DNA of 64,000 nucleotides from assembly GCA_000004985.1 (NCBI GenBank), contig GG738868.1; one strand, given 5' to 3'. The notes under the pieces were generated by a model. The model was not told where the DNA came from and made no database searches. It saw only the letters and a program-made list of their open reading frames with translations. Both the position numbers and the translations under genes were made by a program. Origin of the DNA: Naegleria gruberi (Eukaryota). Of the stretch, positions 1 through 64,000 are shown one piece after another; positions within the stretch are counted from its first letter, which is position 1, and every line of letters starts with the position of its first letter.

Positions 1-98
1 GCTGATTTTGTTGTTGCTGTATTAGATTGGTTTTGTCTCATGTCTGAAAAAGTTCAAAATAGGAACAGAAAAATTTCATCACCTATGAACGAGTTGAT

Positions 99-919
99 TT
101 GTTGTTGTTGGGTTGCCCTCATGTCAGTGCTACTCAGAAATTGGAATCTTATTACACAAGTTCCATCACTGTAAATATTTACAATTTATCATACCATGCA
201 TGCCCTTCAATTATGTTAATCAACAAGACAATTAATTGTAAACAAATAAATCAAAAAAAAATGATTGAAATAGCACCAGAAGAAAAAATAAAATCACCAC
301 CTCCCTTGAAAAAGAAGAAACTTTCTCAATGTTTGGTCACGACAATGAAAAATTTTACGGAAGAGAGAAATACTGATCAGCATGTAACAATTATTCTTAC
401 CGATTTATTTGATAATCAAATATGTTGAAGAAGAAAATGAGAGGAAACACAATTAGAATTCTTCAAACAAATGAGTCACATTCAACACTTAATCTTACAA
501 TACCTGGTAAAGTTTTAACTGTCCAAAATTGTTCGCAGAGAAAGTGGTTAATTCTTGGATTACACGATGGTGTTCATATTTATAATTCCGAGAATTTGAG
601 TTTTATTGGGAAAATTGAAAGACGTGATTTTTATAACTTTCTAATAGATAGTAATGGTGAACACATGTTTTACAGGTTTTCTGATTCCGTTTCCAAAATT
701 AGAATTGATGATAGGTCAGTTTTATGGACTGTAAAAGAAGCTGTTGAGTGTTTTACTATTTGTAAATCCAAGAATGAATTGTTCATTGCCATTGATTCAC
801 AAATTGTTGTTTTGGACATGAACAATGGATCAGTGAAAAGGAAAATTCCATTCCTTAAGAAAGTGTTGAAATGTCTCTATATTACCTATGATGAAGTGAA
901 TGAAAGGATTTATCTATAG
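99..919 (+). CDS. Hypothetical protein. Two overlapping ORFs (99..428 and 422..919) may be one gene with a frameshift or intron. The first real ATG is near 261.
   Basis: The ORFs are open in coding-like frames. The ORF at 99 starts with TTG, not ATG. I recognise no domain. Confidence 0.3.
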
Positions 920-1157
920 GTCAACAAAGAAGATTCTTTTAAAAATGGCTTTTCAGAAAGCACCAACAAACTGTTAGTAATTGAGGAAAAAACCGAATCA
1001 CAAGTTGAGGTTGTATGTCTACATGACAAGGTTAATTTCATTCTATTCTGTGGAAAGTATTATATTGTAAACACTTCATTTCTGACATTGGCTATCTGTT
1101 TGATAGGAAAACTAACGAGTTTCTGATCAAGTTTAGATTTGGATAACAAAATTATTT

Positions 1158-1694
1158 TTGACCCATTTTGATGACTCGACTAACAGTTTATTCTACAAAA
1201 TGGACTCGAAAATAGGTGTTGCAAAGTTCCAGATTAAGGAAGTTATAGCTGATCTTCCACTTAATAAGAAAATATGTCAAGCTCTTGAGAAATTGGGAGG
1301 AAAATTGCCATCCATTATTTCCAAATTACAATTCCATGACGAGTTCATTATTCCTGAATGTTTACGATATCTATTTCATGTTGTCTTTCCATTGGCTTCT
1401 AAATTATTATATTGTGACAAAGAGGTTACAAAAGTTGTTTCGTTTATTCATGTAAAAACGGCTGAACTATTGTTGGAGCATGATTTGTTCTATATTGGAA
1501 ATCCTTTTCCCATTAATGATCCGAAATCAGCTAGTCTCTATGTAAAGAAAGCAGAAATATCCAAAGTGTCAAACAATGGTGATTTTCCAATTTATTTGCG
1601 TTATAGAATTGATGAAAATTCTCATATTCGATACATAACTAAGAGTTTCCTATTCTCAGAGTTTATTTCTAAAGTGAGAATTGAATATTTCTAA
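1158..1694 (+). CDS. Hypothetical protein. It may continue from the upstream ORFs. The track start is TTG and the first ATG is near 1200.
   Basis: A 178-codon ORF with protein-like composition and no recognisable motif. Confidence 0.3.
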   Translation: MTHFDDSTNSLFYKMDSKIGVAKFQIKEVIADLPLNKKICQALEKLGGKLPSIISKLQFHDEFIIPECLRYLFHVVFPLASKLLYCDKEVTKVVSFIHVKTAELLLEHDLFYIGNPFPINDPKSASLYVKKAEISKVSNNGDFPIYLRYRIDENSHIRYITKSFLFSEFISKVRIEYF

Positions 1695-2103
1695 CATAAT
1701 TCCTTGGAGTGCCATCTCATTATTCTGAAAGTTCAGTTTACAATCAAACAAGTCAATTCTCTTATCAAAAGTCCTTGTTTCCTATAAAATTGTAAATACA
1801 GATTGTCGCTAACAATAGGATTCATCAATTCAGATTCAATCTCAAAAATACGATTGCTTCACTTCTTTCCTTTTGCATTGGTCAATATTACCGGCTCCAC
1901 AATCAGGTATGGGATTCTGTGGTTGGAGGGAATTGAATGTGGAAGCAACTAGCCTGTAAACTCCAACATGTAACAGCATCCACCATCTTGTTGATTATTA
2001 TGAGAAACTGAGTATCAAGGATCAACTTCCAATTATAATGAGTTTCATTCGTGGTTGGAGCCAATCATAGATTTGGACAAATTGAGTAATTTATTGTTGG
2101 TAC

Positions 2104-5100
2104 TTAAATGCCAATTTTTAAGGACTTGCCAAGATTATTTTGTGAAAAATCAAAAACTTGTGAAAAGAATTCATATTCACTAGTCAATACAAATCTTGAA
2201 AAGGTATCAGAAAGATTCATAATGACATTATCTCTCAAATTCAAAAAACATTCATCAGCTTGTTCTTTCATTGGATTATTCTGCTTTAAATCAACCATTT
2301 CACTCTCTTGATTATTAGAAACTTGAAGCAGTTTCTTAAACTCTTTCGAACAAGAAGATGGAATATTAACTTCCATTTCAGAACCATTCTTGATATAGGT
2401 ATTGTAAATTCTTTCAATGAAATTGTTGATATCGTTTGCATTATTCGAATCCAATTTCTCCTTCTCTTGCAAATCCAAAAACAAGTACAAATTTTCAACA
2501 CTAAATTCCTTCCTGCAAAAAGCTTCAAATATTTCTCTTCCATATGAGTTTCCAATCAATTCCAACATTTCTCTATTTTCTTCTTGATCAGAAACCAGAG
2601 TTTCTGGAACTTTTCTCAATTTGAACCTAATCTTATTCGAAATGATAATCAATAGAGAATATCCACCAAACACCAGAATATAAACAGCCACATAGACCAC
2701 TTCAAATATGAATGCAATCACATCATTGGTCAGAACATTTCTATAACTCTGTTCATTATCATATCTGAAAGGAAGTGTACTCATTCCCAATGATTGATTT
2801 ACAATCAACAAGATGAAAAACACAATGTACAATAACATTTCACCTCTGAAATAGAGTGGTGTATCCATTGAGATGAGCCATTTGTGAATTCCCATTGAGG
2901 AAATTTTTTCCTTAACGATTTGTAAATCAACTTTTGTCTTTTTTGTTTCTTCTATTGATTTCTTATTGGACGAATGTTGCTTAATCATGGAATAAATGAA
3001 ATCCACAACTGCAGTGCCTGAAATGACAAGACTCAATGCAAATATGATAATAATATATGAAATGGAAATGATATAGGTATAGGCAGTAAGTGAAATGACA
3101 TCACATCTTCTTAAAATAACCCACAATGTCCAATAAAGTAAATTCAAAATGACAAATGTCAACAGAATGGAATTAACAACCTTTTTAGATGTGAATCTTT
3201 TAAGGTTTTTCAATAAACTTGATTGTGAAATATTGGATTGACTCTTTCTTAGTTGATGGAGAATATTGTAAAGATATTTCATTAATTGGAATCTCAATAC
3301 TTGAATGAGGTATGCAAGAATTGCTGTTAAATTCAAAGTATTTACAAAAATCATTACAATATTTGCAATCCAATTAGCAGCAAGATCACCACTTGACCAA
3401 TTCGTTGAATCTTTAAATAATTGATCAACTAGAACACTTCTCTGAATAATATAGATCAATAAACTTTCCACCATTAAGGCAATCATTCCCAAATAAGGAG
3501 TTGATAATCTAGAAATCAAAGGTTGACTTTTTCTAAATATTATCATTAAAATCAACACAGTGATTGAAATGATAAAGTAGAAAATACCCAAAGAAATTTG
3601 CCCATAATAAAGAGAAGCAACTTGACGTTTCGTATTATCACTTAGTGGAATAGTCTTTTGTTCGAGGAAGGTTGTAAAGAGTGTTGTGTGATTGCAAGCA
3701 CATTGAACAATTCTAGTTTCTAAATTGAAAGAATAGAGATAACATCCCTCATCACTCCAGGTTCCTGAACTTTCTTCCAAATAAGTACATGTGAAATTGT
3801 AATTGGAAGAATTTTGTAATTTTTCAAGAATGTTTTGATCCGTCAATTTGAATTCAATGATAATTGGATTGGCAAGATTCTCCAATTTTACCACTTTTTG
3901 ATTCTTTAAAAATTTGAAATCTGTTGTAATTGAAATTCCTTCACTTGTTCCATTATTATTCGAATAAGAATTGTTGAAAAGATTCGAATAGGTTAATAAA
4001 GAAACAGCACATTCACTGGAATAGGCAACATTTTGTGAAATGATATAAGAAGCATTAAAGGAAACACTTGTTTGATCTTGTTCCACTTTTTGGTTGACCA
4101 ATTGAGTGGAAGCACTTGAAATTACAAAAGCTGAAATTGTCATGTTAATATTCGATGAGGAATATGAGCTAACCACCAAACTACCATCATTAGTATCCAC
4201 ATACGTGACCAATTGACCAAGAATAATAAGATCAGCCAAATTCTGAGCTAATTCTCTTGAATTTGACAGTAAAAGTTCAGCACCAAGAAATTGAGAAGCA
4301 TACGAAAGGATTGAATTGACATTGCTGTTGGAAATCTTTGAATTAACATATCCATAGCTTGATTTACTTGTATTGTAACGGTTATACGAGTAGGATACAA
4401 GTTCTGATAATTTCGATAATGTAGTATTAGCAATAGTTTCGTCCAATTGAGTTTTTGAAATAATTTCTGAAAGACTTGACAAGGCAGATGAAGGATCACT
4501 TCCGCTAACATCTATATTACTCAATAAAGAAGCATAATACGTTGTAGATGAAGAGAATGACACGTCATAAATCAATGAAGTAATCAAATTGAAGTTTGTT
4601 CCAGAATTTGAAGAAATTTTTGAATATTCTTCCATGGTTCCATTGAAAAAAGCGACAAGTATGGATAATGATGAAGATTTGGAGTAATAATTGCCCAAAC
4701 TATCCATTACAATGATTCCCAATGAAATAGTTTCGCCAACATTCGGTAAAACAATTGACCGATTCAAATCCTGTGAAAAATCAGTAATTCTAATGGAACT
4801 TAGTTTTGAACTTGAGAATGTAATGGCATATTTCAATGGAAGTAACATTGAATCTGCACTCCATGGATTAATATTCAAGTTTACAATTTCCTTAATTGCT
4901 GAACATTTGGTTGAATTTGAATTCAATAAATTGTTTGGTGATTTTGGAGGAATTCTGAATTGTAATTCGAAAGAGGAATATAAACTAACACTGTCTATTT
5001 GTAGAGAAGCAGTTGCAGTGGATGAAAATCCAAATGTTAATGATGTGAAATTCACTGAAATTTGATTGGAAATTGAAATTGTTGGGAAAAGTGTTAAAAT

Positions 5101-8100
5101 TCCACTTTGAGTATTTTGAATTGAAATTCCAGTAAATGTTTTTGCTGAATTGGAGATTTGAACAGTAAAAGTTACTACTGAGCTAGTGAGTTTCAAAGAA
5201 TCAATAATTGTTTGGTCAACTGAAAGTTTAGAAATAATCAAATCAAAATTAACAAGATCACTTTTCGCAATATAGTAAGAAGGAAGTCCTAGAATCGAAA
5301 AAGGTCTTTCACAAATTGAAGAATATGCATTACAATAGGGTGTGAGCTTTCGAATAACACTATTTTCAGTATCAGCAAAATATAGCTCACCACTTGGTCC
5401 AATAGAAACAGTTCCTGGAGCATTCAATGAAGCAAGTGAAGCTAATCCATTATCTCCTTTGTATCCATTCGAAAGAGTTCCTGCAATTGTATAAATTGTA
5501 CCGTTTGTCAACACTTTACGAATTCTATTGGTTTCGGATATATAAATTTCTCCTCCTGAACTAATCGAAACTCCCACAGGAAGACTCAATTTAGCTGTAG
5601 TAGCTAAACCATTATCTCCACCATAACCATTTGTTCCAGTTCCAGCAATTGTAGTTATAGTTCCATTTGTGAAAACCTTTCGAATACGATTATTGGAATA
5701 GTCTGCAATAATTAATTCACCATTTGAACTCACAGCTACATCCTTAGGATTATTCAACTGTGCACTAGTTGCCTGACCTCCATCTCCTGCATATCCACCA
5801 ATTCCATTTCCAGCAATTGTAATTATCGTTCCATTTGTGAAAATCTTTCGAATTCTATGATTACCTGTGTCAGCAATGTAAATTTCTCCACTATTCGAAA
5901 TATCAAATAAAGTTGATACTAAAAAAGCGTTGCTAGCATTCAATCCATCTCCTATTCCTCCAGCAATGGTAGAAACCATTCCAGTAGTTGCCAAAATTTT
6001 ACGAATCTTCCAAGAAGAAGTTGTTTCACAAACTATCAAATTTTCACTCGAATCAAAAGTCAAACCAACAGGGTAAGCAAAATTAGTAATTGATTCATGT
6101 AAACCATCGCCGTTATATTCACTTCGACCTGTTCCTGCTATATTGGAAATTATACCAGTAACGCTAGATATAACTCGAATACGATGATTGTAATTATCTG
6201 AAATGTAAATATCACCTGTTGAACTAATTGCAATTCCGGCTGGATAAGATAATTGTGCATTGGATGCTTTCCCACCATCTCCTCCATAGGTACAAGTACC
6301 TGCTTTACCAGATATGGTAGTAATGGTACCATTCGAATAAATTTTACGAATCACACAATATACTATATCGGTAAAATAAACATTTCCTGAATTGAATAAA
6401 ACTGAAGAAGGATAACCAATGGTTGCATTGGAACCCAATCCATTGTCACCACTAAATCCATTCGTTCCAGTTCCAGCAATTGTTACGATGGTTCCATTTG
6501 TGAAAATCTTTCGAATACGATAATTACCAGCATCTGCAATGTAAATTTCATTATTTGCACCAATGGAAACATCAACAGGACTATAAAGTGATGCATTTGC
6601 GGCATCTATTCCATCTCCATTGTAAATAGTGTTTCCATTTCCTGCAATGGTTGTAATTATTCCATTATTCGAAACTTTACGAATTCTATGATTACCATAA
6701 TCAGCAATGTATAATTCTCCACTAGAAGAAATGGCAATTCCATTTGGTCTATTCAAGCATGTATTCACAGCAAGTCCTCCATCTCCACAAAATCCTGCAG
6801 TACCATTACCAGCAATAGTTGTAATTATTCCATTATTAGAAACCTTTCGAATACGATGATTATTCATATCACTAATAATTAGTTCACCATTCGTAGAATT
6901 AATAACACAATGTGATGGATAGTTCATAATAGCACTGGTTGCTGGAATATTATCTCCATTGTAAAAGATAGCTCCTGCCAATTTAACAGCAGGTCCATAA
7001 TTTAGATTAACAATTCTATCAATATACGAAACACTATTGGAAGTGTACATGACGTACATGTCATTATTAAAGAATTTGATTGAATTTGGATTGGAATAGG
7101 TCTGTATAATCGTTGTGTATCCAACAGTTCCAGCAAGTGTTGTAATCAAATTGGAAGTTAAATTAATTTGTCTGAATTGACCACTGCTGTCAGCAAATGA
7201 CAATTGATTGTTATTTAAAGACATTGAGCCAATTGGAGAAATGAATGCTGGAATTGCTGGGACATTATTTCCAAAACTACTGGTTCCTCCTGCAATCGTT
7301 GTAATTTTTCCACTGGACGAAACCTTTCTAATTCTATTGTTATTACTATCGGCAATATAAAATTCATTATTTGACGAATCAATTGCAATTCCAACAGGAT
7401 TATTAAGGGTTGCAATGGTTGCATCAATACCGTCATAATTATAACCAGATTGTCCATCACCTGCAATACTTGAAATTATCCCACTAGTAGCCGAAACCTT
7501 TCTAATTCTTTGGTAACTATCAGAAAAGTATAAATCATTACTTTTAGTCAGTGCAACAGATAATGGAAATCGAATAGGTGCATTATTAGCTAGGCTTCCA
7601 TCTGGACTGTTTGCAGCCTCTCCAGTTCCTACAATAGTTACAATAGTTCCACTTGAATAAACCTTTCGAATACGATTATTCACTAAATCTGCAAAAACAA
7701 TATTACCATCCGAGTCAATAGCCACACCAAAAGGTGTATTCAACATGGCATTCACAGCTGGTCCTCCATCTCCTGAATATCCACCTGTTCCATTTCCTGC
7801 AATAGTTGTAATCATTCCATTATTCGAAATCTTTCGAATACGATTATTGAGAGTATCAGCAATAAATACTTCACCACCAGAAGAAACAGCAATACCAATA
7901 GGATAACCCAACTGAGCACTTGTAGCAGGGATATTATCTCCATTGTAATTTGGCTCACCATTTCCTGCAATGGTTGTGATGGTACCATTCGAATAAATTT
8001 TACGAATTCGATGATTTGCATAATCAGCAAAATATACTTCACCACTTGTTGGATGGAAAGCAACACCATGTGGACTATTTACTGTGGCTTTGGTAGCATC

Positions 8101-8442
8101 TATTCCGTCTCCGTTATATCCTGCTTGACCATTACCGGCTATTGTAGAAATAATTCCATTATTCGAAATCTTTCTAATACGATTGTTGAGAGTATCAGCA
8201 ATAACAATCACACCAGAATAATAGGCAACATCTCTAACAGAATTTAACAAGGCATTCACAGCTGGTAGTCCATCACCAACAGAATTTCCTCCACCAGCCA
8301 CAGTTGTAATGTTATACGAAACTACCGACGAAACCGATTGACCACTCACACAACAACATGCGAGAATCACCACAAAAAGACTCAACCACACATCATGGCG
8401 TGTCCTTATTGTCATTTCGTTTTTTTTGATGTTCAATGTCAT
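2104..8442 (-). CDS. Giant adhesion-GPCR-like receptor. It has a signal peptide, about 18-20 NHL repeats, a Ser/Thr/Asn-rich glycosylated stalk, a GAIN/GPS motif, a 7TM domain and a C-terminal RGS domain. Single 2112-codon exon.
   Basis: Real ATG at 8442, with a second at 8415. Repeated motifs of the type 'NNRIRKI..NG.I.TIAGNG..GY.GDGG.A..A.LN.P.GVA' are NHL repeats. The GPS motif reads 'W.DEGC...ETRIVQCACNHTTLFTTFL'. Seven hydrophobic helices follow. The RGS box reads 'IFEAFCRKEFSVENLYLF...FLNLRDNVIMNLSDTFSRFV'. Confidence 0.85.
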   Translation of the reverse strand: MTLNIKKNEMTIRTRHDVWLSLFVVILACCCVSGQSVSSVVSYNITTVAGGGNSVGDGLPAVNALLNSVRDVAYYSGVIVIADTLNNRIRKISNNGIISTIAGNGQAGYNGDGIDATKATVNSPHGVAFHPTSGEVYFADYANHRIRKIYSNGTITTIAGNGEPNYNGDNIPATSAQLGYPIGIAVSSGGEVFIADTLNNRIRKISNNGMITTIAGNGTGGYSGDGGPAVNAMLNTPFGVAIDSDGNIVFADLVNNRIRKVYSSGTIVTIVGTGEAANSPDGSLANNAPIRFPLSVALTKSNDLYFSDSYQRIRKVSATSGIISSIAGDGQSGYNYDGIDATIATLNNPVGIAIDSSNNEFYIADSNNNRIRKVSSSGKITTIAGGTSSFGNNVPAIPAFISPIGSMSLNNNQLSFADSSGQFRQINLTSNLITTLAGTVGYTTIIQTYSNPNSIKFFNNDMYVMYTSNSVSYIDRIVNLNYGPAVKLAGAIFYNGDNIPATSAIMNYPSHCVINSTNGELIISDMNNHRIRKVSNNGIITTIAGNGTAGFCGDGGLAVNTCLNRPNGIAISSSGELYIADYGNHRIRKVSNNGIITTIAGNGNTIYNGDGIDAANASLYSPVDVSIGANNEIYIADAGNYRIRKIFTNGTIVTIAGTGTNGFSGDNGLGSNATIGYPSSVLFNSGNVYFTDIVYCVIRKIYSNGTITTISGKAGTCTYGGDGGKASNAQLSYPAGIAISSTGDIYISDNYNHRIRVISSVTGIISNIAGTGRSEYNGDGLHESITNFAYPVGLTFDSSENLIVCETTSSWKIRKILATTGMVSTIAGGIGDGLNASNAFLVSTLFDISNSGEIYIADTGNHRIRKIFTNGTIITIAGNGIGGYAGDGGQATSAQLNNPKDVAVSSNGELIIADYSNNRIRKVFTNGTITTIAGTGTNGYGGDNGLATTAKLSLPVGVSISSGGEIYISETNRIRKVLTNGTIYTIAGTLSNGYKGDNGLASLASLNAPGTVSIGPSGELYFADTENSVIRKLTPYCNAYSSICERPFSILGLPSYYIAKSDLVNFDLIISKLSVDQTIIDSLKLTSSVVTFTVQISNSAKTFTGISIQNTQSGILTLFPTISISNQISVNFTSLTFGFSSTATASLQIDSVSLYSSFELQFRIPPKSPNNLLNSNSTKCSAIKEIVNLNINPWSADSMLLPLKYAITFSSSKLSSIRITDFSQDLNRSIVLPNVGETISLGIIVMDSLGNYYSKSSSLSILVAFFNGTMEEYSKISSNSGTNFNLITSLIYDVSFSSSTTYYASLLSNIDVSGSDPSSALSSLSEIISKTQLDETIANTTLSKLSELVSYSYNRYNTSKSSYGYVNSKISNSNVNSILSYASQFLGAELLLSNSRELAQNLADLIILGQLVTYVDTNDGSLVVSSYSSSNINMTISAFVISSASTQLVNQKVEQDQTSVSFNASYIISQNVAYSSECAVSLLTYSNLFNNSYSNNNGTSEGISITTDFKFLKNQKVVKLENLANPIIIEFKLTDQNILEKLQNSSNYNFTCTYLEESSGTWSDEGCYLYSFNLETRIVQCACNHTTLFTTFLEQKTIPLSDNTKRQVASLYYGQISLGIFYFIISITVLILMIIFRKSQPLISRLSTPYLGMIALMVESLLIYIIQRSVLVDQLFKDSTNWSSGDLAANWIANIVMIFVNTLNLTAILAYLIQVLRFQLMKYLYNILHQLRKSQSNISQSSLLKNLKRFTSKKVVNSILLTFVILNLLYWTLWVILRRCDVISLTAYTYIISISYIIIIFALSLVISGTAVVDFIYSMIKQHSSNKKSIEETKKTKVDLQIVKEKISSMGIHKWLISMDTPLYFRGEMLLYIVFFILLIVNQSLGMSTLPFRYDNEQSYRNVLTNDVIAFIFEVVYVAVYILVFGGYSLLIIISNKIRFKLRKVPETLVSDQEENREMLELIGNSYGREIFEAFCRKEFSVENLYLFLDLQEKEKLDSNNANDINNFIERIYNTYIKNGSEMEVNIPSSCSKEFKKLLQVSNNQESEMVDLKQNNPMKEQADECFLNLRDNVIMNLSDTFSRFVLTSEYEFFSQVFDFSQNNLGKSLKIGI
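2160..2580 (-). other. RGS (regulator of G-protein signalling) domain at the cytoplasmic C-terminus (approximate).
   Basis: Conserved RGS-box motifs 'EFSxENL' and 'F..F.RF..S'. Confidence 0.75.
2655..3610 (-). other. Seven-transmembrane domain of the receptor (approximate).
   Basis: Seven hydrophobic segments of about 20-25 aa lie between the GPS motif and the RGS box. Confidence 0.7.
3688..3725 (-). other. GPS (GPCR proteolysis site) motif at the end of the GAIN-like domain.
   Basis: The sequence 'VQCACNHTTLFTTFL' matches the C-x-C-x-H-L/T-T-x-F consensus. Confidence 0.7.
5745..8310 (-). other. NHL-repeat beta-propeller region of the receptor (approximate bounds).
   Basis: Tandem ~45-aa repeats ending in '[NH]HRIRK[IV]'. 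Confidence 0.7.
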
Positions 8443-8883
8443 TATTCTCTAAAAAGGAAGTTTTTTCAATGAGAATGTTACAAGATATTAACAAACTTTC
8501 TATTAAGTTCCTGATTTTGTAAATTTGTAGAATTGTAACATGATGTCTACAGTACTGGGGATAATTAGGTTTGTTTTTATCACAGCAAATTGCATGTCAA
8601 TCTTTAAGATCTTTCCTATATAATGAAAATAGGACAAATAATTGGCGATCCTTCTTCGATGAGATTGGAGCTAGTTACAGCATTTCTAGCTCATGATAAT
8701 TCATTAATTGTGGGTATAATGCATTGAATTTTTATGGATTTGAGAATGATAATATTATTAGTTTAGCATGTGGAAAAAATCACTTTATTGCCAGATCGAA
8801 ACGAGATTTAATTGAATATCTTCAATTTTGTGGTCGAACAAATAAGGGTCCACCAATCGTTCCAACAGCCGTTTTCAAAAAAA

Positions 8884-9678
8884 ATGAGCAAACAACAACA
8901 AAACAACGCCGACACTATCACTCTCTACGGCAATCACATTAGCCAACCATCCCGAGCCATAATGTGGTTCATGTTATTGAATCAAATTCCTCACGAATTT
9001 AAATTAATTAAATTGGAGAAGGGAGAACATTTGAAGCCGGAATATAAGGAAATTAATCCAATGCAACAAGTACCTTCATTATCCATTTCATCATCTACAT
9101 CATATTCGGATCAGAAGGTTACTGTTAATTTGTTTGAAAGTCAAGCAATTTTAATTCACTTGATACATAAATATAGAAGACAATACAAGATTGCTGATTC
9201 ATGGTATCCAAATCCACATTCTGAGTTGATGGTTCATACAAAGATTAATCAATATTTGAATTATCATTTAGCATCATTGAGGATGGGAATTGCTGGATGG
9301 GCTTGGGAAGCTGCTATTGGACCAAATGCTTTTGGCACTGAGAGAAGTGAAAGAAAAATTGAATCTTTCAAGAAGAAGGGAATGAAAGTATTGAAACAAC
9401 TTGATACCTATTGGTTGAAGAAACAAGATGAAAAATGTGGAGATTACTTGTGTGGACAAGAGAAAATGTCAATTGCTGACTTGTTATTGTACAGTGAATT
9501 GATGCAATTGTTGCTGATTGTTGAATCAGCCACATTGTGGGAATCTGACTTGTTGAAAGCCTTTCCAAATGTTGCTAAATGGGCACAAATCATGTCACAA
9601 ACTCCACACCACGATAAGATTTTCCAAATTCTCTTCTTGCTTAAAGCAAAGACCTCTTCAAAACCTTCCAAATTGTAA
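8884..9678 (+). CDS. Glutathione S-transferase, theta-like.
   Basis: The N-terminal thioredoxin-like GST motif reads 'ITLYGNHISQPSRAIMWF...HLKPEYKEINPMQQVPSL'. The GST C-terminal helical domain follows. The real ATG is at 8884; the track start at 8812 is TTG. Confidence 0.8.
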   Translation: MSKQQQNNADTITLYGNHISQPSRAIMWFMLLNQIPHEFKLIKLEKGEHLKPEYKEINPMQQVPSLSISSSTSYSDQKVTVNLFESQAILIHLIHKYRRQYKIADSWYPNPHSELMVHTKINQYLNYHLASLRMGIAGWAWEAAIGPNAFGTERSERKIESFKKKGMKVLKQLDTYWLKKQDEKCGDYLCGQEKMSIADLLLYSELMQLLLIVESATLWESDLLKAFPNVAKWAQIMSQTPHHDKIFQILFLLKAKTSSKPSKL

Positions 9679-9700
9679 AATAACTCATTGTAAAATTTAT

Positions 9701-11563
9701 TTACATGCTTACCCTGGTTGATTCTTGTTCACGTGAATTTGTCTTTCCAGATAGTGATGTAGCATAAATGTCAGTGGAATAATTCTGCTCATATGATGGA
9801 TTGGTAGTGGTTCCACTCGTTGTTGTGAACCCAGTTAATATTCCACTATTTTCACTATCCTCATTCAACAATTTACCATTCTTTCTATTCCTCAAATTAC
9901 GAATTGGATCAATAAGACGTTGATAACATTCAGAAAATTTGGACTTGTCGAAAATAATGATAATAATCACAACAAATGTGGAAATGTTTGCAAAATTACT
10001 GACAATTTCCAAATAGAAACTGCTGATGAAAAAGTAAGCATTGGTACCAAATTGTCTTCCAAGGAAATTGCACAAACAAGCAACCAATGAAACCAACGAA
10101 AGCCCACAATATAATGAGAATTGAAACATGTACTATATTTCAATATATTAAATTGGAAAATTCAATGAAATTCTTGCACGTACCTTTGATTTGTAAAATG
10201 AAATGTGAGTCTTTTCCTGCAATTGATCACCCAACTTTTTGGCAATGTAAATGAAAACTAAAAAGTTTACAATCCATGGCAGAGAATAAGACACATAGGA
10301 CATTCCAGTAAGGATAATATTGACCTGTTGTGTCTCCAATTCATAAATAAGATATGAAACAATGTAAATGGCACATAGTGAATTGCAAACAAAACTAAAC
10401 CCAATCAATATAAGAGCAACTAGGGAATTCTTATTATCTCCAGCTTTGAGGAATTGACAAATTCTATCAAAGACCAACAGAACAGCCAGGGAACCATAAT
10501 GTGTGAAAAAGACATTCAAACTCAAAGCAATTGACGTTGTAAAGTAGAGAGTATCAAAACTATCGTACGTAGGATTCCAAAACATCATACAGGCAACCAC
10601 AACACAAATTGATTGCAACAAGATGATTATTGCACACAAGGCATTCAAAACTCGTAGCTTTCTCCGTATAATCATGGTTACAAATTCAGGAACAACATAG
10701 CCCAATATTGCAAACGGACACAAAGGTATTGAAATAAGCAATGACAGAATAAACTTGATCATATTGACAGCATCAGTTCTCAATAGAGAATTCATCACTG
10801 GATCACATAAATTTGAATAGATATCAAACCTATGACAATAGCAAAGAAATGGCGTCCTCAATCTCTCAAAATATTGATCCATAAAATAGACAGGAAACCC
10901 TGTTTGAACAGCTTCACAAAAGAAGGAAGATGGAAATCGTGTAAAAGAAGGACACTTGGATTTCTTTGTATCCGAATAATTGTCCATATCAATAATTAAA
11001 GTATGAAATTCCAAAAAATCCTTTCCCTCACTACAATATTGACAATAGTTCAATAATTCGTATTTAACCGTACTATTTTCGCCATTACAAAATGTTTCTA
11101 CACAGCTCACATTAGAATATTTTGCACACAAATCAAAATGGTCTCCCATAGGTTTAACAGGAGAGAATAAATTAGAATTCCTATCCTCCACATAGGCAGT
11201 TCCAAATGGTATCGACATTATCTTATCTGGAAAGTACACTTGTCGACATCCAAATCCAAAAGGTAAATCATAAAACTCAATAAAATTATCATTAATAAAT
11301 ATCTTCCTACTCGTTCCATTATCCGATCGTTCTATATAGGAACAATCCATCCATCTGTAGAATACATCAGAAGATTCCCTTCCAATGACAAAATCCCCAA
11401 TAATAAAAATCATCATGATGGTCGAATACAATATTATTTTCATCAAGGAAATATTCTTCTTCATCAGCCTACTACTAGTACTATCAATGAAATTCTGATG
11501 ATGACCAGAAGCAACGGGTGCTCTTAAAAGTCGCGACATTTTTTTGTGGTTGTTTTTAACCAT
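9701..11563 (-). CDS. Cys-rich ectodomain plus 7TM receptor-like protein, paralog 1. Two exons: ~10184..11563 and 9701..~10132.
   Basis: ATG at 11563. An N-terminal signal-anchor helix is followed by an ~230-aa ectodomain with a conserved Cys pattern and then seven TM helices. It aligns along its whole length to the downstream paralog; for example 'FYKSK|YMFQFSLYCGL' matches 'FFKTKYFYQFCALNTL'. Confidence 0.75.
10133..10183 (-). other. Phase-0 GT-AG intron of 51 nt in paralog 1. It is absent from paralog 2.
   Basis: The intron reads 'gtacgtgcaag...aaatatag' on the minus strand. Removing it restores alignment with the intronless paralog. Confidence 0.75.
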
Positions 11564-11768
11564 TACGGCAAATTTACGGAGCTTTTTTGGTTACTCCTTA
11601 GAATTTGGCAATTTTATTGTAAAGAGGAAGAAAGTACGTTCTTAGAGGAAAGGTTTTAAGTGGAGCACTTGGCTGTGCAAGGACAAATTAAATAACTCTT
11701 CCCATAAGTTTCCCAGAAGGTTCCATCTCAAAATTTAACATAAAAATCTTACAATATTTAGAAGATTT

Positions 11769-13778
11769 CTAGTTAATAGTTACATTGTTTGAGGATAATT
11801 CACTCACAAAGGATGTTGGGGTTGGTGGTACATAGTAAGAACTGTCTTTTCTATAGGTTTGATCTGAGTTGGTTGTTGAGTTGGTTGGTGGATAGGAAAC
11901 TGGAATTGAATTATTGTAATTTGTTTCTTCATTCGTTTCTTCGCTGGACAACAGAGAATCTTTGAGTTGATTATTATTCCTTCTACTATCGAATAATTTG
12001 AATAGTTGTAATATTGGTCTGTAACAATCGGTAAATAATTGAGAATCGTAGAGAATAACCAACATGATTAGAAGGGTTGAATAATTTGCAAATAGACTCA
12101 CTTGTTCAATATAGTAACTGAATTGATAAGTAGTAGAGTCGCTTCCAAATTGTCTTGCTAAAAATGCAGATAGACATGAGAATAAGGCAATACCTGACAA
12201 GGTGTTGAGGGCACAGAATTGATAGAAATACTTGGTTTTGAAAAATGGAACATTTGTCTTATTTCTAAGGGCCTTTCTCAATCGATATGATAAAACGAAA
12301 AACAACATCAAGTTATCAATCCATGGAATGGCAAAAGCAATATAACCAATCGCAACAACAATTGTTGCAATGGTTAGTCCTATTTTGGAAAATTCTAAAA
12401 TGTAACTTGTTGTCACATAAACTGCATTGATTGTCAATAAGATAAATGCCATCAAAATCATAATCTTGAACTTTGGACAATTACGTTTCTCTCCCGTATA
12501 TAAATAATTGTAAATTCTATCAAAGGTTAACATGACTGGTAACATGGAATAATAAGTGAAAAAGACATTGAAAGAGAGTGCCATATTTGAAAGGGTAGTG
12601 TTTTCAGATTCACCCAAGTAAGCAACAGCATACATGACACTTGAAATGACAACAGAACTAGATGCTGCCAATATAGTTAAAATACTGCAAGTATTGAGAA
12701 TGCCAATTTTTCTAACTCTTGATACTTGTCTAATTTGTGGAATTACATAGGTTATCAATGCTCCTAAGGCCAAAGAAGTGGAAAATAATATTGAAACGAC
12801 AATCTTGGCAAAATCAAATGCTGTGGTGAATAAAGATGAGTCACACATTGAATTAAAAGTTGAATATGTATGACAAAAGCAAAAGAATGGATTCCTTAAC
12901 CGTATGTAAAAACTATCCAAAAAATACAAGGGAAGGCCAGTTTGAATATTTCCACAATAGAAAGCTGATGGGAAAGTGGCAAATGCAGGACATTCAACAT
13001 TTCTAGAGGTAGTTTCATTTACTACAGCATCCTCTCTGTAATAAATCTTGTACTGAAATTGCAAAAAATCCTCCCTATTGTTCTTGCAATATTTACAATA
13101 ATTGAAAATTTCATACTTGTATGGATCTACACTTCCTAGAGATGAATTAGAGTAGCAAAAATAATCCATACAGCTGACATTTGAATATTTCTGACAAATA
13201 TCAATATTAACTCTACCAGGTTTAATTGGCGAAAATATGTCACTATTTCTTTCATTCATATGTTGAGTGCCAAAAGGTATTGATGTAATACTAGGTAATT
13301 TGACAACTTTACATCCAAATCCAAAAGGAAGGTCCTTAATACGAGGTAAATTACTCTTACTTATTGGAACAGTCTCAGTAGCTCCATTCAATAAAGGCCT
13401 CTCATACGAACAATCTTCAAATAGATTGAACACTTGCGCTGAAGATGATGGTAAAGTTCGTTCTCTCCCAGTTGCTACTTTACTTTCAATATTCTCTCCT
13501 TTAATTTGGGTCAATGTTGAAATATGATGCTGCCGATCATCAAATAGTTTCGTCGTTAAAGATGAATTTGTAGTATTCATTATAAATTGCATAATAGCTA
13601 GTGTACATAAACTCGACATGATGAAAATTACTAAAATTATTAACCAGCCGATGGGCAGTCGATGATTATTATTATCATTGTCATCATTATGCACAATAAT
13701 GGCAGACTTTTGTGAGATGGGCACTTCAACACTATTCACAACGATCCCCACACAATTATTGTTGTTATTATTATTCAT
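11769..13778 (-). CDS. Cys-rich ectodomain plus 7TM receptor-like protein, paralog 2. Single 669-codon exon with an N-terminal poly-Asn tract.
   Basis: ATG at 13778. Motifs shared with paralog 1 include FGFGC, D.C.KYSNVSC...FC, NYC.YC, CP.F..FPS.F.C and F.C.CH; twelve Cys are conserved. Seven TM helices follow the ectodomain. Confidence 0.8.
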   Translation of the reverse strand: MNNNNNNNCVGIVVNSVEVPISQKSAIIVHNDDNDNNNHRLPIGWLIILVIFIMSSLCTLAIMQFIMNTTNSSLTTKLFDDRQHHISTLTQIKGENIESKVATGRERTLPSSSAQVFNLFEDCSYERPLLNGATETVPISKSNLPRIKDLPFGFGCKVVKLPSITSIPFGTQHMNERNSDIFSPIKPGRVNIDICQKYSNVSCMDYFCYSNSSLGSVDPYKYEIFNYCKYCKNNREDFLQFQYKIYYREDAVVNETTSRNVECPAFATFPSAFYCGNIQTGLPLYFLDSFYIRLRNPFFCFCHTYSTFNSMCDSSLFTTAFDFAKIVVSILFSTSLALGALITYVIPQIRQVSRVRKIGILNTCSILTILAASSSVVISSVMYAVAYLGESENTTLSNMALSFNVFFTYYSMLPVMLTFDRIYNYLYTGEKRNCPKFKIMILMAFILLTINAVYVTTSYILEFSKIGLTIATIVVAIGYIAFAIPWIDNLMLFFVLSYRLRKALRNKTNVPFFKTKYFYQFCALNTLSGIALFSCLSAFLARQFGSDSTTYQFSYYIEQVSLFANYSTLLIMLVILYDSQLFTDCYRPILQLFKLFDSRRNNNQLKDSLLSSEETNEETNYNNSIPVSYPPTNSTTNSDQTYRKDSSYYVPPTPTSFVSELSSNNVTIN

Positions 13779-14055
13779 TGTTGATTTTGTACTTTTCCTC
13801 TTCGAAATTCAGCGATCGAATGATGTACAGCGAGCGGGGAAAAAAGAATCTCAAGATGTTTTGATTTTTTTTTATGATTTTTTAAATTTGTGGGTTTTTA
13901 GTATTTCTCAGGAAATTCAAGCTCCGAAGTTTCATTCTCCTCTTAACAATAATTGAAATCAATAAGAAGTAAGCAGCTTATTTATCATTCTTAATTATGG
14001 CAGATCTTAGAGAGACAAAAATAGTTCATCTTTTGTCAAGTAGATCAAAAAAAAA

Positions 14056-15423
14056 ATGTTCAAAAGACCAGGAAAAAATCTGCCATTTTATTCGAGATCA
14101 GAATTGGGTTCATCGTGTGTTGTTAGAGATGATCGTCATCATCGGATGAGAAATGATCGGCATCACCATCAAATTATTTCTCTTTGTATTAGTAATTATG
14201 AAGATGAGACGAAACGAATAATTTCCAACATGAGGAATACAATTTACAAATTATTAGCCTTGGAATATCAGAATATATTATTGACTATTGATGGGATGGT
14301 ACTTGTTAAAGATAGGAATTCTGATGCAATGTTTAGAATAGTTTGTGGAAATAATGTAGAGGAGGAAGTTGTTGATTTGTTTGCTTCAGAGGTGAATGTG
14401 TATCTGCTGACCAGATCTGGAAAATGTTTCGGCGTTTCGAATTATAATAGTTGGGGTCAAACTGGAACAAACCACAGAAATTCACATGAGTTTAATGCGC
14501 CAATCATTCATGCCGAGGAAGTGTGGTGTGAAAATCCAGAAACTAGATTTATATCAGTACATTCAGGATATGGTGGGTTTCTTCTGATTTACATTGCAAT
14601 TAATAACATTTTAATGTGAATTCTCATTGTTAAATAGGTCATACATACTTTATTTCAACGAACCAGAAAATATATTTCAGTGGAAATACTCAACTCGGCC
14701 AAGCAGCAAAACAAGTGGAGGATGCCAATATTTTAATTGTTACAGAGATTAAATCCTTTTCAGAAAAGAGAGTTAAATTAATTGCTTCTGGATATGCTTT
14801 TGGATTGGCTGTTTTTGATGATAACTCATTTTATGGCTGGTAAGTTTCAAATGGCTCGATATAATATTAATATGGACATAAGGGGGTCTAATGATTGTTG
14901 CCAACTTGGTTTTAAACATACAAACAAGTCATTTGAATTTGATCCGCTACCTATTAAGCTACCAACACAAGCAGAGGTTAAAGGATTATCTGCAGGACAA
15001 AATATTAGTTTAGTACTTGTGGAGGGTTGTGAAATTTATCTTAGTGGAGCATTAGAACACCTAAAATTTGAGGAATTTACAAAACTTGAGCTCAATGAAT
15101 TCTGTAAAAATCCCTCTGAAAGTTTTCTTGATGCTTACATTATTAGAAATAAGATTTACCTACTTGGCACTGACCATTTTTCTATTTACTCTGGATCACA
15201 AATGGATAAAATTTCAGTATCCGAACTAAAACCATCAGAATTAGGACTTCCATCCCAATCACAATTAAGCTACAAAGTGGTACCTCAACAAATGGCAGGC
15301 GAGTACCTATCACTCTTCATATTCGATGTTAAAGAACCTCAGCATTTTCTATTCAAATTCAATGAGAAGAATGATTTTTGTGACGTAATAATTCAAGCAT
15401 GGAATCCTTATTATGATGTTTAG
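14056..15423 (+). CDS. RCC1-repeat (regulator of chromosome condensation-like) protein. Multi-exon, with one intron at ~14840..14882 and at least one more between ~14570 and ~14690. The N-terminus is His-rich.
   Basis: ATG at 14056. RCC1-type 'G.N..GQ.G' repeats are present, for example 'WGQTG', 'GNTQLGQAA' and 'WGSNDCCQLG'. The GT-AG intron 'gtaagtttc...cataag' joins the frames. Confidence 0.6.
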
Positions 15424-15631
15424 AATAACAGAGTCCAACTCGACCAGATTAAGACTTAGACTCTTAAGGAACTTACCGGAGGTCTAGGAGTACACAAACT
15501 CCTCCCACTTTTTCACTGGAATAAACAGCGGGAAAATTCCAATCTCCTTACTCCTCGCGCACAATTTGACAATTGAACCCTTTTTTTGCAGTAGAGATTT
15601 CCAACAGTTTGTACTAGTAACATTTAAAAAA

Positions 15632-16687
15632 ATGCAAAGAAATACTTTTGCTGTTTTATTATTGTGCTTGATTGGAGCTACCTGTTTTATTAATCATGTA
15701 GCTGCCAGTTGTCCAGCAGGTTATTATGATTCCTCTAATATTGAAAGACCTTGCTACCAATGTTCTCCGGGAACCTATTGTCCAGGTATGTATGAAGAAA
15801 AACTGTTTGTTTTTTATATAAATAATATAACATTGTTTTCACTATTCACAGGTGATGGTAAACCATATGCATGTCCATCCGGTACTGTCGCTCCACACCA
15901 AGGTGCATCATCATGCTCTTCATGCAGTACTAAACGTTCAAATTCTGATCATACCATTTGTTTACTTGCTGACACACCTGCCAATGCTCAAGAATATGTT
16001 TATGGATCCAACTTGGTGATCAACTCTAAGAATCCATATTATTACATTACTTTATATAATTCATTTGGTCAAGCACCAAGATCTGTTCAATTGACAATTG
16101 CTGGAAAGCAACCTGTTCCAGTAACCCTTCATGCATCATATACTACTGGAAAACCATCTGAAACTAATGCACAATTCTCAAATAAGGGAGTTAATGCTAC
16201 AATTTCTTTCGAACAAGATGTTTTTAGAATTTTGTACTTGTACATTGTTCCAGATAATGCTGATTACGTTATTGGTGATTTGAAATTATTTAAATATTTG
16301 GATCTGATTGAAAATTTACAACCAAATCAAGTTAATTATTACAAATTCAATGCTGAACTCTCTCAATATGATAGAAATATGTTATTATTTAGATTGGATA
16401 ATGTTCCTGCTGGTTCAAGAGTTAATTTCACTTTGAATTGTGATTTTTGGAAGAAGGATTGGAGTTTCCCATTTTCATACACTTTATACCATTCCACTTT
16501 ATCAAATATTGCTTATCCAAATGAGAATAATGCCAATATTATTGTAAAGAGTCAAACTTCAAGCCATCCAAGTACTTCAAACATTTTCTACATGCCTAAA
16601 GATAGCACTCAATTTGCCATTGCCTTCTATTATGATAATACTTATTATTATGGAGAAATGTATGCAAGTGCTAAAATTATTAATTAA
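15632..16687 (+). CDS. Secreted protein with an N-terminal TNFR/ephrin-receptor-like Cys-rich repeat. Two exons with an intron at ~15787..15851.
   Basis: ATG at 15632, followed by the signal peptide 'MQRNTFAVLLLCLIGATCFINHVAA'. The Cys-rich repeat reads 'SCPAGYY...CYQCSPGTYCPG|DGKPYACPSGT...CSSCS' and is split by the intron 'gtatgtatg...attcacag'. Confidence 0.6.
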   Translation: MQRNTFAVLLLCLIGATCFINHVAASCPAGYYDSSNIERPCYQCSPGTYCPGMYEEKLFVFYINNITLFSLFTGDGKPYACPSGTVAPHQGASSCSSCSTKRSNSDHTICLLADTPANAQEYVYGSNLVINSKNPYYYITLYNSFGQAPRSVQLTIAGKQPVPVTLHASYTTGKPSETNAQFSNKGVNATISFEQDVFRILYLYIVPDNADYVIGDLKLFKYLDLIENLQPNQVNYYKFNAELSQYDRNMLLFRLDNVPAGSRVNFTLNCDFWKKDWSFPFSYTLYHSTLSNIAYPNENNANIIVKSQTSSHPSTSNIFYMPKDSTQFAIAFYYDNTYYYGEMYASAKIIN

Positions 16688-16788
16688 ATAATTTTATTCA
16701 AATCTTGTTTGAAAATGATCATTGCTAAAATAAATTCAATGAATTTTTCCAATATCAAATTTGTTATCTTTTCCAACAATTTCTTCCA

Positions 16789-19635
16789 ATGTTTAGTTTA
16801 GTTTCGAATATTGATCAGAAAACAATGATAAACAATGAATATTGTAAAGTGTTGAGCAGATCAGCAAGCACCTTGATATTTGTCACATCCACATTACCTG
16901 TCACCATGTTACCTAATACCATTATAAAAAAAATGGGTCAGTCACAGTTATCCCGTGACTCTCAAAATAATCAATCGGATAATGACTATTACCAACCCAA
17001 TAATAATACTAACAACAACAATAACCCTGAACAACAAGATGATAATGTGAGCATTACTTCAGACAATTCACAACAACAACAACACGACGACAATATCAAA
17101 CAAATTAATAGACTATACGGATGGAGCATGATTGAATCAATGAATTCCTCTCATCACTCTCTCACACCCAGAAATAACAACAATAACACAACACGACTTC
17201 GATATTTGCAAAACAATAATCAACAGCAACAGCAGCAACAATTCCCGCCAACCACTACAACAACCACTTCTAAAAACCAGACAAGTCCAAGATTTGGCGC
17301 CAAAAAACAATCACACTCATCTGATAATTTGGAAGCAGGCAAAGAAAAAGAGAGGCGAGGAGTGGGCAGTGTCTATGATGGTATTTCTGGTGTTGAATTT
17401 GATAGTGTGGAAGAGCAGGAGAGACAACGAGAATTGGAGGAATTGTTAGCCTCATCGGCATCAACAACTTCATCAATTTTGAATGAAAATGATATAACAA
17501 TGATGAATAATAACAATAATTTGAATAATGATAATAGTAATAATAATAGAGTGAGACGTTCGATGGCAATTCATACCGGAAAACATTATTCGATTAGTTT
17601 GGGAAATGCCATTCATGAAAGATTACAAAAAGAATTGAAAAATCATGATGAAGCACAGAATAATGAAAAGGGGTTTTCAGCTCCGATTGGAAATGAAAAT
17701 TCAATAGATAATTACTATAGGGAAAGATCGGCTGAAAGAGGATCAACGAGAATGCATCACCGTCGTTCTTCATCGATAGATTCGAATATTTCCAATATGA
17801 TCAATAATGAAATGTTAAGTGTAAATAATCAGATAACAACTCTCTCACCACCAAATCAACCTTCCGAATTGATTGCAGGATCCCTCGTTCATGAAATGAC
17901 TTTTATTGAAGAGGAGTTGGATCCTGTGGAAAAGGCATCATGGAATGAAAAACATAGAGATATTGCCGAGTTGTGGAATTCAATTCCAAAATCATATCAT
18001 GCTGGTATTAATAGAGTTTACAACAAACTAAAAATTAGATTCAAGAATGATATTGATGTTTCTGATTATCAGATCAGACAAATGGCAATTGATTTGGGTT
18101 TTCCAAACTTTTTGTACGAATACATGTTCAGCAAACTCGAGAGAACAGTGTTTAGTTTACTGCACGACGAATACATTTTAAAGAAGAAAAAGAATAAGAA
18201 TAGAAGAAATCTACCAAAGAGACCTTCCTCTTCAGCAACAAAGAATGAATATATCACCACAAAAAATGTCACACCTGACATTCCAAATGTGACAGCTGTC
18301 TTACAGAGTCATGTTGTGGAATTCAAGACATTACCTTCTTCACCAGCTCTGCCAAGAACAGAATTATTGAATCGTTTATTCAATGATGAAGACGTTCATA
18401 GACAAGAGCCAAATAGACTTTTATCATCCTTTGACGAGTATATCAATATCAATCAAGACATGGTATTTGAGAAGGGTTTAAAGATTAAATTAATCATTAC
18501 TGAAGTGGGTAAGAGTCCTGGTAGAATTAGAACTGCTGCTTCTCCGATTATTAGTAGACTGAAAGTTTTTGATCAATTTGGATGGTTCCACACCAGTTTT
18601 TCAATTGGAAATCTTCGTTTTGATTGGACAAATAGTGGATACTGTGCTGTAACAACTGTCAAGTCAGCAACTTCATTGTTGGCCATAACAGTGAAGGAAA
18701 TTAGCACACTTCGTGAATTGGAGAGCATCATTAAACTACTTTCCATTGAAATTTCTCGTTGGAATAGAAACTTTTCATACACCAATTTGAAGGGAAATAT
18801 TTCCAAAGAGACAGGAAGTTGCCAAACATTCACTGTTGAAATGATGAAGATAATGGGAGTTTCGGATTTATCCTTTGCAGGAAATAATAGTATTCACAAC
18901 TTTTTACAGGACTTGCTCACAAAGGGTGATCCAATAACCAAGTTCTCCATGAATGAAGAATTTAAAAAGAAGTATACTGACTTGATTGATACCAAGATTG
19001 AGCAGTGCAAAGCTGTCACTGTAGTATCATCTCGTGAGCTGTTACTCGCCCAAAATTCTGTAGCCGAATCTTCCACAACATCAGACGAGGATGTTCTAGG
19101 TCAAGCATTCGCTCAACAACAACAAGCCCACTTTGAAATTAAGAAACAACAAAGTGCCAAAGTTAAGAGATGGGAACACTTTAAATCTCAATACTTTACA
19201 AGCAACAAGAAGCACATTATTTTTAACAGTCATAGAGAATTGGATTATTTTGTACTTTACTTGAAAGAACTCGATGAAAAGTTCAATGAAACTCAAGAAT
19301 GTGGATTATTGAATGCATTTGACAGAGGTTACTGGTTAAGATACTCGAGTGCAGTCTCTGTCATGCAAAGAATTCAACAACGTAAAAAACAACGAGAAAA
19401 TGCAAGATCAAAACTAGGTTTTTCAGATCCATTAAAACTTTCAAAAGAGGAACAAGAGGAATACATTCGAGTTAAAAGAGATTTGGAAATTTGTCAACCA
19501 CTCATAGAAGACGATCAATTCAAATGCGCATTTGGAGATCCTTCTCAGAGTCGTTCTCTTTTCATAGCAAATACCAAACGAGAAGATGTACTCACCATTC
19601 AAAAGGACTTGCAAGTGGGTTCCCTAAAGTTATAA
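16789..19635 (+). CDS. Long low-complexity (poly-Q/N) protein with a C-terminal PPPDE/DeSI-like cysteine-peptidase domain.
   Basis: ATG at 16789. (CAA/CAG)n and (AAT)n tracts encode the poly-Q/N stretches. The motif 'GWFHTSFSIGNLRFDW' resembles the PPPDE His motif, and 'YTNLKGNISKETGSCQTFTVEMM' resembles the PPPDE Cys motif. Confidence 0.55.
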   Translation: MFSLVSNIDQKTMINNEYCKVLSRSASTLIFVTSTLPVTMLPNTIIKKMGQSQLSRDSQNNQSDNDYYQPNNNTNNNNNPEQQDDNVSITSDNSQQQQHDDNIKQINRLYGWSMIESMNSSHHSLTPRNNNNNTTRLRYLQNNNQQQQQQQFPPTTTTTTSKNQTSPRFGAKKQSHSSDNLEAGKEKERRGVGSVYDGISGVEFDSVEEQERQRELEELLASSASTTSSILNENDITMMNNNNNLNNDNSNNNRVRRSMAIHTGKHYSISLGNAIHERLQKELKNHDEAQNNEKGFSAPIGNENSIDNYYRERSAERGSTRMHHRRSSSIDSNISNMINNEMLSVNNQITTLSPPNQPSELIAGSLVHEMTFIEEELDPVEKASWNEKHRDIAELWNSIPKSYHAGINRVYNKLKIRFKNDIDVSDYQIRQMAIDLGFPNFLYEYMFSKLERTVFSLLHDEYILKKKKNKNRRNLPKRPSSSATKNEYITTKNVTPDIPNVTAVLQSHVVEFKTLPSSPALPRTELLNRLFNDEDVHRQEPNRLLSSFDEYININQDMVFEKGLKIKLIITEVGKSPGRIRTAASPIISRLKVFDQFGWFHTSFSIGNLRFDWTNSGYCAVTTVKSATSLLAITVKEISTLRELESIIKLLSIEISRWNRNFSYTNLKGNISKETGSCQTFTVEMMKIMGVSDLSFAGNNSIHNFLQDLLTKGDPITKFSMNEEFKKKYTDLIDTKIEQCKAVTVVSSRELLLAQNSVAESSTTSDEDVLGQAFAQQQQAHFEIKKQQSAKVKRWEHFKSQYFTSNKKHIIFNSHRELDYFVLYLKELDEKFNETQECGLLNAFDRGYWLRYSSAVSVMQRIQQRKKQRENARSKLGFSDPLKLSKEEQEEYIRVKRDLEICQPLIEDDQFKCAFGDPSQSRSLFIANTKREDVLTIQKDLQVGSLKL

Positions 19636-19719
19636 GAGGTATTTAGATCATCATTTCAATATTTCAAATCAATTGAAGTGTTTACAATATGCGCACTTCA
19701 ATTTACAAACCAATAAAAA

Positions 19720-20091
19720 ATGGAATCATTACATCTTGCTGCCTCTCCAATCATGCAGGTGTTGTCCGCAACATCTTCATCACAACCCAATTCCGAATCA
19801 TCATCTTTATTACACACAGCAACAATTAATACAACAATCAATAAGCCAACGAATAGTAACAAGGCATCCGAAGAACTTTTCAATGAATTCAATGAAAAAT
19901 CAAGCAACAATACTCCTTCAGCAGCATCATCATTGAATGTAACCTCCACACTGTTCACTCTTCCCAATACTGATAGTTTACCTGTACCAAACCTCCTCAT
20001 CAAACCTCGAACAAAAAACAAAAAAGAAAACCATGAAGAAGAAACAATCGGATCAGATTTTCATGAATCAGTCAGTGATTTTCAATCATGA
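19720..20091 (+). CDS. Ser/Thr/Asn-rich ORF that overlaps the next ORF in another frame. It may be the 5' part of the same gene.
   Basis: Real ATG at 19720. The composition is low-complexity. Confidence 0.35.
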   Translation: MESLHLAASPIMQVLSATSSSQPNSESSSLLHTATINTTINKPTNSNKASEELFNEFNEKSSNNTPSAASSLNVTSTLFTLPNTDSLPVPNLLIKPRTKNKKENHEEETIGSDFHESVSDFQS

Positions 20092-21676
20092 AGGAAAGAA
20101 ACAGAGAAATAAGACTATTTATTCAGTGAATCATCCAAAGGTTTCGAATCAGTTACGTAATTTTCATTTTCAAGTGGGTGAGGAAGTTAAGGTCAATGTG
20201 TGTGAATGTAAATCAGAGAAAAAGACTGAACATTTCGATAGGATTATTATAGAACATTTGGGATATACGAATCAGCATAATATGGATGCATCGAAAACTA
20301 TTGCAATTGAATTTGTAAATGTGTTGGCTTTCAAGAGGAGGAAGAATGACTCGAAAATATTGTGGATTTATGAATCGGTTGTGTTGGAATTGTTGAATTC
20401 TGATTCTTCTGATAATAGTCAACACACTTCAATGAATGAATCACCTGTTTTAAAGAGAAAATTGGATAGTATGAGCGAATCAGATCAGAGTAGTACGAGT
20501 AATGGCAGTACAGTTCATAACTCAAATTTGGAAGATGAATTTGAAAAGTGCTTTTTGGTAGCCGCTAATCCATTCATTGATTCGAATTTACTTTCTAATA
20601 TTGATGAAGAACAAACAAAGAGAAGTAAGCTCGATACCAAGATTGAGAATCTCTACCTAGAAAGTATTGAACCAGAGGATGCCCCGTCGAAAAAGCCAAC
20701 ACTATTTCAATTATCATTAGATTTGAATATTGAACAACCATATCACTTGTTCAATCCAATGATGAAACATTTCTGTTTGGATTTTGTTTCATTAGCTGAG
20801 GAACAGACAACCTTTGATGCAGTCATTATTAGTGTACAACCAATTATTACAAATATGGCTTCACTGAAGGGAAAGAAATTTGAATTGATTGGAAAAACAC
20901 CAATCATATCAATGTATGATAGTGTAAATACTTTTGTAAGATTATGTGTAGATACTCAAATTTTCATTTGTCAAAATTCGAATGAGGGAAAGCTATTCTT
21001 CTACTTTTATGGAGAGGACAAGAGAATGAGAAGTGAACAAATTATTCAAAATCCAAATGTTTATTCAAAGCAATCTGATGTGGAAAATTACAACTCAAAG
21101 ACTACTAATGAAAATATGAATCAAAAGGATTCTACATATTCTGATTTGATACTCTTTGAATTTGGGAGTGAAGACAACTTTCTATTCGAACAATTCAAGA
21201 ATGTTAATTTAGAACCAAAGAAATCTAGAAACTTACTCTTTGACAGATATTTGGAACTTAAAAAAGAAATGAATGACAGTGAAGAAGCAATCAAAGCCCT
21301 GGTCCATATTCAAGATGCACTTGGCTTTACCTTGTTGATGCATTTTGCAGCACGAAATATGGTAGAAGAGGCAAGAGAGTGTATTTATTGGAAGGCAAAT
21401 ATTTCACAACAAGATTCGTTTGGTCATGATGCCTTATTCTGGAGTAATTACTTTAAGGCACATTTGGTTACAGAGCTACTCACAGAGATCATCTCTGAAA
21501 TAGACCAAACAAGAGGTGACAGATCTGATGAAATTGCATTCCAACAACAAATAAGATTTGGTTTGGTGAATGCATCTTCAAGATTGGAAAAACGTAACAT
21601 CAAAGCATTCAATGAAAATAACGGCTGTTCAACTGATTTTTCCAATGAAGAAGAAAATGCAACTATTCTCAAATAA
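20033..21676 (+). CDS. Hypothetical 547-aa protein with possible ankyrin-like repeats at the C-terminus.
   Basis: ATG at 20033. The long ORF is clean. The C-terminal stretch 'LLMHFAARNMVEEARECIYWKANISQQDSFGHDALFWSNYFKAHLVTELL' looks weakly ankyrin-like. Confidence 0.5.
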   Translation: MKKKQSDQIFMNQSVIFNHEGKKQRNKTIYSVNHPKVSNQLRNFHFQVGEEVKVNVCECKSEKKTEHFDRIIIEHLGYTNQHNMDASKTIAIEFVNVLAFKRRKNDSKILWIYESVVLELLNSDSSDNSQHTSMNESPVLKRKLDSMSESDQSSTSNGSTVHNSNLEDEFEKCFLVAANPFIDSNLLSNIDEEQTKRSKLDTKIENLYLESIEPEDAPSKKPTLFQLSLDLNIEQPYHLFNPMMKHFCLDFVSLAEEQTTFDAVIISVQPIITNMASLKGKKFELIGKTPIISMYDSVNTFVRLCVDTQIFICQNSNEGKLFFYFYGEDKRMRSEQIIQNPNVYSKQSDVENYNSKTTNENMNQKDSTYSDLILFEFGSEDNFLFEQFKNVNLEPKKSRNLLFDRYLELKKEMNDSEEAIKALVHIQDALGFTLLMHFAARNMVEEARECIYWKANISQQDSFGHDALFWSNYFKAHLVTELLTEIISEIDQTRGDRSDEIAFQQQIRFGLVNASSRLEKRNIKAFNENNGCSTDFSNEEENATILK

Positions 21677-21759
21677 AATCTTGAATATCTTGGCCACTTT
21701 TTACTTCTTAATTAAGCAATTCCAAATAACTTGGTCACCAAGTTGCTTTTGAAAGTCTG

Positions 21760-22337
21760 TTAAATCAGGAACAACATGAGATTTGTAACCTGATTTGAGT
21801 GTTCTGATACTAAGTTATAATTCTCACCTGGTAAGCCTCCAATTATGGATCCTAATAGTTTCCCTTCACTATTTAAACAAGCACCTCCACTCATTCCTGG
21901 GAATGAAGAAGCATCAACTGCTATAATTCCATCTTTGAATGCCAAGACCTTTCCGTTCTGACACCTTCTCTAAACATTCGTTTGATTGAAGGTATTTTGT
22001 TTATGGTAATATATAGTGCATCTCTTTCGTCGAAAGTTGCAAGCTCAGGATTTCTCTTCTTCACATAGTTTTCTTCCAACCACTGCTTAATCTCCATATC
22101 AGAATAATTTGCTGGGAAACCTATCAAGTAGATTTCATCACCAACTTGAGGTTCCTTTGCACAGGGGTAACAAATCTCATTTTGATCAAACTTCTCAAAA
22201 GTTACACAAAAACTAATATCAGCTTCAGTTGCAAGAAAACATTTTTCATTCAGTGGAGTTCTATCCTTTTCCCATTCAATCTCAATAGGATCCTTTTTGA
22301 AAAAACACTTCTGCCACTTTTTCTTTGGAATCCTCAT
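21760..22337 (-). CDS. Small protein with a trypsin-like (chymotrypsin-fold) serine-peptidase signature. It has at least two exons, and the 3' end is unresolved.
   Basis: ATG at 22337. The downstream ORF carries 'DASSFPGMSGGACLNSEGKLLGSIIGG', a G.SGG active-site-like motif. Confidence 0.35.
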
Positions 22338-22452
22338 TGAAGAATTGGGAATGGAAAGGCTACTTTAGGTTGAGATTAATCAGACTTGGTGAAATTGAGA
22401 ATTGAATAAGGGTCAATAAATGATTATCAAACCTTTAAAAAGTTGCAAAAAT

Positions 22453-23211
22453 TCATTTTGTACAGACAATATTCACATCAGAGCAATTTCTTCCCATTCC
22501 AAAGAGTTTCATCCTCTGTTTCAGACACATCATATCTGTGTATAAAAATGGCTTTCTAACAAGATCTAATCCAAGATTGATTTCCATCTCGAAAGATTGT
22601 TCACATTTCGAACTAATCATTGGTTTGAATATCTTGGATTTGTATTTTTCATTGGTAAATCGATTTCCTAATGCATTTTCCAATAATTTTCCATTTCTTG
22701 TCACTTTGAATTCACCATTTTCATGATCGAGCAAAAATCCAAACACTTCATCTCCCTTCACATCAGCTAAATGCACTTTATTAGCAATGTATGCAGTAAA
22801 TCTCGTTTCCTGATAAACATTTCCAGTATCATAGCGAAATCCAATTGTGTCTTCATCCCATCCAACAATATCTTCTTTTACATGTTCAGTATTCGCTGTA
22901 AATCCAAATCCGAAAAAGAGATTCTTTAATTGTTGTTGTGGCCATAATTTTACTTCATAGTAGGTAAATCTCGTAGTGTCGTATAGTGTGGTTGATTCGG
23001 AAGGAATGGGAAGCAATAATGACTTGTAAGGTTTAATTCGAATGTTACCTATTGATGGAGGAATATCTGAAATGAGATTTGGATCATTGTTTTCCATATG
23101 AATCACATCAAGTGTTTGGATAGGAAGCATATCATCCTCATAATCCAATTCTGTCATTTTTTTCTTGTTAAAAAATTCAAAAGTTGACTTGGTTAAGAAT
23201 GTTGTAATCAT
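22453..23211 (-). CDS. SPRY/B30.2-domain protein.
   Basis: ATG at 23211. The SPRY-type core reads 'GFGFTANTEH...WDEDTIGFRYDTGNVY...VFGFLLDHENGEFKVTRNGK'. Confidence 0.6.
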   Translation of the reverse strand: MITTFLTKSTFEFFNKKKMTELDYEDDMLPIQTLDVIHMENNDPNLISDIPPSIGNIRIKPYKSLLLPIPSESTTLYDTTRFTYYEVKLWPQQQLKNLFFGFGFTANTEHVKEDIVGWDEDTIGFRYDTGNVYQETRFTAYIANKVHLADVKGDEVFGFLLDHENGEFKVTRNGKLLENALGNRFTNEKYKSKIFKPMISSKCEQSFEMEINLGLDLVRKPFLYTDMMCLKQRMKLFGMGRNCSDVNIVCTK

Positions 23212-23321
23212 TATTCAAGATCAATTTTAGAGTTTGCATTGCTTACCACATAGTATTCAAAAAGGACAAATTAGAACATGAAGAAAATACAATCATTCTC
23301 AAATAAAATCCAAAATTTAAT

Positions 23322-25129
23322 TTAGAGTTGACCATTTTCCCACTTGTCTTCAATCAAGCTCTTAACAATGGACCAACCACGGTGACCAATGATTGGATTT
23401 TCCATTTCACTGAATTCATCAGCCAACTTGTTGGCAGCAAGACCAGTTGGAATATTTTGATCTCTAGAAGTTTGCAAAATACGGGAAGCAATAACATAGA
23501 CAGCATTGTCCCAATCTCTACCGAAGTGTTTCAAAATTGCTGGGTCGTTCTTGACATAACCAAAGCATTCATTGGCACAATTGACAATACCCATACGGTT
23601 GTTCAAGTAATCTGGAACATAAATGATACCACGATTCTTAATCATGTGATCATGTTCAACAGGATCCAAAAGTTGATTGTTGGCAGCACCACAGACAATC
23701 TTACAGTTGAGCATTGGAATGGTAGTAGAGTTGATGATACCACCCAAAGCAGCTGGAGCAAAAACGTCACATGGTTCAGCAAAGATGCTCAAATCGTTTG
23801 GAGCAACAACTCTGAATTCAACATTTGGTGCATGCTTGAATTGTTCCTTTCTCATGGCAATCAAGTTCTTGTCGATATCAGTAGCAATAACCTTACCAAC
23901 ATTTCTCTTGACGAGTTCTTCAACAATGAAGCTAGCAACATTACCAGCACCTTGGACGACAACCTTCTTTCCACTCAAATCTCCCATACCGAGGAAATTA
24001 ACAGCAGCTTCCATACCACAGACAGTACCAATGGCAGTGGAGTGAGATGGGTTACCAGAACCACCAATACCTTGTGACAAACAACTGACGAAACGAGAAG
24101 ACTTTGATGAAGAAGAAATTATGATAAGTGTGTGAAAATTGATGATGATGAAATTGTAACGGTAACAAAAATATTTCACATTTGCATTTTGATTGGAAGT
24201 TGAAGGTGTTAATAATAAAGAGAGATAATATACATACATTGTGCATTCTATCACAATCTGGTGTAGTGAGACCAACGTCTTCAGCACCATAGTAGGCACC
24301 CTTCAATGAAGAAAGGAACTTTCCGTATTCACCAAAGATGACATCACGAGTAACATCATTAGCATAAGTAGCACCATCAGTCTTTTGGATGATACCCTTA
24401 CCACCACCTGTTGATTATTGATCCATCAAGTTTTAATAATTATTTTCCAATATTTGTTGTTCATATGATGATAGAATCGATTGTGTGTGAAAATATCGTG
24501 TGTGATTTTTAAAATTATATGAATTGTAAATATCATCAATAATAAATACTAACCCCACCATAAACCAGCAAGAGCATTCTTTCTATTAATTAAATTCAAC
24601 AAGTCCGATATCATCACAAGGAATTAAATTTCACAATCATCATCAATATTATGAAAATTAATTTCATATAAAATCACACAACATACCTAGTCATACCCAA
24701 GCTCAATCTCAAACCATCTCTAACGTAATCTTCCATAGAATTGTACTTCCACAATCTGACACCACCGTGTGCCAAACCTCTGTTTGATTTATGGAGGAAA
24801 GCAGAGAACAAGAGGTTAGACTTTGGACCAACTTGGAAGAAACAAGCTTCATGCTTCAAGAAATCTCTCTTATCCTTTGAAATAAATTCACCCAATTGAG
24901 CAAAAAGTGGATGACTAGTCACAACTTGTTGCTTTTCAGCATCATAAACAACATAACCTCTTTGAATGCCAGCCTTTTGCATTTCTTCTTGGAATTTTTC
25001 AACAGACAAGGATGCAACTCCATTTTGTTGTTGATTCAATTTTTGGGAGAATTGTCTGACGATCATTCCGGCTTGGAAAGTTGTTTGCTTATTACCAGCA
25101 ACAACACGACGGCTCACAGTGTTGAACAT
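23322..25129 (-). CDS. Leu/Phe/Val dehydrogenase-family enzyme (Glu/Leu/Phe/Val DH superfamily, LeuDH-like) with an N-terminal mitochondrial-type presequence. Four exons: ~24687..25129, 24554..24582, ~24238..24407 and 23322..~24101.
   Basis: Real ATG near 25129; the track start at 25180 is TTG. The spliced protein reads '...GLRLSLGMTRKNALAGLWWGGGKGII...DRMHN|SSRFVSCLSQGIGGSGNPSHSTAIG...VVVQGAGNVAS...'. This matches the LeuDH motifs 'RGMTYKNALAGLxLGGGK' and the Rossmann motif 'GxGxVG'. Confidence 0.8.
24554..24582 (-). other. Microexon of 29 nt encoding 'KNALAGLWW(G)', just before the GGGK loop.
   Basis: It is flanked by a 'ttaattaatag' acceptor and a 'gttagtat' donor. Including it is required to restore both the frame and the conserved LeuDH motif. 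Confidence 0.7.
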
Positions 25130-25632
25130 TTTTTTTTCTTCTTTCAAAAACACGCTCAATGCAGAACTCGCCGTTTTCAAAGCCTAATTAAGACTGTTAG
25201 ACAATAAAGGAAGGGAAGGCGCGAAAATGATTTTTTTGATTAAGGCTTCTAATTTGGACTTGATATGAAATTTAACATGCATTGTGTGTGAAATTATTTG
25301 TAATGCATGGCAAGGAATACAAGTATTAGCTTGTTGAAAATAAATCATAAAATTGGGTGGAGTGTATAGGTTGGGGAAAATTTCAGATTGTGTATTGGTC
25401 TATTCATTACAGTACATCAAAGTGAGCTCTTTATAGGAAGTTATCCAACTCCCTATCGTCCTTCCTCATTGAAAAAGCATTCCTTGCTACTGCAATTTCA
25501 GAGTTGTTTGATGGTTCATTCTGTTTGGACAATTTTCCTTTGAACAAAAAAAACCCTTGATATCAACACTAAAACCATTCACCTTCCTTGCAAAGACCAA
25601 TTGTCCTGAAATTTACCTCTCTCTTAAACAAC

Positions 25633-27411
25633 ATGTTGGGCGACAATGAAGAAGAATTGCAAAACTATCAATATTATCTTCATGAAAACTCCGAGAGCTT
25701 CAACCAGACAAAAAAAATGAGAAACGAGACTTTTCTGGAGGCTCATGATGATGAAAATAATTACTCTTCATCAGGGATGAGCAAACATCAGCAGCATCAG
25801 CAGCAACAACAGGAAGTCTCCTCTTCATCATTGAATTCTCGGGAACAATATGGAGATGAAGATAACTTGTATGTCCGAGGAAGTTGGAGGAGTAGAATCA
25901 AGAGTTATTTGGAAAATAGATTTGGAGAATTAACATTCAAAAATTTATCGTTGAGAGGATTGAGATTTTTGGCTGTTTTCTTATTTTCTCAAGTGATATC
26001 TTGTTTATTAACATCGACAGGAATATTTAGTACTTTTTTAACAAACAAATTCAATATTAATTTACCAACATTACAGAATGCGATTAGTTACACGACATTG
26101 TTGGCATTTTACTTTCCTTTATTGCTGGTTCACAAATGGTGTTTTCCAGTTGTGAAGAAAGTAAAGAGAATTAATTTTGCAGCTATTGGAGCTAGGAAAT
26201 CGAGGAAAGCTAGGAAAACTTCAGAGAATAGTCGATTAATATCTGAATCTAGTGAATCATCATTGAGACAGCAAGAAGTATCTTCGCCAACTGAGAGTGG
26301 TATTGCTGCTTCGGAGTCAATGAGTAGTGTGGGAGAAACTGCACTCACTACAGCAGATGTCAATACCACAACTATTACTTCACCAAAACCACTCGTGACA
26401 CATACCTCATTCCAAAAAATTGAGGACGAGGAAGAACAAGAGGAAGAAGAGGGAATCAAGACATGTTTCCAATCAATTTTCAAACGTTTATATATACCTG
26501 AAAGATGGAATATGAAGCCATGGAAATACATCTTCTTTGCTTTTGCTGACGTGGAGGCCAACTTTTTGGTTGTTAAGGCCTATCAGTACACAACCATTAC
26601 TTCTGTCATGCTCTTGGATTGTTTCACAATTCCAAGTGTCATGTTACTGAGCTTTTTATTTTTGAATAGAACTTATAGGTGGACTCACATTGTAGGTGTT
26701 TTGATTTGTTTGACAGGTTTAGGGCTTTTGGTATTGAGCGACTATTTGAGAAGTATTAGTGAGGAACATCATCAAACTTCGGAAAATCCATGGTATTACC
26801 TATTGATGGGCGATGCCTTCTGTATTGTTGGCTCATTTTGCTATGCTATCAGTAATGTAGCTCAAGAATATGCCTTAAAATCAGAGGATCACTTTTCACA
26901 ACTCATGGCTGACCCATCATCCACCGATATCGAACCAACATCACCAACATCCACAACTGCTCCTCCAGAAGTTTCCAAACCAAGACTCAGTGACAATGAT
27001 TGTGCCATTGAATATTTGGGTATGGTAGGATTATTTGGAACTATCATTGCCATCATTCAAACACTCATTTTCGAAAGAGAAGATATCATGAACACAAAAT
27101 GGACACCTCAATCAATGATGTACATGGCTGGATTTGCTGCTTCCATGTTCTTTATCTATACCCTTGTTCCTCACTTGATTAGATGGAGTAGTGCAACCTT
27201 TATGAATCTTTCCTTCCTGACGAGTGATATCTTTGCAGTCATTGCTAGTGTATTCCTCTTTGGTCAATCAGTTTATCCACTCTATTATTTTGCCTATGCC
27301 ATTATTGCCATTGGTTTAGTTTTCTACAATCTCTTACAGGAAGAAGAAAGAAAATCAAAGAGTGTTTGGGCCAAGGGAAAACTGTTACTTGTAAAATGTT
27401 TCAGAAAGTAA
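25633..27411 (+). CDS. SLC35F1/F2-like transporter (drug/metabolite-transporter superfamily) with a long hydrophilic N-terminal extension.
   Basis: Real ATG at 25633. The core 'FADVEANFLVVKAYQYTTITSVMLLDCFTIPSVMLLSFLFL...HIVGVLICLTGLGLLVLSD' matches the SLC35F family, and about ten TM helices are present. Confidence 0.75.
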   Translation: MLGDNEEELQNYQYYLHENSESFNQTKKMRNETFLEAHDDENNYSSSGMSKHQQHQQQQQEVSSSSLNSREQYGDEDNLYVRGSWRSRIKSYLENRFGELTFKNLSLRGLRFLAVFLFSQVISCLLTSTGIFSTFLTNKFNINLPTLQNAISYTTLLAFYFPLLLVHKWCFPVVKKVKRINFAAIGARKSRKARKTSENSRLISESSESSLRQQEVSSPTESGIAASESMSSVGETALTTADVNTTTITSPKPLVTHTSFQKIEDEEEQEEEEGIKTCFQSIFKRLYIPERWNMKPWKYIFFAFADVEANFLVVKAYQYTTITSVMLLDCFTIPSVMLLSFLFLNRTYRWTHIVGVLICLTGLGLLVLSDYLRSISEEHHQTSENPWYYLLMGDAFCIVGSFCYAISNVAQEYALKSEDHFSQLMADPSSTDIEPTSPTSTTAPPEVSKPRLSDNDCAIEYLGMVGLFGTIIAIIQTLIFEREDIMNTKWTPQSMMYMAGFAASMFFIYTLVPHLIRWSSATFMNLSFLTSDIFAVIASVFLFGQSVYPLYYFAYAIIAIGLVFYNLLQEEERKSKSVWAKGKLLLVKCFRK

Positions 27412-27526
27412 AAATTTACCGCTCAAAACAATTTGCATCTAAGGATCTATTTTGAACTTTTACTCTGGCTTATCAGCCATCAAGTCATTTCAGTGAAACC
27501 CTCTCTGTCACTAATCATACAAAAAA

Positions 27527-30500
27527 ATGGTTCAACAACAGCAGAACGTTCCATCACCAATTGGCACGATGGATCGTTCGACTGCCACTGTCGAATTACA
27601 TCAATTACATCATCACCAGCAACACCAAGAAGAGCATCAACAACAACAACAATATTACACTCTCAACAAGAAAAAGAAGAGAAATTTGCTCCTTCTCATT
27701 ATTCTCTCCTTGTTTGGTGCTAGTCTCTTGTTGGTTTTGGCTTTCCCATTGATGAGAAAATTGTTCCATCATCACTTTGGTCACCAACAAGAACATCATA
27801 ACGGAATGATGGATTCGAATCAACAACATCATTACTTCCATAGAAAACATGGCTCTCCAGATGGCCTTTTTCATAGACAACATTCACCACAAGGGGCTCA
27901 TCCGAATCCATTCAAAGAATTTTCTCAACATCAACATCATCACGATCGTCACTATAATTCCATTCATCTCAAAAATAGACAAATTCACATTCCTTCTACA
28001 GATGATCATTTTAAGAGATTTGGAAATTCTCATCATTCTCAATCACAACAATTTTCCTCCTCAATTATTAAACTCTTCCGTTCAGCACTTTCAATCTTTT
28101 CTTCAGAAAAGAATGAAAATTTTGGCGCCAAAACTACAAGAAGCTTGAATGAAAAGGGTGAGATGATGCAAACCTTCTTATTACATTTTAAAAAAAATTA
28201 CGATAAAGTTGGCGCGCAAAGACAAGCAACAACAAGAAGCAATGCAGAAGGAAAGGATGAAGTTTTTGAGGCTTGGTTAGAGAAGGGCTTGAAACAATTC
28301 AATGTTCGATTGGGACATTATATTCCTCACAGAACTTTTATGATTAGTGGAAGTGAGAATAATGTTTGGAGAGCAAGAGAGTGGATTAATTCTGAATTGA
28401 GTGAATTGTCTTGGTTTGAATCATTGTTTGAAGAGAGTGAGGCTTGCTGGATTGGACCAGTTGAGAGTAAGGATAAATCAGTTTCTGATGATATTTTGGA
28501 AGTTCACTTGGATAAGACTGTTGCAGTTGAACGTATCATGAGAGGTGATGCACCATATGATGATGCTTTCAGATACATGACAAGAAAATTGTTGGCTAAC
28601 AATGATAAGGGTAGAGATGTACATTTTATTGTTACTGCCAATGTTGCCAAACATGAAAGTAAGGAAGAATTGGAAAAGAGTGAACTTTTGAATGCAAATT
28701 CTGAAATTATGCAAAGGCTCAAGAAACATGACATTGTCAATGTTCAAGCTGTTTCAAATTCCAAGATTGCCATTGGTGTTAATGGTCATAAGGATGCAAT
28801 GAATGTTGCTCAAGATCTCAGAGAACACGGTTTGATTCATTGGGTGGAAGTTAAAACTCCAACCACCACCCACGGTAAATATTCGAATGGTCTCGTCCAA
28901 AGTTATAAGAAACCAACAGAGAAACCAATTTGGAATATGGGCATTACAGGTCAAGGACAAGTTATTGGTGTAGGTGATACTGGCGTAGATTATTATCATT
29001 GTTTCTTCTATGACGAAAATAATGAACCACCATTCCAAACTACTTTGGCTGGCGCCTCAGCAACAACCACCTCTGCTCACAGAAAGTTCAAATCATTCTG
29101 GGCCTATATGGACAAGATTGACTCTGAACAAGGACACGGTACTCACGTTACAGGTATTGCTGCTGGTAAGGCTCACACCTCAAGTAATCCAACCACTATG
29201 CAAGAACACAATGCAGTAGCTCAAGATGCTAAACTTGCTTTCATGGATGCTGGTTGTGATACTGACTCTTGTAAATGTCCTGCTGATGTTTTGTGTGAAT
29301 GCGATATGAAGGATGGCAAGATTTGTCCAAAAAAGTTCGGTGTTGTTTACTTGCCACTCGATCTTTATGAATCATATTTCCCATACTTTTATCAAAATGG
29401 AGCCAGAGTTGTTAGTAGCTCATGGGGAACTGGCTTTTTCAAAGATTTTGGATTTGGTTATTCCACAAATTCTAGAGAAATTGACATGTTTGCTTGGGAA
29501 AAGAAAGATTTCTTACCAGTCTTTGCTGCTGGTAATAGTGGTGGTGTTTTTGGTTATGCTTCTCTAACTAGTGAAGCTGAATCAAAGAATGGTGTTTCTG
29601 TTGGAGCTTCTTTGAGCACCTATCAAAGTTTCGAACAAACTGTTAACCTGACTTCTACTCAATTAATTATTGACAGATTGAGAATTGAACTCTATCAAAG
29701 ATTTTGCCAAAAATCAAGTGATTTATATGATGCTGACAAGTGTACTGCTGCCCAAAAGTTCACCACTGTCGATGACTGCTGTAATAATGGAGGAAAATGT
29801 ACTACAATTAGTAGCGCTTGTTGTGGTGTTCAAACTTTCTCTCCATTCACAACCATTGGTTTCAGATGTTGCCCAGATTGTATCAGACTTGAAATGAAGG
29901 AACACCCAGAATATTACAGTCAAGAAAATCTTGCAGTTTTTACTGCCAGAGGTCCAACTCGTAAGTATCTCCAAAATCTAATAATTTCTAACAATTACAA
30001 ATAGTTGATAACCGTATCAAGCCAGATATCGTCACTGTTGGAGAAAAGATTCTCTCAGCTCGCTCAGCTGGTACAACCTCAGATAGAAAGTGTGGAGCTT
30101 CAGAATTTAAAAAGATTGAAGATCAAATGATTTATCACGAAGGTACTTCAATGGCTGCACCTCTTGCTGTACGTGTTTATAATTTTCTTTTACTAATTGT
30201 TCTTGTTATTATTCATTTCAATTTTGAAAATATAGGCCTCAGCTATTGCCTTGATTAGACAATACTATCAAGAAGGATATTTAAGTGGAGCTAAGGATCC
30301 TGCTAAGGGATTCAATCCTTCTGCTGCTTTGGTTAAGGCCACCTTGATTCACTCTGCCAAACCATTGACTGGTTATGTTCATCTGCTTTCAAAGCATATG
30401 GTATGTTTTATATTTGTCATTTAGAACTAATTGAATTTTGTTAGTATTGGCCACTTCAATATAAGGAAGGACACACCTTTGCACTTCAAAGTACATACAT

Positions 30501-31351
30501 GCAAGGATTCGGACACATTGATCTCAGTAATGTCATGGATAAGAGTATGAATCTCTATATTCCAAACAAGGAAGATGCCCAACTTTCAACAGGTCAAGCT
30601 CACCAATATTGTCTCAATGTCAAGTCTCAAGCAACTAATCCACTCAAGGTAACAATTGTTTGGACCGATCCACCTAGTTCACCTGCAGCAAAAATTCACC
30701 TTGTCAATGACTTGGACTTGGTTGTCGTTACTCCAAGTGGTGATAAATTGTTTGGTAATGGAGGTAAATCTTCTGTCAAGCAAACAAGAGATGAACCTGA
30801 TCAATTGAATAATGTAGAACAAGTTGAAATGGAAACAACTGATCCAGTAGGAAAGTACAATATTAGTAAGTTTTTCAAAATCTTAATTTAGTATTAACAA
30901 TCAAATAGTCGTGAGAGGTAATGCTGTAACTAAAGGACCACAACCATATGCTATCGTTATTACAGGTGATTTTGAACTTACAAGTGGTTGCGCTGCTTAT
31001 TCTTTCATTCCATATGCTTATTTGGCAGAAAGAGTTCAAACATACAGTAACTTGTCTATTGCTTTTGGTATTCTATCAGTTATTTGTATTCCAGCTCTTG
31101 CATTCTTGTCCATTTATTTATACATACAATATAGAAAGATTACCACCTCTAGTCAAGGTTATAGATCTGCAGACATTGGTCAAAACACAAGAACCTATGT
31201 CGATATTGGAGACGATGACAATTTTGAATTGAAAAACTTGAGAAAGAATTATCAAATTGATGAAAGTGACGACGATGATAATACTGAAATCAATAGAAGA
31301 GGAGGTACAGCAAGTGAAAAGGCTCAATTAGGTATGACAGATCGTGAATAA
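27527..31351 (+). CDS. Subtilisin-like (S8) serine protease. It has a His/Gln-rich N-terminal region, an N-terminal signal-anchor helix, a pro-domain, the catalytic domain, a P/beta-barrel-like domain and a C-terminal TM anchor. Five exons: 27527..~29960, ~30005..30168, ~30236..30400, ~30445..30865 and ~30909..31351.
   Basis: ATG at 27527. The catalytic triad is visible as Asp 'VIGVGDTGVD', His 'HGTHVTGIAAG' and Ser 'HEGTSMAAPLA', with the oxyanion Asn in 'AAGNSGG'. Splicing gives 'GPT|LDNRIKPDIV...'. There are four GT-AG introns of 43-67 nt. Confidence 0.85.
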
Positions 31352-31455
31352 AGTATTTTTTATAAGTTTAAGGAAGATGAGCAAAACAATGCGTAAACTT
31401 CTAGGGTAAAGATTGGAACTTTAATGAAAGACTAAACAGTAAAGTAGATAATAAA

Positions 31456-34400
31456 TTAATTGAGTTTATGTGATTCATCTTCGTAATTTACAATGTAAAA
31501 ACTGCCTGATTCCAAACTACTGAGGAAAAAACCTTGTTCTCCGACCAAATAATCTTGATAGGCAAACTCCTTGATAAAACCAATTTGTGTAAACATATCC
31601 TTAGTGGCTGCAACACAAATGACACAAATGAATACTGGAATAAAGTCATCTGCAGAAACAAATTGATCTCCCTCAGATTTCAATGGTTGTTTTGTTTTGG
31701 AGAAGTAAATCTTATTCATCACTTCTTTGGCAGCCAATGTAATGATATTAAGTTTGGCAGATGGGCTGTATGGTTTGGTATCTGAAACCTTATCATGAGA
31801 ATCTTCAGAAATTGTTCGAATTAAATCTATGGCTGTCTTGTATTCTTCCTTGAATTTTACCATTTCTTCATCAATTATAAATTGTCTATACTCGTTATCG
31901 TGTAAATCCTTCTCGTCTATCTTTTTACTTTCAAGTAATAGTTGGCCAACAAGTTTGTTGGAAACATCTAAACATTTAACATAAAAGGCCTCGTCCATCA
32001 TTTTCATTTCATTTCTGACTTGACACAAGGAGCAGTCATACATGATCATTCCTCTTGTTTGTGAAGTATATTCAAATGTCATGGATTCTAAAACTTCATA
32101 AACTTGATACCATGAAAGATTAATCTTAATCATGGAGCTAACCTTTTCAGTGAGAGCCTTGAGGAAATCTTGTAACTTTTGGTTACCAACTGTAGTATTA
32201 ACAGGTGAGTTGAGGAATTTTTGTACAAATTGATGGATTTGAGTGCAGAAAAAGTTAGAATGTTGACCTGATGTGATGGTGTTACGAAGACGTTGTTGCA
32301 TTTGTTTGACCATTTGGCTGGCATGTTTCTTTCTCTCCTCCGATGAGGCTAATTGTTGAGATTTAATCTCTGATTGAATATCTTCCTTAATATGTTTGAG
32401 TTGGAGGAGGTAGGAATCGCCGCGTTCAATTCTACTCTTAAACTTTTCAATAATATGTCTGCTTGTGAGTTTAAAGAAACAAATGTCAATCAAATCATTC
32501 TTGCTTGGCATATCTATGAGTGATCTCATTTCTCGTTCAATCTCAAAGTTATCATCCAACACGAATAGTCTTTGAGGTATATTGTTACTCACAAGATTAC
32601 CATATCTCAAACAATTGGTGGCAAATCGTTGAGTATTGACAACCTTGATAAGTAAATTCTCTATTAATCCAAGTTGATACATAATCAAGCTGATCTGATT
32701 ACTGGTTTGTTTGAGCTTTGTTGTGGCATCCGAAAGATTGGCATGCACTTCTTGAATGGTTTGTCTAAGACCATTCAAAGCAGATGAAGTGTTGGTATCC
32801 AAACGAATTTGTGACCCTTCATTGGTCACTCCATAGGCTTGTGTATAGAGATTGTATCGTCCAGCAATCTCTTGATAGGTACTGCTCAGAGTTTTCTTGG
32901 TAGTGTTAAGCTCAAAGGATTGAGTGTACAAATGATCAAGTTGTTTCAAATTCTCTGTATTCCAACGTGAAAGCTCCTTGCTGATATCATTCAGTGAAAG
33001 TATCAAGTGTCTCCATTCGTAGGCCAATAAAAGTCTTGAGAGTTGAATAGATTTTTTAAAGTAAAGAGGTGAGTGTTCTCTAATCTTCTCCTCGATGGTT
33101 AATAAATATTGGAATTGTGGTTTGGTGTTAGATTTTTGGGAAAATGGTAAATTGTAGGTACAGGTTGGCTTGGTTGTCCAATCAATTTCTGACAAGACTC
33201 TTATTTTTTCTGTAAGTAATTCCAGTCTCGTTCGGTTAATTTCTTCATTTAACGATTCAATGTGAAAGATTCTGTCAATACTCAAATTCTTCATATTGGT
33301 GGATGAATTCAAATTGTTGCTAGCACTTTCAACTCTTGGTGGAGATTGGCTTGAAAATGATGATAATCCTTTGATGGATTCTCTTAATATCAAAGACTGT
33401 TGCTGTAGAATAAAGCTTCTTTCTTCACGTTCTCTCTTATTTTGCTCATTCTTTTGTATTTTCCTTGTTAGGCCTTCAACAAAAGATGTCAGCTCTTTTT
33501 TGTAACATTCCAAATCCAAAGTGCTTTCTTCATCTTCTGTTGATTTTGCAACATTTGAACTGATGGGCACTAAGCAATTACCACCCAAGGAAATAAATCT
33601 TGAGGGTGACTTGTCCATGCCAACAAACAGTAAATGCTTTAGAACACAAATCCACTCACTTCTTTTTTGTTCACTATCTGTTGATAGGAGTAGAACCTCC
33701 TGTTGATCGTCACTTTTACAGCAGAATGTAAATTTCCTATTAGAATTTCCAATAACTGGGTGTAAAGCTGGTGAATCTTCATCGTCATTGGATTGCCTTC
33801 TAGAGAGAGCATCAGAATTCTTTCTAGGAGTTGTCATTGCTGAGCAAGTACTTGCTGATGAAGATGATGGATTTAAATCAATACACAGATTGTCACCACT
33901 AATAGGAGCAATAAAATCTTCTTGCTCCTCTCTATACATTGGAACGTGATCGGTATTACTGGAGCTACCTTCAATACTCCGTCCTGAATTCAACAATAGA
34001 GGGGATTGATAGCTCGTTGATGTTTGCTGTGCATATACCTCTATAATACTGTCATAAAAAGATTTTTGTGAATAGGAAGTATAATTGAGTGGTAAAATAT
34101 GATGATATTGAAGAAGATTGGTCTTCATCTCGTGATTAATATTCTGTTGATTATTCTGTGGTCGTGTCTTGTATTGATACAAGTGATAATCTGTATGTAT
34201 TTCAAACCATCTTGGTTGTCCTATTTGTAATTTTCCATGTTGCTGACTTGATTCGTAATTTACATCCGATATTGTATTGCTATCCTTCTGTTGTTGCAAT
34301 ATCTGTTGCTGTTGTTGTTGTTGATTATTATATACAATAGGAGATGATGAATCAGAGGAAGAATAAATTATCTTTGAAGGTGTTTTACTCTCTTTTTCTT

Positions 34401-34473
34401 CCATCATCATGTTCGAAAAGGCTTCAACTGGATACAGATATCCACAATAAATAATTTCATGATGATTTTCCAT
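31456..34473 (-). CDS. VPS9-domain (Rab5-family GEF) protein of 1005 aa with poly-Q tracts and coiled-coil regions.
   Basis: ATG at 34473. The C-terminal VPS9 motif reads 'ADDFIPVFICVICVAATKDMFTQIGFIKEFA...GEQGFFLSSLESG'. Confidence 0.65.
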   Translation of the reverse strand: MENHHEIIYCGYLYPVEAFSNMMMEEKESKTPSKIIYSSSDSSSPIVYNNQQQQQQQILQQQKDSNTISDVNYESSQQHGKLQIGQPRWFEIHTDYHLYQYKTRPQNNQQNINHEMKTNLLQYHHILPLNYTSYSQKSFYDSIIEVYAQQTSTSYQSPLLLNSGRSIEGSSSNTDHVPMYREEQEDFIAPISGDNLCIDLNPSSSSASTCSAMTTPRKNSDALSRRQSNDDEDSPALHPVIGNSNRKFTFCCKSDDQQEVLLLSTDSEQKRSEWICVLKHLLFVGMDKSPSRFISLGGNCLVPISSNVAKSTEDEESTLDLECYKKELTSFVEGLTRKIQKNEQNKREREERSFILQQQSLILRESIKGLSSFSSQSPPRVESASNNLNSSTNMKNLSIDRIFHIESLNEEINRTRLELLTEKIRVLSEIDWTTKPTCTYNLPFSQKSNTKPQFQYLLTIEEKIREHSPLYFKKSIQLSRLLLAYEWRHLILSLNDISKELSRWNTENLKQLDHLYTQSFELNTTKKTLSSTYQEIAGRYNLYTQAYGVTNEGSQIRLDTNTSSALNGLRQTIQEVHANLSDATTKLKQTSNQISLIMYQLGLIENLLIKVVNTQRFATNCLRYGNLVSNNIPQRLFVLDDNFEIEREMRSLIDMPSKNDLIDICFFKLTSRHIIEKFKSRIERGDSYLLQLKHIKEDIQSEIKSQQLASSEERKKHASQMVKQMQQRLRNTITSGQHSNFFCTQIHQFVQKFLNSPVNTTVGNQKLQDFLKALTEKVSSMIKINLSWYQVYEVLESMTFEYTSQTRGMIMYDCSLCQVRNEMKMMDEAFYVKCLDVSNKLVGQLLLESKKIDEKDLHDNEYRQFIIDEEMVKFKEEYKTAIDLIRTISEDSHDKVSDTKPYSPSAKLNIITLAAKEVMNKIYFSKTKQPLKSEGDQFVSADDFIPVFICVICVAATKDMFTQIGFIKEFAYQDYLVGEQGFFLSSLESGSFYIVNYEDESHKLN

Positions 34474-34915
34474 TATGATATATAGTAAGATGTGATGATA
34501 TTAATATATTTGAATTTAATGATCAAATTCAAAAAATCAAACTCTCTCGGTTGATGATTAACAAGAAATAAATAAATGATGACGCTGATGTGATGAAATA
34601 GTATCTTCTTGTATCCGATTTTATATTATATTGAAGATTCCTTCGGATAAAAAAATATCAATTCTTTGTGATGAAAACGATTTTATGTTTTTGATCGTTT
34701 TTTTTTCTAAGTCCGAAATTTAATTTAACGGAAATGTACTTTTCCCGCCAATTAAGGGTTTGACTTGGGATTTGCTTTATTCATAAAGGTAGGAGGTGTT
34801 TAAGGAGAGTGAATATGAATGAGGAAGTTAAGGAGTAATCAACTAATTACTGGAGGAGTTTAGTTTGTAGAAAAGTTATAAACCATATTTTTGTAATGTC
34901 TATTTTATAATTAAT

Positions 34916-37760
34916 TTACAATAATTGAGTGAAAAGTAAAATGCAGAATACAAATAAGGCAATATCGTAATTCCACATCAATGCACCACTCACTTGAGCA
35001 TTTCTTCCATTGGAAGTAGATGGCATTGGATTTGATGATTCCAAAGTAATTGCATTCACAAATTCCAAAGGTCTTTCAGGAGTATTTACAAGAGTTCCCT
35101 TTTGATCGAGAACTTTGATTTTTGTAATGAATGAACCAATTTGAGGATTATTCTTGGCTTGGAAGGTGAATTTGATAGTTTGTCCTGATTTCATAAATTC
35201 AACAACTGGAATGGTGATTGAAACAGTTCCTTGTTTTGGAGAATTTGACACGATGGCAGTGGAATTCAAAGCTGTTCCTTCTACCATTGTAATTTTCAAA
35301 GTTCCATTGTTGAGGAGTGGAATGGAAGATCCACTGAATGTGAAAACAAACTTTTCTCCATAGAAATGTCTCACTGGTGTCCAAGTTGTAATCTTAACTT
35401 GGTAGGTTGTATCCTTACCAAACATGGTATCCAAAAGATCCAATGAAGCACAAGGTGAATCTTCATATGGAGCAACACCACATCCAACAATCATATCATT
35501 TGGCATCCAAGCTGTCAAATTTGAAATACTGGCCTTGGCAGCGTCACTCACTGGAAAACTCCAAGCATCACAAAATGGTCCCAAATTTCTCCCGACCACT
35601 TTACTAAATCTCGTCATCCATTGATCTCTTTTCTGATCGTCATTCTGTGGTTGTGGTCCATTCTTTTGATAATCAACAAAGGTCTTCCTGATGGCAACCC
35701 AACCAAATGCTTGAATCAAATCCAAGTAGAAGAGCAATCCAGCACTTGTCCAATCACCCTTAAATGGTTGTGTGTTACCCTTGTAGGTTGTTTCGAGTCC
35801 TCTTGGTGGATTGAAACCTTTACCATAGGTGTTGGCACTGTCTGGATAGTGTTCCTCAAGGTAGAGACTGAAGATGTTGCATGTTACTTCACCAGATTGA
35901 TCGTATGTCCAGGCACCTTCTTGGAAATTGTGTCCCAATTCGTGGTAATGACCCCAACGTCCTGGAGTATTCTTTAATTGACCCAAGTTGGCAGGGTTGA
36001 CTGGAAGAATAGTTCCAACGTTCTGATCTAGAAAAGTCATAAAAGGATAGCCCTGAATGCATATAGCCAGCAGATATTTGAATATCAGCTTGCATTCTTT
36101 CCTTATAATCTCTTGTTTGTCTTTGAGATAGTTCATAATACATGGCCACAACATTTCCCCAATATTTGGCCACAGTCGAAACTTCTGACAACTGTCTGGC
36201 TGTTGGAGTGGCTTGTACATTGAAAGCAAAATGTTCTGATTCAATCTCAACCCATGGTCCTGGATAATTTCTAATGGTGCTGTTCCATTCTTGATCGGTG
36301 TGAATTCCATCCTTGAAAAATGGAGTTTTAACAACTTGTCCAATAACTGTCACATCAACAGAGAGTGGAATTGAAGAGACTTCAATATAAATAGTACCGC
36401 CATTCAAGCAAGTAATGGTTCCAGTAGAGTTGGTTGTGGCACTAATTGAAAAAGTTTTGGAAATGGATGGCCATCTACTCCAGGAATCAAGATGTGCAAT
36501 TCCATCAGTGTGTCCACCAATTCTGACATTGGACACACCCTTTGGATTGGACAAGATAACTTCCAAAGTAGCTCCAGGCAAAGCATAGAAACCAGTACAT
36601 TGCCATCTCTTTCTATTTGTGGATACATTCATTTTCAATGTTTCAGTTGGAGCATTTCTATAGGTCAATCCATTATTTGGTAAACCTGGAAATTGTTCTC
36701 CAGCCAAAACTTCTGGATTATTGTCAATTGGTAAAACTTTAGCTTCATTCAAGACGTCAATCATGAAAATGCAAAGTTTAGGCATGTTGGAAGAAACAGG
36801 AAACTTGATTTCAACTCCTGTACATACAGATTCGTATACAGATTTTGCCTTTCCAATAGTTTCAATAGAATTTGGACTAATTGGTTGTTGGAGAGTTGCA
36901 TAAACATTTGATAACATATTTCCAACAGCTTGAACATCAGAACTTTGAATTAATGAAGCATTCACAGCAAATTGATTCTCAATCTGAACCAATTTGAAAT
37001 ACGGATTCATATCCGAAATTGGAATATTCAATGAGGAAACAAAGGCACCACTTGCAAAATAGTAAGTATAGAAAGAGACACCAAGTTTTGCAAAGAGTAC
37101 ATTGCCAGGGAATTGATTTCCTTGCAAGGAGTGTGCCCATGCTGTGGAAACAACTATAATTCCTCCACCTCTGGCCAAGAACGCATCCATCATTTGTTGC
37201 ATTTGAGGAGTAACTTGACCAACACTGTTAAGATTCATAATGACCAAGTCAACTGTTTCCAATGGAAGAATAGTTGTATCGAATGCACTAGTTGTCTTAT
37301 TTTGGACGAAACCTGGAATTTGATTATAGAAAGAAGCACCATTGACACCATGAAGTAAATATTTGGTTTGTTGTTTGTTGCCAGAGGCCCATTTTGCACA
37401 ATTAACAAGTAAACTACCCAAACTAGAGGTTGTAGATGAGGTTGTGGCATAACCATTGTGGCCAAATGCACAAATCTTTCCACTACTTGGATTGGAATTG
37501 TAGGTTGCAGCCATGGCCACAGGTGTGGTTCCAGCAACAATTAGTGGAACAGCGTTGGAGCCATGGGCAAAGAAGTAACCAGCAGCAGAGGATGGGATAT
37601 CAGTAACATTTACAAGAAGAGTACGTCTTACAGTGTCCAAGTCAGTTAAGGACATGCATGTGGCAGAGTTGACTGACAAGAGAATACAAATCAAACATGC
37701 AATAAAAGCAAAAGCACATAGAGTAGTGCTGTTGCTGTTATTAGAATTGTTTAATTTCAT
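34916..37760 (-). CDS. Secreted M60-like (enhancin/TCAF-type) zinc metallopeptidase. The reading frame changes near 36050 and the two ORFs 35889..37760 and 34916..36343 overlap.
   Basis: ATG at 37760 followed by a signal peptide. The HExxH+E zincin motif is 'WGHYHELGHNFQEGAW...E'. The upstream region has an M60-like N-domain composition. Confidence 0.7.
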
Positions 37761-38286
37761 TTTTTTTGAGTATGACTATCTTCTCTTTCGAATCATCAAG
37801 ATTATAAACGATTTATTCTAAACCCCTTCGTATTATTTAGCAAGGGGTATCTGATTGACATTTTGACTTTTCGTTTGTTTGACATGTATTGAAAAACAAG
37901 ATACACTTTCAGGACAACCAAATCTGTCGAGCTAGGAAGTCCTCAGCCATTCTCAACCAATCCCAACCTCAAATGGCAACCATGCAAAATTTGCCAAACA
38001 TTCACAAGGTTTACTAATGGGAGCTTTTTTGAGAGTTATTATTGAAAAATGTTACATTTTGATGTTGTTGCTTGCCATGATGATGATAATTTGCATACGA
38101 TGTGGGATTGAATAGGTCAATTATTGGGAAAGGACATTACAATTTAAGTGTTGGAAAGGAATTTTCATTTGGTGGTTGATGATGGAGTAATTCGCAAGAT
38201 TTACATTTGGTATAAAGTGAGTTTGTGTTCAATAATAAACTTTACAAATCGAAATTTACAGTTTTAAATTCAAATTTGCATACAAA

Positions 38287-39666
38287 TTATTCATGAACAA
38301 TTTCACAGTCGACCATTAATGAGAAATGATCAGAGGAATGTTTTTCACTTGGTAAACAAGTTTCGTCTATATCTTTAGGAAGTGGAATTGACAATAATCG
38401 TTTCAATTCAATCTTGGAATGTTGCTGAGTATTCCACACAAATATATAATCCAGAGTTGACTTGAAATCAGGTGTATACATCGTGTAGAGTACTTCATTA
38501 TGATCCCAATCAAAGTGAACTCTCATTTCTTCATGATCTTGTGGATTTAATTTACCATACCATGAATACATGGAACGAAAGGATGGATAATTCTTTACGA
38601 AATGAGAAATCAACTCCTTAATACTTTTCATTCGTTTCTTCTTTTCCATTTCCAATTGTTCGAATATTTGTTCTTCTGGAGTATTGGAATCTTTCAAATC
38701 TTGAATGAATTTCTCTTCACAAAATGTTACATGATTAAAGTACCGTTCCAAATCTTCCAATGTAATGTCCTCGATATCAATTCCATCGATGGAAAGTTGA
38801 TTGGTGAGGTCAATTTTCTTATCCTTCGTTAGAGTTCTCCCTGGTAGATGTAACAATTTGTAAATGATTGAATTGGGAGTTGTGTTAAAATCACCAACAC
38901 TCAATACAGGATAATTCGAATATCTATGGTTAACAGATAAGGTATGAGCTATTAGGAGCATTAATTGTCTCAAGCGTACATAATTACACTCAGGTCTCCA
39001 AAATAAGTGAGAATTCGTAATCAATAGTCCATCTTCACTTTCTTTACTTTTCAAAACAAATATTTGAGCAATGTTTCCACTGTGCTTAATTTCCTCCTTT
39101 TCCAAAACAGATTCATCAGTAGAAATATTCAAATGTTGACTATTCGAAAGTAATTCCTGTTCCATCAAGATGACTTCACTTTCCACTAGTTCAAACTTTT
39201 CACTTTTAAAAGCAAATGCCAATCCATAAGGCATTTCTCTGAAATTCTTTGATGGATTATATTGAGCATGATAGAATGATGAATAGCCAAGCTCTTTCAA
39301 TTTATCCTTCCAAAATTCCTCATACTTGTCAACCTCTTGTAAACAAATGATATCCGAATTGTAAAACTCAATTTCATTGAGGAGATTTTCTCTACGAACT
39401 GTCCATAATGCTGCCTTATGATTACAATATGAAAATCCCTCTCTTCTATTGAATAAACTCTGTGCGAGAATATTGTATGTTAGCAGAGTAAAGGAAAACT
39501 TGTGCATTTGATTATTTTGATGTGTGGCTGTTGCTTCCGATTGGTGATTTGCCATGGCTGGAACCTTTTCCTGTTCGTGATGATGTTGTTGCTGCTGCTT
39601 GTGTGATGATGCTTTGATCCATCGACGAGGATAGCCAGAAAAACAGTTCTTCAGGTTTCTATTCAT
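38287..39666 (-). CDS. CCR4/nocturnin/PDE12-like endonuclease-exonuclease-phosphatase (EEP) family protein.
   Basis: ATG at 39666. EEP catalytic motifs include 'FTLLTYNILAQSL', 'DIICLQEV' and the C-terminal 'SDHFSLMVDCEI'. Confidence 0.75.
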   Translation of the reverse strand: MNRNLKNCFSGYPRRWIKASSHKQQQQHHHEQEKVPAMANHQSEATATHQNNQMHKFSFTLLTYNILAQSLFNRREGFSYCNHKAALWTVRRENLLNEIEFYNSDIICLQEVDKYEEFWKDKLKELGYSSFYHAQYNPSKNFREMPYGLAFAFKSEKFELVESEVILMEQELLSNSQHLNISTDESVLEKEEIKHSGNIAQIFVLKSKESEDGLLITNSHLFWRPECNYVRLRQLMLLIAHTLSVNHRYSNYPVLSVGDFNTTPNSIIYKLLHLPGRTLTKDKKIDLTNQLSIDGIDIEDITLEDLERYFNHVTFCEEKFIQDLKDSNTPEEQIFEQLEMEKKKRMKSIKELISHFVKNYPSFRSMYSWYGKLNPQDHEEMRVHFDWDHNEVLYTMYTPDFKSTLDYIFVWNTQQHSKIELKRLLSIPLPKDIDETCLPSEKHSSDHFSLMVDCEIVHE

Positions 39667-39811
39667 TTTTTTAAATGGTGCTTTTTGGCTATTTAAAGAA
39701 ATTAGCTAAATGTGGACATTAAATAATTACTTTTATCACTGTTTCTCGTATTTTCTCCTCAATTCTGTAAATTCATTCCCAAATATAAATATATTTGAGA
39801 GGTTTTAAAGT

Positions 39812-42800
39812 TTAATCCAAATCATATTCCTGATCAGATGGAGAGGAAGGTCGTGAACCTGAGGTTCCAGATGGTGTAACTTCTGATGACTTTTCTGGTG
39901 GGCTATCAACATCAGTTTCAACACGATATTTGGATGTAGTCGTTGTGGTTGTTGAATGGTCTGCAACTGTTTCAGTAAATTCATCCTCTTCTAACAAGTC
40001 AGTATCATTATTCAACATTGGTTGAATTTGAATGTCTCTGGCATATTCCATTTCAACATTGTGAATTTCAGAAGAAATTGCTTTGGCCAATCTTTCAGCA
40101 TCATCTGGGAATGGAATATGATAGGATTCTCTGTTTTGAGAGAGCAATTGTTGCTTCAGACTCTTAATTTCAGCATTGGTACTCTTGAGCAATTGTGTCT
40201 TTTGTTGGACAAGTTCCAAAAATTCTGGTGATGAATTCTCTTGTTTCTCAAGTGCCTTGAGTTCCTTTCTGATATTATAATTTCGGAAAATAACATGTCC
40301 TTGCAGGTATTGCCAATAGCTGATAATTTCCTCAATTTCTTGTTGGGAGCAATAGTGTTGAATTCTAACATTGTTGCCATTGATATACGTTGGGAAATAA
40401 TTCAAAATCTTATCCATAACAAAATCGTTTGTGGAGAGAGTACTATTCCAAACAAGAGGAAGATACTCAATCGAGTATTTGATCCAATTCATAGCTTCCT
40501 TGAAATTCTTTGAAATTGTCTTTAAACCTCTTGAATAAATTTGTTGTAAACAGACAGCAGTGTATGTGAGAATATCCTTCTCTCTACTTAATTTCTTATC
40601 TCCATGTAATTCTGTGAGCTCCTTATCATAAATAATACCCATCAAGAATGAGCTAATAGATCTATCAAATGTCTTTCTGTACAAATAATGCAATCCATAA
40701 TGATACCAAGTTGCAACAAAGCAGAATAATGAGTACAACTCATTCAAAGAAGATACCACCTTGGTATTTGGTATGTCATCCACAGTCAAGTTCACAAGTG
40801 CCATGTATTCGTTGAATTTGTTTTGATCGGATTTTTCAGAGCTTGCACACAAATCCAAGAGCTTTCTCTGGAAGAGTGAGTAGAATACTTGATCGGCAAT
40901 GGTATACTTCATTGGAACAATTTGATCTATGGCACAGAGGAACACTGGATAGTTGGCAATTCTTGCATCATACTGCAAGGACATGGAGTAAGTGTAAGTG
41001 CTATTGACCTGACCTTGACAGAGTTGGAAGCACTTATTGCAGAGCTCATTATATTGGTGTTGGAATTGCTTCTTCTCCCTTTCTCTCTTTTCCTTTTGTT
41101 GTTCAATATAAATATTAAGCTCCTCAATAAACTTTTTGTTTTGGAAATTCAATTCGTCCTGAACCTCTTTTGGAATGATAGCTCTCCATCTCTCAATGGA
41201 TATTTCCATGAGAACATCTCTGTAAGTTTTAGGATAATCGGCGATAATTTGCTCAAGCGAATCAACTTCGAGTCCAGAGTGCTCTGTTGGAATTTTTTCT
41301 TCAACGGTGGCAGGTTTAGCTTCTTGATCATTATGTTCTTCATTATGATGGTGGTGATGTCCACTGCAACAGCCATGATGGTGGTGATGATGGTGATGAT
41401 GATCATCATGACAGCTGTCTGCCTTCTTCAATTTCTTCAAGGATTCCTTGAGCTCCTTGATATTCTGCTCGATAGAATCTTGGAGATGCTTATCCTTTGA
41501 AATAAAGTCTTTCTCTTCCAAATTAACTCTACTATTATCCACATATAAGAGGCAGTAAGCACTAGAGTTGATATCCTTGTCAATACCACTTGAAGTTCTC
41601 ATGACTTCCTCTTCAGTAACCTCAGTCACCTTCATATCATTGAATTTCCACCAACAATTTTGACCTGTATCAAAATAGTAAATGTAATAATGTCCGCTCG
41701 AAGCCAAGCTTCCTTCATGAACTAGAATACCACACAGATCGTATGGTTTCTCCTTCATATCATCGAACATGGTAGCAACATTTTCTTTGAGAGTATCGAT
41801 TTCATTCTTTAACTTTTCAACCTTTTTAGAAACTTGTTGTCTTATATTCTCAAATACCTTGACAGCACTTTCAATAGATTGAACAGAGGTACCTCCTGAT
41901 AGCTCGTGTTGATATTGAGCTACATATTCGAGAGCGCCTGCAAATAAATATTCAATGGAAATTCCCTTATTATCATTATAATTTAAATAGCCATCTAATT
42001 GTTTTTCCAAATCTGCAATCTTTTGTTTGATTTGTTTGATATTTTCTCGTTTAGTTGTAGTTTCTTTGGTTGTGTAAAGGAATTGTGAAATGATAATAAA
42101 ACTTACTAACTTTGTTCGTCTCCAGATATCTATCCAAATAAATCACCTCTTGGAATTCAAATGGTAGATTAATCTTGTGAGCAACCTTTTTGGTAGTATC
42201 AAAAGAGGTTCTTTGGAGTTGAACTAATAATACAGGTGGTGGTGTTTTAAACCAGGTAGTTTTTACAGCTTTTGTCTTGTAAGATGTGCTGACAGCATAA
42301 TCTGCAACCTCAGTGATAGAATAATCATCGAGAGAAGAATAAAAATCTTTCAGCTGTTCACTCACATTCAAAATTAAATTACAAAGTTCAGAGTATTTAC
42401 TGATACAGACTTTTGTTGACTCTGTATCCAAATACTCCAACTCTTCTGTACAGATACCATAGAAAATTTGTTTGATTGGGTTTTCAAGACTGATATTGTT
42501 GGTCTTGTTCTCGATTTTTTCTTCCCATTCCTCTGAGAACATTCTCTCAAGTAGGATCAAAACCTTACTATAGAATTCTATTAAAGTAAATGTTTTTTGA
42601 GTATGATTAGTAATATTGACAACGTACCACTAATATCTTCTTGATGTCCAAGATTGACATCAATTCCCTCCTTTGAAAGAGCCTCTACAAGAGGAGATGG
42701 ATCAATAAATGTCTTGTTAGTCATGATCATACTTGCAAACAATTTTTGAGATTCCTTAATGAATGTCACTATATTATTATTAGTCCAATAAAATCTCTAA

Positions 42801-43860
42801 TTGATATATACTTACAATCCTTATCTGCTTGCTTTTGTAAATTCTCATTAGAGTAAACTTGTTGATGTTGAGTAATCCTCTTATCTGTTGTTGCACTACT
42901 TGTAGTGGTTAATGATTTTTCAATCTTTGCTTGAACTCTACTCATAAAACTCTCCTCAGAAAATGAGAATAACAATTGTTTCAACTTGGGAATCATAAAA
43001 AGTGCTTGAAATAACGAATTGACATAACAAGTATTTCCAATATTTTTCAATCCAATAGGAACATGTAGTTGTTTTCTATATTTCTCAATAGGAGATTTTG
43101 GTTCAGAATCTCGTTTTTGATCTTGTAATGATGCTTCAATGGCTCTATTGAGTGCATCATCTTCAAAGCTAGTATTATTTGATGATGAGAATTGTCTATT
43201 ATTTTTGTTATTATTATTCGTTGAAAAGTAATCATCATCGGTATTGTGTCTATTATTATTAACAGTTGTCGGAGAGAGTTGATCAAAGGATGTATCAAAG
43301 TAGAAATCATCATTTCTATGACTATTGCTAATTACAGTGTCATCCTCAAGGTTTGGCATATCAGGATCATCAATATGCTTTTCTTCTTCTTGTTCATGAT
43401 GATGATGTTGATTGTGATGATGTTTAAATTCATTATTAGAAGTGTACATGACTGGAGAGACTTCTCCACTTGTTGTAGCAGTTGTGGAATCATCAGAATC
43501 ATAATTATATCTATTTACTACATCATCTGCTGCAGAGTGATGATGGTGATGATGATTAGATCCTCCATACACAACTGTATCATCAATTGTAGGTTCATCT
43601 TCATGATGATGGTGATGATGAACAACAGCTACTTGATTATTAGACTGCTGATCATTCTCCATCGATAATACACTCGGATCATCCGAAGCTGCCAATAACA
43701 AATCGAAGGCTCTCTCAACATTATTATTGCATTTCCTCAAGGCCTGTATTGCCTGATCTCTCCCAAAACCAGCATCTACAATCTGACTGATGGAATCCTC
43801 ATTGATCGGTGACGACGACGGATACATCATTGAATTTCCGTAGCTGCTACTGAGAGGCAT
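39812..43860 (-). CDS. Ubiquitin carboxyl-terminal hydrolase (USP) with an N-terminal UBA-like domain, poly-His tracts and a long coiled-coil insertion in the catalytic domain. Four exons: ~42816..43860, ~42628..42768, ~42107..42578 and 39812..~42060.
   Basis: ATG at 43860. The UBA-like region is 'SQIVDAGFGRDQAIQALRKCNNNVERAFDLL'. The Cys box is 'GLKNIGNTCYVNSLFQALF' and the His box is 'GHYYIYYFDTGQNCWWKFND'. GT-AG introns 'gtaagtat..atatag', 'gtacgt..taatag' and 'gtaagttt..ccaaag' join the four ORFs in frame. Confidence 0.8.
41344..41410 (-). repeat. Coding poly-His microsatellite ((CAT/CAC)n) inside the USP gene.
   Basis: On the plus strand the tract is 'atgatggtggtgatg...'; the minus strand reads 'HHHHHHHHHGCCSGHHHHH'. 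Confidence 0.8.
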
Positions 43861-44009
43861 TTTATTTATGGATTACTGGTTCCTCACAGAAAGTGCATTG
43901 TGGTAATTGTGAAGAAAGAACACAATCAAGTTCTTTACCAAATGTAACAATATGATAATTGGTAACAAGTTGTATTTTCTCTTGTGAAAGAAGGATAGTA
44001 TTTGAATCA

Positions 44010-46410
44010 TTATTTAATGAACCCTTTTAATTGTTTGTAGGTCTTTGATACTCCTCTTATGGAAATAGAGGATTGTGATAATTTCAATGAAAATTTACCA
44101 ACCAAGTGACCAGTCATGACAATTTTATCTGGATTACGTCCATCAGTTTGCACAAATGGAACAAGATAACATTTGCCTGCTCTAAGAACTAATTCATCAG
44201 TGTAAGTGGAATTGTTACACTTAATAACCTTAGATTCAGATCCAGTTGCCACCACCACATCATTCTGAACAACAATGAAAGAGAAGAAGGTTGGTTTGGC
44301 TTGCCCTATATCCTTTCTGAAACGTTTTCCAAGTTGATGAAGACCAAAGTAGGCATCATGTTGATTCTCTCCAATGTCTACACAAATTACAGGATATGAA
44401 GAAGAATCCTGAACAGGAAAGCTTTGCATTGGTACTGAAATATCTGATCTGAAATAAGATGGTTCATATCTACAAAGTGAAATAGTATCAAACCAACTCA
44501 AAAAATCATTAAAAGACATAAAGAAACGTCCATCATCAGCATCACTATAACCAGCCTCTCTCTTCATCTCAACAGTCCAACTATGGAAATTGGTTAATTG
44601 AATCTTGAAAAAAGTTAACTTACTTTGGATCTCGGTCACTCCAAGCTCCTGTCCATTCTCCTTTACCCCAAGGATTTCTTATGTACACTAATTTGAGGTT
44701 TCTCACTTCCTTACATGCAAGGAAAGCATACGCATGGTTTGCAACAAGACCCATCTTGTTACATCCATTATCATCATCTATTGTACTGCAACAGATAAAG
44801 TTATTCTTCTTTACAGCATCAATCAATTGCTTCCACAATTGATCCTTATTCTTTTGATTCTTTACAAAAATATTATGAGATGGATAACCTGTTAACAATT
44901 CAAAAGCCTCAATTGGGTTACCTCCTTCAATATTCAAGTAATACCCACATACTTTAGAGTAGGCTTTTTCAAGTGCAATAACCCACAACTCTGGAGACTT
45001 GTTATATGCAAATAGAGGCGTTCTAGTTCCATTTCTAACTGGGAAGTAATCATCAATGATGACCTTTCTGAACTCACCCCCTATACAAAGATTCAACTCA
45101 TAAATACCCACTGGATTCATTATTTTGGTAGAGAACAATCTTTCAATGAGGATTGGTTCTCTGGCTATGCACGAGAGAGCTGACAAGAAGTAGCAATCTC
45201 CAAGCGATCCCTGTTTAATATCATCAGGCTCAATACCATCGTGGAAAAGAGCAAACTTGGGACCAAGCATTTCTGGAGCTCTCATAAATGTGCACTCTGG
45301 ATAACTCTTTTGATTAGGACCCAATATCGATTTTGCATTTGGAGGAAAGTCAGCATCATTAAATGGTACTCCAGCATTAATTGCATTTATAACTTGCTTA
45401 CTGATAACTCTGAGTGTAGCAAAACTTTCCAAAGCTTTTCTGATGTTGTCATTCTTTTGACTATTGTCCAAAATTTCACCATATCTACACTCTGAAATGA
45501 AAGCAGAAAATTCCTTGTCTTCTCTCAATGAATTGATTCTTTGGTCCATAGCATGAGCTTCATTGTACATAATTTCGGCAATCTTCTTCTGAATGCCTGA
45601 ATATCTCTTTACCAACAATCTCATAGCCGTGAATCTTTTTCTATCTATATATTCCAAGTGTGATAAAATATTTCCTAGATACATGTCAAATGTTTCCTTT
45701 TCCGTATAATATTCCTTAATTGCTTGATTGTTTTCCTGTTCAATCTTAACAAGCTGCCTTTCACAATCTTTAATAGTATTTTCTAGCTGTCTTGTCTCAT
45801 CTTCTGTAAGTGATGGATTGCTCTGCAATTCAGTCGTTGAATCTTGAAGAAGAATTTTATGTTTGAAAGCCTTATTTTTCACTCCATCCAATTTCTTTAT
45901 ACATTTTTTCAATCTAGCATGACATAGAGCTTCTTCTTTCTTGGCGGTCTTAATATGTTTTAGCAAGTCTTTCTTCAATTGAGTCAAATCAACATTAACC
46001 ATATGAAAATCATTATCTGTTTTTTTATATTCTTCACCTAGGTTCCCAAGACTAGCAGCTAATTTGTCAAAAACACCATAATCTTCACTGTTATGATGAT
46101 TGAACAATCATGCATTTCAATTATAAAAATAACAGATTAAAGAATTAGCATTAACTACTTACTCTATTCGACTTTGTACCTTTATGAGAGATATTTGATG
46201 GTATTCATTGGCCATGTTCTTGTACATCTTTTTTGTTTTCTCTACAATCTTATGAAAATGCCCGATTTCTACCAAGTATTTATTCAATTGCTGAATAACC
46301 TCAGGAAATTTATCTTTCAAAGCGAGGGAGTAGGGCGTATTAGAGCCACTATCGAAATCAACATTCGGTTCAACAGCATACAACTGCGGTTTTGCCATGA
46401 CTGCACCCAT
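44010..46410 (-). CDS. Calpain-family cysteine protease. It has an N-terminal myristoylation-type start, a ~250-aa coiled-coil (BAR-like) region, the calpain catalytic core and a C-terminal domain-III-like region. Three exons: ~46145..46410, ~44643..~46074 and 44010..~44599.
   Basis: ATG at 46410 ('MGAVMAK'). The catalytic Cys is in 'QGSLGDCYFLSA', the His in 'NHAYAFL' and the Asn in 'IRNPWGKGEWTGAWSD'. Splices: the first junction 'SRID|EDYGVFDK' (intron 'gtaagtag...cataacag'), the second junction 'WSDRDPN|WTVEMKREAGY'. The internal start at 46107 in the track is TTG. Confidence 0.8.
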
Positions 46411-46502
46411 TTTTTTTAATTGGGGAAAACAAAAACGGGAGCAACCAGACTGTTCATTAAGGAAGGGTTTCTAATTCGGCCACAAATCGCCTTTGATTTT
46501 TT

Positions 46503-46753
46503 ACCGTATGTCGAGGATCATTATAAGGGGTTATATAAAGAGAACTTTTTTCTAAAGGCATTCAACGGATTTAATTTTATGCAAGCGTTTTTTAAGTATA
46601 ATTCATACTGTTTGATTTCAATACTATGATACTGACCTAATAGCGAAATATCTTGATTGTCAAATATCATGTCAGATTGATAACGTTCGTACCCGCGTAC
46701 AATGATTATTACAATGGTAAAAACCGTCGAGGATCATATTAATAAGGTGTTTA
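46503..46753. repeat. Two copies of an imperfect ~30-bp direct repeat, 'CCGT(ATG)TCGAGGATCAT(T)ATAA..AAGG(G/T)GTT', at ~46503..46533 and ~46722..46753. They lie in the spacer between the calpain 5' end and the SNAP 3' end.
   Basis: I aligned the two copies by eye. They form a GC-richer island in AT-rich intergenic DNA. Confidence 0.4.
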
Positions 46754-46786
46754 AAATACTATAAATTTATTTAGTTTGTACAAAAA

Positions 46787-47680
46787 TTATGTGAGATCGA
46801 TAGTCTTGATCTTATCCTTGATCTGGAGGAAAAGATTGGTCTTCCATGTATCTAATTTTTGGATCTTGTCGAAATCTCTTAAAGTAATAGTATATGTCTT
46901 TACATTCTTCTCTTCACAGGCATCTGCAAGTTTTTCAATTAATTTACATTCGAGAGAATCACCAAAGTGAACGTCCATGTCCTTGTATTCGGAAATCTTA
47001 TTTCTAACTTCATTAATATCCTCTGGTTCACATTCTTCCAACTTGGCCATGATACAAATCAATGCCTTGAATAAATATTCCTTTGCTCCCCATTTCAATA
47101 ATCTGTCATCAACAGCTGCTGAAGCAGCCTTTTCAAAATGTTCAATAGCCTCATCAAACTTTCCCATAACAGCTTGTAAGTGAGCCAATTTTACAATACA
47201 TTGATTAGCACTACTCTTTTGATCTTCGGAAAGGAAATAATCAGCAGCAGAAGAATAGTGATTACAAGCATTTTCATAATCTTCGGCTTCTTCTAATACT
47301 TCAGCCATTTCCTTTTCATATTTTGCAACTGTGGCAAATTTACCAGCTTCGGTAAATAAACCTATTGCTTCATTAATACATTCGGTTGTTTCTTGTTTGA
47401 GTCCGGCTTGTTTATAACAATTTGATGCATCAATAGCAACGGTGGCAGCTTCATATTTACTACTCATCTTGAGCAAAAGAGGAACCATCTTTCTGAAAGT
47501 ATCTCCGGCCTCCTTCCAAGCTTTAGCAACCTTGAATTTATTAGCAGCAGTTCTATAGGCTTCACAGGCATCATCATTTCTGCTACCCAGATAAATGAAT
47601 TTGGTCAAAATACTGTCTCCCTTCTTGCAAAGCTCCATTGCTTGAGCGACGTTTGCTTCCTTCAATGAACCACTACTCAT
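46787..47680 (-). CDS. Alpha/beta-SNAP (soluble NSF attachment protein).
   Basis: ATG at 47680. The protein aligns over its full length to alpha-SNAP, for example 'SSANQCIVKLAHLQAVMGKFDEAIEHFEKAA' and 'ECKLIEKLADACEEKNVKTYT'. Confidence 0.85.
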   Translation of the reverse strand: MSSGSLKEANVAQAMELCKKGDSILTKFIYLGSRNDDACEAYRTAANKFKVAKAWKEAGDTFRKMVPLLLKMSSKYEAATVAIDASNCYKQAGLKQETTECINEAIGLFTEAGKFATVAKYEKEMAEVLEEAEDYENACNHYSSAADYFLSEDQKSSANQCIVKLAHLQAVMGKFDEAIEHFEKAASAAVDDRLLKWGAKEYLFKALICIMAKLEECEPEDINEVRNKISEYKDMDVHFGDSLECKLIEKLADACEEKNVKTYTITLRDFDKIQKLDTWKTNLFLQIKDKIKTIDLT

Positions 47681-48034
47681 TTTTTATATTATTAATTTAT
47701 AATAAAAACAAAACGGATAAAATTATTAGATGAGGTCATTTGGTATTCGTTGGAAAGCGGATGATGAAGTAATTACATCAGCAACACAATTTTTTGAAAT
47801 TGAAGATAGTCTTTTACTCTGCTTCAATACTGATAGTTTGTTGTTTGAATTTTCCGCCAATTAATATCGTTACATTTTATGAATAAAAATCATCTAAAAA
47901 AAATATTCAACCTCGTTTGCTTCTCTCTTCTTTCATATTAAGATTCTGAATCACAATCTTATTAGTTGCAGCGACGGTCCTTCATCATCATCATCAACAT
48001 TATTAATTTGCTATTGGATTTCAAATAATTAAGG

Positions 48035-48946
48035 ATGAATGGAATTTCCAACATCTTTGATGCTTCAGAGATGTGGACTGACGACGACTTGAATCTCTTC
48101 CTTAATTTACAAACACCCATTCACAAGAAGAAGGATGATCTTTTATTTCCTCACGATGATTTAGAAGGTACAGGTCTCTCCGATTTATCGATTTCTCCTT
48201 TAATTCCAATAAGAGGAGTAGCAAAACCATCCTGTCCTTCATCAACTTTAAATGCTCCTTCCGTTTCTAATTCCTCGAATATGAGTCTCAAACCATTTCC
48301 AACCAAAGAAGTAACAAATTCCACTACCAATTGTAAAATTAATAAGAATGAAACAAATGTGTGTCAACCACCAATGAATACAACTCGACCACAGGAAATT
48401 ATTTCAAAACCAAGCTCACAAACAAGTGCCACCACCAAACAAAATGATGAGAATATCAAACCTAACAAGTCAATGAACAACAAGCCAGTACCTCCCCCAA
48501 CTACACAAAACGAAACGAAAGCAATCAAACAATTGAGAGTTAATGAGCCTCAGGCCACTAAGAAACCAACCTCCCCACCAAAGAAACCTAAACATCCAAA
48601 GCAGAAGAATATCACAACTTCAACCACACAACCACCACCAAAAATCAATAAGCCAAAAAAGCAAATACTTCCCTCACCAATACCACTTCTAACCAAGAAT
48701 CAAAGTGTTCCTAATCTACCACCTAAACCCTCCATTTCAATTACACCTCCACAAATCCAACCAATTCCGATTATAAAACAGGAAGAAACAAAACAAGATC
48801 CAAATCAACCACCTCCTCTACCAAATCTTCCTCCTCAACAATTAATTCTAAAGCTATTTGAAGAAAAGCAAAAACGTTTCTTCAACAGTTTTGAGGACGA
48901 TTCTCTTTTATTAATTGATTTCATTTCCAATTATTCAGTTTTGTAA
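48035..48946 (+). CDS. Pro/Thr/Lys-rich low-complexity hypothetical protein.
   Basis: ATG at 48035. It is a 303-codon ORF with no recognised domain. Confidence 0.4.
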   Translation: MNGISNIFDASEMWTDDDLNLFLNLQTPIHKKKDDLLFPHDDLEGTGLSDLSISPLIPIRGVAKPSCPSSTLNAPSVSNSSNMSLKPFPTKEVTNSTTNCKINKNETNVCQPPMNTTRPQEIISKPSSQTSATTKQNDENIKPNKSMNNKPVPPPTTQNETKAIKQLRVNEPQATKKPTSPPKKPKHPKQKNITTSTTQPPPKINKPKKQILPSPIPLLTKNQSVPNLPPKPSISITPPQIQPIPIIKQEETKQDPNQPPPLPNLPPQQLILKLFEEKQKRFFNSFEDDSLLLIDFISNYSVL

Positions 48947-49073
48947 AATAAAATCTCCCGCCAAATCGTTACTGAAAAAAACAAATCCAAAAAAAATTCC
49001 TCAATAACTCTCTCCCTGTAAATTATATCATCATCAAAATCTATTATTCCAACTCATCACCTTCTAAAATACA

Positions 49074-49922
49074 ATGAAGCGAACAACAGGACTTACAAGG
49101 GGGCAATCAACAGGTGAATTAGTAAACAAACAAATGGTTAATAAGGAATTGGAAACTTTGATGAGCAATACGGCAGCAGCAAAGAAAGAGAACGCTGCTC
49201 AAGCACTCTTGGAAACGAAAAGAAAAGCCACATTGAAGGAATCAACAGATAAGAAAAAGCTTGCACTCCACTATCCCAAATACAAAAAGCAAGGCTTTAC
49301 TCATACAGATTTGAGAACAAACGAAGAGTTTGCAATGCAGCAACAACAGCAACAGCAACAACAAATGCCAGAAAATCTAGAGGAAGATGCTGAAATAACA
49401 GAAGAGGAAGAAGAAGTAATTGAGGATGTTGATGAGACTAGAGATTTTAACATTGATGAAACACTTCCTGAAGCTCTTATTATTTCAAAGAAGGAAGTTG
49501 AAGAAGCATTCAGATTCCTTGATGTCAGACAAAGAAAAAAACTCACTCCAAAAGATTTGAAAATGCGATTGAAATCCTTCTATCCAAATATGACAAACAA
49601 GGAGTACAAATTCCTCATTTCTGAACCAGAGTTTACCATGCAAACACTTCAACAAATTTTAAATATCGACACAAGAAATTCAATTTATGGATCCAATTTT
49701 TATAGAAGTTATGATCCTGTCAAGGAAGCTTTTAAAGTTTTTGATCCAAAAGATTCTGGATTTATTGATGAAAAACATTTGAAAGAAATTATGGAACAAT
49801 TAGGTTTGGGTCCAATTACTTTCGAAGATATGAAGGTACTGATCGAAATTGCAGATAAGGATGGAGATGGAAAAATTTCATTGGAAGATTTTAGAGATAT
49901 GACCAATTTGCCAGACAATTAA
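49074..49922 (+). CDS. EF-hand calcium-binding protein with a charged N-terminal coiled region and paired C-terminal EF-hands.
   Basis: ATG at 49074. One EF-hand reads 'FKVFDPKDSGFIDEKHLKEIMEQLG' and the other 'IADKDGDGKISLEDFRDM'. A (CAG/CAA)n tract lies at ~49337..49364. Confidence 0.7.
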   Translation: MKRTTGLTRGQSTGELVNKQMVNKELETLMSNTAAAKKENAAQALLETKRKATLKESTDKKKLALHYPKYKKQGFTHTDLRTNEEFAMQQQQQQQQQMPENLEEDAEITEEEEEVIEDVDETRDFNIDETLPEALIISKKEVEEAFRFLDVRQRKKLTPKDLKMRLKSFYPNMTNKEYKFLISEPEFTMQTLQQILNIDTRNSIYGSNFYRSYDPVKEAFKVFDPKDSGFIDEKHLKEIMEQLGLGPITFEDMKVLIEIADKDGDGKISLEDFRDMTNLPDN

Positions 49923-49923
49923 A

Positions 49924-50721
49924 TTATTTTACGAGATTTTCCTTAGCAAATCCAAGAAGATATCCTGAATATAAGCTATGGAATGGTGTAAATGCTCTCG
50001 TTATCAAATCTGTCTCTAAAACAGCACTTCCAAAATGTACTTCATTCTTGTTTTTTTCATTTTGTCCAACAGCAAACCACGTCAGGGTTTTCAAATCTGA
50101 TTCAAGTAAAATTTCCTCTTCATTTCTCTCAATAACCTGAAATATTCCAACTCTATCACCTACATTGAATTTCATTTTCATAATTTCCTCCTTTGATAAA
50201 TTATTCTTATTCGGAGCAACCAAAGATAACAGAACTCTCTCAGGTGTAAATGCTTTGGATGTGAAAAATGATTTGGCAAAATCATTAACATTTGTTCTAT
50301 AATTCTCTCGTTCAATAATTGAATAATAATGGTCAAAGTGAGATGTCTCGTTGGCATTCTTTTGTTTATAATTATTCATGAGTGATGTTTTTACAAATTT
50401 AATATTTTCCAATTTTTCATGTTCCGATACAGTGTTGTTAGATGACAATGATGGTTCATCACCACTAACCATTTTAACTTGAAACCTCTGATGAATATAA
50501 TAACAATGGAGAGAGTAGAGCGAGAAAATTCCTCCACCCAACAACATCGGTTTTCCCCAGTTATTCCAAAAGGACATTTTTTCTAAATTTTGAATTGGAT
50601 GACAATTTGAAAATAAACTTACAAATACCACAAGAAATTGTATCAAAGAAGGTTTACTTTTTTTACTTTTACATCCTTTCTGGTCTGAGTCAAAGCTGGA
50701 ATATCTATCTGTAACCATCAT
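49924..50721 (-). CDS. Hypothetical protein with one predicted TM helix.
   Basis: ATG at 50721 and a second at 50718. A clean 265-codon ORF with no recognised domain. Confidence 0.4.
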   Translation of the reverse strand: MMVTDRYSSFDSDQKGCKSKKSKPSLIQFLVVFVSLFSNCHPIQNLEKMSFWNNWGKPMLLGGGIFSLYSLHCYYIHQRFQVKMVSGDEPSLSSNNTVSEHEKLENIKFVKTSLMNNYKQKNANETSHFDHYYSIIERENYRTNVNDFAKSFFTSKAFTPERVLLSLVAPNKNNLSKEEIMKMKFNVGDRVGIFQVIERNEEEILLESDLKTLTWFAVGQNEKNKNEVHFGSAVLETDLITRAFTPFHSLYSGYLLGFAKENLVK

Positions 50722-50734
50722 ATTTCGTTCTATT

Positions 50735-52440
50735 TCATTCTCTATTATTCACAATACTCAATATTTTCCCTGCTAATTCAGTCATATTTGAAGAAGTTGA
50801 GGACATTATTCCTTCAATAGTTCCAATGACTCCATAATCTTTGATGGATTGGATTACTGTTTCCTTGAAACATGAATTCAAAAGTTCCACAAGTCCTTTC
50901 AAACACATAGGAATATATAAATTATCAGTAATCATTCCTTGATGGAATACTTCAACAACACCTCTATCGAGTAAATATTGTACAACTGTCCCATTTGGCA
51001 AACTACAAATATTTCTCAAGACCCAAAAGGCCTCTTTTTTTACTGGGACAGGTGATTCGCTGTTATTGAGAATGTCAAAAGCTTGCTGAACTAATCCTGC
51101 ATCAATTGCCTTTTGCACTTGTGAAACAGTACCAGCAGCAATACTAGATAATATCCAAACAGCTTCCTTTCTCAATACCTGGTTAGAATGGTTGAGTAGT
51201 TGGGGTAGTGCCTCTAATAGACCTGATTCTATCACATTACTTATACTAGTAATGTAATTTCCAGATCTAATTGAATTTCCAAGAATACAAAGAGCAGGAC
51301 TGCATTAAGTTTAAATAAATGAATTCTCTTGTATACTTACATTTGCACAGTATAATTGCTACCGAGAAGGAGGAATGAAACCACTCTTTTGGTAACACCA
51401 GAATTTATGAACAATTCGTAAGCTGAGTCATACTGAGGTCTATCAAGTGTATGGGAGAGAGCCCAACAGGCATCAGTAAGAACTTGTTCGTCAGTCTGGT
51501 TCTGGATTAGGTCAATCAAAATTGGAAATACATCTTTGACATATTCTATTGATACACTTGGTTGACCTCCCATCATATTTGCCAATACCCATGTTGCTTA
51601 ATAAATGAATAAACGAATTATTGTCAATCATCATATTAACCTACCATTTCTTAAGAAACTTAATCGCTGGTTTGTTGGATTGTTGGTTTTAAAAAATGGT
51701 AATATTATTGATAGAGTTCCATGACTCAATACCAAATCTCTGGAACCTGCACTATCAGCACTAATATTTCCTAATGCCCAAACGCATTGGTCCACTAAAT
51801 CCGCACAACTTTCATTACATTCTATGAGTTTAAGGATTTTTTCAATACATCCCAATGAAATTACATGTTGAGTGTCTTCGGGTGATCCACTTAAAACATT
51901 GGTCAATGCCCATACAGCTTCGAATTGTAATAGATTCAAGCTGAATCTAGTAATAGTTTCAAGTTTCTGATTCACATTCGTCGTCATGTATTCCGAAATG
52001 TTAAAATATTTGACAACCTCCTGTTCGTCAATGAGTTTAGCTAGCATGGTGGTTATTCCAGCATCAATCACCTTTGTAATCAGTTGATTAGATATATTTG
52101 ACAAAATTCTCCTCACTGTAGTAGCATATTCAAATATAGTGCTAAACTTATTACCATCCAAATCAAGATAATAGCAAAAAATTCCTAAATTTCGCTCCGA
52201 GAGAGGTATATCTTTCCTGGTGAGTTCTCTAGAATTACAAAATCTAGCTCTTGATTTATACAATAAATTATTTCTAACTTTTTGTTTTTGTAACCAAATT
52301 TCCTTTCTGTATGTTAATTTTAGTTTTGTTTTAAGATGAATTGATTGATGATCTGTATTGGGGTTGTCTGTTAGAATTGCTTCCGATGTTGGTGTCTCAT
52401 TTTTTTTGTAAACAAGTTGTTTGTTTCGAAATGTTGCTTG
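50735..52440 (-). CDS. Importin-alpha-like armadillo-repeat protein. At least four exons: an IBB-like exon at ~52264..52440, then 51631..~52263, ~51339..~51585 and 50735..~51290. The 5' end and start codon are unresolved.
   Basis: The IBB-like stretch is 'ATFRNKQ...TYRKEIWLQKQKVRNNLLYKSR'. ARM repeats include 'EAVWALTNVLSGSPEDTQHVI', 'ACWALSHTLD' and 'PALCILGNSIRSGNYITSISNVIESGLLEALPQLLNHSNQVLRKEAVWILSSIAAG'. Splices: 'SFLRN-G|A-TWVLAN' and 'NYTVQ-I|PALCILGN'. Confidence 0.65.
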
Positions 52441-52477
52441 ATTAGTTTCAACTAACCAGAGGAAATAATCATTTTAT

Positions 52478-53577
52478 TTACACCATACCACTTGCATTCA
52501 GGATTGATTGTTTACTTGAGAGAGATGCTTCCTCTTCCTTAGAAGATTCACCTCCCATTTTACCTGAAATATCTTTAATACTAAACAAAATGTGAGGTGG
52601 TATGTCTAGATTAATTTGCTCAAATGCAAAGTCCATATCCTGTGCAACACGGTTGAAAGCAGGAAACACAGACGACACCAGAGGGCTTCTAGCATTCACA
52701 GCAGTAGTAATCTTTCTTCTTTTTAAAGTATCACTGGGCAGTTTGAACCCGTAATGTTTCAACTTGAAGCTCTCCTCTGCTGTTAAGAATTTGGGTTTCT
52801 CCTGATCTGTTGCTCTAAAGTGTTTTGTTCTAAACAATCGTCCAATTTCATTTTCTATTATTGATTGTAACTTTTGATTTGAAAAATCTGCAGTTGTGAC
52901 ATAAGCAGCAACCATATACAATGCCTCAAAAAACATGGTCTCTTTAACTGTATCTCTGAAACGAAGATTATGAGGACTTCTAAATGTGTATTCCTGTAAA
53001 ATTTGAGAATATGCATAACTCAACTCGGTCAAATTATTAATACATTCTCGTTTAGCTTCTACCATAGGTTCATAATGTTCTTCAGTGAGTTTCAACTCGT
53101 ACTTTACTCGATATCTCTCATATTTTAAAATATTGGAAATATAAATAATGCATAAACTCAATAATCTATCGGACATCTCACTTGAAAGAAACTCCAGAAA
53201 CATTTCACAAAACTTGCTGTGATGTTCGAACGCCTTCTTCTTACTGAGAACAAATGTCCATGCTTCCACTGATTATTTCAGTTCAACAATAATGTTTCTA
53301 ATTCCTAATACTTACTCTTAGTTTTTTCCAAATTGAAAACCTTATTCTTTTTCGATTGTGATATCTTTGAATACTTCCCAGAGAGTACACTAGCTGTATA
53401 GGATGTTTGTGAAGCTGTTTCATCATTTGTCTTTCGATCAGAAGTTGCAAAGTCAGCATTCACTGTAGATTCTTGATTCTCTGGCACACTTGCCATTTTG
53501 ATAAGGTTTGATCTGTGCCTCATCGACATGGATTTAGATAAATGCGATAGAGATTCAGAAGCTGCAGTTCTTTTCAA
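52478..53577 (-). CDS. Hypothetical protein with two exons joined at ~53270/53305. The 5' extent is uncertain.
   Basis: The donor 'AAG A|gtaagtatt' and acceptor 'aataatcag|TG GAA' create an ATG across the junction ('...NLEKTK-M-EAWTFVL...'). I recognise no domain. Confidence 0.45.
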
Positions 53578-54026
53578 TTTACTAGAAGTGTTGTTGAGGT
53601 GAGAGTTGGAGAGGGCGTAATGCTATTACTGTTTTTCACTACTGGAGGAAGAGTTGTGGCTCCTCTCCCTGAATTTGCTGCTGAAGTCTCTTGTAGAATA
53701 TCCATAAATTCCGACATTTTCCATTCAATTTATTTTGATAAAATCTGATGACACAGAAGATGAATATTAAGGCTTGAAGAGAAATAAACTGTAAAGCGTG
53801 TTACGGCAGTTTTTTTTTAAAATGATGTCTCTTGAAGTGTAACGCCTACTTTTCTCTTGCACCCAAAGTAAGAATCAGTTTTAGCAGTTGTAGCTTTTAA
53901 TAGAACAATGAAAAAACTACGATTACGAATTAATGTATTTCAAAAAATTAAATTATTTAAAAAATTTGTAAAAAAATATTGAATATATAATAATTTTATT
54001 TTGAAATAAAATAATATATTAATTTA

Positions 54027-54755
54027 TTATTTATCTGCTAACCATTGTTCAATAAGATCCGAGTCCCACTTTGAAGGTTTTGACTTGGTTACAGAATCTC
54101 TCTTCGTCACTCGTTGATAATAATTCTGCAAATTATCAAAGCCCTTTATATCAAATCCATACCTCATCAAAATTGCAAGTAATGGATAGAAGGCACAATC
54201 AGCCAAACTCAATCTCTTACCACCAACCAATGGCCACAAGTAATCTTTCTGACTCAAGTACTCATTCCAGTGTTTCAATTCATCACGCATCTTCTTCTTC
54301 CACTGTTGAACACGAATCTTAAATTCCTTTGATTTTATAACATCTTGTTGATCCTTGATGAGAGCATCAATAATGTCCTTTGAGAAATTATAGGCATTCA
54401 AAGCTTCATGATACAATGAAAGAACTTCGGCATACTTTCCACGATCATTCTCAAAATCTGGCATGAGAGTATTGAATTGATCGGCATATGTTGTTTCCAA
54501 GTATTGCATAATAGCACCCTCTTCTACAATAATAGCTCCACCATCTTCAAGGACTGGTAATTCTTTCTTTGGATTAATGGTTGGATTGAGAGAGTGTTGA
54601 TTAAATTGATCATTCGATGATGGATCATTAATCACTAAAATATTATCATAGCCAAGATCTTTCTCTTCGAGTTGAAGTCTACATCTCCATCCAACAGCGT
54701 GAAGTGAAGGATTAGTTTTGGCCGAAACTATATATCTATAAACTTGAATGACCAT
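54027..54755 (-). CDS. GST-like protein with a thioredoxin-like N-domain and a helical C-domain. It resembles GST-C-domain-containing, FAX or metaxin-like proteins.
   Basis: ATG at 54755. The stretch 'PVLEDGGAIIVEEGAIMQYL' is GST-N-like, and a helical C-terminal region follows. Confidence 0.5.
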   Translation of the reverse strand: MVIQVYRYIVSAKTNPSLHAVGWRCRLQLEEKDLGYDNILVINDPSSNDQFNQHSLNPTINPKKELPVLEDGGAIIVEEGAIMQYLETTYADQFNTLMPDFENDRGKYAEVLSLYHEALNAYNFSKDIIDALIKDQQDVIKSKEFKIRVQQWKKKMRDELKHWNEYLSQKDYLWPLVGGKRLSLADCAFYPLLAILMRYGFDIKGFDNLQNYYQRVTKRDSVTKSKPSKWDSDLIEQWLADK

Positions 54756-55078
54756 TTTTAATTGACTATTAGATGATGATAAATCTCCTCAATTTGTTAT
54801 TTCTACTTGTTAATATTAATATTCAATCGTGTACTCTGTGATTTGTATTACAACAATAACAAAGCAGACTTTTGATTATGTGGAGATGATGTATTTTTTT
54901 ATGATGATTGACAAGTTTCCTTCTCAATATTGAGCGTATCAGCAGCACTGAGAAAAAACCCATCAGGTACAAATTAAACTTTTTATTAATTGTTAATTTT
55001 GTTAGAATTAAAACTATTAAAAGAGAATTCCAATAACTTGATCTTACAAATACAAATTGTTGTTACCAATACATTTAT

Positions 55079-58000
55079 TTAATAAATATCAATATCGGAG
55101 AAGGTTTGTAATTTAAAGGTATTCTTGGAAGCATTAATAATAATCTTGTGATATGGACCTTGGAGTTCACCATCCATTAGAATAGAGAATGGTAAGCTTT
55201 GACTTTCGACAGTTATTGTAGCAACATGATAATTGAGACCAGCATCACCATCTCTCATCTTCTTCTTCTTCTTGCTGCCAGTTTCTTCGGCAAACACTTC
55301 GAGCCATGGTTGACTTGGTGCAACAAATGAACCTCTATCTCCAAATAAGCTGCATGATTGAATAGAAATGGAATTGTAAGTCTTTGTTCCTTCATTGATT
55401 TCAGATGAACGATTTTCTTCTCCTGTAGGATCCATAGGAACATAATTGACATTGAGTGGAATTCCTGTAAATTTGAATTGTTTGTTTTCCAAAATTTCTT
55501 CAATATTGGTGGCTTCAATCTTATTTTCACGTTGATAGGCATGAGCTTCGGCCAAAATACCAATGTCCAAACGTTGACAGAATGATAGAGCAAGTAAACT
55601 CTTTGTTGATTTTTGCCTAGTATTGTTTGAGCTGTCATATGTTAAACAGAGAGTAGGATAAATATGAACAGGATATGAACGATGTCCATCAATAAAGTAG
55701 TCATTCAACAAACTTCTCAAGAATTTGTGTGGAGTTCTAATTTTCTTGTTTGGTTTGTAATCGGCTAGCTTAACCATTTCTCTCTTATTCAATTTCATTT
55801 GAGGAACAAAGAGTGAGGAGCCCCTTGAAGCCAAATATGATCTACCAGATCTCTTATCATCAAATTCATTTCCTATTGTCTTGTTAAAAGATGTCATATG
55901 TGGCAAAATTGGTACCTTACTAAGGAGTGGGTAATGAACATGTCTTGAGAACCAACCGTCATACTTTTCCAACCAACTTGAAAGATAATTGTTAGTACCA
56001 AGTGGTAACAAATAAACTCTAAGCTCTTCGCTTGGTAAATTCTTGATAATACTATTCTTGTAAGCAAGTTCAAGAGATTGAACAAAACGTTGCAAAGTTC
56101 CACTGCCACCAGCAAGAGCAATATCAATTTGGAATGATCCTCCACTTTCAGCAGCTTCTGTACGAGCAGCGGTAATCAAAGTTTTCAAAGTTTCATAATA
56201 ACATGATTTTGGATAAGACTTCTTTTCCAATTGCAAGTTTGTAAGTTCATCTTCTTCTGGCATTTGAATAAACTCAATATCAACATCAGGTAATTTAGGT
56301 GCTTGATTTCTGACAAGCTTGAAAATTTCTCCAGTTGGCTTGAATGATTGAATTTGTTTAGCAATTTGCAAAAGTTTGTTATCATCAGAAGAAGTATCAC
56401 AGACAGCATCATAGAATTCAGAAATAGCACTGGCAGATAAATCTGACAATTCCTTGGTCATCTTTTTAACATCAGAGTTGGCCGATTCTTCATAAATGTT
56501 CAAAACGAGGTTAGCTCTACACTGAACAATTTCATCTTCAGCAAAGTTATTGGTCAAGTCCACACGTTCAATTAAATGATCGGCATAATTTGAGAATCCA
56601 TTGAAAAGAAGAAAAACTTTTCTTCTTTTCATGATACTTTTTCCTTTGCTGTCTGTGACTCTCTTTACACTTCTTTCAAATCTTTCTCTCATTAAAATAC
56701 CAGGTGAATTTTGTTCTTTGAGACACATTGCCAAAGTATTGTGACACAAACCACCAACAGGAAGTGGTTCCAAAAAGAATCTTTGCAGTAAGGTCATTAA
56801 TTCTGGTAATTTCTTACTCTTTCTTGAAATTACTAATTGTGGTAATAAAAGCTTCATAAAATTGAAAACATTCTTCAAAGCAACAGAATCATAACTTTCA
56901 GAGACCATAGACTTATTAGAACATGTTGAAATTACTAATGTCATGAGATCATTGAGAACATTTTCTGTATACTTTGGTAAATGTGAGACAACAGTCTTGA
57001 GTCTTTCGTAAACAATAGCACCAATGCAAATCAATGGATCATGTAAACTCAAAGATGGTCTCAATGAGTAATCACTTTCTTTCACAACATCATAATCGAC
57101 ACATACGTGCATATACTTGTAGAGAGCATCAACGGGTGGACAGAGAGATTCACAAATTTCATCACCAGCAGAATCATTGTGAGTTTGGAAACGTAAATTT
57201 TTCCACAATTGAAGGACAGACATCAGGGAAGCATTTTGGAAATCGAATCTATAGAATGATGAAATAAAAATCAAGGATTGCATAATTGCTGATCTTTCGT
57301 ATAATTGGCTCTTTGAGAAAAGATCACCATCAGCAAAAAGACTAGTGTTGAAAGAGAAGTATTTGTTTTCTTGCAATGAAGAAATAATGTCAGATAATTC
57401 CAAGTCATCATCTGTTAAAACATCAGCACTTATTGTGTTTGCTGTGCTTGTAGAATCTCCTGGTTTAGCCATGTCATAGTAGGCATTAACAAATTCTGAA
57501 ATCCTTTCATCAACTTGAACAACTAAATGTCTATATCAAGATGAATATATTATTATTTGAAAATACTAAACTTACCTATTCTTGACTTCCTTTCTCTTGG
57601 CAAGTAAAGGGTGATGGGCATCATACTTTTGTGATCCCAATTTAAGATAATCAATAACCTCTTGCAGAGAACTTTCCTTATCATCCACATATTTATCATT
57701 TTCAGAGTTTTCGTTCAATTCTTGTTTTAATTTTAATGCCTTCTCTTCCAAGATGAGAAGTTTACCTAAAAGTACAGTCAAGTATACAGTGGCCAAGTTC
57801 GGATTTGTAAGTTGATTCCATAACTTTTCATAGGCCTTTTCATCTACACCACTAGTCTTGTTTTGTTTTCTGTTGAGAGTTTCATTTAACTCGGCAACAA
57901 ATTTCTTAACAATTTCGTGATCATATTGAATTTGATGGGAATCTGTTTCGCTCATTTCTGATGATGATTTTTCGTAGATTAAATCTTCCTCTTCAGGTTG

Positions 58001-58300
58001 TATTAATGGGTACAAGTATTCTAACTCTGTTAATATAAAATCTACTAGATATGAAAGCGATTTTACAGTAGGAGGTGAACAACGTAAAGAATTTGTAAAA
58101 TTAAACGGAAGTAAATAAAGTTTCTTGTTGTTGTTTTCGTAGTCTGGAAATGTTATACACGAAGGTGGTGAACAAAATGATGGTGTTTGGGAAACTGGGT
58201 AGGATAGAGGGTGAAGCAACAGCAACGGCCCTTTACTCTTTTTTTGTGTCTTGTTTGACATGTGAATATAAAGGTGATTGGTCTGATGTTGATGGGTCAA
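55079..58300 (-). CDS. Large conserved-looking hypothetical protein of about 1040 aa. Two exons (~57586..58300 and 55079..~57537) are joined by a ~49-nt intron. The start is probably 'MSNKTQKK'.
   Basis: The donor 'AAG AAT AG|gtaagttt' and acceptor 'tcttgatatag|A CAT TTA' give '...KEVKNR-HLVVQVDERISEFVNAYYDMAKPGDSTS...', which continues into ORF 55079..57472. Confidence 0.5.
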
Positions 58301-58731
58301 TGTGTTGGCTGCTCGGGTGAATTAAATCTTCCAAGCCAAAGCAAAAATGAAATTTAGAGTTTCACAAAATGGTGATGTTTTTAAGGGTTCACTCTTAGAT
58401 GATTCTCCAATTAATCTACAATTAATGTACAATAAAATCCGATATTCTCTATGAATGCTTGTTGCTGTTGATCTTCCAAACCTGTATTGTTGATGATTAA
58501 GGTAGAAGAAGAAGACCCCACAAGTTTACCAGGATGTTGTGTGAGTATTTTTTTAAGCTGATACTTGTGGATTGTTTGAGGCTGGCAACAATAAGGTTTC
58601 GTTGAAATGTTACTGTTGAATTGTTCATTATTGATTACAGGAGTTCATACAAGATATGAATTGTTTGTGTTCCAAGATATTCCAAGATTGTTAGACAATA
58701 AAGAAATGAAAATGTGATGGATTTATTTAAT

Positions 58732-59217
58732 CTACATGTAGTTGAATCTGAAGATGTGGTTGGTCAAGAAAAAGTTACCATTTTCAGAGATTAAGTGGAA
58801 AAATTCACAGAATGGATGTGGGTGTTCGTTATCAATCTGTCAAATTTAAATATTATTAAATATTATATCATTATAAAAATAATTAAATATTATTATTTTC
58901 AAGTTGTGAATTAATGGAAAGGTCAGTGTTAAAAAGCAAAAACAAATAATAATACTTACAACAACGCTACCAGTACACAAAATATTGATACCTCCGGAAA
59001 TACTTGGTTGACAATCGCAAACGCTAATATCGTGTCTAACAGTGGTGAATGGCAATTCAGTTAATTTCTTCAAAATATCAACTCTTCCTTGAATTTTATC
59101 CTTTTCCCATGTGAGCATACTGTTGTCAGTGTACAATGGAGCAATATTTTGTCTATTTTGATCAAAAGTGCTGTAATAGTGCTTCACGAAAGCTTCTCCA
59201 ACTTGAACGAAATCCAT
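58732..59217 (-). CDS. Nuclear transport factor 2 (NTF2). Two exons: ~58960..59217 and ~58732..58836.
   Basis: ATG at 59217. The first exon reads 'MDFVQVGEAFVKHYYSTFDQNRQNIAPLYTDNSMLTWE...'. Exon 2 adds 'IDNEHPHPFCEFFHLISENGNFFLTNHIFRFNYM'. The intron runs 'gtaagtat...tttgacag'. Confidence 0.85.
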
Positions 59218-59649
59218 GCTGATGTATTTGTGGTGGTTGATGAAAAATTATTTTTTTGCTACAAATCTCTTGTGCAGAAGAGCTTTAAAATAACCATAAC
59301 ACCAACAAGGTTTGAAAATTCCGAGGGAAGGAATTCCTCTTCTTATGACTCCAATAACATGCGTCTTATTAATAAATATTTATCAATACAAGTGCTGAAA
59401 GCCATTGTTCTTTTAAGCTAGCTTCCTATCATACAAATTCAAATACAATTTGATTCAATTTGTGTGTTGTATTTTAATTTTCAAATCTCGTTGGCGCGAT
59501 GATAGCATATTGAAGTAAAATTATTCTATTAAAAAAATTTGTTGAAAGACTTCCCTACAACATCACATCTTTTGTGCAATAACAACAACAACAACAGCAA
59601 ATACAACAAGAGATTGTATAAAGAAAAATTGTAGAGAAAAACAATATAA

Positions 59650-61095
<1,446 letters not shown>

Positions 61096-61160
61096 AACTT
61101 GTACAATTTAATTACTATTTATAAATTATTGTTAATATTATTAATACAATTTGTTGTTAT

Positions 61161-61590
61161 TTAAACATAGAAAACTCTAACTCTATTAGAAGCAATGAGC
61201 TTATCACCATCATAAAAGGCAGTATCAATAGTAAGGTTACCAGATAAAATTTCAGGTCCAATTGTTCCTTCCTTTGCAGCTTCAATTACTGATTCCCAAG
61301 AGTTTACACTGTTTGGAATGACAAAACCAAAGTCAAAATCCCATCTTTCAATATCCTTTCCGTGCAATTTGACTTGTTGTACAAGGGAGAGATTTTTCAA
61401 AGCTTGACCACATGAAAATACAATTTCTCTTTGGACTTGTTTACATTTGAGAATTTCCTTAGGGATTTCTAAGATCGGAATGTTGGAGGATGATTAATTG
61501 ATACTACTTACTGATTGGAATTTCACCCTTTTGTTCCGAGTTGCTCCAATTAGACTCCCAAAGAACGTTGCTCTTTGAGGCCATCTTCAT
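61161..61590 (-). CDS. PDE6D/GMP-PDE-delta prenyl-binding protein, a ciliary lipidated-cargo chaperone. Two exons: ~61512..61590 and 61161..~61468.
   Basis: ATG at 61590. The spliced protein reads '...EIPIK|IPKEILKCKQVQREIVFS...WDFDFGFVIPNSVNSWESVIEAA...LIASNRVRVFYV', close to PDE6D throughout. The intron is 43 nt ('gtaagtag..gatcttag'). Confidence 0.85.
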
Positions 61591-61933
61591 CTTTTCACTA
61601 TGTTTTAATTATTCCATACAATCATCATTATCCGCAAATCATAGGTGCCATTATCAAATCATAGTCATCAATTATTAAATACAATCATATGTATCTCCAA
61701 CCTCAAACACAAAAATACAACCTACATTTTAAGGATTTGAGACATTTTTTTCGTAGTTCATAAGAATGATAATTTTGTAGATGACCAATGTTCATGTCAT
61801 TCATTCTCGCGCCAAAATGTAAATTAATATCTTAAAACTTCAATATTATGAGTGGTGGTGGTATCCTTTCAATATTCTTCAATTATTGATTAATACAATA
61901 AATATAATACAATTTAATAAATATTCAAATAAA

Positions 61934-64000
61934 TTAATGATTGGATGCATAGAGTTCTTCAATAATAGTCTTGTACTTGTTGACAATATTCGATCGTTTG
62001 AGTTTCATGGCAGCAGTAAGCATTTCATTTTCTGGTGTCCATTCATCTGTCAAGACTCTAAAGTTCTTTAATTCTTCCATTCTGTTGAGGTGATTCTTCT
62101 TGGCTTCTTCTCTGAGGGAGTTGGCAACAGCCTTTTGATACTTTGGATCTTTGATAATTTGATTCAAATCACCAGTGACACCATTATCTTGAGCCCAATG
62201 TTTGGTATGTCCAGGTTGAGCAAGAATGAGAGCAACAGCATAATCTCTTTCAGAGTCACCATAAACCATAATACCATTTGGTGAAACGAAAGGTGAATTT
62301 CCATAAACACTTTCCAATCTTTCCAAGGCAATATATTCACCAGTGGCAAGTTTGGTCAAATTCTTCTTTCTGTCAATAATGCTATAGGTACCATCCTTGT
62401 GCAAAACACCAATATCTCCTGTATAGAAATATCCATCACTGGCATAGGATTCCTTGGTCAATTTTTCTTGCTTGAAATAACCCATAGTGACATTGTTACC
62501 CTTAATAGCAATTTCACCACGTGGTTCATCACCAGTGGCAATATAACCCATATCTGGAACAGAAACTAACTTAATTTGAGCAGTGTTAACAGGTGGACCA
62601 ATATTTTTGGTAGCAAATGGTTGATAACCATATTGAATGCACTATTTAAAATAAAAATAAGAAAATTATTATTTCAATGTTATGATCATGAAAATTCTTC
62701 AAATTATTACTTACACCTCCAGCACTTGTTTCAGTAAGTCCATATCCTTGAATAACAGAACATGACATACAGACACGTAAAAATTCTTGAGTTTCCTTAG
62801 AAAGAGCAGCACCACCGCAAAGAATCAAAGCCAAGTTACCACCAACAAGCTTCTTGAACTTGTTGAAAACAAGGAAGTTCCATATTGGAGCTTCTCTTCC
62901 ACTTTTGAGAGATTGCAACTTGTAATTGTAAGCACTGTGGAACATCCATTGAACGAATGGTGATGATGATTTAATCTTTTCAAAAGCACCCTTCTTAATA
63001 GTATCAAAAACACGTGGAACACCAACCAAAACTGTAGGAGCAATAGCTTCAATATCACCTTTTGGTCTGGCAGTTCTCTCAGACAAATAACGGGCATTAC
63101 CAAATCCAATTCGTCCACTTTAGAATATTTTTTTTAAAATTTAAACAATTTTAAATACTTACCCACGCTTCAAAATAACGTGTTCAGCAGCCATTTCAAG
63201 AATGTGAGCTAATGGCAAGTAGCCAATATATTGATACTTAATCTTTGGATCGTCACCAACTCTTTGGTCAGCAGCAGTGACAATGGAAAGAATATTCTTA
63301 TGTGAAATGAGGACACCCTTTGGGGCATTGGTAGTTCCTGATGTATACATAATCAAAGCAAGGGATTCAAGAGTTGGTTCTTCCTTGACAGGAGTAATGT
63401 TATTAGCCTTCTTTTCACTCTCACCAAGTTGTTCAACTTCTTCATATGAGAGAACCTTAATACCTTTCTTGGAGAGCTCAGAGATGACTTCACTTGTGGC
63501 CTTCTTTTCATTTTCATCGGAAATGATGGAATGAGTATAGACAATATATTTGAGTGTTGGGCAATTTGGTGAGATGGATTTGTTAATCTTTCCCAAACTC
63601 TTTTCATTGACTAGCAAGGCAGTCAATTCAGTTTCATTGATAGCACAACATAAAGCATCGTCACCCAAGGAAGCATAACAAGTCATTACAACCATGTTAT
63701 ATTGGAAACAGGCATGAAGTGCCATAAGCCATTCTTTACGAGTTTCCTCAAAGATTCCGAAAATATCCTTTGAGTTTAATCCAGTAAATTTAGTCAATCC
63801 ATATGCAAAATTCATAATTCTGCTATAAACTTGATCATAATTTTCATAGACAACATCTTCAAATTCAATAATTTCCCAATCACGTCCATCTCTCTTTTCC
63901 ACAAACTTTTTAATGGCCTTTCTAACACCAAGACAATCCTTGGTTGAGTTGGCTTTAACAGTGTAAGCCAACAGTTCCTTCATTGTATTAACACCTTCGA
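61934..64000 (-). CDS. Long-chain acyl-CoA synthetase (ACSL), 3' portion. The 5' end runs past the window edge. Exons: ~63164..64000+, ~62712..~63118 and 61934..~62641.
   Basis: The AMP-binding motif is 'IMYTSGTTNAPKGVLISH'. Further matches are 'GYGLTETSAGG|CIQYGYQ' and 'YFYTGDIGVLHKDGTYSIIDRKKNLTKLATGEYIALERLE'. The introns run 'gtaagtat..ttctaaag' and 'gtaagtaat..ttaaatag'. Confidence 0.85.

What the first reader, a model, noticed from the sequence alone, without database searches (positions are those of the whole stretch)
2104..8442. Giant NHL-propeller / GAIN-GPS / 7TM receptor fused to an intracellular RGS domain
One 2112-codon exon encodes a long array of NHL repeats, a heavily N-glycosylatable stalk, a canonical GPS motif ('CACNHTTLFTTFL'), seven TM helices and a clear C-terminal RGS box. 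Placing a GTPase-activating RGS domain on an adhesion-GPCR-like scaffold would make the receptor carry its own G-alpha GAP. I do not know this combination, with an NHL-propeller ectodomain, from well-studied models.
Basis: partly seen in the sequence, partly recalled or inferred. Interest (0 to 1): 0.65.

Follow-up and report, generated by a model that had tools for sequence, protein, structure and literature searches.

The report
Naegleria NHL–GAIN–7TM–RGS receptor gene
This is an intact Naegleria gruberi gene for a giant surface receptor that joins beta-propeller and adhesion-receptor-type outer domains to a seven-helix membrane core and a built-in G-protein "off switch"; the design is real but was already described for a 28-member family in the sister species N. 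fowleri.

Summary
Window 2104..8442 (-) is one uninterrupted 2112-codon ORF. It is identical to N. gruberi XP_002677176.1 (NAEGRDRAFT_67572, "predicted protein"), which starts at Met10. It encodes a signal peptide, about 18 NHL blades, a beta-rich spacer, a GAIN domain ending in a GPS motif, seven TM helices and a C-terminal RGS box that keeps the canonical G-alpha contact residues.

The novelty claim does not hold. Bosch et al. 2022 (PMC9283941) described 28 "7TM RGS" proteins in N. fowleri, several with GPS motifs and complex ectodomains, and showed GAP activity for three RGS domains. A profile search finds 92 strong relatives, and every named one is from Naegleria. Seventy keep GPS+7TM+RGS and ten also carry NHL repeats.

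Three points go beyond the paper:
- The GAIN fold is supported by sequence profile and by predicted structure.
- The cleavage triad is H-T|T, not H-L|T, family-wide.

Most likely function: a ligand- or adhesion-regulated receptor-GAP for Naegleria G-alpha subunits, as with plant AtRGS1.

Verdict: new member of a known kind, with modest interest.

The parts
2104..8442 (-). Complete single-exon CDS, 2112 codons plus a TAA stop at 2104-2106. It equals N. gruberi NAEGRDRAFT_67572 / XP_002677176.1 / UniProt D2VFB9. The annotated protein starts at the second Met (aa 10, nt 8415).
8341..8442 (-). N-terminal signal-peptide-like segment, aa 1-34. Basic residues are followed by the hydrophobic stretch VWLSLFVVILACCCV and then SG|QS.
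   Evidence: Hydropathy peak at aa 14-44 and reading of the sequence. The cleavage position is inferred.
5344..8334 (-). NHL-repeat array, aa 37-1033. There are about 18 blades of 51-58 aa with the signature D-x-x-N-x-R-I-R-K. This is probably three six-bladed beta-propellers of the teneurin NHL type.
   Evidence: Pfam NHL 7e-80 and TEN_NHL 1.6e-81. PDB teneurin-like protein 1.5e-76. Blade register. Mean blade identity 47%. No DNA-level tandem repeat. The number of propellers is inferred.
4636..5343 (-). Spacer with a beta-rich, FnIII/REJ-like domain, aa 1034-1269. The confident part is aa ~1164-1264. It contains the family motif PW-x-ADS-x-L-x-PLKYA.
   Evidence: AF2 strands with pLDDT ~85. 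FnIII hits in Foldseek. The aligned region of the paralogues P0001/P0004 scores Pfam REJ at 28 bits against a cut-off of 25. This protein itself gives no REJ hit.
4216..4635 (-). GAIN subdomain A, an all-helical bundle at aa 1270-1409.
   Evidence: AF2 helices at model residues 236-375, pLDDT 75-90. Foldseek matches to the GAIN domains of CD97, BAI3, CL1 and ADGRL3.
3658..4215 (-). GAIN subdomain B, a beta-sandwich at aa 1410-1595. It includes the GPS motif and the last strand TLFTTFLE.
   Evidence: AF2 strands at model residues 391-561. Family profile versus PDB: ADGRL3 3.1e-7, ADGRG1 5.7e-7, ADGRF1 3.7e-8. Foldseek.
3673..3792 (-). GPS motif, aa 1551-1590: C1552 ... W1562-S-D-x-G-C1567 ... 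C1581-A-C1583-N-H1585-T1586|T1587-L-F.
   Evidence: Pfam GPS 23.1 bits against a cut-off of 22.5. Cys/Trp positions. Motif conserved in 81 family representatives.
3658..3684 (-). Stachel-like segment TLFTTFLEQ, aa 1587-1595, directly after the putative scissile bond H-T|T. It has T at +1, F at +3, F at +6 and L at +7.
   Evidence: Sequence. Family conservation: +1 T in 81/81, +6 F in 79/81, +7 I/L/V (+3 F was required by the search pattern). Cleavage and agonist function are inferred, not shown.
2617..3639 (-). Seven-transmembrane domain, aa 1602-1942. Helices are at about 1602-1635, 1648-1676, 1682-1733, 1739-1779, 1785-1833, 1865-1888 and 1897-1943. A low-confidence third intracellular loop lies at ~1829-1850.
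2173..2562 (-). C-terminal cytoplasmic RGS box, aa 1961-2090. It keeps the G-alpha contact residues E1983/N1984 (RGS4 E87/N88), N2026 (RGS4 N128) and D2079/R2083 (RGS4 D163/R167).
   Evidence: Pfam RGS 4.7e-12. phmmer to RGS4 at 2.8e-6 with alignment. Family profile to RGS5 at 2.6e-11. Invariant columns in A4. Foldseek to RGS1/9/16.

Best explanation
The gene encodes a member of the Naegleria GAIN/GPS-7TM-RGS family, a cell-surface 'receptor-GAP'.

Shown by analysis here:
- The protein has a signal peptide.
- It has a large extracellular region made of about 18 NHL blades, a beta-rich spacer and a GAIN domain.
- It has a GPCR-fold seven-helix bundle.
- It has a cytoplasmic RGS box with all canonical G-alpha-binding residues.

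Inferred by analogy with the experimentally tested N. fowleri paralogues and with plant AtRGS1:
- At rest, the RGS box accelerates GTP hydrolysis on one or more of the many Naegleria G-alpha subunits, some of which self-activate in N. fowleri. This holds them in the GDP state at the membrane.
- Binding of a ligand or surface to the NHL propellers alters the 7TM conformation, or the localisation or internalisation of the receptor. This changes GAP access to G-alpha and hence the level of G-alpha-GTP. The ligand could be prey, substrate or another cell.
- The signal may pass through the GAIN domain and its buried TLFTTFLE strand. It may involve autoproteolysis at H1585-T1586|T1587.
For: - Intact 2112-codon ORF in ~33% GC DNA, identical to the annotated N. 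gruberi protein.
- Domain calls: NHL and RGS strong, GPS at threshold.
- GAIN homology by family profile and by predicted fold.
- Seven TM helices with a GPCR fold.
- An odd number of TM helices after an extracellular GAIN domain places the RGS box in the cytoplasm.
- The RGS catalytic and contact residues are invariant in the family.
- The fusion is maintained. Of the 92 best representatives, 70 keep GPS+7TM+RGS. The named ones come from three Naegleria species.
- N. fowleri has 28 such proteins, and the RGS domains of 7TM RGS2, 3 and 4 are GAPs for Nf G-alpha2/3/5/7. G-alpha5 and G-alpha7 self-activate (PMC9283941).
- N. gruberi has more than 30 G-alpha subunits and 229 RGS genes (PMC5784254).
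Against: - No experiment exists on this protein. Expression, surface localisation, GAP activity, the G-alpha partner and the ligand are all unknown.
- The nearest tested proteins are paralogues in another species, at roughly 31-37% identity over the core.
- The -1 residue of the GPS is Thr instead of the Leu of cleaved adhesion GPCRs and polycystin-1, so autoproteolysis is uncertain.
- The models rest on an 11-sequence alignment (mean pLDDT 70 and 76).
- How an extracellular event would change the activity of a tethered RGS box is unknown even for AtRGS1-type proteins in protists. Bosch et al. say so explicitly.
Confidence: 0.7

Rival explanations
1. It is a true G-protein-activating receptor (GEF) of the adhesion type. 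Removal or movement of the ectodomain exposes the TLFTTFLE tethered peptide, the 7TM activates a G-alpha, and the fused RGS box only shortens or sharpens that same signal as a built-in terminator or kinetic scaffold.
For: - GAIN domain and Stachel-like pattern, with T at +1, F at +3, F at +6 and an aliphatic residue at +7, nearly invariant in 81 representatives.
Against: - No sequence motif of any G-protein-coupling GPCR class is detectable.
- In the only studied 7TM-RGS systems, AtRGS1 and N. fowleri, the demonstrated activity is GAP, not GEF.
- A GEF and a GAP for the same G-alpha on one chain would be partly futile.
Confidence: 0.15
2. It is chiefly an adhesion or recognition molecule. The NHL propellers bind prey, substrate or other cells. 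The RGS box serves as a docking or scaffolding module without meaningful GAP output, as in GRKs or RGS-like domains.
For: - About half of the protein is an NHL array like the one in teneurins.
- Some RGS domains have lost GAP activity (PMC3971589).
- One tested N. fowleri RGS pairing was judged non-specific.
Against: - The residues that make RGS4 a GAP are all present and are invariant across the 11 aligned family members. These are the N128, E87/N88 and D163/R167 equivalents.
- Three of three interpretable N. fowleri 7TM RGS domains had GAP activity.
Confidence: 0.1
3. It is an annotation or assembly artefact or a dead gene. Either two neighbouring genes (an NHL/GAIN secreted protein and a 7TM-RGS protein) were read through as one, or it is a non-expressed pseudogene.
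For: No transcript evidence could be examined here. Short 7TM-RGS members without an ectodomain exist in the family (P0089, P0092, P0093).
Against: - There are 6336 nt without a stop codon in AT-rich DNA.
- The GAIN last strand runs directly into TM1 with no room for a gene boundary.
- The same continuous architecture is seen in 70 independent representatives.
- Functional residues are conserved throughout.
Confidence: 0.03

Closest known systems
Naegleria fowleri 7TM RGS family (Bosch, Jeck and Siderovski 2022, J Biol Chem, PMC9283941)
   Same: - Same core: GPS motif, seven TM helices and a C-terminal RGS box, with a large modular ectodomain.
- Direct homology. N. fowleri FDP41_004429 and FDP41_006917 are the first hits (E 7e-124 and 9e-68, 31-37% identity).
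- N. fowleri FDP41_008291 also carries NHL repeats.
   Different: - Different species and a different paralogue, with no close orthologue in the searches run here. The best non-self match over the C-terminal 713 aa has 37% identity.
- The ectodomain here is purely NHL, about 18 blades. The paper mentions EGF repeats and lectin domains, not NHL.
- This protein is untested.
- The paper speaks of a GPS motif only. The full GAIN fold, the H-T|T triad and the non-class-B nature of the 7TM are added here.
Plant 7TM-RGS protein AtRGS1 and other protist 7TM-RGS proteins
   Same: An N-terminal seven-TM domain fused to a cytoplasmic RGS box that acts as a membrane GAP for self-activating G-alpha. The inferred logic is the same: the receptor switches G-alpha off rather than on.
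   Different: AtRGS1 has essentially no ectodomain and no GAIN/GPS. Homology of the 7TM parts was not tested here, so common origin versus independent fusion remains open.
Metazoan adhesion GPCRs (class B2, ADGR; e.g. CD97/ADGRE5, latrophilins, BAI3)
   Same: - A large adhesive ectodomain.
- A GAIN domain whose last strand precedes TM1. The GAIN homology is significant by profile and by predicted fold.
- A Stachel-like T-x-F-x-x-[FL]-[LIVM] pattern.
   Different: - The 7TM is not a detectable 7tm_2 member.
- The triad is H-T|T instead of H-L|T/S.
- The cytoplasmic tail carries an RGS box, which no metazoan adhesion GPCR has.
GPR158/GPR179 with RGS7-Gbeta5 (class C orphan receptors)
   Different: In GPR158 the RGS protein is a separate polypeptide recruited in trans. 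Sequence identity is only 7-11%, so the likeness may be no more than the shared GPCR fold.
Polycystin-1 / sea-urchin REJ family
   Same: A REJ-type beta region directly upstream of a GAIN/GPS domain and then the membrane. Paralogues P0001/P0004 score Pfam REJ above threshold in the region that aligns with aa ~1100-1270 here.
   Different: This protein has seven TM helices rather than eleven, no PLAT domain and no channel-like C-terminal part. It gives no REJ hit itself.
Teneurin NHL beta-propeller
   Same: The NHL blades are of the teneurin type (Pfam TEN_NHL 1.6e-81; PDB teneurin-like protein 1.5e-76). In both cases they sit in the ectodomain of a surface protein.
   Different: Teneurins have one six-bladed propeller within a YD-shell architecture and a single TM helix. 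Here about 18 blades are placed on a GAIN-7TM-RGS core.

Membership tests
Naegleria GPS-7TM-RGS ('7TM RGS') family | Significant full-length homology of the GPS-7TM-RGS core to N. fowleri members | tested here: met
   E 6.7e-124 and 9.1e-68 to N. fowleri clusters. The alignment shows over 100 invariant columns through the GPS, TM and RGS regions. The profile search finds 92 relatives at E<1e-30.
Naegleria GPS-7TM-RGS ('7TM RGS') family | Seven TM helices followed by a C-terminal RGS box | tested here: met
   Hydropathy, AF2 and Pfam RGS 4.7e-12 at aa 1961-2090.
Naegleria GPS-7TM-RGS ('7TM RGS') family | GAP activity of the RGS box on Naegleria G-alpha subunits | not testable with these tools
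   Shown only for N. fowleri 7TM RGS2-4 (PMC9283941). Here only the conservation of the contact residues could be checked.
Adhesion GPCR (class B2 / ADGR) | GAIN domain with GPS motif immediately before TM1 | tested here: met
   Pfam GPS 23.1 bits against a cut-off of 22.5. Family profile hits the ADGRF1, L3, G3, G1, G6 and E5 GAIN regions at E 4e-8 to 1e-3. Foldseek to CD97, BAI3, CL1 and ADGRL3 at E 3e-9 to 1e-6.
Adhesion GPCR (class B2 / ADGR) | Secretin-like 7tm_2 transmembrane domain | tested here: not met
   [not shown]
Adhesion GPCR (class B2 / ADGR) | Autoproteolysis at H-L|T/S, with a catalytic His at -2 and a Thr/Ser/Cys nucleophile at +1 | tested here: inconclusive
   His at -2 and Thr at +1 are present, and +1 is Thr in all 81 motif-bearing representatives (His was required by the search pattern). 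The -1 residue is Thr in 78/81 and Ala in 3/81. Cleavage itself needs an experiment.
Adhesion GPCR (class B2 / ADGR) | Tethered-agonist (Stachel) activation of G-protein coupling | not testable with these tools
   Only the pattern T-L-F-T-T-F-L, and its burial as the last GAIN strand in the model, can be seen.
AtRGS1-type 7TM-RGS | Architecture: a 7TM domain plus a cytoplasmic C-terminal RGS box | tested here: met
AtRGS1-type 7TM-RGS | Sequence homology of the 7TM domain to plant RGS1 | not tested
RGS domain (R4-like RGS box) | Helical RGS fold with the G-alpha switch-contact residues (RGS4 E87, N88, N128, D163, R167) | tested here: met
   Alignment to RGS4 and RGS16. E1983, N1984, N2026, D2079 and R2083 are invariant in A4. 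Foldseek TM-score to RGS1 is 0.72, normalised by target length.
NHL-repeat beta-propeller | Tandem NHL blades above the Pfam threshold | tested here: met
   NHL 259.8 bits against a cut-off of 20, 11 stretches, and TEN_NHL 274.5 bits. 17 signature matches at spacings of 51-58 aa (one of 108).
Polycystin-1 / REJ family | REJ domain upstream of the GPS | tested here: inconclusive
   This protein gives no REJ hit at E<=1. The aligned region of paralogues P0001/P0004 scores 28.2-28.4 bits against a cut-off of 25.
Polycystin-1 / REJ family | Eleven TM helices with a PLAT domain after TM1 | tested here: not met
   There are seven TM helices, a short first loop (RKSQPLISRLSTPYLG) and no PLAT hit.

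The most novel reading that the evidence does not exclude
The Naegleria family may represent a GAIN-domain receptor class whose output is the reverse of adhesion GPCRs. Under this reading, a family-wide, near-invariant H-T|T site and Stachel-like strand (T-x-F-x-x-F-[ILV]) are autoproteolysed. The exposed tethered peptide then acts on a non-class-B 7TM bundle to switch a fused RGS GAP, rather than a GEF activity. If so, two things would follow. Tethered-peptide GAIN signalling would predate, and be independent of, the class B2 7TM domain. It could also be coupled to G-protein deactivation.
Probability: 0.2. Interest if true: 0.7.

Novelty: new member of a known kind. Interest (0 to 1): 0.3.

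Why it matters
The protein is another example that many protists control heterotrimeric G proteins with receptor-GAPs rather than receptor-GEFs. It also shows that Naegleria has diversified the ectodomains of one GAIN-7TM-RGS core (NHL here; EGF, kelch and lectin elsewhere) into a large sensor repertoire.

Two points could be useful to specialists:
- The GAIN domain sits on a 7TM bundle that is not recognisably class B2. This bears on how old and how portable the GAIN/tethered-peptide module is.
- The cleavage triad is H-T|T throughout the family. This is a natural test of the -1 residue requirement for GAIN autoproteolysis.

For the pathogen N. fowleri the family has been proposed as a drug-target class, and the non-pathogenic N. 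gruberi gene is a safe model. None of this overturns current knowledge.

Tried and rejected
1. The first word-indexed homologue search with the C-terminal 713 aa returned only two clusters, and the alignment-based repeat returned only ten. Candidate selection was capped at the 8000 candidates sharing most words, so these searches greatly under-report the family. The index-free profile search was needed.
2. An exact-sequence look-up of the 2112-aa ORF failed because the public model starts at Met10. Look-ups of two neighbouring ORFs also failed. The organism was identified only through hit P0005.
3. I tried to place the 7TM in a known GPCR family by four routes. All four showed only a generic GPCR fold:
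   - Pfam on the whole protein and on the excised TM region.
   - A 17-sequence TM profile against PDB sequences, where only chance ryanodine-receptor matches appeared at E>1.
   - Foldseek on the TM-only model, best E 0.075.
4. The afdb50 fold library, which could have shown a link to AtRGS1-type proteins, was not available.
5. Bradford et al. 2013 (PMC4871593) could not be read.
6. I looked for paralogues or partner genes in the window and found none (tblastn). The neighbours are unrelated housekeeping genes.
7. I looked for DNA-level tandem repeats under the NHL array and found none. The blades are old and diverged, not a recent expansion.
8. I considered a polycystin-1-like identity because paralogues hit REJ. 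I rejected it for lack of a PLAT domain and of eleven TM helices.
9. I checked whether the stalk is unusually rich in glycosylation sequons. It is not.

Full report
**The observation**

Window 2104..8442 on the minus strand is one open reading frame of 2112 codons plus a stop codon. The surrounding DNA is about 30-35% G+C, so a stop-free run of this length cannot arise by chance.

Pfam on the translation gives the following:
- NHL repeats, E 7e-80, 11 stretches.
- The teneurin-type NHL domain, E 1.6e-81.
- An RGS box at aa 1961-2090, E 4.7e-12, 46.8 bits against a curated cut-off of 23.9.
- A GPS motif at aa 1551-1590, E 1.1e-4, 23.1 bits against a cut-off of 22.5. This is only just above threshold.

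A Kyte-Doolittle scan finds one N-terminal signal-type segment and seven hydrophobic segments between aa 1611 and 1939. The quoted string CACNHTTLFTTFL is at aa 1581-1593.

Two details are overstated:
- The stalk has 13 N-x-S/T sequons, against 13.4 +/- 2.9 expected from its own composition. It is not specially 'heavily' glycosylatable.
- The GPS is not fully canonical, because the residue before the scissile bond is Thr rather than Leu.

**What it is and where it comes from**

The index-free profile search returned a 2103-aa protein. It is 100% identical, without gaps, to aa 10-2112 of the ORF. This protein is Naegleria gruberi XP_002677176.1 / EFC44432.1 / NAEGRDRAFT_67572 / UniProt D2VFB9, annotated only as 'predicted protein'.

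The window is therefore N. gruberi nuclear DNA, and the public gene model is a single exon starting at the second Met. The neighbouring ORFs are unrelated eukaryotic housekeeping genes: GST, SLC35F transporter, subtilase, VPS9, M60 peptidase, USP, calpain, alpha-SNAP and RuvBL/TIP49. There is no paralogue elsewhere in the window and no tRNA.

**Anatomy from N to C**

- **aa 1-34:** signal-peptide-like segment.
- **aa 37-1033:** 17 matches to the blade signature D-x-x-N-x-R-I-R-K at spacings of 51-58 aa. One 108-aa interval probably holds a degenerate blade, and a partial blade lies before the first signature. That makes about 18 blades, most simply three six-bladed propellers (the number of propellers is inferred). 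The blades are 47% identical on average, yet leave no DNA-level tandem repeat. They are therefore old and maintained. The best solved relatives are a 'teneurin-like protein' (E 1.5e-76) and teneurin NHL propellers.
- **aa 1034-1269:** a beta-rich spacer. Its confident part (aa ~1164-1264, pLDDT ~85) looks FnIII-like. It aligns with the stretch of the N. fowleri paralogues that scores as a REJ domain.
- **aa 1270-1595:** a GAIN domain. An AlphaFold2 model of aa 1035-2112 (11-sequence alignment, mean pLDDT 70) shows a helical subdomain at aa 1270-1409. A beta-sandwich follows at aa 1425-1595, and its last strand is TLFTTFLE.
  - Foldseek against the PDB puts adhesion-GPCR GAIN structures first: inactive CD97 (2.9e-9), BAI3 GAIN (2.5e-8), latrophilin-1 GAIN (8.1e-8) and ADGRL3 GAIN (1.1e-6).
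  - Independently, a sequence profile of 11 family members hits the GAIN/GPS parts of ADGRF1 (3.7e-8), ADGRL3 (3.1e-7), ADGRG3 (4.7e-7), ADGRG1 (5.7e-7), ADGRG6 and ADGRE5 in the PDB.
  - The four GPS cysteines (C1552, C1567, C1581, C1583) and W1562 are in place.
- **aa 1602-1943:** seven long helices.
- **aa 1961-2090:** the RGS box.

**The RGS box**

Alignment to RGS4 and RGS16 shows the residues that contact the G-alpha switch regions. These are E-N in 'FSVEN' (RGS4 E87/N88), N in 'EVNI' (RGS4 N128) and D..R in 'DTFSRF' (RGS4 D163/R167). They correspond to E1983, N1984, N2026, D2079 and R2083, and they are invariant in the 11-sequence family alignment.

The family profile hits RGS5, RGS16, RGS3, RGS4 and others at E 3e-11 to 1e-8. 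The model superposes on RGS1, RGS9 and RGS16. The domain lies after an odd number of TM helices that follow an extracellular GAIN domain, so it must be cytoplasmic.

**The 7TM domain**

This is where the 'adhesion GPCR' label fails.
- No Pfam 7TM family matches, either in the whole protein or in the excised region.
- A 17-sequence profile of the TM region finds no GPCR among all PDB sequences, even at E<=10.
- A separate AlphaFold2 model of aa 1587-1961 is fairly confident (pLDDT 76, pTM 0.75).
- Foldseek gives only GPCRs, but weakly, with a best E of 0.075.

The bundle is therefore GPCR-like in fold, of no assignable class, and not demonstrably a 7tm_2 domain.

**The family**

The profile search of 1.84 billion representatives finds 1097 proteins at E<=1e-3 and 92 at E<=1e-30. 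Every named one that I looked up is from N. gruberi, N. fowleri or N. lovaniensis. The rest are unnamed metagenome or read-archive proteins.

Of the top 92, 70 have the GPS motif, the 7TM and the RGS box together. Nine are short or N-terminally incomplete 7TM-RGS proteins without a GPS. Most of the remainder are truncated.

Ten of the 70 also carry NHL repeats. Pfam confirms NHL in N. gruberi NAEGRDRAFT_74387, 80558 and 63528 and in N. fowleri FDP41_008291. NHL was also found in N. gruberi 80662, D2VLB5 and P0026, by phmmer or by precomputed Pfam domains. Other members carry EGF arrays or kelch-like repeats. The family is thus one conserved core with swapped ectodomains.

In the 81 motif-bearing representatives, positions not fixed by my search pattern are still almost invariant:
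- -1 is T in 78 and A in 3.
- +1 is T in 81 of 81, where S, T or C were allowed.
- +6 is F in 79.
- +7 is I, L or V.

Such conservation of H-T|T-x-F-x-x-F-[ILV] argues that this strand is functional. Whether it is cleaved cannot be told from sequence.

**What is already known**

Bosch, Jeck and Siderovski (J Biol Chem 2022, PMC9283941) reported the following:
- N. fowleri expresses 28 seven-transmembrane proteins with C-terminal RGS domains.
- Several have EGF-like repeats and lectin domains.
- The RGS domains of 7TM RGS2, 3 and 4 are selective GAPs for Nf G-alpha2, 3, 5 and 7.
- G-alpha5 and G-alpha7 are self-activating, like plant GPA1.

They state that it remains to be determined whether these proteins are receptors and how extracellular cues change GAP activity.

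7TM-RGS architectures are reported from many bikonts, chytrids, filastereans and ichthyosporeans (de Mendoza et al. 2014, PMC3971589). N. gruberi is credited with more than 30 G-alpha and 229 RGS genes (PMC5784254). I found no paper mentioning NHL repeats in Naegleria, and none combining '7TM-RGS' with 'GAIN domain'.

**How it most likely works**

Shown here by computation: the topology and domain identities above.

Inferred from the N. fowleri experiments and from established knowledge of AtRGS1: the cytoplasmic RGS box accelerates GTP hydrolysis on one or more Naegleria G-alpha subunits at the plasma membrane, keeping them off. Engagement of the NHL propellers changes the 7TM conformation, or the clustering or internalisation of the receptor. 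This alters GAP access, so that G-alpha-GTP rises or falls. The signal may be transmitted through the GAIN domain and its buried strand.

I put about 0.7 on this receptor-GAP reading. The rivals and my confidence in each are:
- A real GEF receptor with a built-in terminator: 0.15.
- A mainly adhesive protein with a scaffolding RGS domain: 0.1.
- An artefact or pseudogene: 0.03.

**Novelty and verdict**

The gene is in public databases but uncharacterised. Its architecture class has been published for the sister species. It is a new member of a known kind, with an NHL-only ectodomain variant.

The additions from this analysis are the full GAIN fold, the family-wide H-T|T triad and Stachel-like strand, and the finding that the 7TM is not class B2 but a generic (if anything class-C-like) GPCR fold.

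The most novel reading still open is a tethered-peptide GAIN switch that controls a GAP instead of a GEF. I give that about 0.2. Overall interest is 0.3.

Noticed in passing
window 4691-5065 (+): A 124-aa TTG-initiated ORF lies antisense inside the receptor gene, opposite the spacer/GAIN region. It is most likely a chance ORF in an S/N/I-rich coding region.
   Followed up: no
window 39812-42010 (-) and 42769-43860 (-): Two same-strand ORFs each carry part of one ubiquitin-specific protease. UBA plus UCH profile positions 1-76 lie in the upstream ORF, and UCH positions 167-254 lie in the downstream ORF. They are probably exons of a single USP gene split by one or more introns.
   Followed up: partly
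window 34916-36343 (-) and 35889-37760 (-): Two long ORFs overlap by about 450 nt on the same strand. The upstream one encodes an M60-like (enhancin-type) peptidase with its N-terminal domain. The overlap suggests an intron or a frame change within one gene.
   Followed up: no
window 48001-50000: This 2-kb bin has the strongest strand asymmetry in the window, with AT skew +0.227 and GC skew -0.183. It covers the ORFs at 48035-48946 and 49074-49922 (+). The cause was not examined.
   Followed up: no
window 10148-11563, 11769-13778, 16789-19635, 20033-21676, 55079-57472: Five long ORFs of 471-948 aa have no Pfam match at E<=1e-3. They are likely lineage-specific Naegleria proteins.
   Followed up: no
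window 5344-8334 (-), aa 37-1033: The best solved-structure matches of the NHL array are two recent entries called 'teneurin-like protein' (9pt5, 9ifo; E ~1.5e-76). These score far better than animal teneurins (E ~1e-19). Their organism could not be seen with the tools.
   Followed up: no
family proteins P0089, P0092, P0093, P0099 (443-490 aa): Short members of the same family consist of only the 7TM plus the RGS box, with no GAIN or ectodomain. The GAIN-bearing and 'naked' AtRGS1-sized forms therefore share one 7TM-RGS core in Naegleria.
   Followed up: partly
[not shown]
   Followed up: no

What the first reader, a model, noticed from the sequence alone, without database searches (positions are those of the whole stretch)
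9701..13778. Tandem pair of paralogous genes encoding a Cys-rich ectodomain plus seven TM helices, with no recognisable family signature
Two adjacent minus-strand genes, 9701..11563 and 11769..13778, encode proteins that align end to end. Each has an N-terminal anchor helix, a ~230-aa ectodomain with about 12 conserved cysteines (FGFGC, D.C.KYSNVSC..FC, NYC.YC, CP.F..FPS.F.C, F.C.CH) and several NxS/T sites, then seven TM helices and a cytoplasmic tail. Paralog 1 has a phase-0 51-nt intron at 10133..10183 that paralog 2 lacks. Paralog 2 has gained an N-terminal poly-Asn tract. The Cys pattern is not one I can assign to Frizzled-CRD, GPCR family 2/3 N-domains or other known ectodomains. This may be a lineage-specific receptor family expanding by tandem duplication.
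Basis: seen in the sequence. Interest (0 to 1): 0.7.

Follow-up and report, generated by a model that had tools for sequence, protein, structure and literature searches.

The report
Orphan Naegleria cysteine-rich 7TM receptor pair
Two neighbouring Naegleria gruberi genes belong to a previously undescribed receptor-like family, seen only in Naegleria and related amoebae, that joins a new disulfide-rich outer domain to a seven-helix membrane bundle shaped like a G-protein-coupled receptor.

Summary
The window is Naegleria gruberi. The two minus-strand genes (9701..11563 with a 51-nt GT..AG phase-0 intron; 11769..13778) encode 603- and 669-aa proteins. They align at 36% identity over 551 residues (E 2e-112). 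Both share 12 ectodomain cysteines and seven TM helices with N-out/C-in topology.

No Pfam or PDB sequence match exists. A profile search of 1.84 billion representative proteins found only 23 relatives. All are from Naegleria (at least 6 N. gruberi genes, four subfamilies) or from unnamed environmental contigs. The one contig examined is heterolobosean.

- The intron position is shared with four paralogs in two other species, so it is ancestral and paralog 2 lost it.
- The public model of paralog 1 is truncated to 356 aa.
- Tandem expansion recurs: there is a triple array in N. lovaniensis.

Best reading: a lineage-specific GPCR-fold sensor family. G-protein coupling is inferred, not shown. 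Moderately interesting: a new variant of a known kind.

The parts
11769..13778 (-). Paralog 2, single-exon CDS, 669 aa (100% identical to a GenBank 'predicted protein [Naegleria gruberi]', P0001)
12843..13427 (-). Paralog 2 Cys-rich ectodomain (residues ~118-312; 12 Cys; predicted N-terminal beta-sheet, a helical middle part, and short strands leading into TM1)
12051..12827 (-). Paralog 2 seven-helix bundle (residues 318-576), followed by a helix-8-like segment 579-609 and a disordered tail
10184..11563 (-). Paralog 1 exon 1 (residues 1-460: N-terminal signal/anchor helix, ectodomain, TM1-TM5 and most of cytoplasmic loop 3)
10133..10183 (-). Paralog 1 intron, 51 nt, GT..AG, phase 0, at the loop 3/TM6 boundary; the position is shared with paralogs in N. 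lovaniensis and N. fowleri
9701..10132 (-). Paralog 1 exon 2 (residues 461-603: TM6, TM7, helix 8, tail ending in the conserved V-S-M)
10805..11359 (-). Paralog 1 Cys-rich ectodomain (residues ~69-253; 12 Cys)

Best explanation
These are two old tandem paralogs, both under purifying selection. They belong to a so far undescribed family found only in Naegleria and in environmental sequences, of which the one contig examined is heterolobosean.

Each protein has four parts:
1. A signal peptide or signal-anchor.
2. A ~200-residue glycosylated extracellular domain with 12 conserved cysteines, enough for six disulfides (pairing not examined), which has no detectable relative.
3. A seven-helix bundle with the GPCR/rhodopsin fold, starting immediately after the ectodomain.
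4. A helix 8 and a disordered cytoplasmic tail.

The most likely mechanism is that the ectodomain binds an external ligand or surface, such as prey, a cell or a matrix cue. Because the last ectodomain disulfide motif (C-x-C-x9-C) sits only ~8 residues before TM1, that binding would be passed directly to the helix bundle. The bundle's conserved cytoplasmic elements would then engage a cytosolic transducer, most plausibly one of Naegleria's many G-alpha subunits. These elements are the F-D-R motif at the inner end of TM3 in this subfamily, the basic loop-3 motif [KR]-K-x-[ST]-[DN]-[IV], and the F/Y-D-x3-F-x3-Y motif at the TM7/helix-8 junction.

Shown here: gene structures, paralogy, family distribution, topology, predicted fold, conserved motifs.
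Inferred: cell-surface location, ligand binding, G-protein coupling.
For: - Paralogy: E 2e-112.
- Purifying selection: dN 0.60 against a near-saturated dS of ~2, omega <=0.3; ectodomain 0.22, 7TM 0.39. The ectodomain is also the better conserved part, 45.5% against 34% identity.
- Family: 23 representatives, in Naegleria gruberi, N. fowleri, N. lovaniensis and environmental sequences. The one contig examined has a GCN5 neighbour closest to Acrasis, Willaertia and Naegleria. Nine Cys are invariant and a tenth is >=90% conserved across the 23 aligned members. Four subfamilies.
- Topology: positive-inside rule, and glycosylation sequons in the predicted outer parts.
- Conserved cytoplasmic motifs: F-D-R is invariant in the four subfamily-A sequences; the loop-3 and TM7/H8 motifs occur across subfamilies.
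- Context: N. fowleri has many G-alpha subunits, some needing an exchange factor, but only one sequence-recognisable GPCR. Unnamed 7TM candidates were mentioned there as 'data not shown' (PMC9283941).
Against: - No sequence-level link to any GPCR family.
- The canonical TM3-ECL2 disulfide of GPCR classes A, B, C and F is absent.
- The F-D-R motif is confined to subfamily A. Other subfamilies have W-x-x there.
- Subfamilies B-D end in Y-x-x-hydrophobic motifs, which would also fit an endomembrane trafficking protein.
- The structure is a prediction from a shallow alignment.
- The ectodomain fold could not be searched on its own: afdb50 was unavailable and the structure jobs were exhausted.
- No expression or localisation data.
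Confidence: 0.6

Rival explanations
1. A GPCR-fold membrane protein that does not signal through G proteins. It would be a cargo or trafficking receptor, or an adhesion molecule, of the secretory/endolysosomal system. The analogy is to GOLD-domain 7TM (GOST) proteins such as TMEM87, GPR107/108 and Wntless, which have a luminal domain plus 7TM.
For: Architecture of a luminal/extracellular domain plus 7TM. Y-x-x-hydrophobic motifs sit at the extreme C-terminus in subfamilies B, C and D (YSLV, YQQI, YSKM, YSEF, YSQM, YTRF). There is no GPCR sequence signature and no TM3-ECL2 disulfide.
Confidence: 0.25
2. A seven-helix transporter, channel or light-driven pump, on the strength of the microbial-rhodopsin-like fold match.
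Against: No Lys in TM7 in any member, so no retinal Schiff base. The permease hits are non-significant (E 1.5-9). A large disulfide-rich ectodomain fused directly to TM1 is a receptor architecture, not a pump architecture.
Confidence: 0.05
3. A weak member of the plant-type THH1/TOM1/TOM3 7TM family (Pfam PF06454).
For: One environmental cluster (P0009, P0029, P0030) hits PF06454 at E 0.024, 14.5 bits, covering TM2-TM5.
Against: The score is below the 25-bit gathering threshold. The hit comes from one cluster of near-identical sequences only. Neither window protein nor any named Naegleria member hits it, even at E<=10 for the two window proteins and E<=1 for the other members.
Confidence: 0.05
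4. Decaying duplicates, pseudogenes or annotation artefacts.
For: The public model of paralog 1 is a 356-aa fragment. There is no expression evidence here.
Against: Both reading frames are intact over 603 and 669 codons. Omega is <=0.3. All 12 Cys and the TM motifs are retained. The splice site and intron position are conserved across species.
Confidence: 0.03

Closest known systems
Class A (rhodopsin-like) GPCRs, e.g. P2Y1, MRGPRD, CB1/CB2 (closest solved structures)
   Different: 5-12% identity and no profile-level similarity. No TM3-ECL2 disulfide, no NPxxY, no CWxP. A ~200-residue, 12-Cys ectodomain joined directly to TM1.
Frizzled/Smoothened (class F) and other CRD-bearing 7TM receptors
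   Same: The general plan of a cysteine-rich extracellular domain followed by 7TM.
   Different: No Pfam Fz match. hhalign probability is 0.07% against Naegleria's own Fz-domain proteins. The Cys spacing differs, and the predicted fold is mixed alpha/beta rather than the all-helical Fz CRD. There is no long linker: the last Cys lies ~8 residues before TM1.
Naegleria 7TM-RGS 'adhesion-like' receptors (PMC9283941), including the neighbour at window 2104..8442
   Same: Same organisms. A large extracellular region plus 7TM. A Cys motif just ahead of TM1 that superficially recalls a GPS (C-x-C). Genomic proximity in subfamily A.
   Different: No GPS and no RGS domain. hhalign of the two 7TM regions gives probability 0.2%.
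GOLD-domain seven-TM (GOST) proteins: TMEM87, GPR107/108, Wntless
   Same: A luminal/extracellular domain plus a GPCR-fold 7TM. Tyrosine-based tail motifs in some subfamilies.

Membership tests
GPCR/rhodopsin-type 7TM fold superfamily | Seven TM helices, N-terminus outside, C-terminus inside | tested here: met
   AlphaFold helices at 318-355, 360-388, 394-428, 435-463, 468-507, 516-544 and 548-576 of paralog 2. K+R 4/5/7 in inner loops against 0/1/1 in outer loops.
GPCR/rhodopsin-type 7TM fold superfamily | Three-dimensional helix arrangement superposable on solved GPCRs | tested here: met
G-protein-coupled receptors in the functional sense | Ligand-dependent nucleotide exchange on a G-alpha subunit | not testable with these tools
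   Needs biochemistry. Only indirect motif evidence exists.
GPCR classes A/B/C/F | Significant match to a class profile (7tm_1, 7tm_2, 7tm_3, Frizzled, Dicty_CAR etc.) | tested here: not met
   Pfam gives 0 families at E<=10 for both proteins. No 7TM family appears among 23 members except a sub-threshold PF06454 hit. PDB profile searches are empty.
GPCR classes A/B/C/F | Conserved disulfide between the top of TM3 and extracellular loop 2 | tested here: not met
   Neither paralog has a Cys in the outer half of TM3 or in ECL2 (Cys positions; alignment).
Frizzled-type CRD (Pfam PF01392) | 10-Cys Fz domain profile match | tested here: not met
   No Fz hit. hhalign of ectodomain alignment A6 against Naegleria Fz proteins A7 gives probability 0.07%.
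Adhesion GPCR / 7TM-RGS | GPS/GAIN motif before TM1, and a C-terminal RGS domain for 7TM-RGS | tested here: not met
   No GPS or RGS hit in either protein. The neighbour at 2104..8442 has both. hhalign of the 7TM regions gives probability 0.2%.
Microbial (type I) rhodopsins | Retinal-binding Lys in TM7 | tested here: not met
   No Lys in TM7 of any aligned member.
THH1/TOM1/TOM3 (PF06454) | Score above the Pfam gathering threshold (25 bits) | tested here: not met
   The best score is 14.5 bits, E 0.024, in one environmental cluster only.
GOLD-domain 7TM (GOST) | N-terminal GOLD beta-sandwich plus a Lung_7-TM_R/TMEM87-type 7TM | tested here: inconclusive
   No sequence match. The predicted ectodomain has about four helices besides its strands. 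The ectodomain could not be fold-searched alone.

The most novel reading that the evidence does not exclude
This family supplies the 'missing' exchange-factor-type GPCRs of Heterolobosea. In this reading, its new disulfide-rich ectodomain senses prey or environmental cues and activates the slow-exchanging Naegleria G-alpha subunits. Subfamily-A members would work as functional pairs with the adjacent 7TM-RGS (GAP) receptor genes. That would place an independently evolved GPCR class, with a novel ligand-binding fold, in one of the deepest eukaryotic branches.
Probability: 0.15. Interest if true: 0.75.

Novelty: new variant of a known kind. Interest (0 to 1): 0.5.

Why it matters
Naegleria, including the lethal N. 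fowleri, has a large set of G-alpha subunits and 28 7TM-RGS proteins, but only one receptor recognisable as a GPCR by sequence (PMC9283941). The family described here has the GPCR fold, an unassignable ectodomain and orthologs in N. fowleri. It gives concrete candidates for the missing upstream sensors, and GPCR-fold surface proteins absent from humans are natural drug or diagnostic targets.

It also shows that current gene models under-report the family. Several are cut at a conserved intron to five TM helices, and one is fused to a methyltransferase. Catalogues that select 7TM proteins from annotated proteomes will therefore miss them.

On the cautious side, lineage-specific orphan 7TM families are common in protists, and nothing here demonstrates function.

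Tried and rejected
- The first AlphaFold run, with a 5-sequence alignment, was unusable (pLDDT 50). It was repeated with 23 sequences.
The two exons were supplied separately instead.
- The search for homologous proteins with paralog 2 returned only 3 proteins, and with the family alignment only the query itself. The word index was probably swamped by low-complexity words.
- Foldseek against afdb50 was not available, so the ectodomain fold remains unclassified.
- PDB profile searches with the whole family, the 7TM part and the ectodomain gave nothing, apart from a spurious Rop hit at E 0.007.
- The Frizzled-CRD, GPS/adhesion, 7TM-RGS, microbial-rhodopsin and TOM1/THH1 readings were each tested and rejected.
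It only gives omega <=0.3.
- Gene-position look-ups failed for N. gruberi paralogs and for N. fowleri P0002. The orthologous N. fowleri locus of the window pair could therefore not be inspected.
- A literature search by locus tags gave zero papers. A search of the supplements of PMC8296547 gave no real match.
- I considered whether the conserved C-terminal V-S-M is a read-through splice donor (GTAAGC in paralog 1). This was rejected because N. lovaniensis encodes the same V-S-M with GTA TCA ATG.
Full report
**Origin and observation**

Paralog 2 is 100% identical to a GenBank 'predicted protein [Naegleria gruberi]' on a 427,589-bp contig. The window is 30-38% G+C. ORF listing and direct reading confirm both genes on the minus strand.

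Paralog 1 needs a 51-nt intron (10183..10133, GTACGT…ATAG, phase 0). Unspliced, the frame ends after 11 more codons. Spliced, it reads …SFYKSK|YMFQF…, matching …PFFKTKYFYQF… in paralog 2. The spliced protein is 603 aa and paralog 2 is 669 aa.

BLASTP of the two gives 36% identity over 551 columns, E 2e-112. tblastn finds no third copy in the window.

**Family**

- Pfam returns nothing at E<=10 for either protein.
- PDB phmmer returns nothing.
- A word-indexed search found only one N. fowleri and one N. lovaniensis relative.
- An exhaustive HMMER profile search of 1.84 billion representatives found 23 proteins at E<=1e-3.

Cluster look-ups name the hits:
- N. gruberi: NAEGRDRAFT_67574 (paralog 1), _63548, _73843, _72913, _73520/_76743.
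- N. fowleri: FDP41_006849, FDP41_009793, plus an unnamed product.
- N. lovaniensis: C9374_004091, _000296, _009188.
- The rest are unnamed environmental proteins.

One environmental contig (L002) carries a GCN5 gene. Its best named matches are Acrasis kona (66%), Willaertia magna (56%) and N. lovaniensis (52%), ahead of fungi (<=48%). That contig is therefore from a non-Naegleria heterolobosean. The source organisms of the other environmental members were not examined.

A neighbour-joining tree gives four subfamilies. The window pair groups with N. fowleri P0002 in subfamily A. Across 23 sequences, nine Cys are invariant, a tenth is >=90% conserved, and one Pro at the end of TM1 is invariant. 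The core signature is C…SC-x3-[FL]C … N-x-C-x-Y-C … C … C … C-x-C-x9-C, then TM1.

**Structure**

With only five sequences AlphaFold failed (pLDDT 50). With the 23-sequence alignment, residues 100-610 of paralog 2 gave pLDDT 79 and pTM 0.71. The model has:
- an N-terminal four-stranded sheet;
- a helical middle part carrying the SC..FC and NYC.YC motifs;
- short strands carrying the C-x-C motif that run straight into TM1;
- seven long helices and a helix-8-like segment.

Loop charges follow the positive-inside rule for an N-out topology. The membrane domain therefore has the GPCR/rhodopsin fold but belongs to no sequence family. Profile searches of PDB with the 7TM part alone give no hit.

No member has a Lys in TM7, so it is not a retinal protein. 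There is no TM3-ECL2 disulfide.

**Ectodomain**

By sequence it has no relative:
- Its profile against PDB gives only a spurious Rop hit.
- hhalign against Naegleria's own Frizzled-domain proteins gives probability 0.07%.
- Pfam GPS and Fz do not hit.

It is better conserved between the paralogs than the membrane part (45.5% against 34% identity; omega 0.22 against 0.39). That pattern fits a domain with a specific binding job.

**Conserved cytoplasmic features (sequence observation)**

- F-D-R lies two turns from the inner end of TM3 and is invariant in subfamily A. Other subfamilies have W-x-x there.
- A basic loop-3 motif, [KR]-K-x-[ST]-[DN]-[IV]-x-F, occurs across subfamilies.
- F/Y-D-x3-F-x3-Y sits at the TM7/helix-8 junction.
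- Subfamily A tails end in V-S-M. This is encoded by different Ser codons in N. gruberi and N. lovaniensis, so it is conserved at the protein level.
- Subfamilies B-D end in Y-x-x-hydrophobic motifs.

**Gene history**

The intron of paralog 1 sits at exactly the same codon boundary and phase in four other genes:
- N. lovaniensis C9374_004091 (134 nt);
- N. lovaniensis C9374_000296 (76 nt);
- N. fowleri FDP41_006849;
- N. fowleri FDP41_009793 (200 nt).

It is absent from paralog 2 and from N. lovaniensis C9374_009188. The intron is therefore ancestral and paralog 2 lost it.

Several public or metagenomic models stop a few codons into this intron (…K|VS…). This includes the N. gruberi model of paralog 1, which also starts at an internal Met and is only 356 aa. 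FDP41_009793 is fused to the downstream O-methyltransferase.

Synonymous sites between the paralogs are near saturation (pS 0.70), so the duplication is old. Paralog 1 is marginally closer to N. fowleri P0002 (40%) than to paralog 2 (38%). N. lovaniensis has three subfamily-B genes in tandem, so tandem duplication is the family's habit.

**Context**

- Downstream of paralog 1 lie a convergent GST gene and then a 2112-aa NHL-repeat/GPS/7TM/RGS protein.
- The related A2 genes of N. lovaniensis and N. fowleri lie head-to-head with a GPS-RGS 7TM gene and a small Fz-domain gene.
- Subfamily B and C loci have no such neighbour.
- The 7TM regions of the two families are unrelated by hhalign.

This adjacency is a lead, not evidence of function.

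**Literature**

- No paper in the library names these genes.
[quoted passage not shown] It also reports both self-activating and exchange-limited G-alpha subunits.
- PMC8296547 lists ten or fewer architecture-defined 'adhesion GPCRs' per species. I could not find these genes' identifiers in the supplements held.

**Verdict**

The pair belongs to a family seen only in Heterolobosea and undescribed in the searched literature, with a GPCR-fold 7TM and a novel 12-Cys ectodomain.

The most likely function is extracellular sensing coupled to cytoplasmic transducers, plausibly G proteins. This is inferred. Confidence is about 0.4 for G-protein coupling specifically and 0.6 for a signalling receptor in general. 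A non-signalling trafficking or adhesion role is the main rival.

Novelty: a new variant of a known kind. Interest: moderate.

Noticed in passing
window 2104..8442 (-): A 2112-aa ORF with NHL repeats (Pfam E 7e-80), a GPS motif (residues 1551-1590) and a C-terminal RGS domain (E 5e-12). It is a Naegleria 7TM-RGS 'adhesion-like' receptor of the kind characterised in N. fowleri (PMC9283941). It lies head-to-tail downstream of the paralog pair, with only a GST gene (8812..9678, +) between them.
   Followed up: partly
L001 3465-8653 and L006 3564-8772: In N. lovaniensis and N. fowleri, the related subfamily-A2 gene lies head-to-head with a GPS+RGS 7TM gene and next to a ~190-aa secreted Frizzled-CRD (PF01392) protein. 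Subfamily-A genes sit near 7TM-RGS genes at two paralogous loci across all three species, whereas subfamily B and C loci do not. This could reflect functional pairing or just inherited synteny.
   Followed up: partly
L003 5855-7711, 7826-9703, 10001-11591: Three tandem, same-strand subfamily-B paralogs in N. lovaniensis, 41-49% identical to each other. The first two have no Pfam annotation.
   Followed up: yes
window 9701..11563; public model XP_002677177 / NAEGRDRAFT_67574 (P0004): The public N. gruberi model of paralog 1 is only 356 aa. It starts at internal Met116 and reads into the 51-nt intron, losing the N-terminal part of the ectodomain and TM6-TM7. P0005, P0012 and P0015 are truncated at the same intron position in the same way.
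   Followed up: yes
L006 10001-12987 (N. fowleri FDP41_009793, P0037): This gene model fuses the 7TM family member to the downstream O-methyltransferase through a GTGAGT donor just before the stop codon. In N. lovaniensis the two are annotated as separate genes. It is unclear whether read-through splicing is real.
   Followed up: partly
C-termini of family members (alignment A3, columns ~1030-1056): Subfamily A tails end in V-S-M (paralog 1, P0002, P0007; internal in P0003). Subfamilies B-D end in Y-x-x-hydrophobic motifs, which look like adaptor-binding sorting signals. Paralog 1 and P0007 also share an NPSY in the tail.
   Followed up: partly
P0019 (299-aa metagenome protein): Its N-terminal ectodomain belongs to this family, but residues 231-275 match cytochrome oxidase subunit III (Pfam E 5.6e-13). 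On a 956-bp contig this is probably an assembly chimera.
   Followed up: no
window 13755..13778 (-): Paralog 2 starts with M-N7. The ~44 residues before its hydrophobic anchor have no counterpart in relatives, most of which have a short signal-peptide-like N-terminus. The true start or topology of the N-terminus is uncertain for both paralogs.
   Followed up: no

What the first reader, a model, noticed from the sequence alone, without database searches (positions are those of the whole stretch)
23322..25129. Bacterial-type Leu/Phe/Val dehydrogenase gene with a eukaryotic presequence, three introns and a 29-nt microexon
The encoded enzyme belongs to the LeuDH/PheDH/ValDH branch of the Glu/Leu/Phe/Val dehydrogenase superfamily, which is mostly bacterial. 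Here the gene has an N-terminal basic, hydroxylated presequence ('MFNTVSRRVVAGNKQTTF...') and is broken by GT-AG introns. One is a 29-nt microexon (24554..24582) that encodes 'KNALAGLWW' inside the most conserved substrate-binding loop ('KNALAGLxLGGGK'). If the gene was acquired horizontally, it is now thoroughly 'eukaryotised'.
Basis: partly seen in the sequence, partly recalled or inferred. Interest (0 to 1): 0.55.

Follow-up and report, generated by a model that had tools for sequence, protein, structure and literature searches.

The report
Mitochondrial leucine-type dehydrogenase gene of Naegleria
This is an ordinary, already annotated nuclear gene of the amoeba Naegleria gruberi for a mitochondrial leucine-dehydrogenase-like enzyme. 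Its 29-base mini-exon is real but specific to this species, and the family turns out to occur in many other eukaryotes, so a recent transfer from bacteria is unlikely.

Summary
On the minus strand, four exons (25129-24687, 24582-24554, 24407-24238, 24101-23322) joined across three AT-rich GT-AG introns give a 473-aa ORF. It is 100% identical to N. gruberi XP_002677180.1 (NAEGRDRAFT_67581).

The protein belongs to the LeuDH/PheDH/TrpDH branch (PDB LeuDH E=2e-70, against 1e-16 for the best GDH). More exactly, it is in a "long-form" subfamily of about 435 aa that is widespread in bacteria.

The 29-nt exon encodes KNALAGLWW, including the Lys68 equivalent (K149). Skipping it shifts the frame.

The first ~36 residues are eukaryote-specific and free of acidic residues, with a conserved R-x-F|S motif. 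A published fractionation proteome places the protein in mitochondria (26 peptides, 64.9% coverage).

- **The microexon is not conserved.** N. fowleri and N. lovaniensis lack intron 1.
- **The gene is not a Naegleria oddity.** Homologues occur in Willaertia, Colponema, Diphylleia, Platysulcus, early fungi, spiders, a priapulid and a clam. Most of them, though not the two fungal ones, have presequence-like N-termini. One intron position is shared by Naegleria, animals and a fungus.

Deep phylogeny is unresolved. An old eukaryotic gene is at least as likely as lineage-specific transfer. Interest is modest.

The parts
24687..25129 (-). Exon 1 (443 nt), with the start codon at 25129-25127. Encodes aa 1-147 plus two bases of the R148 codon. 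Contains the presequence and the N-terminal structural unit specific to the long-form subfamily (aa ~40-93).
   Evidence: model; 100% identity to XP_002677180.1; confident structure from about residue 40.
25022..25129 (-). Eukaryote-specific N-terminal extension (aa 1 to ~36), a putative mitochondrial presequence. The candidate MPP R-3 site is R25-Q-F27|S28, which would make the cleaved part 25129..25049.
   Evidence: Bacterial homologues start at about aa 37-40. No acidic residue occurs before aa 44. The R-x-F|S motif aligns in Naegleria, Willaertia and Colponema. pLDDT is below 50 here. PSORT II, MultiLoc and TargetP all call it mitochondrial, and it co-fractionates with mitochondria. The cleavage site is inferred, not shown.
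24583..24686 (-). Intron 1 (104 nt, phase 2, GTATGT...AATAG). Specific to N. gruberi among the genomes examined; its presence is what creates the microexon.
   Evidence: It is inserted at ACTAG|AAAG. N. fowleri and N. lovaniensis read through this site without interruption.
24554..24582 (-). 29-nt microexon: third base of R148, then K149 NALAGLWW157, then first base of G158. K149 is equivalent to the substrate-carboxylate-binding Lys68 of LeuDH.
   Evidence: K149 and W157 are invariant, and N150-W156 are at least 90% conserved, across 120 homologues. Skipping the exon causes a frameshift.
24408..24553 (-). Intron 2 (146 nt, phase 1 in G158, GTTAGT...AACAG). Shared with N. fowleri and N. lovaniensis.
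24238..24407 (-). Exon 3 (170 nt, aa 158-214). Contains GGGK161 (catalytic Lys80 equivalent; codon 24399-24397) and A199-E200-D201 (Asp115 equivalent).
24102..24237 (-). Intron 3 (136 nt, phase 0 after N214, GTATGT...CAAAG). Shared with N. fowleri and N. lovaniensis.
23322..24101 (-). Exon 4 (780 nt including the TAA stop at 23324-23322; aa 215-473). Contains the Rossmann NAD-binding domain (G265-A-G267-N-V-A270, D288), the GAANNQL and NRMGIVNC motifs, and the C-terminal helices.

Best explanation
This is the nuclear gene NAEGRDRAFT_67581 of Naegleria gruberi. It encodes a mitochondrial, probably NAD+-dependent, L-amino-acid dehydrogenase of the leucine-dehydrogenase type, in a 'long-form' subfamily of about 435 aa.

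**How it works (shown and inferred).**
- The pre-mRNA must be spliced at three short AT-rich GT-AG introns, constitutively including a 29-nt internal exon. That the gene model requires this is shown.
- The ~52-kDa precursor carries a ~27-36-residue basic, hydroxylated presequence that directs import into mitochondria. Localisation is shown by published fractionation proteomics. Cleavage after R25-Q-F27 is inferred.
- In the matrix the mature enzyme oxidatively deaminates a branched-chain or other hydrophobic L-amino acid to its 2-oxo acid, giving NADH and NH4+. It would use K161 and D201 for catalysis and K149 to bind the carboxylate. This is inferred from conserved residues and fold.
- The product would enter the mitochondrial branched-chain 2-oxo-acid dehydrogenase pathway, in parallel with the mitochondrial branched-chain aminotransferase listed in the same proteome.

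**Evolution.**
- The gene is old in Heterolobosea. It belongs to a subfamily that is mainly bacterial but also sits in many scattered eukaryotic lineages.
- It has gained and lost introns since. The microexon arose because one extra intron is present in N. gruberi, 29 nt upstream of an older, genus-wide intron. This is either a gain at an AG|A proto-splice site or a loss in the fowleri/lovaniensis lineage.
For: - **Gene model and annotation.** Identical to the RefSeq protein.
- **Family.** Pfam ELFV_dehydrog_N and ELFV_dehydrog pass their thresholds. LeuDH 6acf scores E=2.3e-70, against 1.3e-16 for the best GDH. Foldseek with the pLDDT-92 model ranks LeuDH first (TM 0.84-0.89 on the target), then PheDH, TrpDH, then GDH.
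- **Catalytic residues.** K149, K161, D201, G122-G123, G265/G267 and N355-N356 are invariant in 120 homologues.
- **Presequence.** Eukaryote-specific, free of acidic residues, with an aligned R-x-F|S motif.
[quoted passage not shown] Scores are TargetP mito 83, MultiLoc 96, PSORT II 74 (PMC8134430 Supplementary Data 2). A branched-chain aminotransferase is in the same list.
- **Genuine chromosomal gene.** 427-kb scaffold. The divergent SLC35F neighbour is conserved in N. gruberi, N. lovaniensis and N. fowleri.
- **Intron history.**
- **Link to branched-chain amino acids.** In Acidobacteriota the long-form domain is fused to a divergent valine-tRNA-ligase-like domain.
Against: - No enzyme assay exists for any long-form member that I could find, so substrate and cofactor are inferred.
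- The residue equivalent to LeuDH Leu40, which lines the side-chain pocket, is His121 in Naegleria. It is Gln in environmental relatives and Ala in most bacteria. Val291 and Val294 are Ile386 and Cys389. Specificity may therefore differ from classical LeuDH.
- I could not inspect transcript reads or individual peptides. The splice junctions rest on the annotated model, the reading frame, invariant residues and orthologue comparison.
- The fractionation proteome is a co-purification assignment, not a localisation experiment on this protein.
- The direction of the intron-1 event (gain or loss) is undetermined.
Confidence: 0.8

Rival explanations
1. Lineage-specific horizontal transfer: a heterolobosean ancestor took the gene from a bacterium of the Myxococcota (Nannocystaceae-like). 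It later gained a presequence and introns, independently of the other eukaryotes that carry the family.
For: - The best named hits are Enhygromyxa and Plesiocystis at 51-52% identity. [quoted passage not shown]
- The subfamily is overwhelmingly bacterial, and its eukaryotic distribution is very patchy.
- NJ trees do not recover all eukaryotes as one clade: bootstrap is 0-16%, and fungi and Diphylleia fall elsewhere.
- Willaertia and environmental relatives have few or no introns.
Against: - The heterolobosean clade groups first with two other sequences. One sits on a contig with eukaryotic features; the other comes only from a eukaryotic protein collection. Support is 72-98%.
- In two of three NJ analyses it then falls in a loose eukaryote cluster with Colponema, Platysulcus and Metazoa, not inside Myxococcota.
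- Identity to Colponema, Diphylleia and Platysulcus (49-50%) equals identity to the best bacteria.
- A phase-0 intron at NRM|G is shared exactly by N. fowleri/lovaniensis, a clam, a spider and Syncephalis.
- The R-x-F|S presequence motif aligns between Heterolobosea and Colponema.
Confidence: 0.3
2. The 29-nt exon is an annotation artefact. The real transcript would use other splice sites or retain or skip sequence here.
For: I could not examine transcript-level data. N. fowleri and N. lovaniensis have no intron 1. A scan of metagenome contigs for the spliced junction found nothing.
Against: - Both flanking introns contain stop codons in the exon frames, and skipping the exon shifts the frame.
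- Only the proposed junctions restore MTR-KNALAGLWW-GGGK, which matches the orthologues residue for residue and contains subfamily-invariant K149, W157, G158-G160 and K161.
- The spliced N. gruberi sequence ATGACTAG|AAAGAATGC equals the uninterrupted N. fowleri genomic sequence.
- The protein is abundant in proteomics at 64.9% coverage.
Confidence: 0.03
3. The enzyme is not a leucine or branched-chain dehydrogenase. It would be a long-form ELFV enzyme with a different specificity, for example aromatic, sulphur-containing or polar amino acids.
For: - The Leu40-equivalent pocket residue is His in Naegleria and varies across the subfamily (H, Q, A, C, V).
- The subfamily carries a distinctive WW in place of LeuDH 'NL' in the loop, and an extra N-terminal unit.
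- NCBIfam has no equivalog for it. The best hit is the TrpDH ScyB model at 214 bits, against a cutoff of 600.
- No long-form structure is solved.
Against: - The closest solved relatives by sequence and by fold are all LeuDHs.
- The Ala113 equivalent is kept, and Val291/Val294 are replaced by the similarly hydrophobic Ile and Cys.
- Bacterial fusions to a ValRS-like domain point to branched-chain amino acids.
Confidence: 0.25
4. Bacterial contamination or a recent unexpressed insertion in the assembly.
For: High similarity to bacterial proteins.
Against: - Spliceosomal introns are present, and GC content and codon usage match the surrounding 33-35% GC genome.
- The scaffold is 427 kb.
- Synteny with the SLC35F neighbour holds in three Naegleria genomes.
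- The protein is detected by MS.
Confidence: 0.01

Closest known systems
Bacterial leucine dehydrogenase, EC 1.4.1.9 (Geobacillus stearothermophilus 6ACF/6ACH, Lysinibacillus sphaericus 1LEH)
   Same: Same two-domain ELFV fold (Foldseek TM 0.84-0.89 on the target). Identity is 33-38% in the structural alignments; sequence search gives E=2e-70. The Lys68, Lys80, Asp115, Gly41-Gly42 and Ala113 equivalents and the Rossmann GxGxxA with an acidic residue after beta-2 are all present.
   Different: - About 70 residues longer as a mature protein. It has an extra, confidently modelled N-terminal helix/beta unit (aa 40-93) and several small insertions.
- The loop reads GLWWGGGK instead of GLNLGGGK.
- Pocket residue changes are Leu40 to His, Val291 to Ile and Val294 to Cys.
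- It carries a mitochondrial presequence and is interrupted by introns.
- Its activity is untested.
Long-form bacterial 'Glu/Leu/Phe/Val dehydrogenase' proteins (for example Plesiocystis pacifica 'Bcd', Enhygromyxa salina 'leucine dehydrogenase', and many Ignavibacteriales, Bacteroidota, Acidobacteriota and Calditrichota MAGs)
   Same: Collinear over residues ~37-470 at 44-52% identity. Same WW loop, same N-terminal unit and same invariant residues.
   Different: The bacterial proteins have no N-terminal extension; acidic residues appear from position 2-6. They have no introns. Most have Ala, not His, at the Leu40-equivalent position. Some are fused to a ValRS-like domain. I found none that is characterised biochemically.
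Orthologues in N. fowleri (XP_044566188.1), N. lovaniensis (XP_044551869.1) and Willaertia magna (KAL9644296.1)
   Same: N. lovaniensis is 81% identical and Willaertia 70%; N. fowleri falls in the same 90%-identity cluster as N. lovaniensis. They share the presequence style with R-x-F|S. Within Naegleria they share the SLC35F neighbour and introns 2 and 3.
   Different: None has a microexon, because intron 1 is absent. N. fowleri and N. lovaniensis have two further introns (phase 1 near aa 257; phase 0 at NRM|G). Willaertia has one 57-nt intron at a different place.
Eukaryotic mitochondrial glutamate dehydrogenase (GLUD1-type) and other GDHs
   Same: Same superfamily, the same catalytic lysine chemistry and mitochondrial location.
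   Different: Only distant similarity: E=1e-16 to plant GDH and 1e-4 to human GLUD1. This protein lacks the GDH antenna and has no Lys at the GDH gamma-carboxylate-binding position. The refutation test 'falls inside an ordinary eukaryotic GDH clade' is not met.

Membership tests
ELFV (Glu/Leu/Phe/Val) amino-acid dehydrogenase superfamily | Both Pfam domains (PF02812 dimerisation domain, PF00208 NAD(P)-binding domain) above their gathering thresholds | tested here: met
   PF00208 scores 57.1 bits (cutoff 23.4). PF02812 scores 39.9 bits (cutoff 25.3).
ELFV (Glu/Leu/Phe/Val) amino-acid dehydrogenase superfamily | Catalytic Lys in GGGK, carboxylate-binding Lys 12 residues upstream, catalytic Asp, and a Rossmann glycine motif | tested here: met
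   K161, K149, D201 and G265-x-G267-x-x-A270 are present and invariant or nearly invariant in 120 homologues.
LeuDH/PheDH/ValDH/TrpDH branch (as opposed to GDH) | Closer in sequence and fold to LeuDH, PheDH and TrpDH than to any GDH | tested here: met
   By sequence: LeuDH 2e-70, TrpDH 1e-46, PheDH 1e-36, best GDH 1e-16. The Foldseek ranking gives the same order.
Leucine dehydrogenase proper (EC 1.4.1.9) | Hydrophobic side-chain pocket of Leu40, Ala113, Val291 and Val294 (L. sphaericus numbering, from established knowledge of 1LEH) | tested here: inconclusive
   Ala113 is kept as A199. Leu40 becomes H121, Val291 becomes I386 and Val294 becomes C389 (alignment; variation).
Leucine dehydrogenase proper (EC 1.4.1.9) | NAD+-dependent oxidative deamination of L-Leu, L-Ile and L-Val | not testable with these tools
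   I found no biochemical data for any long-form member.
Tryptophan dehydrogenase ScyB (NCBIfam NF035922) | Score above the equivalog cutoff | tested here: not met
   214.5 bits against a cutoff of 600.
Nuclear-encoded mitochondrial matrix protein with a cleavable presequence | N-terminal extension relative to bacterial homologues that is basic, hydroxylated and free of acidic residues, with an R-2/R-3 processing motif | tested here: met
   The extension is about 36 aa. The first 35 residues have K+R=5, D+E=0 and S+T=5. The motif R25-Q-F|S28 aligns with RCF|S, RNF|S and RSF|S in relatives.
Nuclear-encoded mitochondrial matrix protein with a cleavable presequence | Experimental association with mitochondria | tested here: met
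   Listed in Sheet 1 (putative mitochondrial proteome) of Supplementary Data 2 of PMC8134430, with 26 peptides and 64.9% coverage. TargetP, MultiLoc and PSORT II all call it mitochondrial. This is co-fractionation evidence; the cleavage site was not determined.
Microexon (internal exon of 30 nt or less) | Internal coding exon of 30 nt or less, bounded by canonical splice sites and required for the reading frame | tested here: met
   29 nt, with AG|...|GT flanks. Skipping it shifts the frame. It is present in the RefSeq model.
Microexon (internal exon of 30 nt or less) | Direct transcript evidence for both junctions | not testable with these tools
A scan of metagenome contigs for the spliced junction found nothing.
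Recent bacterium-to-Naegleria horizontal transfer | Absent from other eukaryotes, and nested within one bacterial clade with support | tested here: not met
   The family is present in at least eight other eukaryotic lineages. The heterolobosean clade is not nested in Myxococcota in NJ trees, and the backbone is unresolved. An ancient transfer into eukaryotes remains possible.

The most novel reading that the evidence does not exclude
The long-form LeuDH-like enzyme could be an overlooked, ancestral (LECA-age or near) mitochondrial enzyme. It would have been kept only in scattered lineages: Heterolobosea, colponemids, Diphylleia, Platysulcus, Blastocladiomycota, Zoopagomycota, spiders, priapulids and bivalves. 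It would have been lost from all the standard model organisms. The phase-0 intron at NRM|G, shared by Naegleria, animals and Syncephalis, would then be a relic of the ancestral eukaryotic gene. The enzyme would give these organisms a transaminase-independent, NADH-yielding entry into branched-chain amino-acid catabolism.
Probability: 0.35. Interest if true: 0.5.

Novelty: new member of a known kind. Interest (0 to 1): 0.3.

Why it matters
For the window itself, little. The gene, its microexon and its mitochondrial location are already in public annotation and in a proteomics supplement, and the chemistry is textbook ELFV dehydrogenase.

What may be worth a short follow-up is the family context, which I did not find discussed in any paper:

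- There is a distinct long-form LeuDH-like subfamily with no characterised member and no solved structure.
- It is common in bacteria and is encoded by intron-containing nuclear genes in several animals, early fungi and protists from four or five supergroups.
- If these eukaryotic genes are monophyletic, this is a lost-in-model-organisms mitochondrial enzyme of amino-acid catabolism.
- If they are not, it is a striking case of repeated transfer of one gene followed by convergent acquisition of presequences.

The locus is also a clean small example of how a microexon arises. A second intron sits 29 nt from an older one, in a stretch where five different intron positions occur within 11 codons across eukaryotes.

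Tried and rejected
- **Bacterial contamination.** Rejected on the introns, base composition, the 427-kb scaffold, synteny and MS detection.
- **Ordinary eukaryotic GDH.** Rejected.
- **TrpDH ScyB equivalog.** Below the cutoff.
- **Literature.** No paper pairs Naegleria with leucine dehydrogenase, names this locus, or uses the terms 'leucine/phenylalanine/valine dehydrogenase-like'. One search term was rejected for syntax. The only hit is the supplementary proteome table.
- **Spliced transcripts in metagenome or metatranscriptome contigs.** A degenerate junction pattern gave 0 hits.
- **Conserved bacterial gene neighbourhood as a clue to function.** The 1-kb flanks of 12 loci show no common neighbour, and high-GC flanks give spurious ORFs.
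- **Introner or repeat origin of the three introns.** No significant similarity elsewhere in the window.
- **Gene structures not retrieved.** The N. gruberi paralogue and the Priapulus and Ruditapes X2 isoforms are not on record under those exact sequences.
- **Deep phylogeny.** Only neighbour-joining with three distance corrections and bootstraps was possible. It resolves shallow clades, but all-eukaryote groupings get 0-18% support. I therefore make no claim about single versus multiple origins.
- **Near-coincident introns.** The Willaertia intron lies one codon from an animal intron, and Naegleria intron 2 lies 5 nt from an animal intron. I did not count these as shared.
Full report
**1. 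The observation**

The feature lies on the minus strand. Reading the reverse complement of 23250-25250 in three frames shows the coding segments changing frame at three AT-rich gaps.

Joining 25129..24687, 24582..24554, 24407..24238 and 24101..23322 gives a 1422-nt CDS, 473 aa plus TAA, with no internal stop. All three introns are GT-AG:
- Intron 1: 104 nt, GTATGT...AATAG.
- Intron 2: 146 nt, GTTAGT...AACAG.
- Intron 3: 136 nt, GTATGT...CAAAG.

Intron GC is 0.23-0.26, against 0.39-0.45 for the exons. The ATG at 25129 is the first in-frame ATG after an upstream stop. Omitting the 29-nt exon shifts the frame and produces a stop within a few codons.

The translation is 100% identical over its full length to 'predicted protein [Naegleria gruberi]' XP_002677180.1 / EFC44436.1 / NAEGRDRAFT_67581 / D2VFC8, on a 427,589-bp scaffold. 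The window is therefore N. gruberi nuclear DNA, and the public gene model already contains the microexon.

**2. What the protein is**

Pfam finds ELFV_dehydrog_N and ELFV_dehydrog above their thresholds.

| Solved structure | Sequence E-value |
|---|---|
| Leucine dehydrogenases (best, 6acf) | 2.3e-70 |
| Tryptophan dehydrogenase | 1e-46 |
| Phenylalanine dehydrogenase | 1e-36 |
| Best glutamate dehydrogenase | 1.3e-16 |
| Human GLUD1 | about 1e-4 |

An AlphaFold2 model built on 120 homologues has mean pLDDT 92 and pTM 0.87. Foldseek against the PDB ranks LeuDH first (TM 0.84-0.89 on the target), then PheDH, TrpDH and only then GDHs. The 'ordinary eukaryotic GDH' refutation is not met.

In the alignment to G. 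stearothermophilus LeuDH, the loop MTYK68NAAAGLNLGGGK80 corresponds to MTR-K149NALAGLWWGGGK161:
- The microexon encodes K149 to W157, plus one base of each flanking codon. It therefore carries the carboxylate-binding lysine.
- The catalytic lysine (K161) is in exon 3.
- K149, K161, D201 (Asp115 equivalent), G122-G123, G265/G267 and N355-N356 are invariant in 120 homologues.

The enzyme should be active. The side-chain pocket is only partly LeuDH-like: Ala113 is kept, but Leu40 is His121, Val291 is Ile386 and Val294 is Cys389. I therefore call it leucine-type and leave the exact substrate open.

**3. A distinct long-form subfamily**

The nearest bacterial proteins are 430-445 aa rather than about 365 aa. 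They align with the Naegleria protein from residue ~37-40 to the C-terminus at 44-52% identity. They share two features with it:
- The 'WW' in the loop.
- An extra N-terminal helix/strand unit, aa 40-93 in the model, that short LeuDHs lack.

They come from Nannocystaceae, Polyangiaceae, Ignavibacteriales, Bacteroidota, Calditrichota, Acidobacteriota, Gemmatimonadota and others. NCBIfam has no equivalog model for the subfamily, and no structure of it is solved.

In some bacterial proteins (the one with a source name is from Acidobacteriota) the domain is fused to a divergent class-I tRNA-ligase domain. That domain best matches valine-tRNA ligase models, far below their cutoffs. This is a weak pointer to branched-chain amino acids. 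One-kilobase flanks of twelve bacterial loci show no conserved neighbour.

**4. The presequence and localisation**

Residues 1 to ~36 have no counterpart in bacterial homologues. In the first 35 residues there are five Lys/Arg and five Ser/Thr, and there is no Asp or Glu before position 44. Bacterial homologues have acidic residues from position 2-6. This stretch is modelled with low confidence.

An R-x-F|S motif aligns across relatives, about 10-15 residues before homology with bacteria begins:
- R25-Q-F|S28 in N. gruberi.
- RCF|S in N. fowleri and N. lovaniensis.
- RNF|S in Willaertia.
- RSF|S in Colponema.

This fits the classical R-3 mitochondrial processing motif. That reading rests on established knowledge; the cleavage itself is inferred.

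There is also independent experimental evidence. Horvathova et al. 2021 (PMC8134430) fractionated N. gruberi and defined 946 putative mitochondrial proteins by co-fractionation with 376 markers. XP_002677180.1 is in that list:
- 26 unique peptides and 64.9% sequence coverage.
- PSORT II mitochondrial 74, MultiLoc 96, TargetP 83.
- Best BLAST hit 'Leucine dehydrogenase [Enhygromyxa salina]'.

A mitochondrial branched-chain aminotransferase and a second ELFV paralogue are in the same list.

**5. History of the microexon**

I mapped exact exon structures of the orthologues by matching the annotated proteins to genomic DNA.

| Species | Intron structure |
|---|---|
| N. gruberi | Introns 1, 2 and 3 |
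| N. lovaniensis, N. fowleri | Introns 2 and 3 at the same codon and phase; no intron 1; two further introns (phase 1 near aa 257; phase 0 between M384 and G385 in N. gruberi numbering) |
| Willaertia magna | One 57-nt intron elsewhere (phase 0 after aa 125) |
| Environmental relative (130-kb contig with eukaryotic features) | None |

In N. lovaniensis and N. fowleri the first exon runs straight through the KNALAGLWW codons. At the DNA level, N. fowleri reads ATGACTAGAAAGAATGC without interruption. That is exactly the spliced N. gruberi sequence, so intron 1 sits at ACTAG|AAAG, a proto-splice-like AG|A site.

The microexon is therefore a by-product of one extra intron 29 nt upstream of an older, genus-wide intron. 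It was either gained in the N. gruberi lineage or lost in the fowleri/lovaniensis lineage; the outgroups cannot decide. The introns show no repeat or introner similarity within the window.

Synteny shows stable chromosomal residence. The divergently transcribed neighbour is an SLC35F/EamA transporter in N. gruberi (25588..27411, plus strand), N. lovaniensis and N. fowleri.

**6. Is it a horizontal acquisition?**

The subfamily is mainly bacterial, but it is not confined to Naegleria among eukaryotes. Cluster look-ups identify members in the following:
- Colponema vietnamica, Diphylleia rotans and Platysulcus tardus.
- The fungi Allomyces spp. and Syncephalis plumigaleata.
- The spiders Araneus and Larinioides, Priapulus caudatus and the clam Ruditapes philippinarum.

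An unidentified environmental homologue sits on a contig with a RING-finger gene and a split 5-FTHF cyclo-ligase gene, which points to a eukaryote. The protist and animal proteins have basic N-termini with few or no acidic residues. The two fungal proteins do not: their first Asp/Glu is at position 15, and Allomyces has only one Lys/Arg in its first 35 residues.

The animal genes are real. Ruditapes has 11 exons over 18.4 kb and Araneus has 10 exons over 20.5 kb. Syncephalis has 13 exons and Allomyces has 5.

Neighbour-joining trees with three distance corrections give the following:

| Grouping | Bootstrap |
|---|---|
| Naegleria + Willaertia | 100% |
| Heterolobosean-like clade including environmental sequences | 88-100% |
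| That clade plus two further sequences (one on the eukaryote-like contig, one from EukProt) | 72-98% |
| Metazoan clade | 94-97% |
| Every deeper grouping, including any all-eukaryote grouping | 0-18% |

In two of the three analyses the heterolobosean clade falls in a loose cluster with Colponema, Platysulcus and Metazoa, next to Diphylleia and Myxococcota. No analysis nests it within Nannocystaceae.

One rare character bears on the question. The phase-0 intron between Met and Gly of the invariant NRM|GIV motif is present at exactly the same place in N. lovaniensis, N. fowleri, Ruditapes, Araneus and Syncephalis. I verified this at the DNA level. It is also the only position shared between the animal and fungal genes.
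- Under uniform insertion, the chance that any of six heterolobosean positions hits any of 24 opisthokont positions is about 0.11.
- The chance of hitting that one animal-fungus position is about 0.005.
- That rises to 0.02-0.05 if only 10-20% of sites can accept an intron.

This is suggestive, not proof. My reading is that a recent or Naegleria-specific transfer is not supported. The gene is at least as old as the Naegleria-Willaertia ancestor. A single old eukaryotic origin with many losses is at least as likely as several independent transfers. Which bacterium, if any, was the donor is not determined.

**7. Comparison with what is known, and novelty**

The enzyme works like a bacterial LeuDH and belongs to the same branch. 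Its subfamily (long form, WW loop, extra N-terminal unit) has no characterised member that I could find, and one defining pocket residue differs.

The gene, its exon structure and its mitochondrial association are already public. No paper in the searchable library discusses it.

I rate it a new member of a known kind, with modest interest. The family-level picture, a LeuDH-like mitochondrial enzyme in animals, early fungi and diverse protists, is the part that might repay a proper phylogenetic study.

**8. Limits**

- No transcript reads or individual peptides could be inspected.
- No maximum-likelihood phylogeny or topology test could be run.
- Substrate, cofactor and presequence cleavage site are inferred.
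- Intron positions of the N. gruberi paralogue could not be retrieved.

Noticed in passing
Not in the window (N. gruberi XP_002679755.1 / NAEGRDRAFT_65087 = P0180): N. gruberi has a second long-form ELFV paralogue, 477 aa and 33% identical. It keeps both loop lysines but has lost many subfamily-invariant residues: D201 to G, GG-V-R to GN-V-D, the Rossmann motif QGAGNVA to QGFNKET, GAANNQ to GVSQSQ, and NRMGIV. It is also in the mitochondrial proteome (23 peptides). It is probably a non-catalytic pseudoenzyme, and might be a regulatory partner as in the Thermus GdhA/GdhB hetero-hexamer.
   Followed up: partly
L001 4673/4840; L004 4733/4973; L088 15022/17332; L089 16149/18083; L091 2260/2323. 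The equivalent site in the window is between codons M384 and G385 (about 23592/23591), where there is no intron.: A phase-0 intron at exactly the same site (NRM|GIV) is present in N. lovaniensis, N. fowleri, the clam Ruditapes, the spider Araneus and the fungus Syncephalis, but not in N. gruberi. It is the only position shared between the animal and fungal genes. It is either an ancient intron or a parallel insertion.
   Followed up: yes
Window 24554-24700 and the equivalent codons in L088, L089, L090 and L091: The 11 codons around MTRKNALAGLWWG carry five different intron positions across eukaryotes: N. gruberi phase 2 in R148, Syncephalis phase 0 after K149, Allomyces phase 1, animals phase 2 in the W156 equivalent, and Naegleria phase 1 in G158. 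This looks like a local hot spot of intron insertion or sliding, in the most conserved part of the protein.
   Followed up: partly
P0147, P0150, P0151, P0156, P0165 (bacterial; P0147 is named as Acidobacteriota): Proteins of 730-1220 aa fuse an N-terminal long-form ELFV dehydrogenase to a divergent class-I tRNA-ligase domain. That domain is most similar to valine-tRNA ligase (216 bits against a cutoff of 704). I have not seen this architecture described.
   Followed up: partly
P0144/P0285 (spiders), P0152 (Priapulus), P0163/P0290 (Ruditapes); loci L088, L089: Invertebrate animals carry multi-exon genes of this 'bacterial' LeuDH-like subfamily. The two structures mapped have 10-11 exons over 18-20 kb. 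The proteins have long N-terminal extensions and are annotated only as Phe/Leu/Val-dehydrogenase-like.
   Followed up: partly
Window 25588-27411 (+): The divergently oriented neighbour is an SLC35F/EamA-type transporter (Pfam SLC35F E=1.6e-81). The same head-to-head arrangement with the dehydrogenase gene is kept in N. lovaniensis and N. fowleri. The intergenic region is about 460 bp.
   Followed up: yes
L002 3376-3432 (Willaertia) compared with L088/L089: Willaertia's single 57-nt phase-0 intron (IPH|GGVR) lies exactly one codon downstream of a phase-0 intron shared by the clam and the spider (GQG|VGG, QAH|GG region). I did not count it as shared; it could reflect intron sliding.
   Followed up: no
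Window protein aa 40-93 (about 25012-24851, minus strand): The long-form subfamily has a confidently modelled extra N-terminal unit (helix 43-52, strands 57-63 and 68-71, helix 74-85) that short LeuDH and PheDH lack. Foldseek alignments to hexameric GDHs are longer (408-440 columns) than those to LeuDH, so this unit may correspond to the GDH N-terminal region. I did not examine this residue by residue.
   Followed up: no
Window 22453-23211 (-): The gene downstream of the dehydrogenase encodes a 252-aa protein with a weak SPRY domain match (26.5 bits, cutoff 26.3). It appears unrelated to the finding.
   Followed up: no
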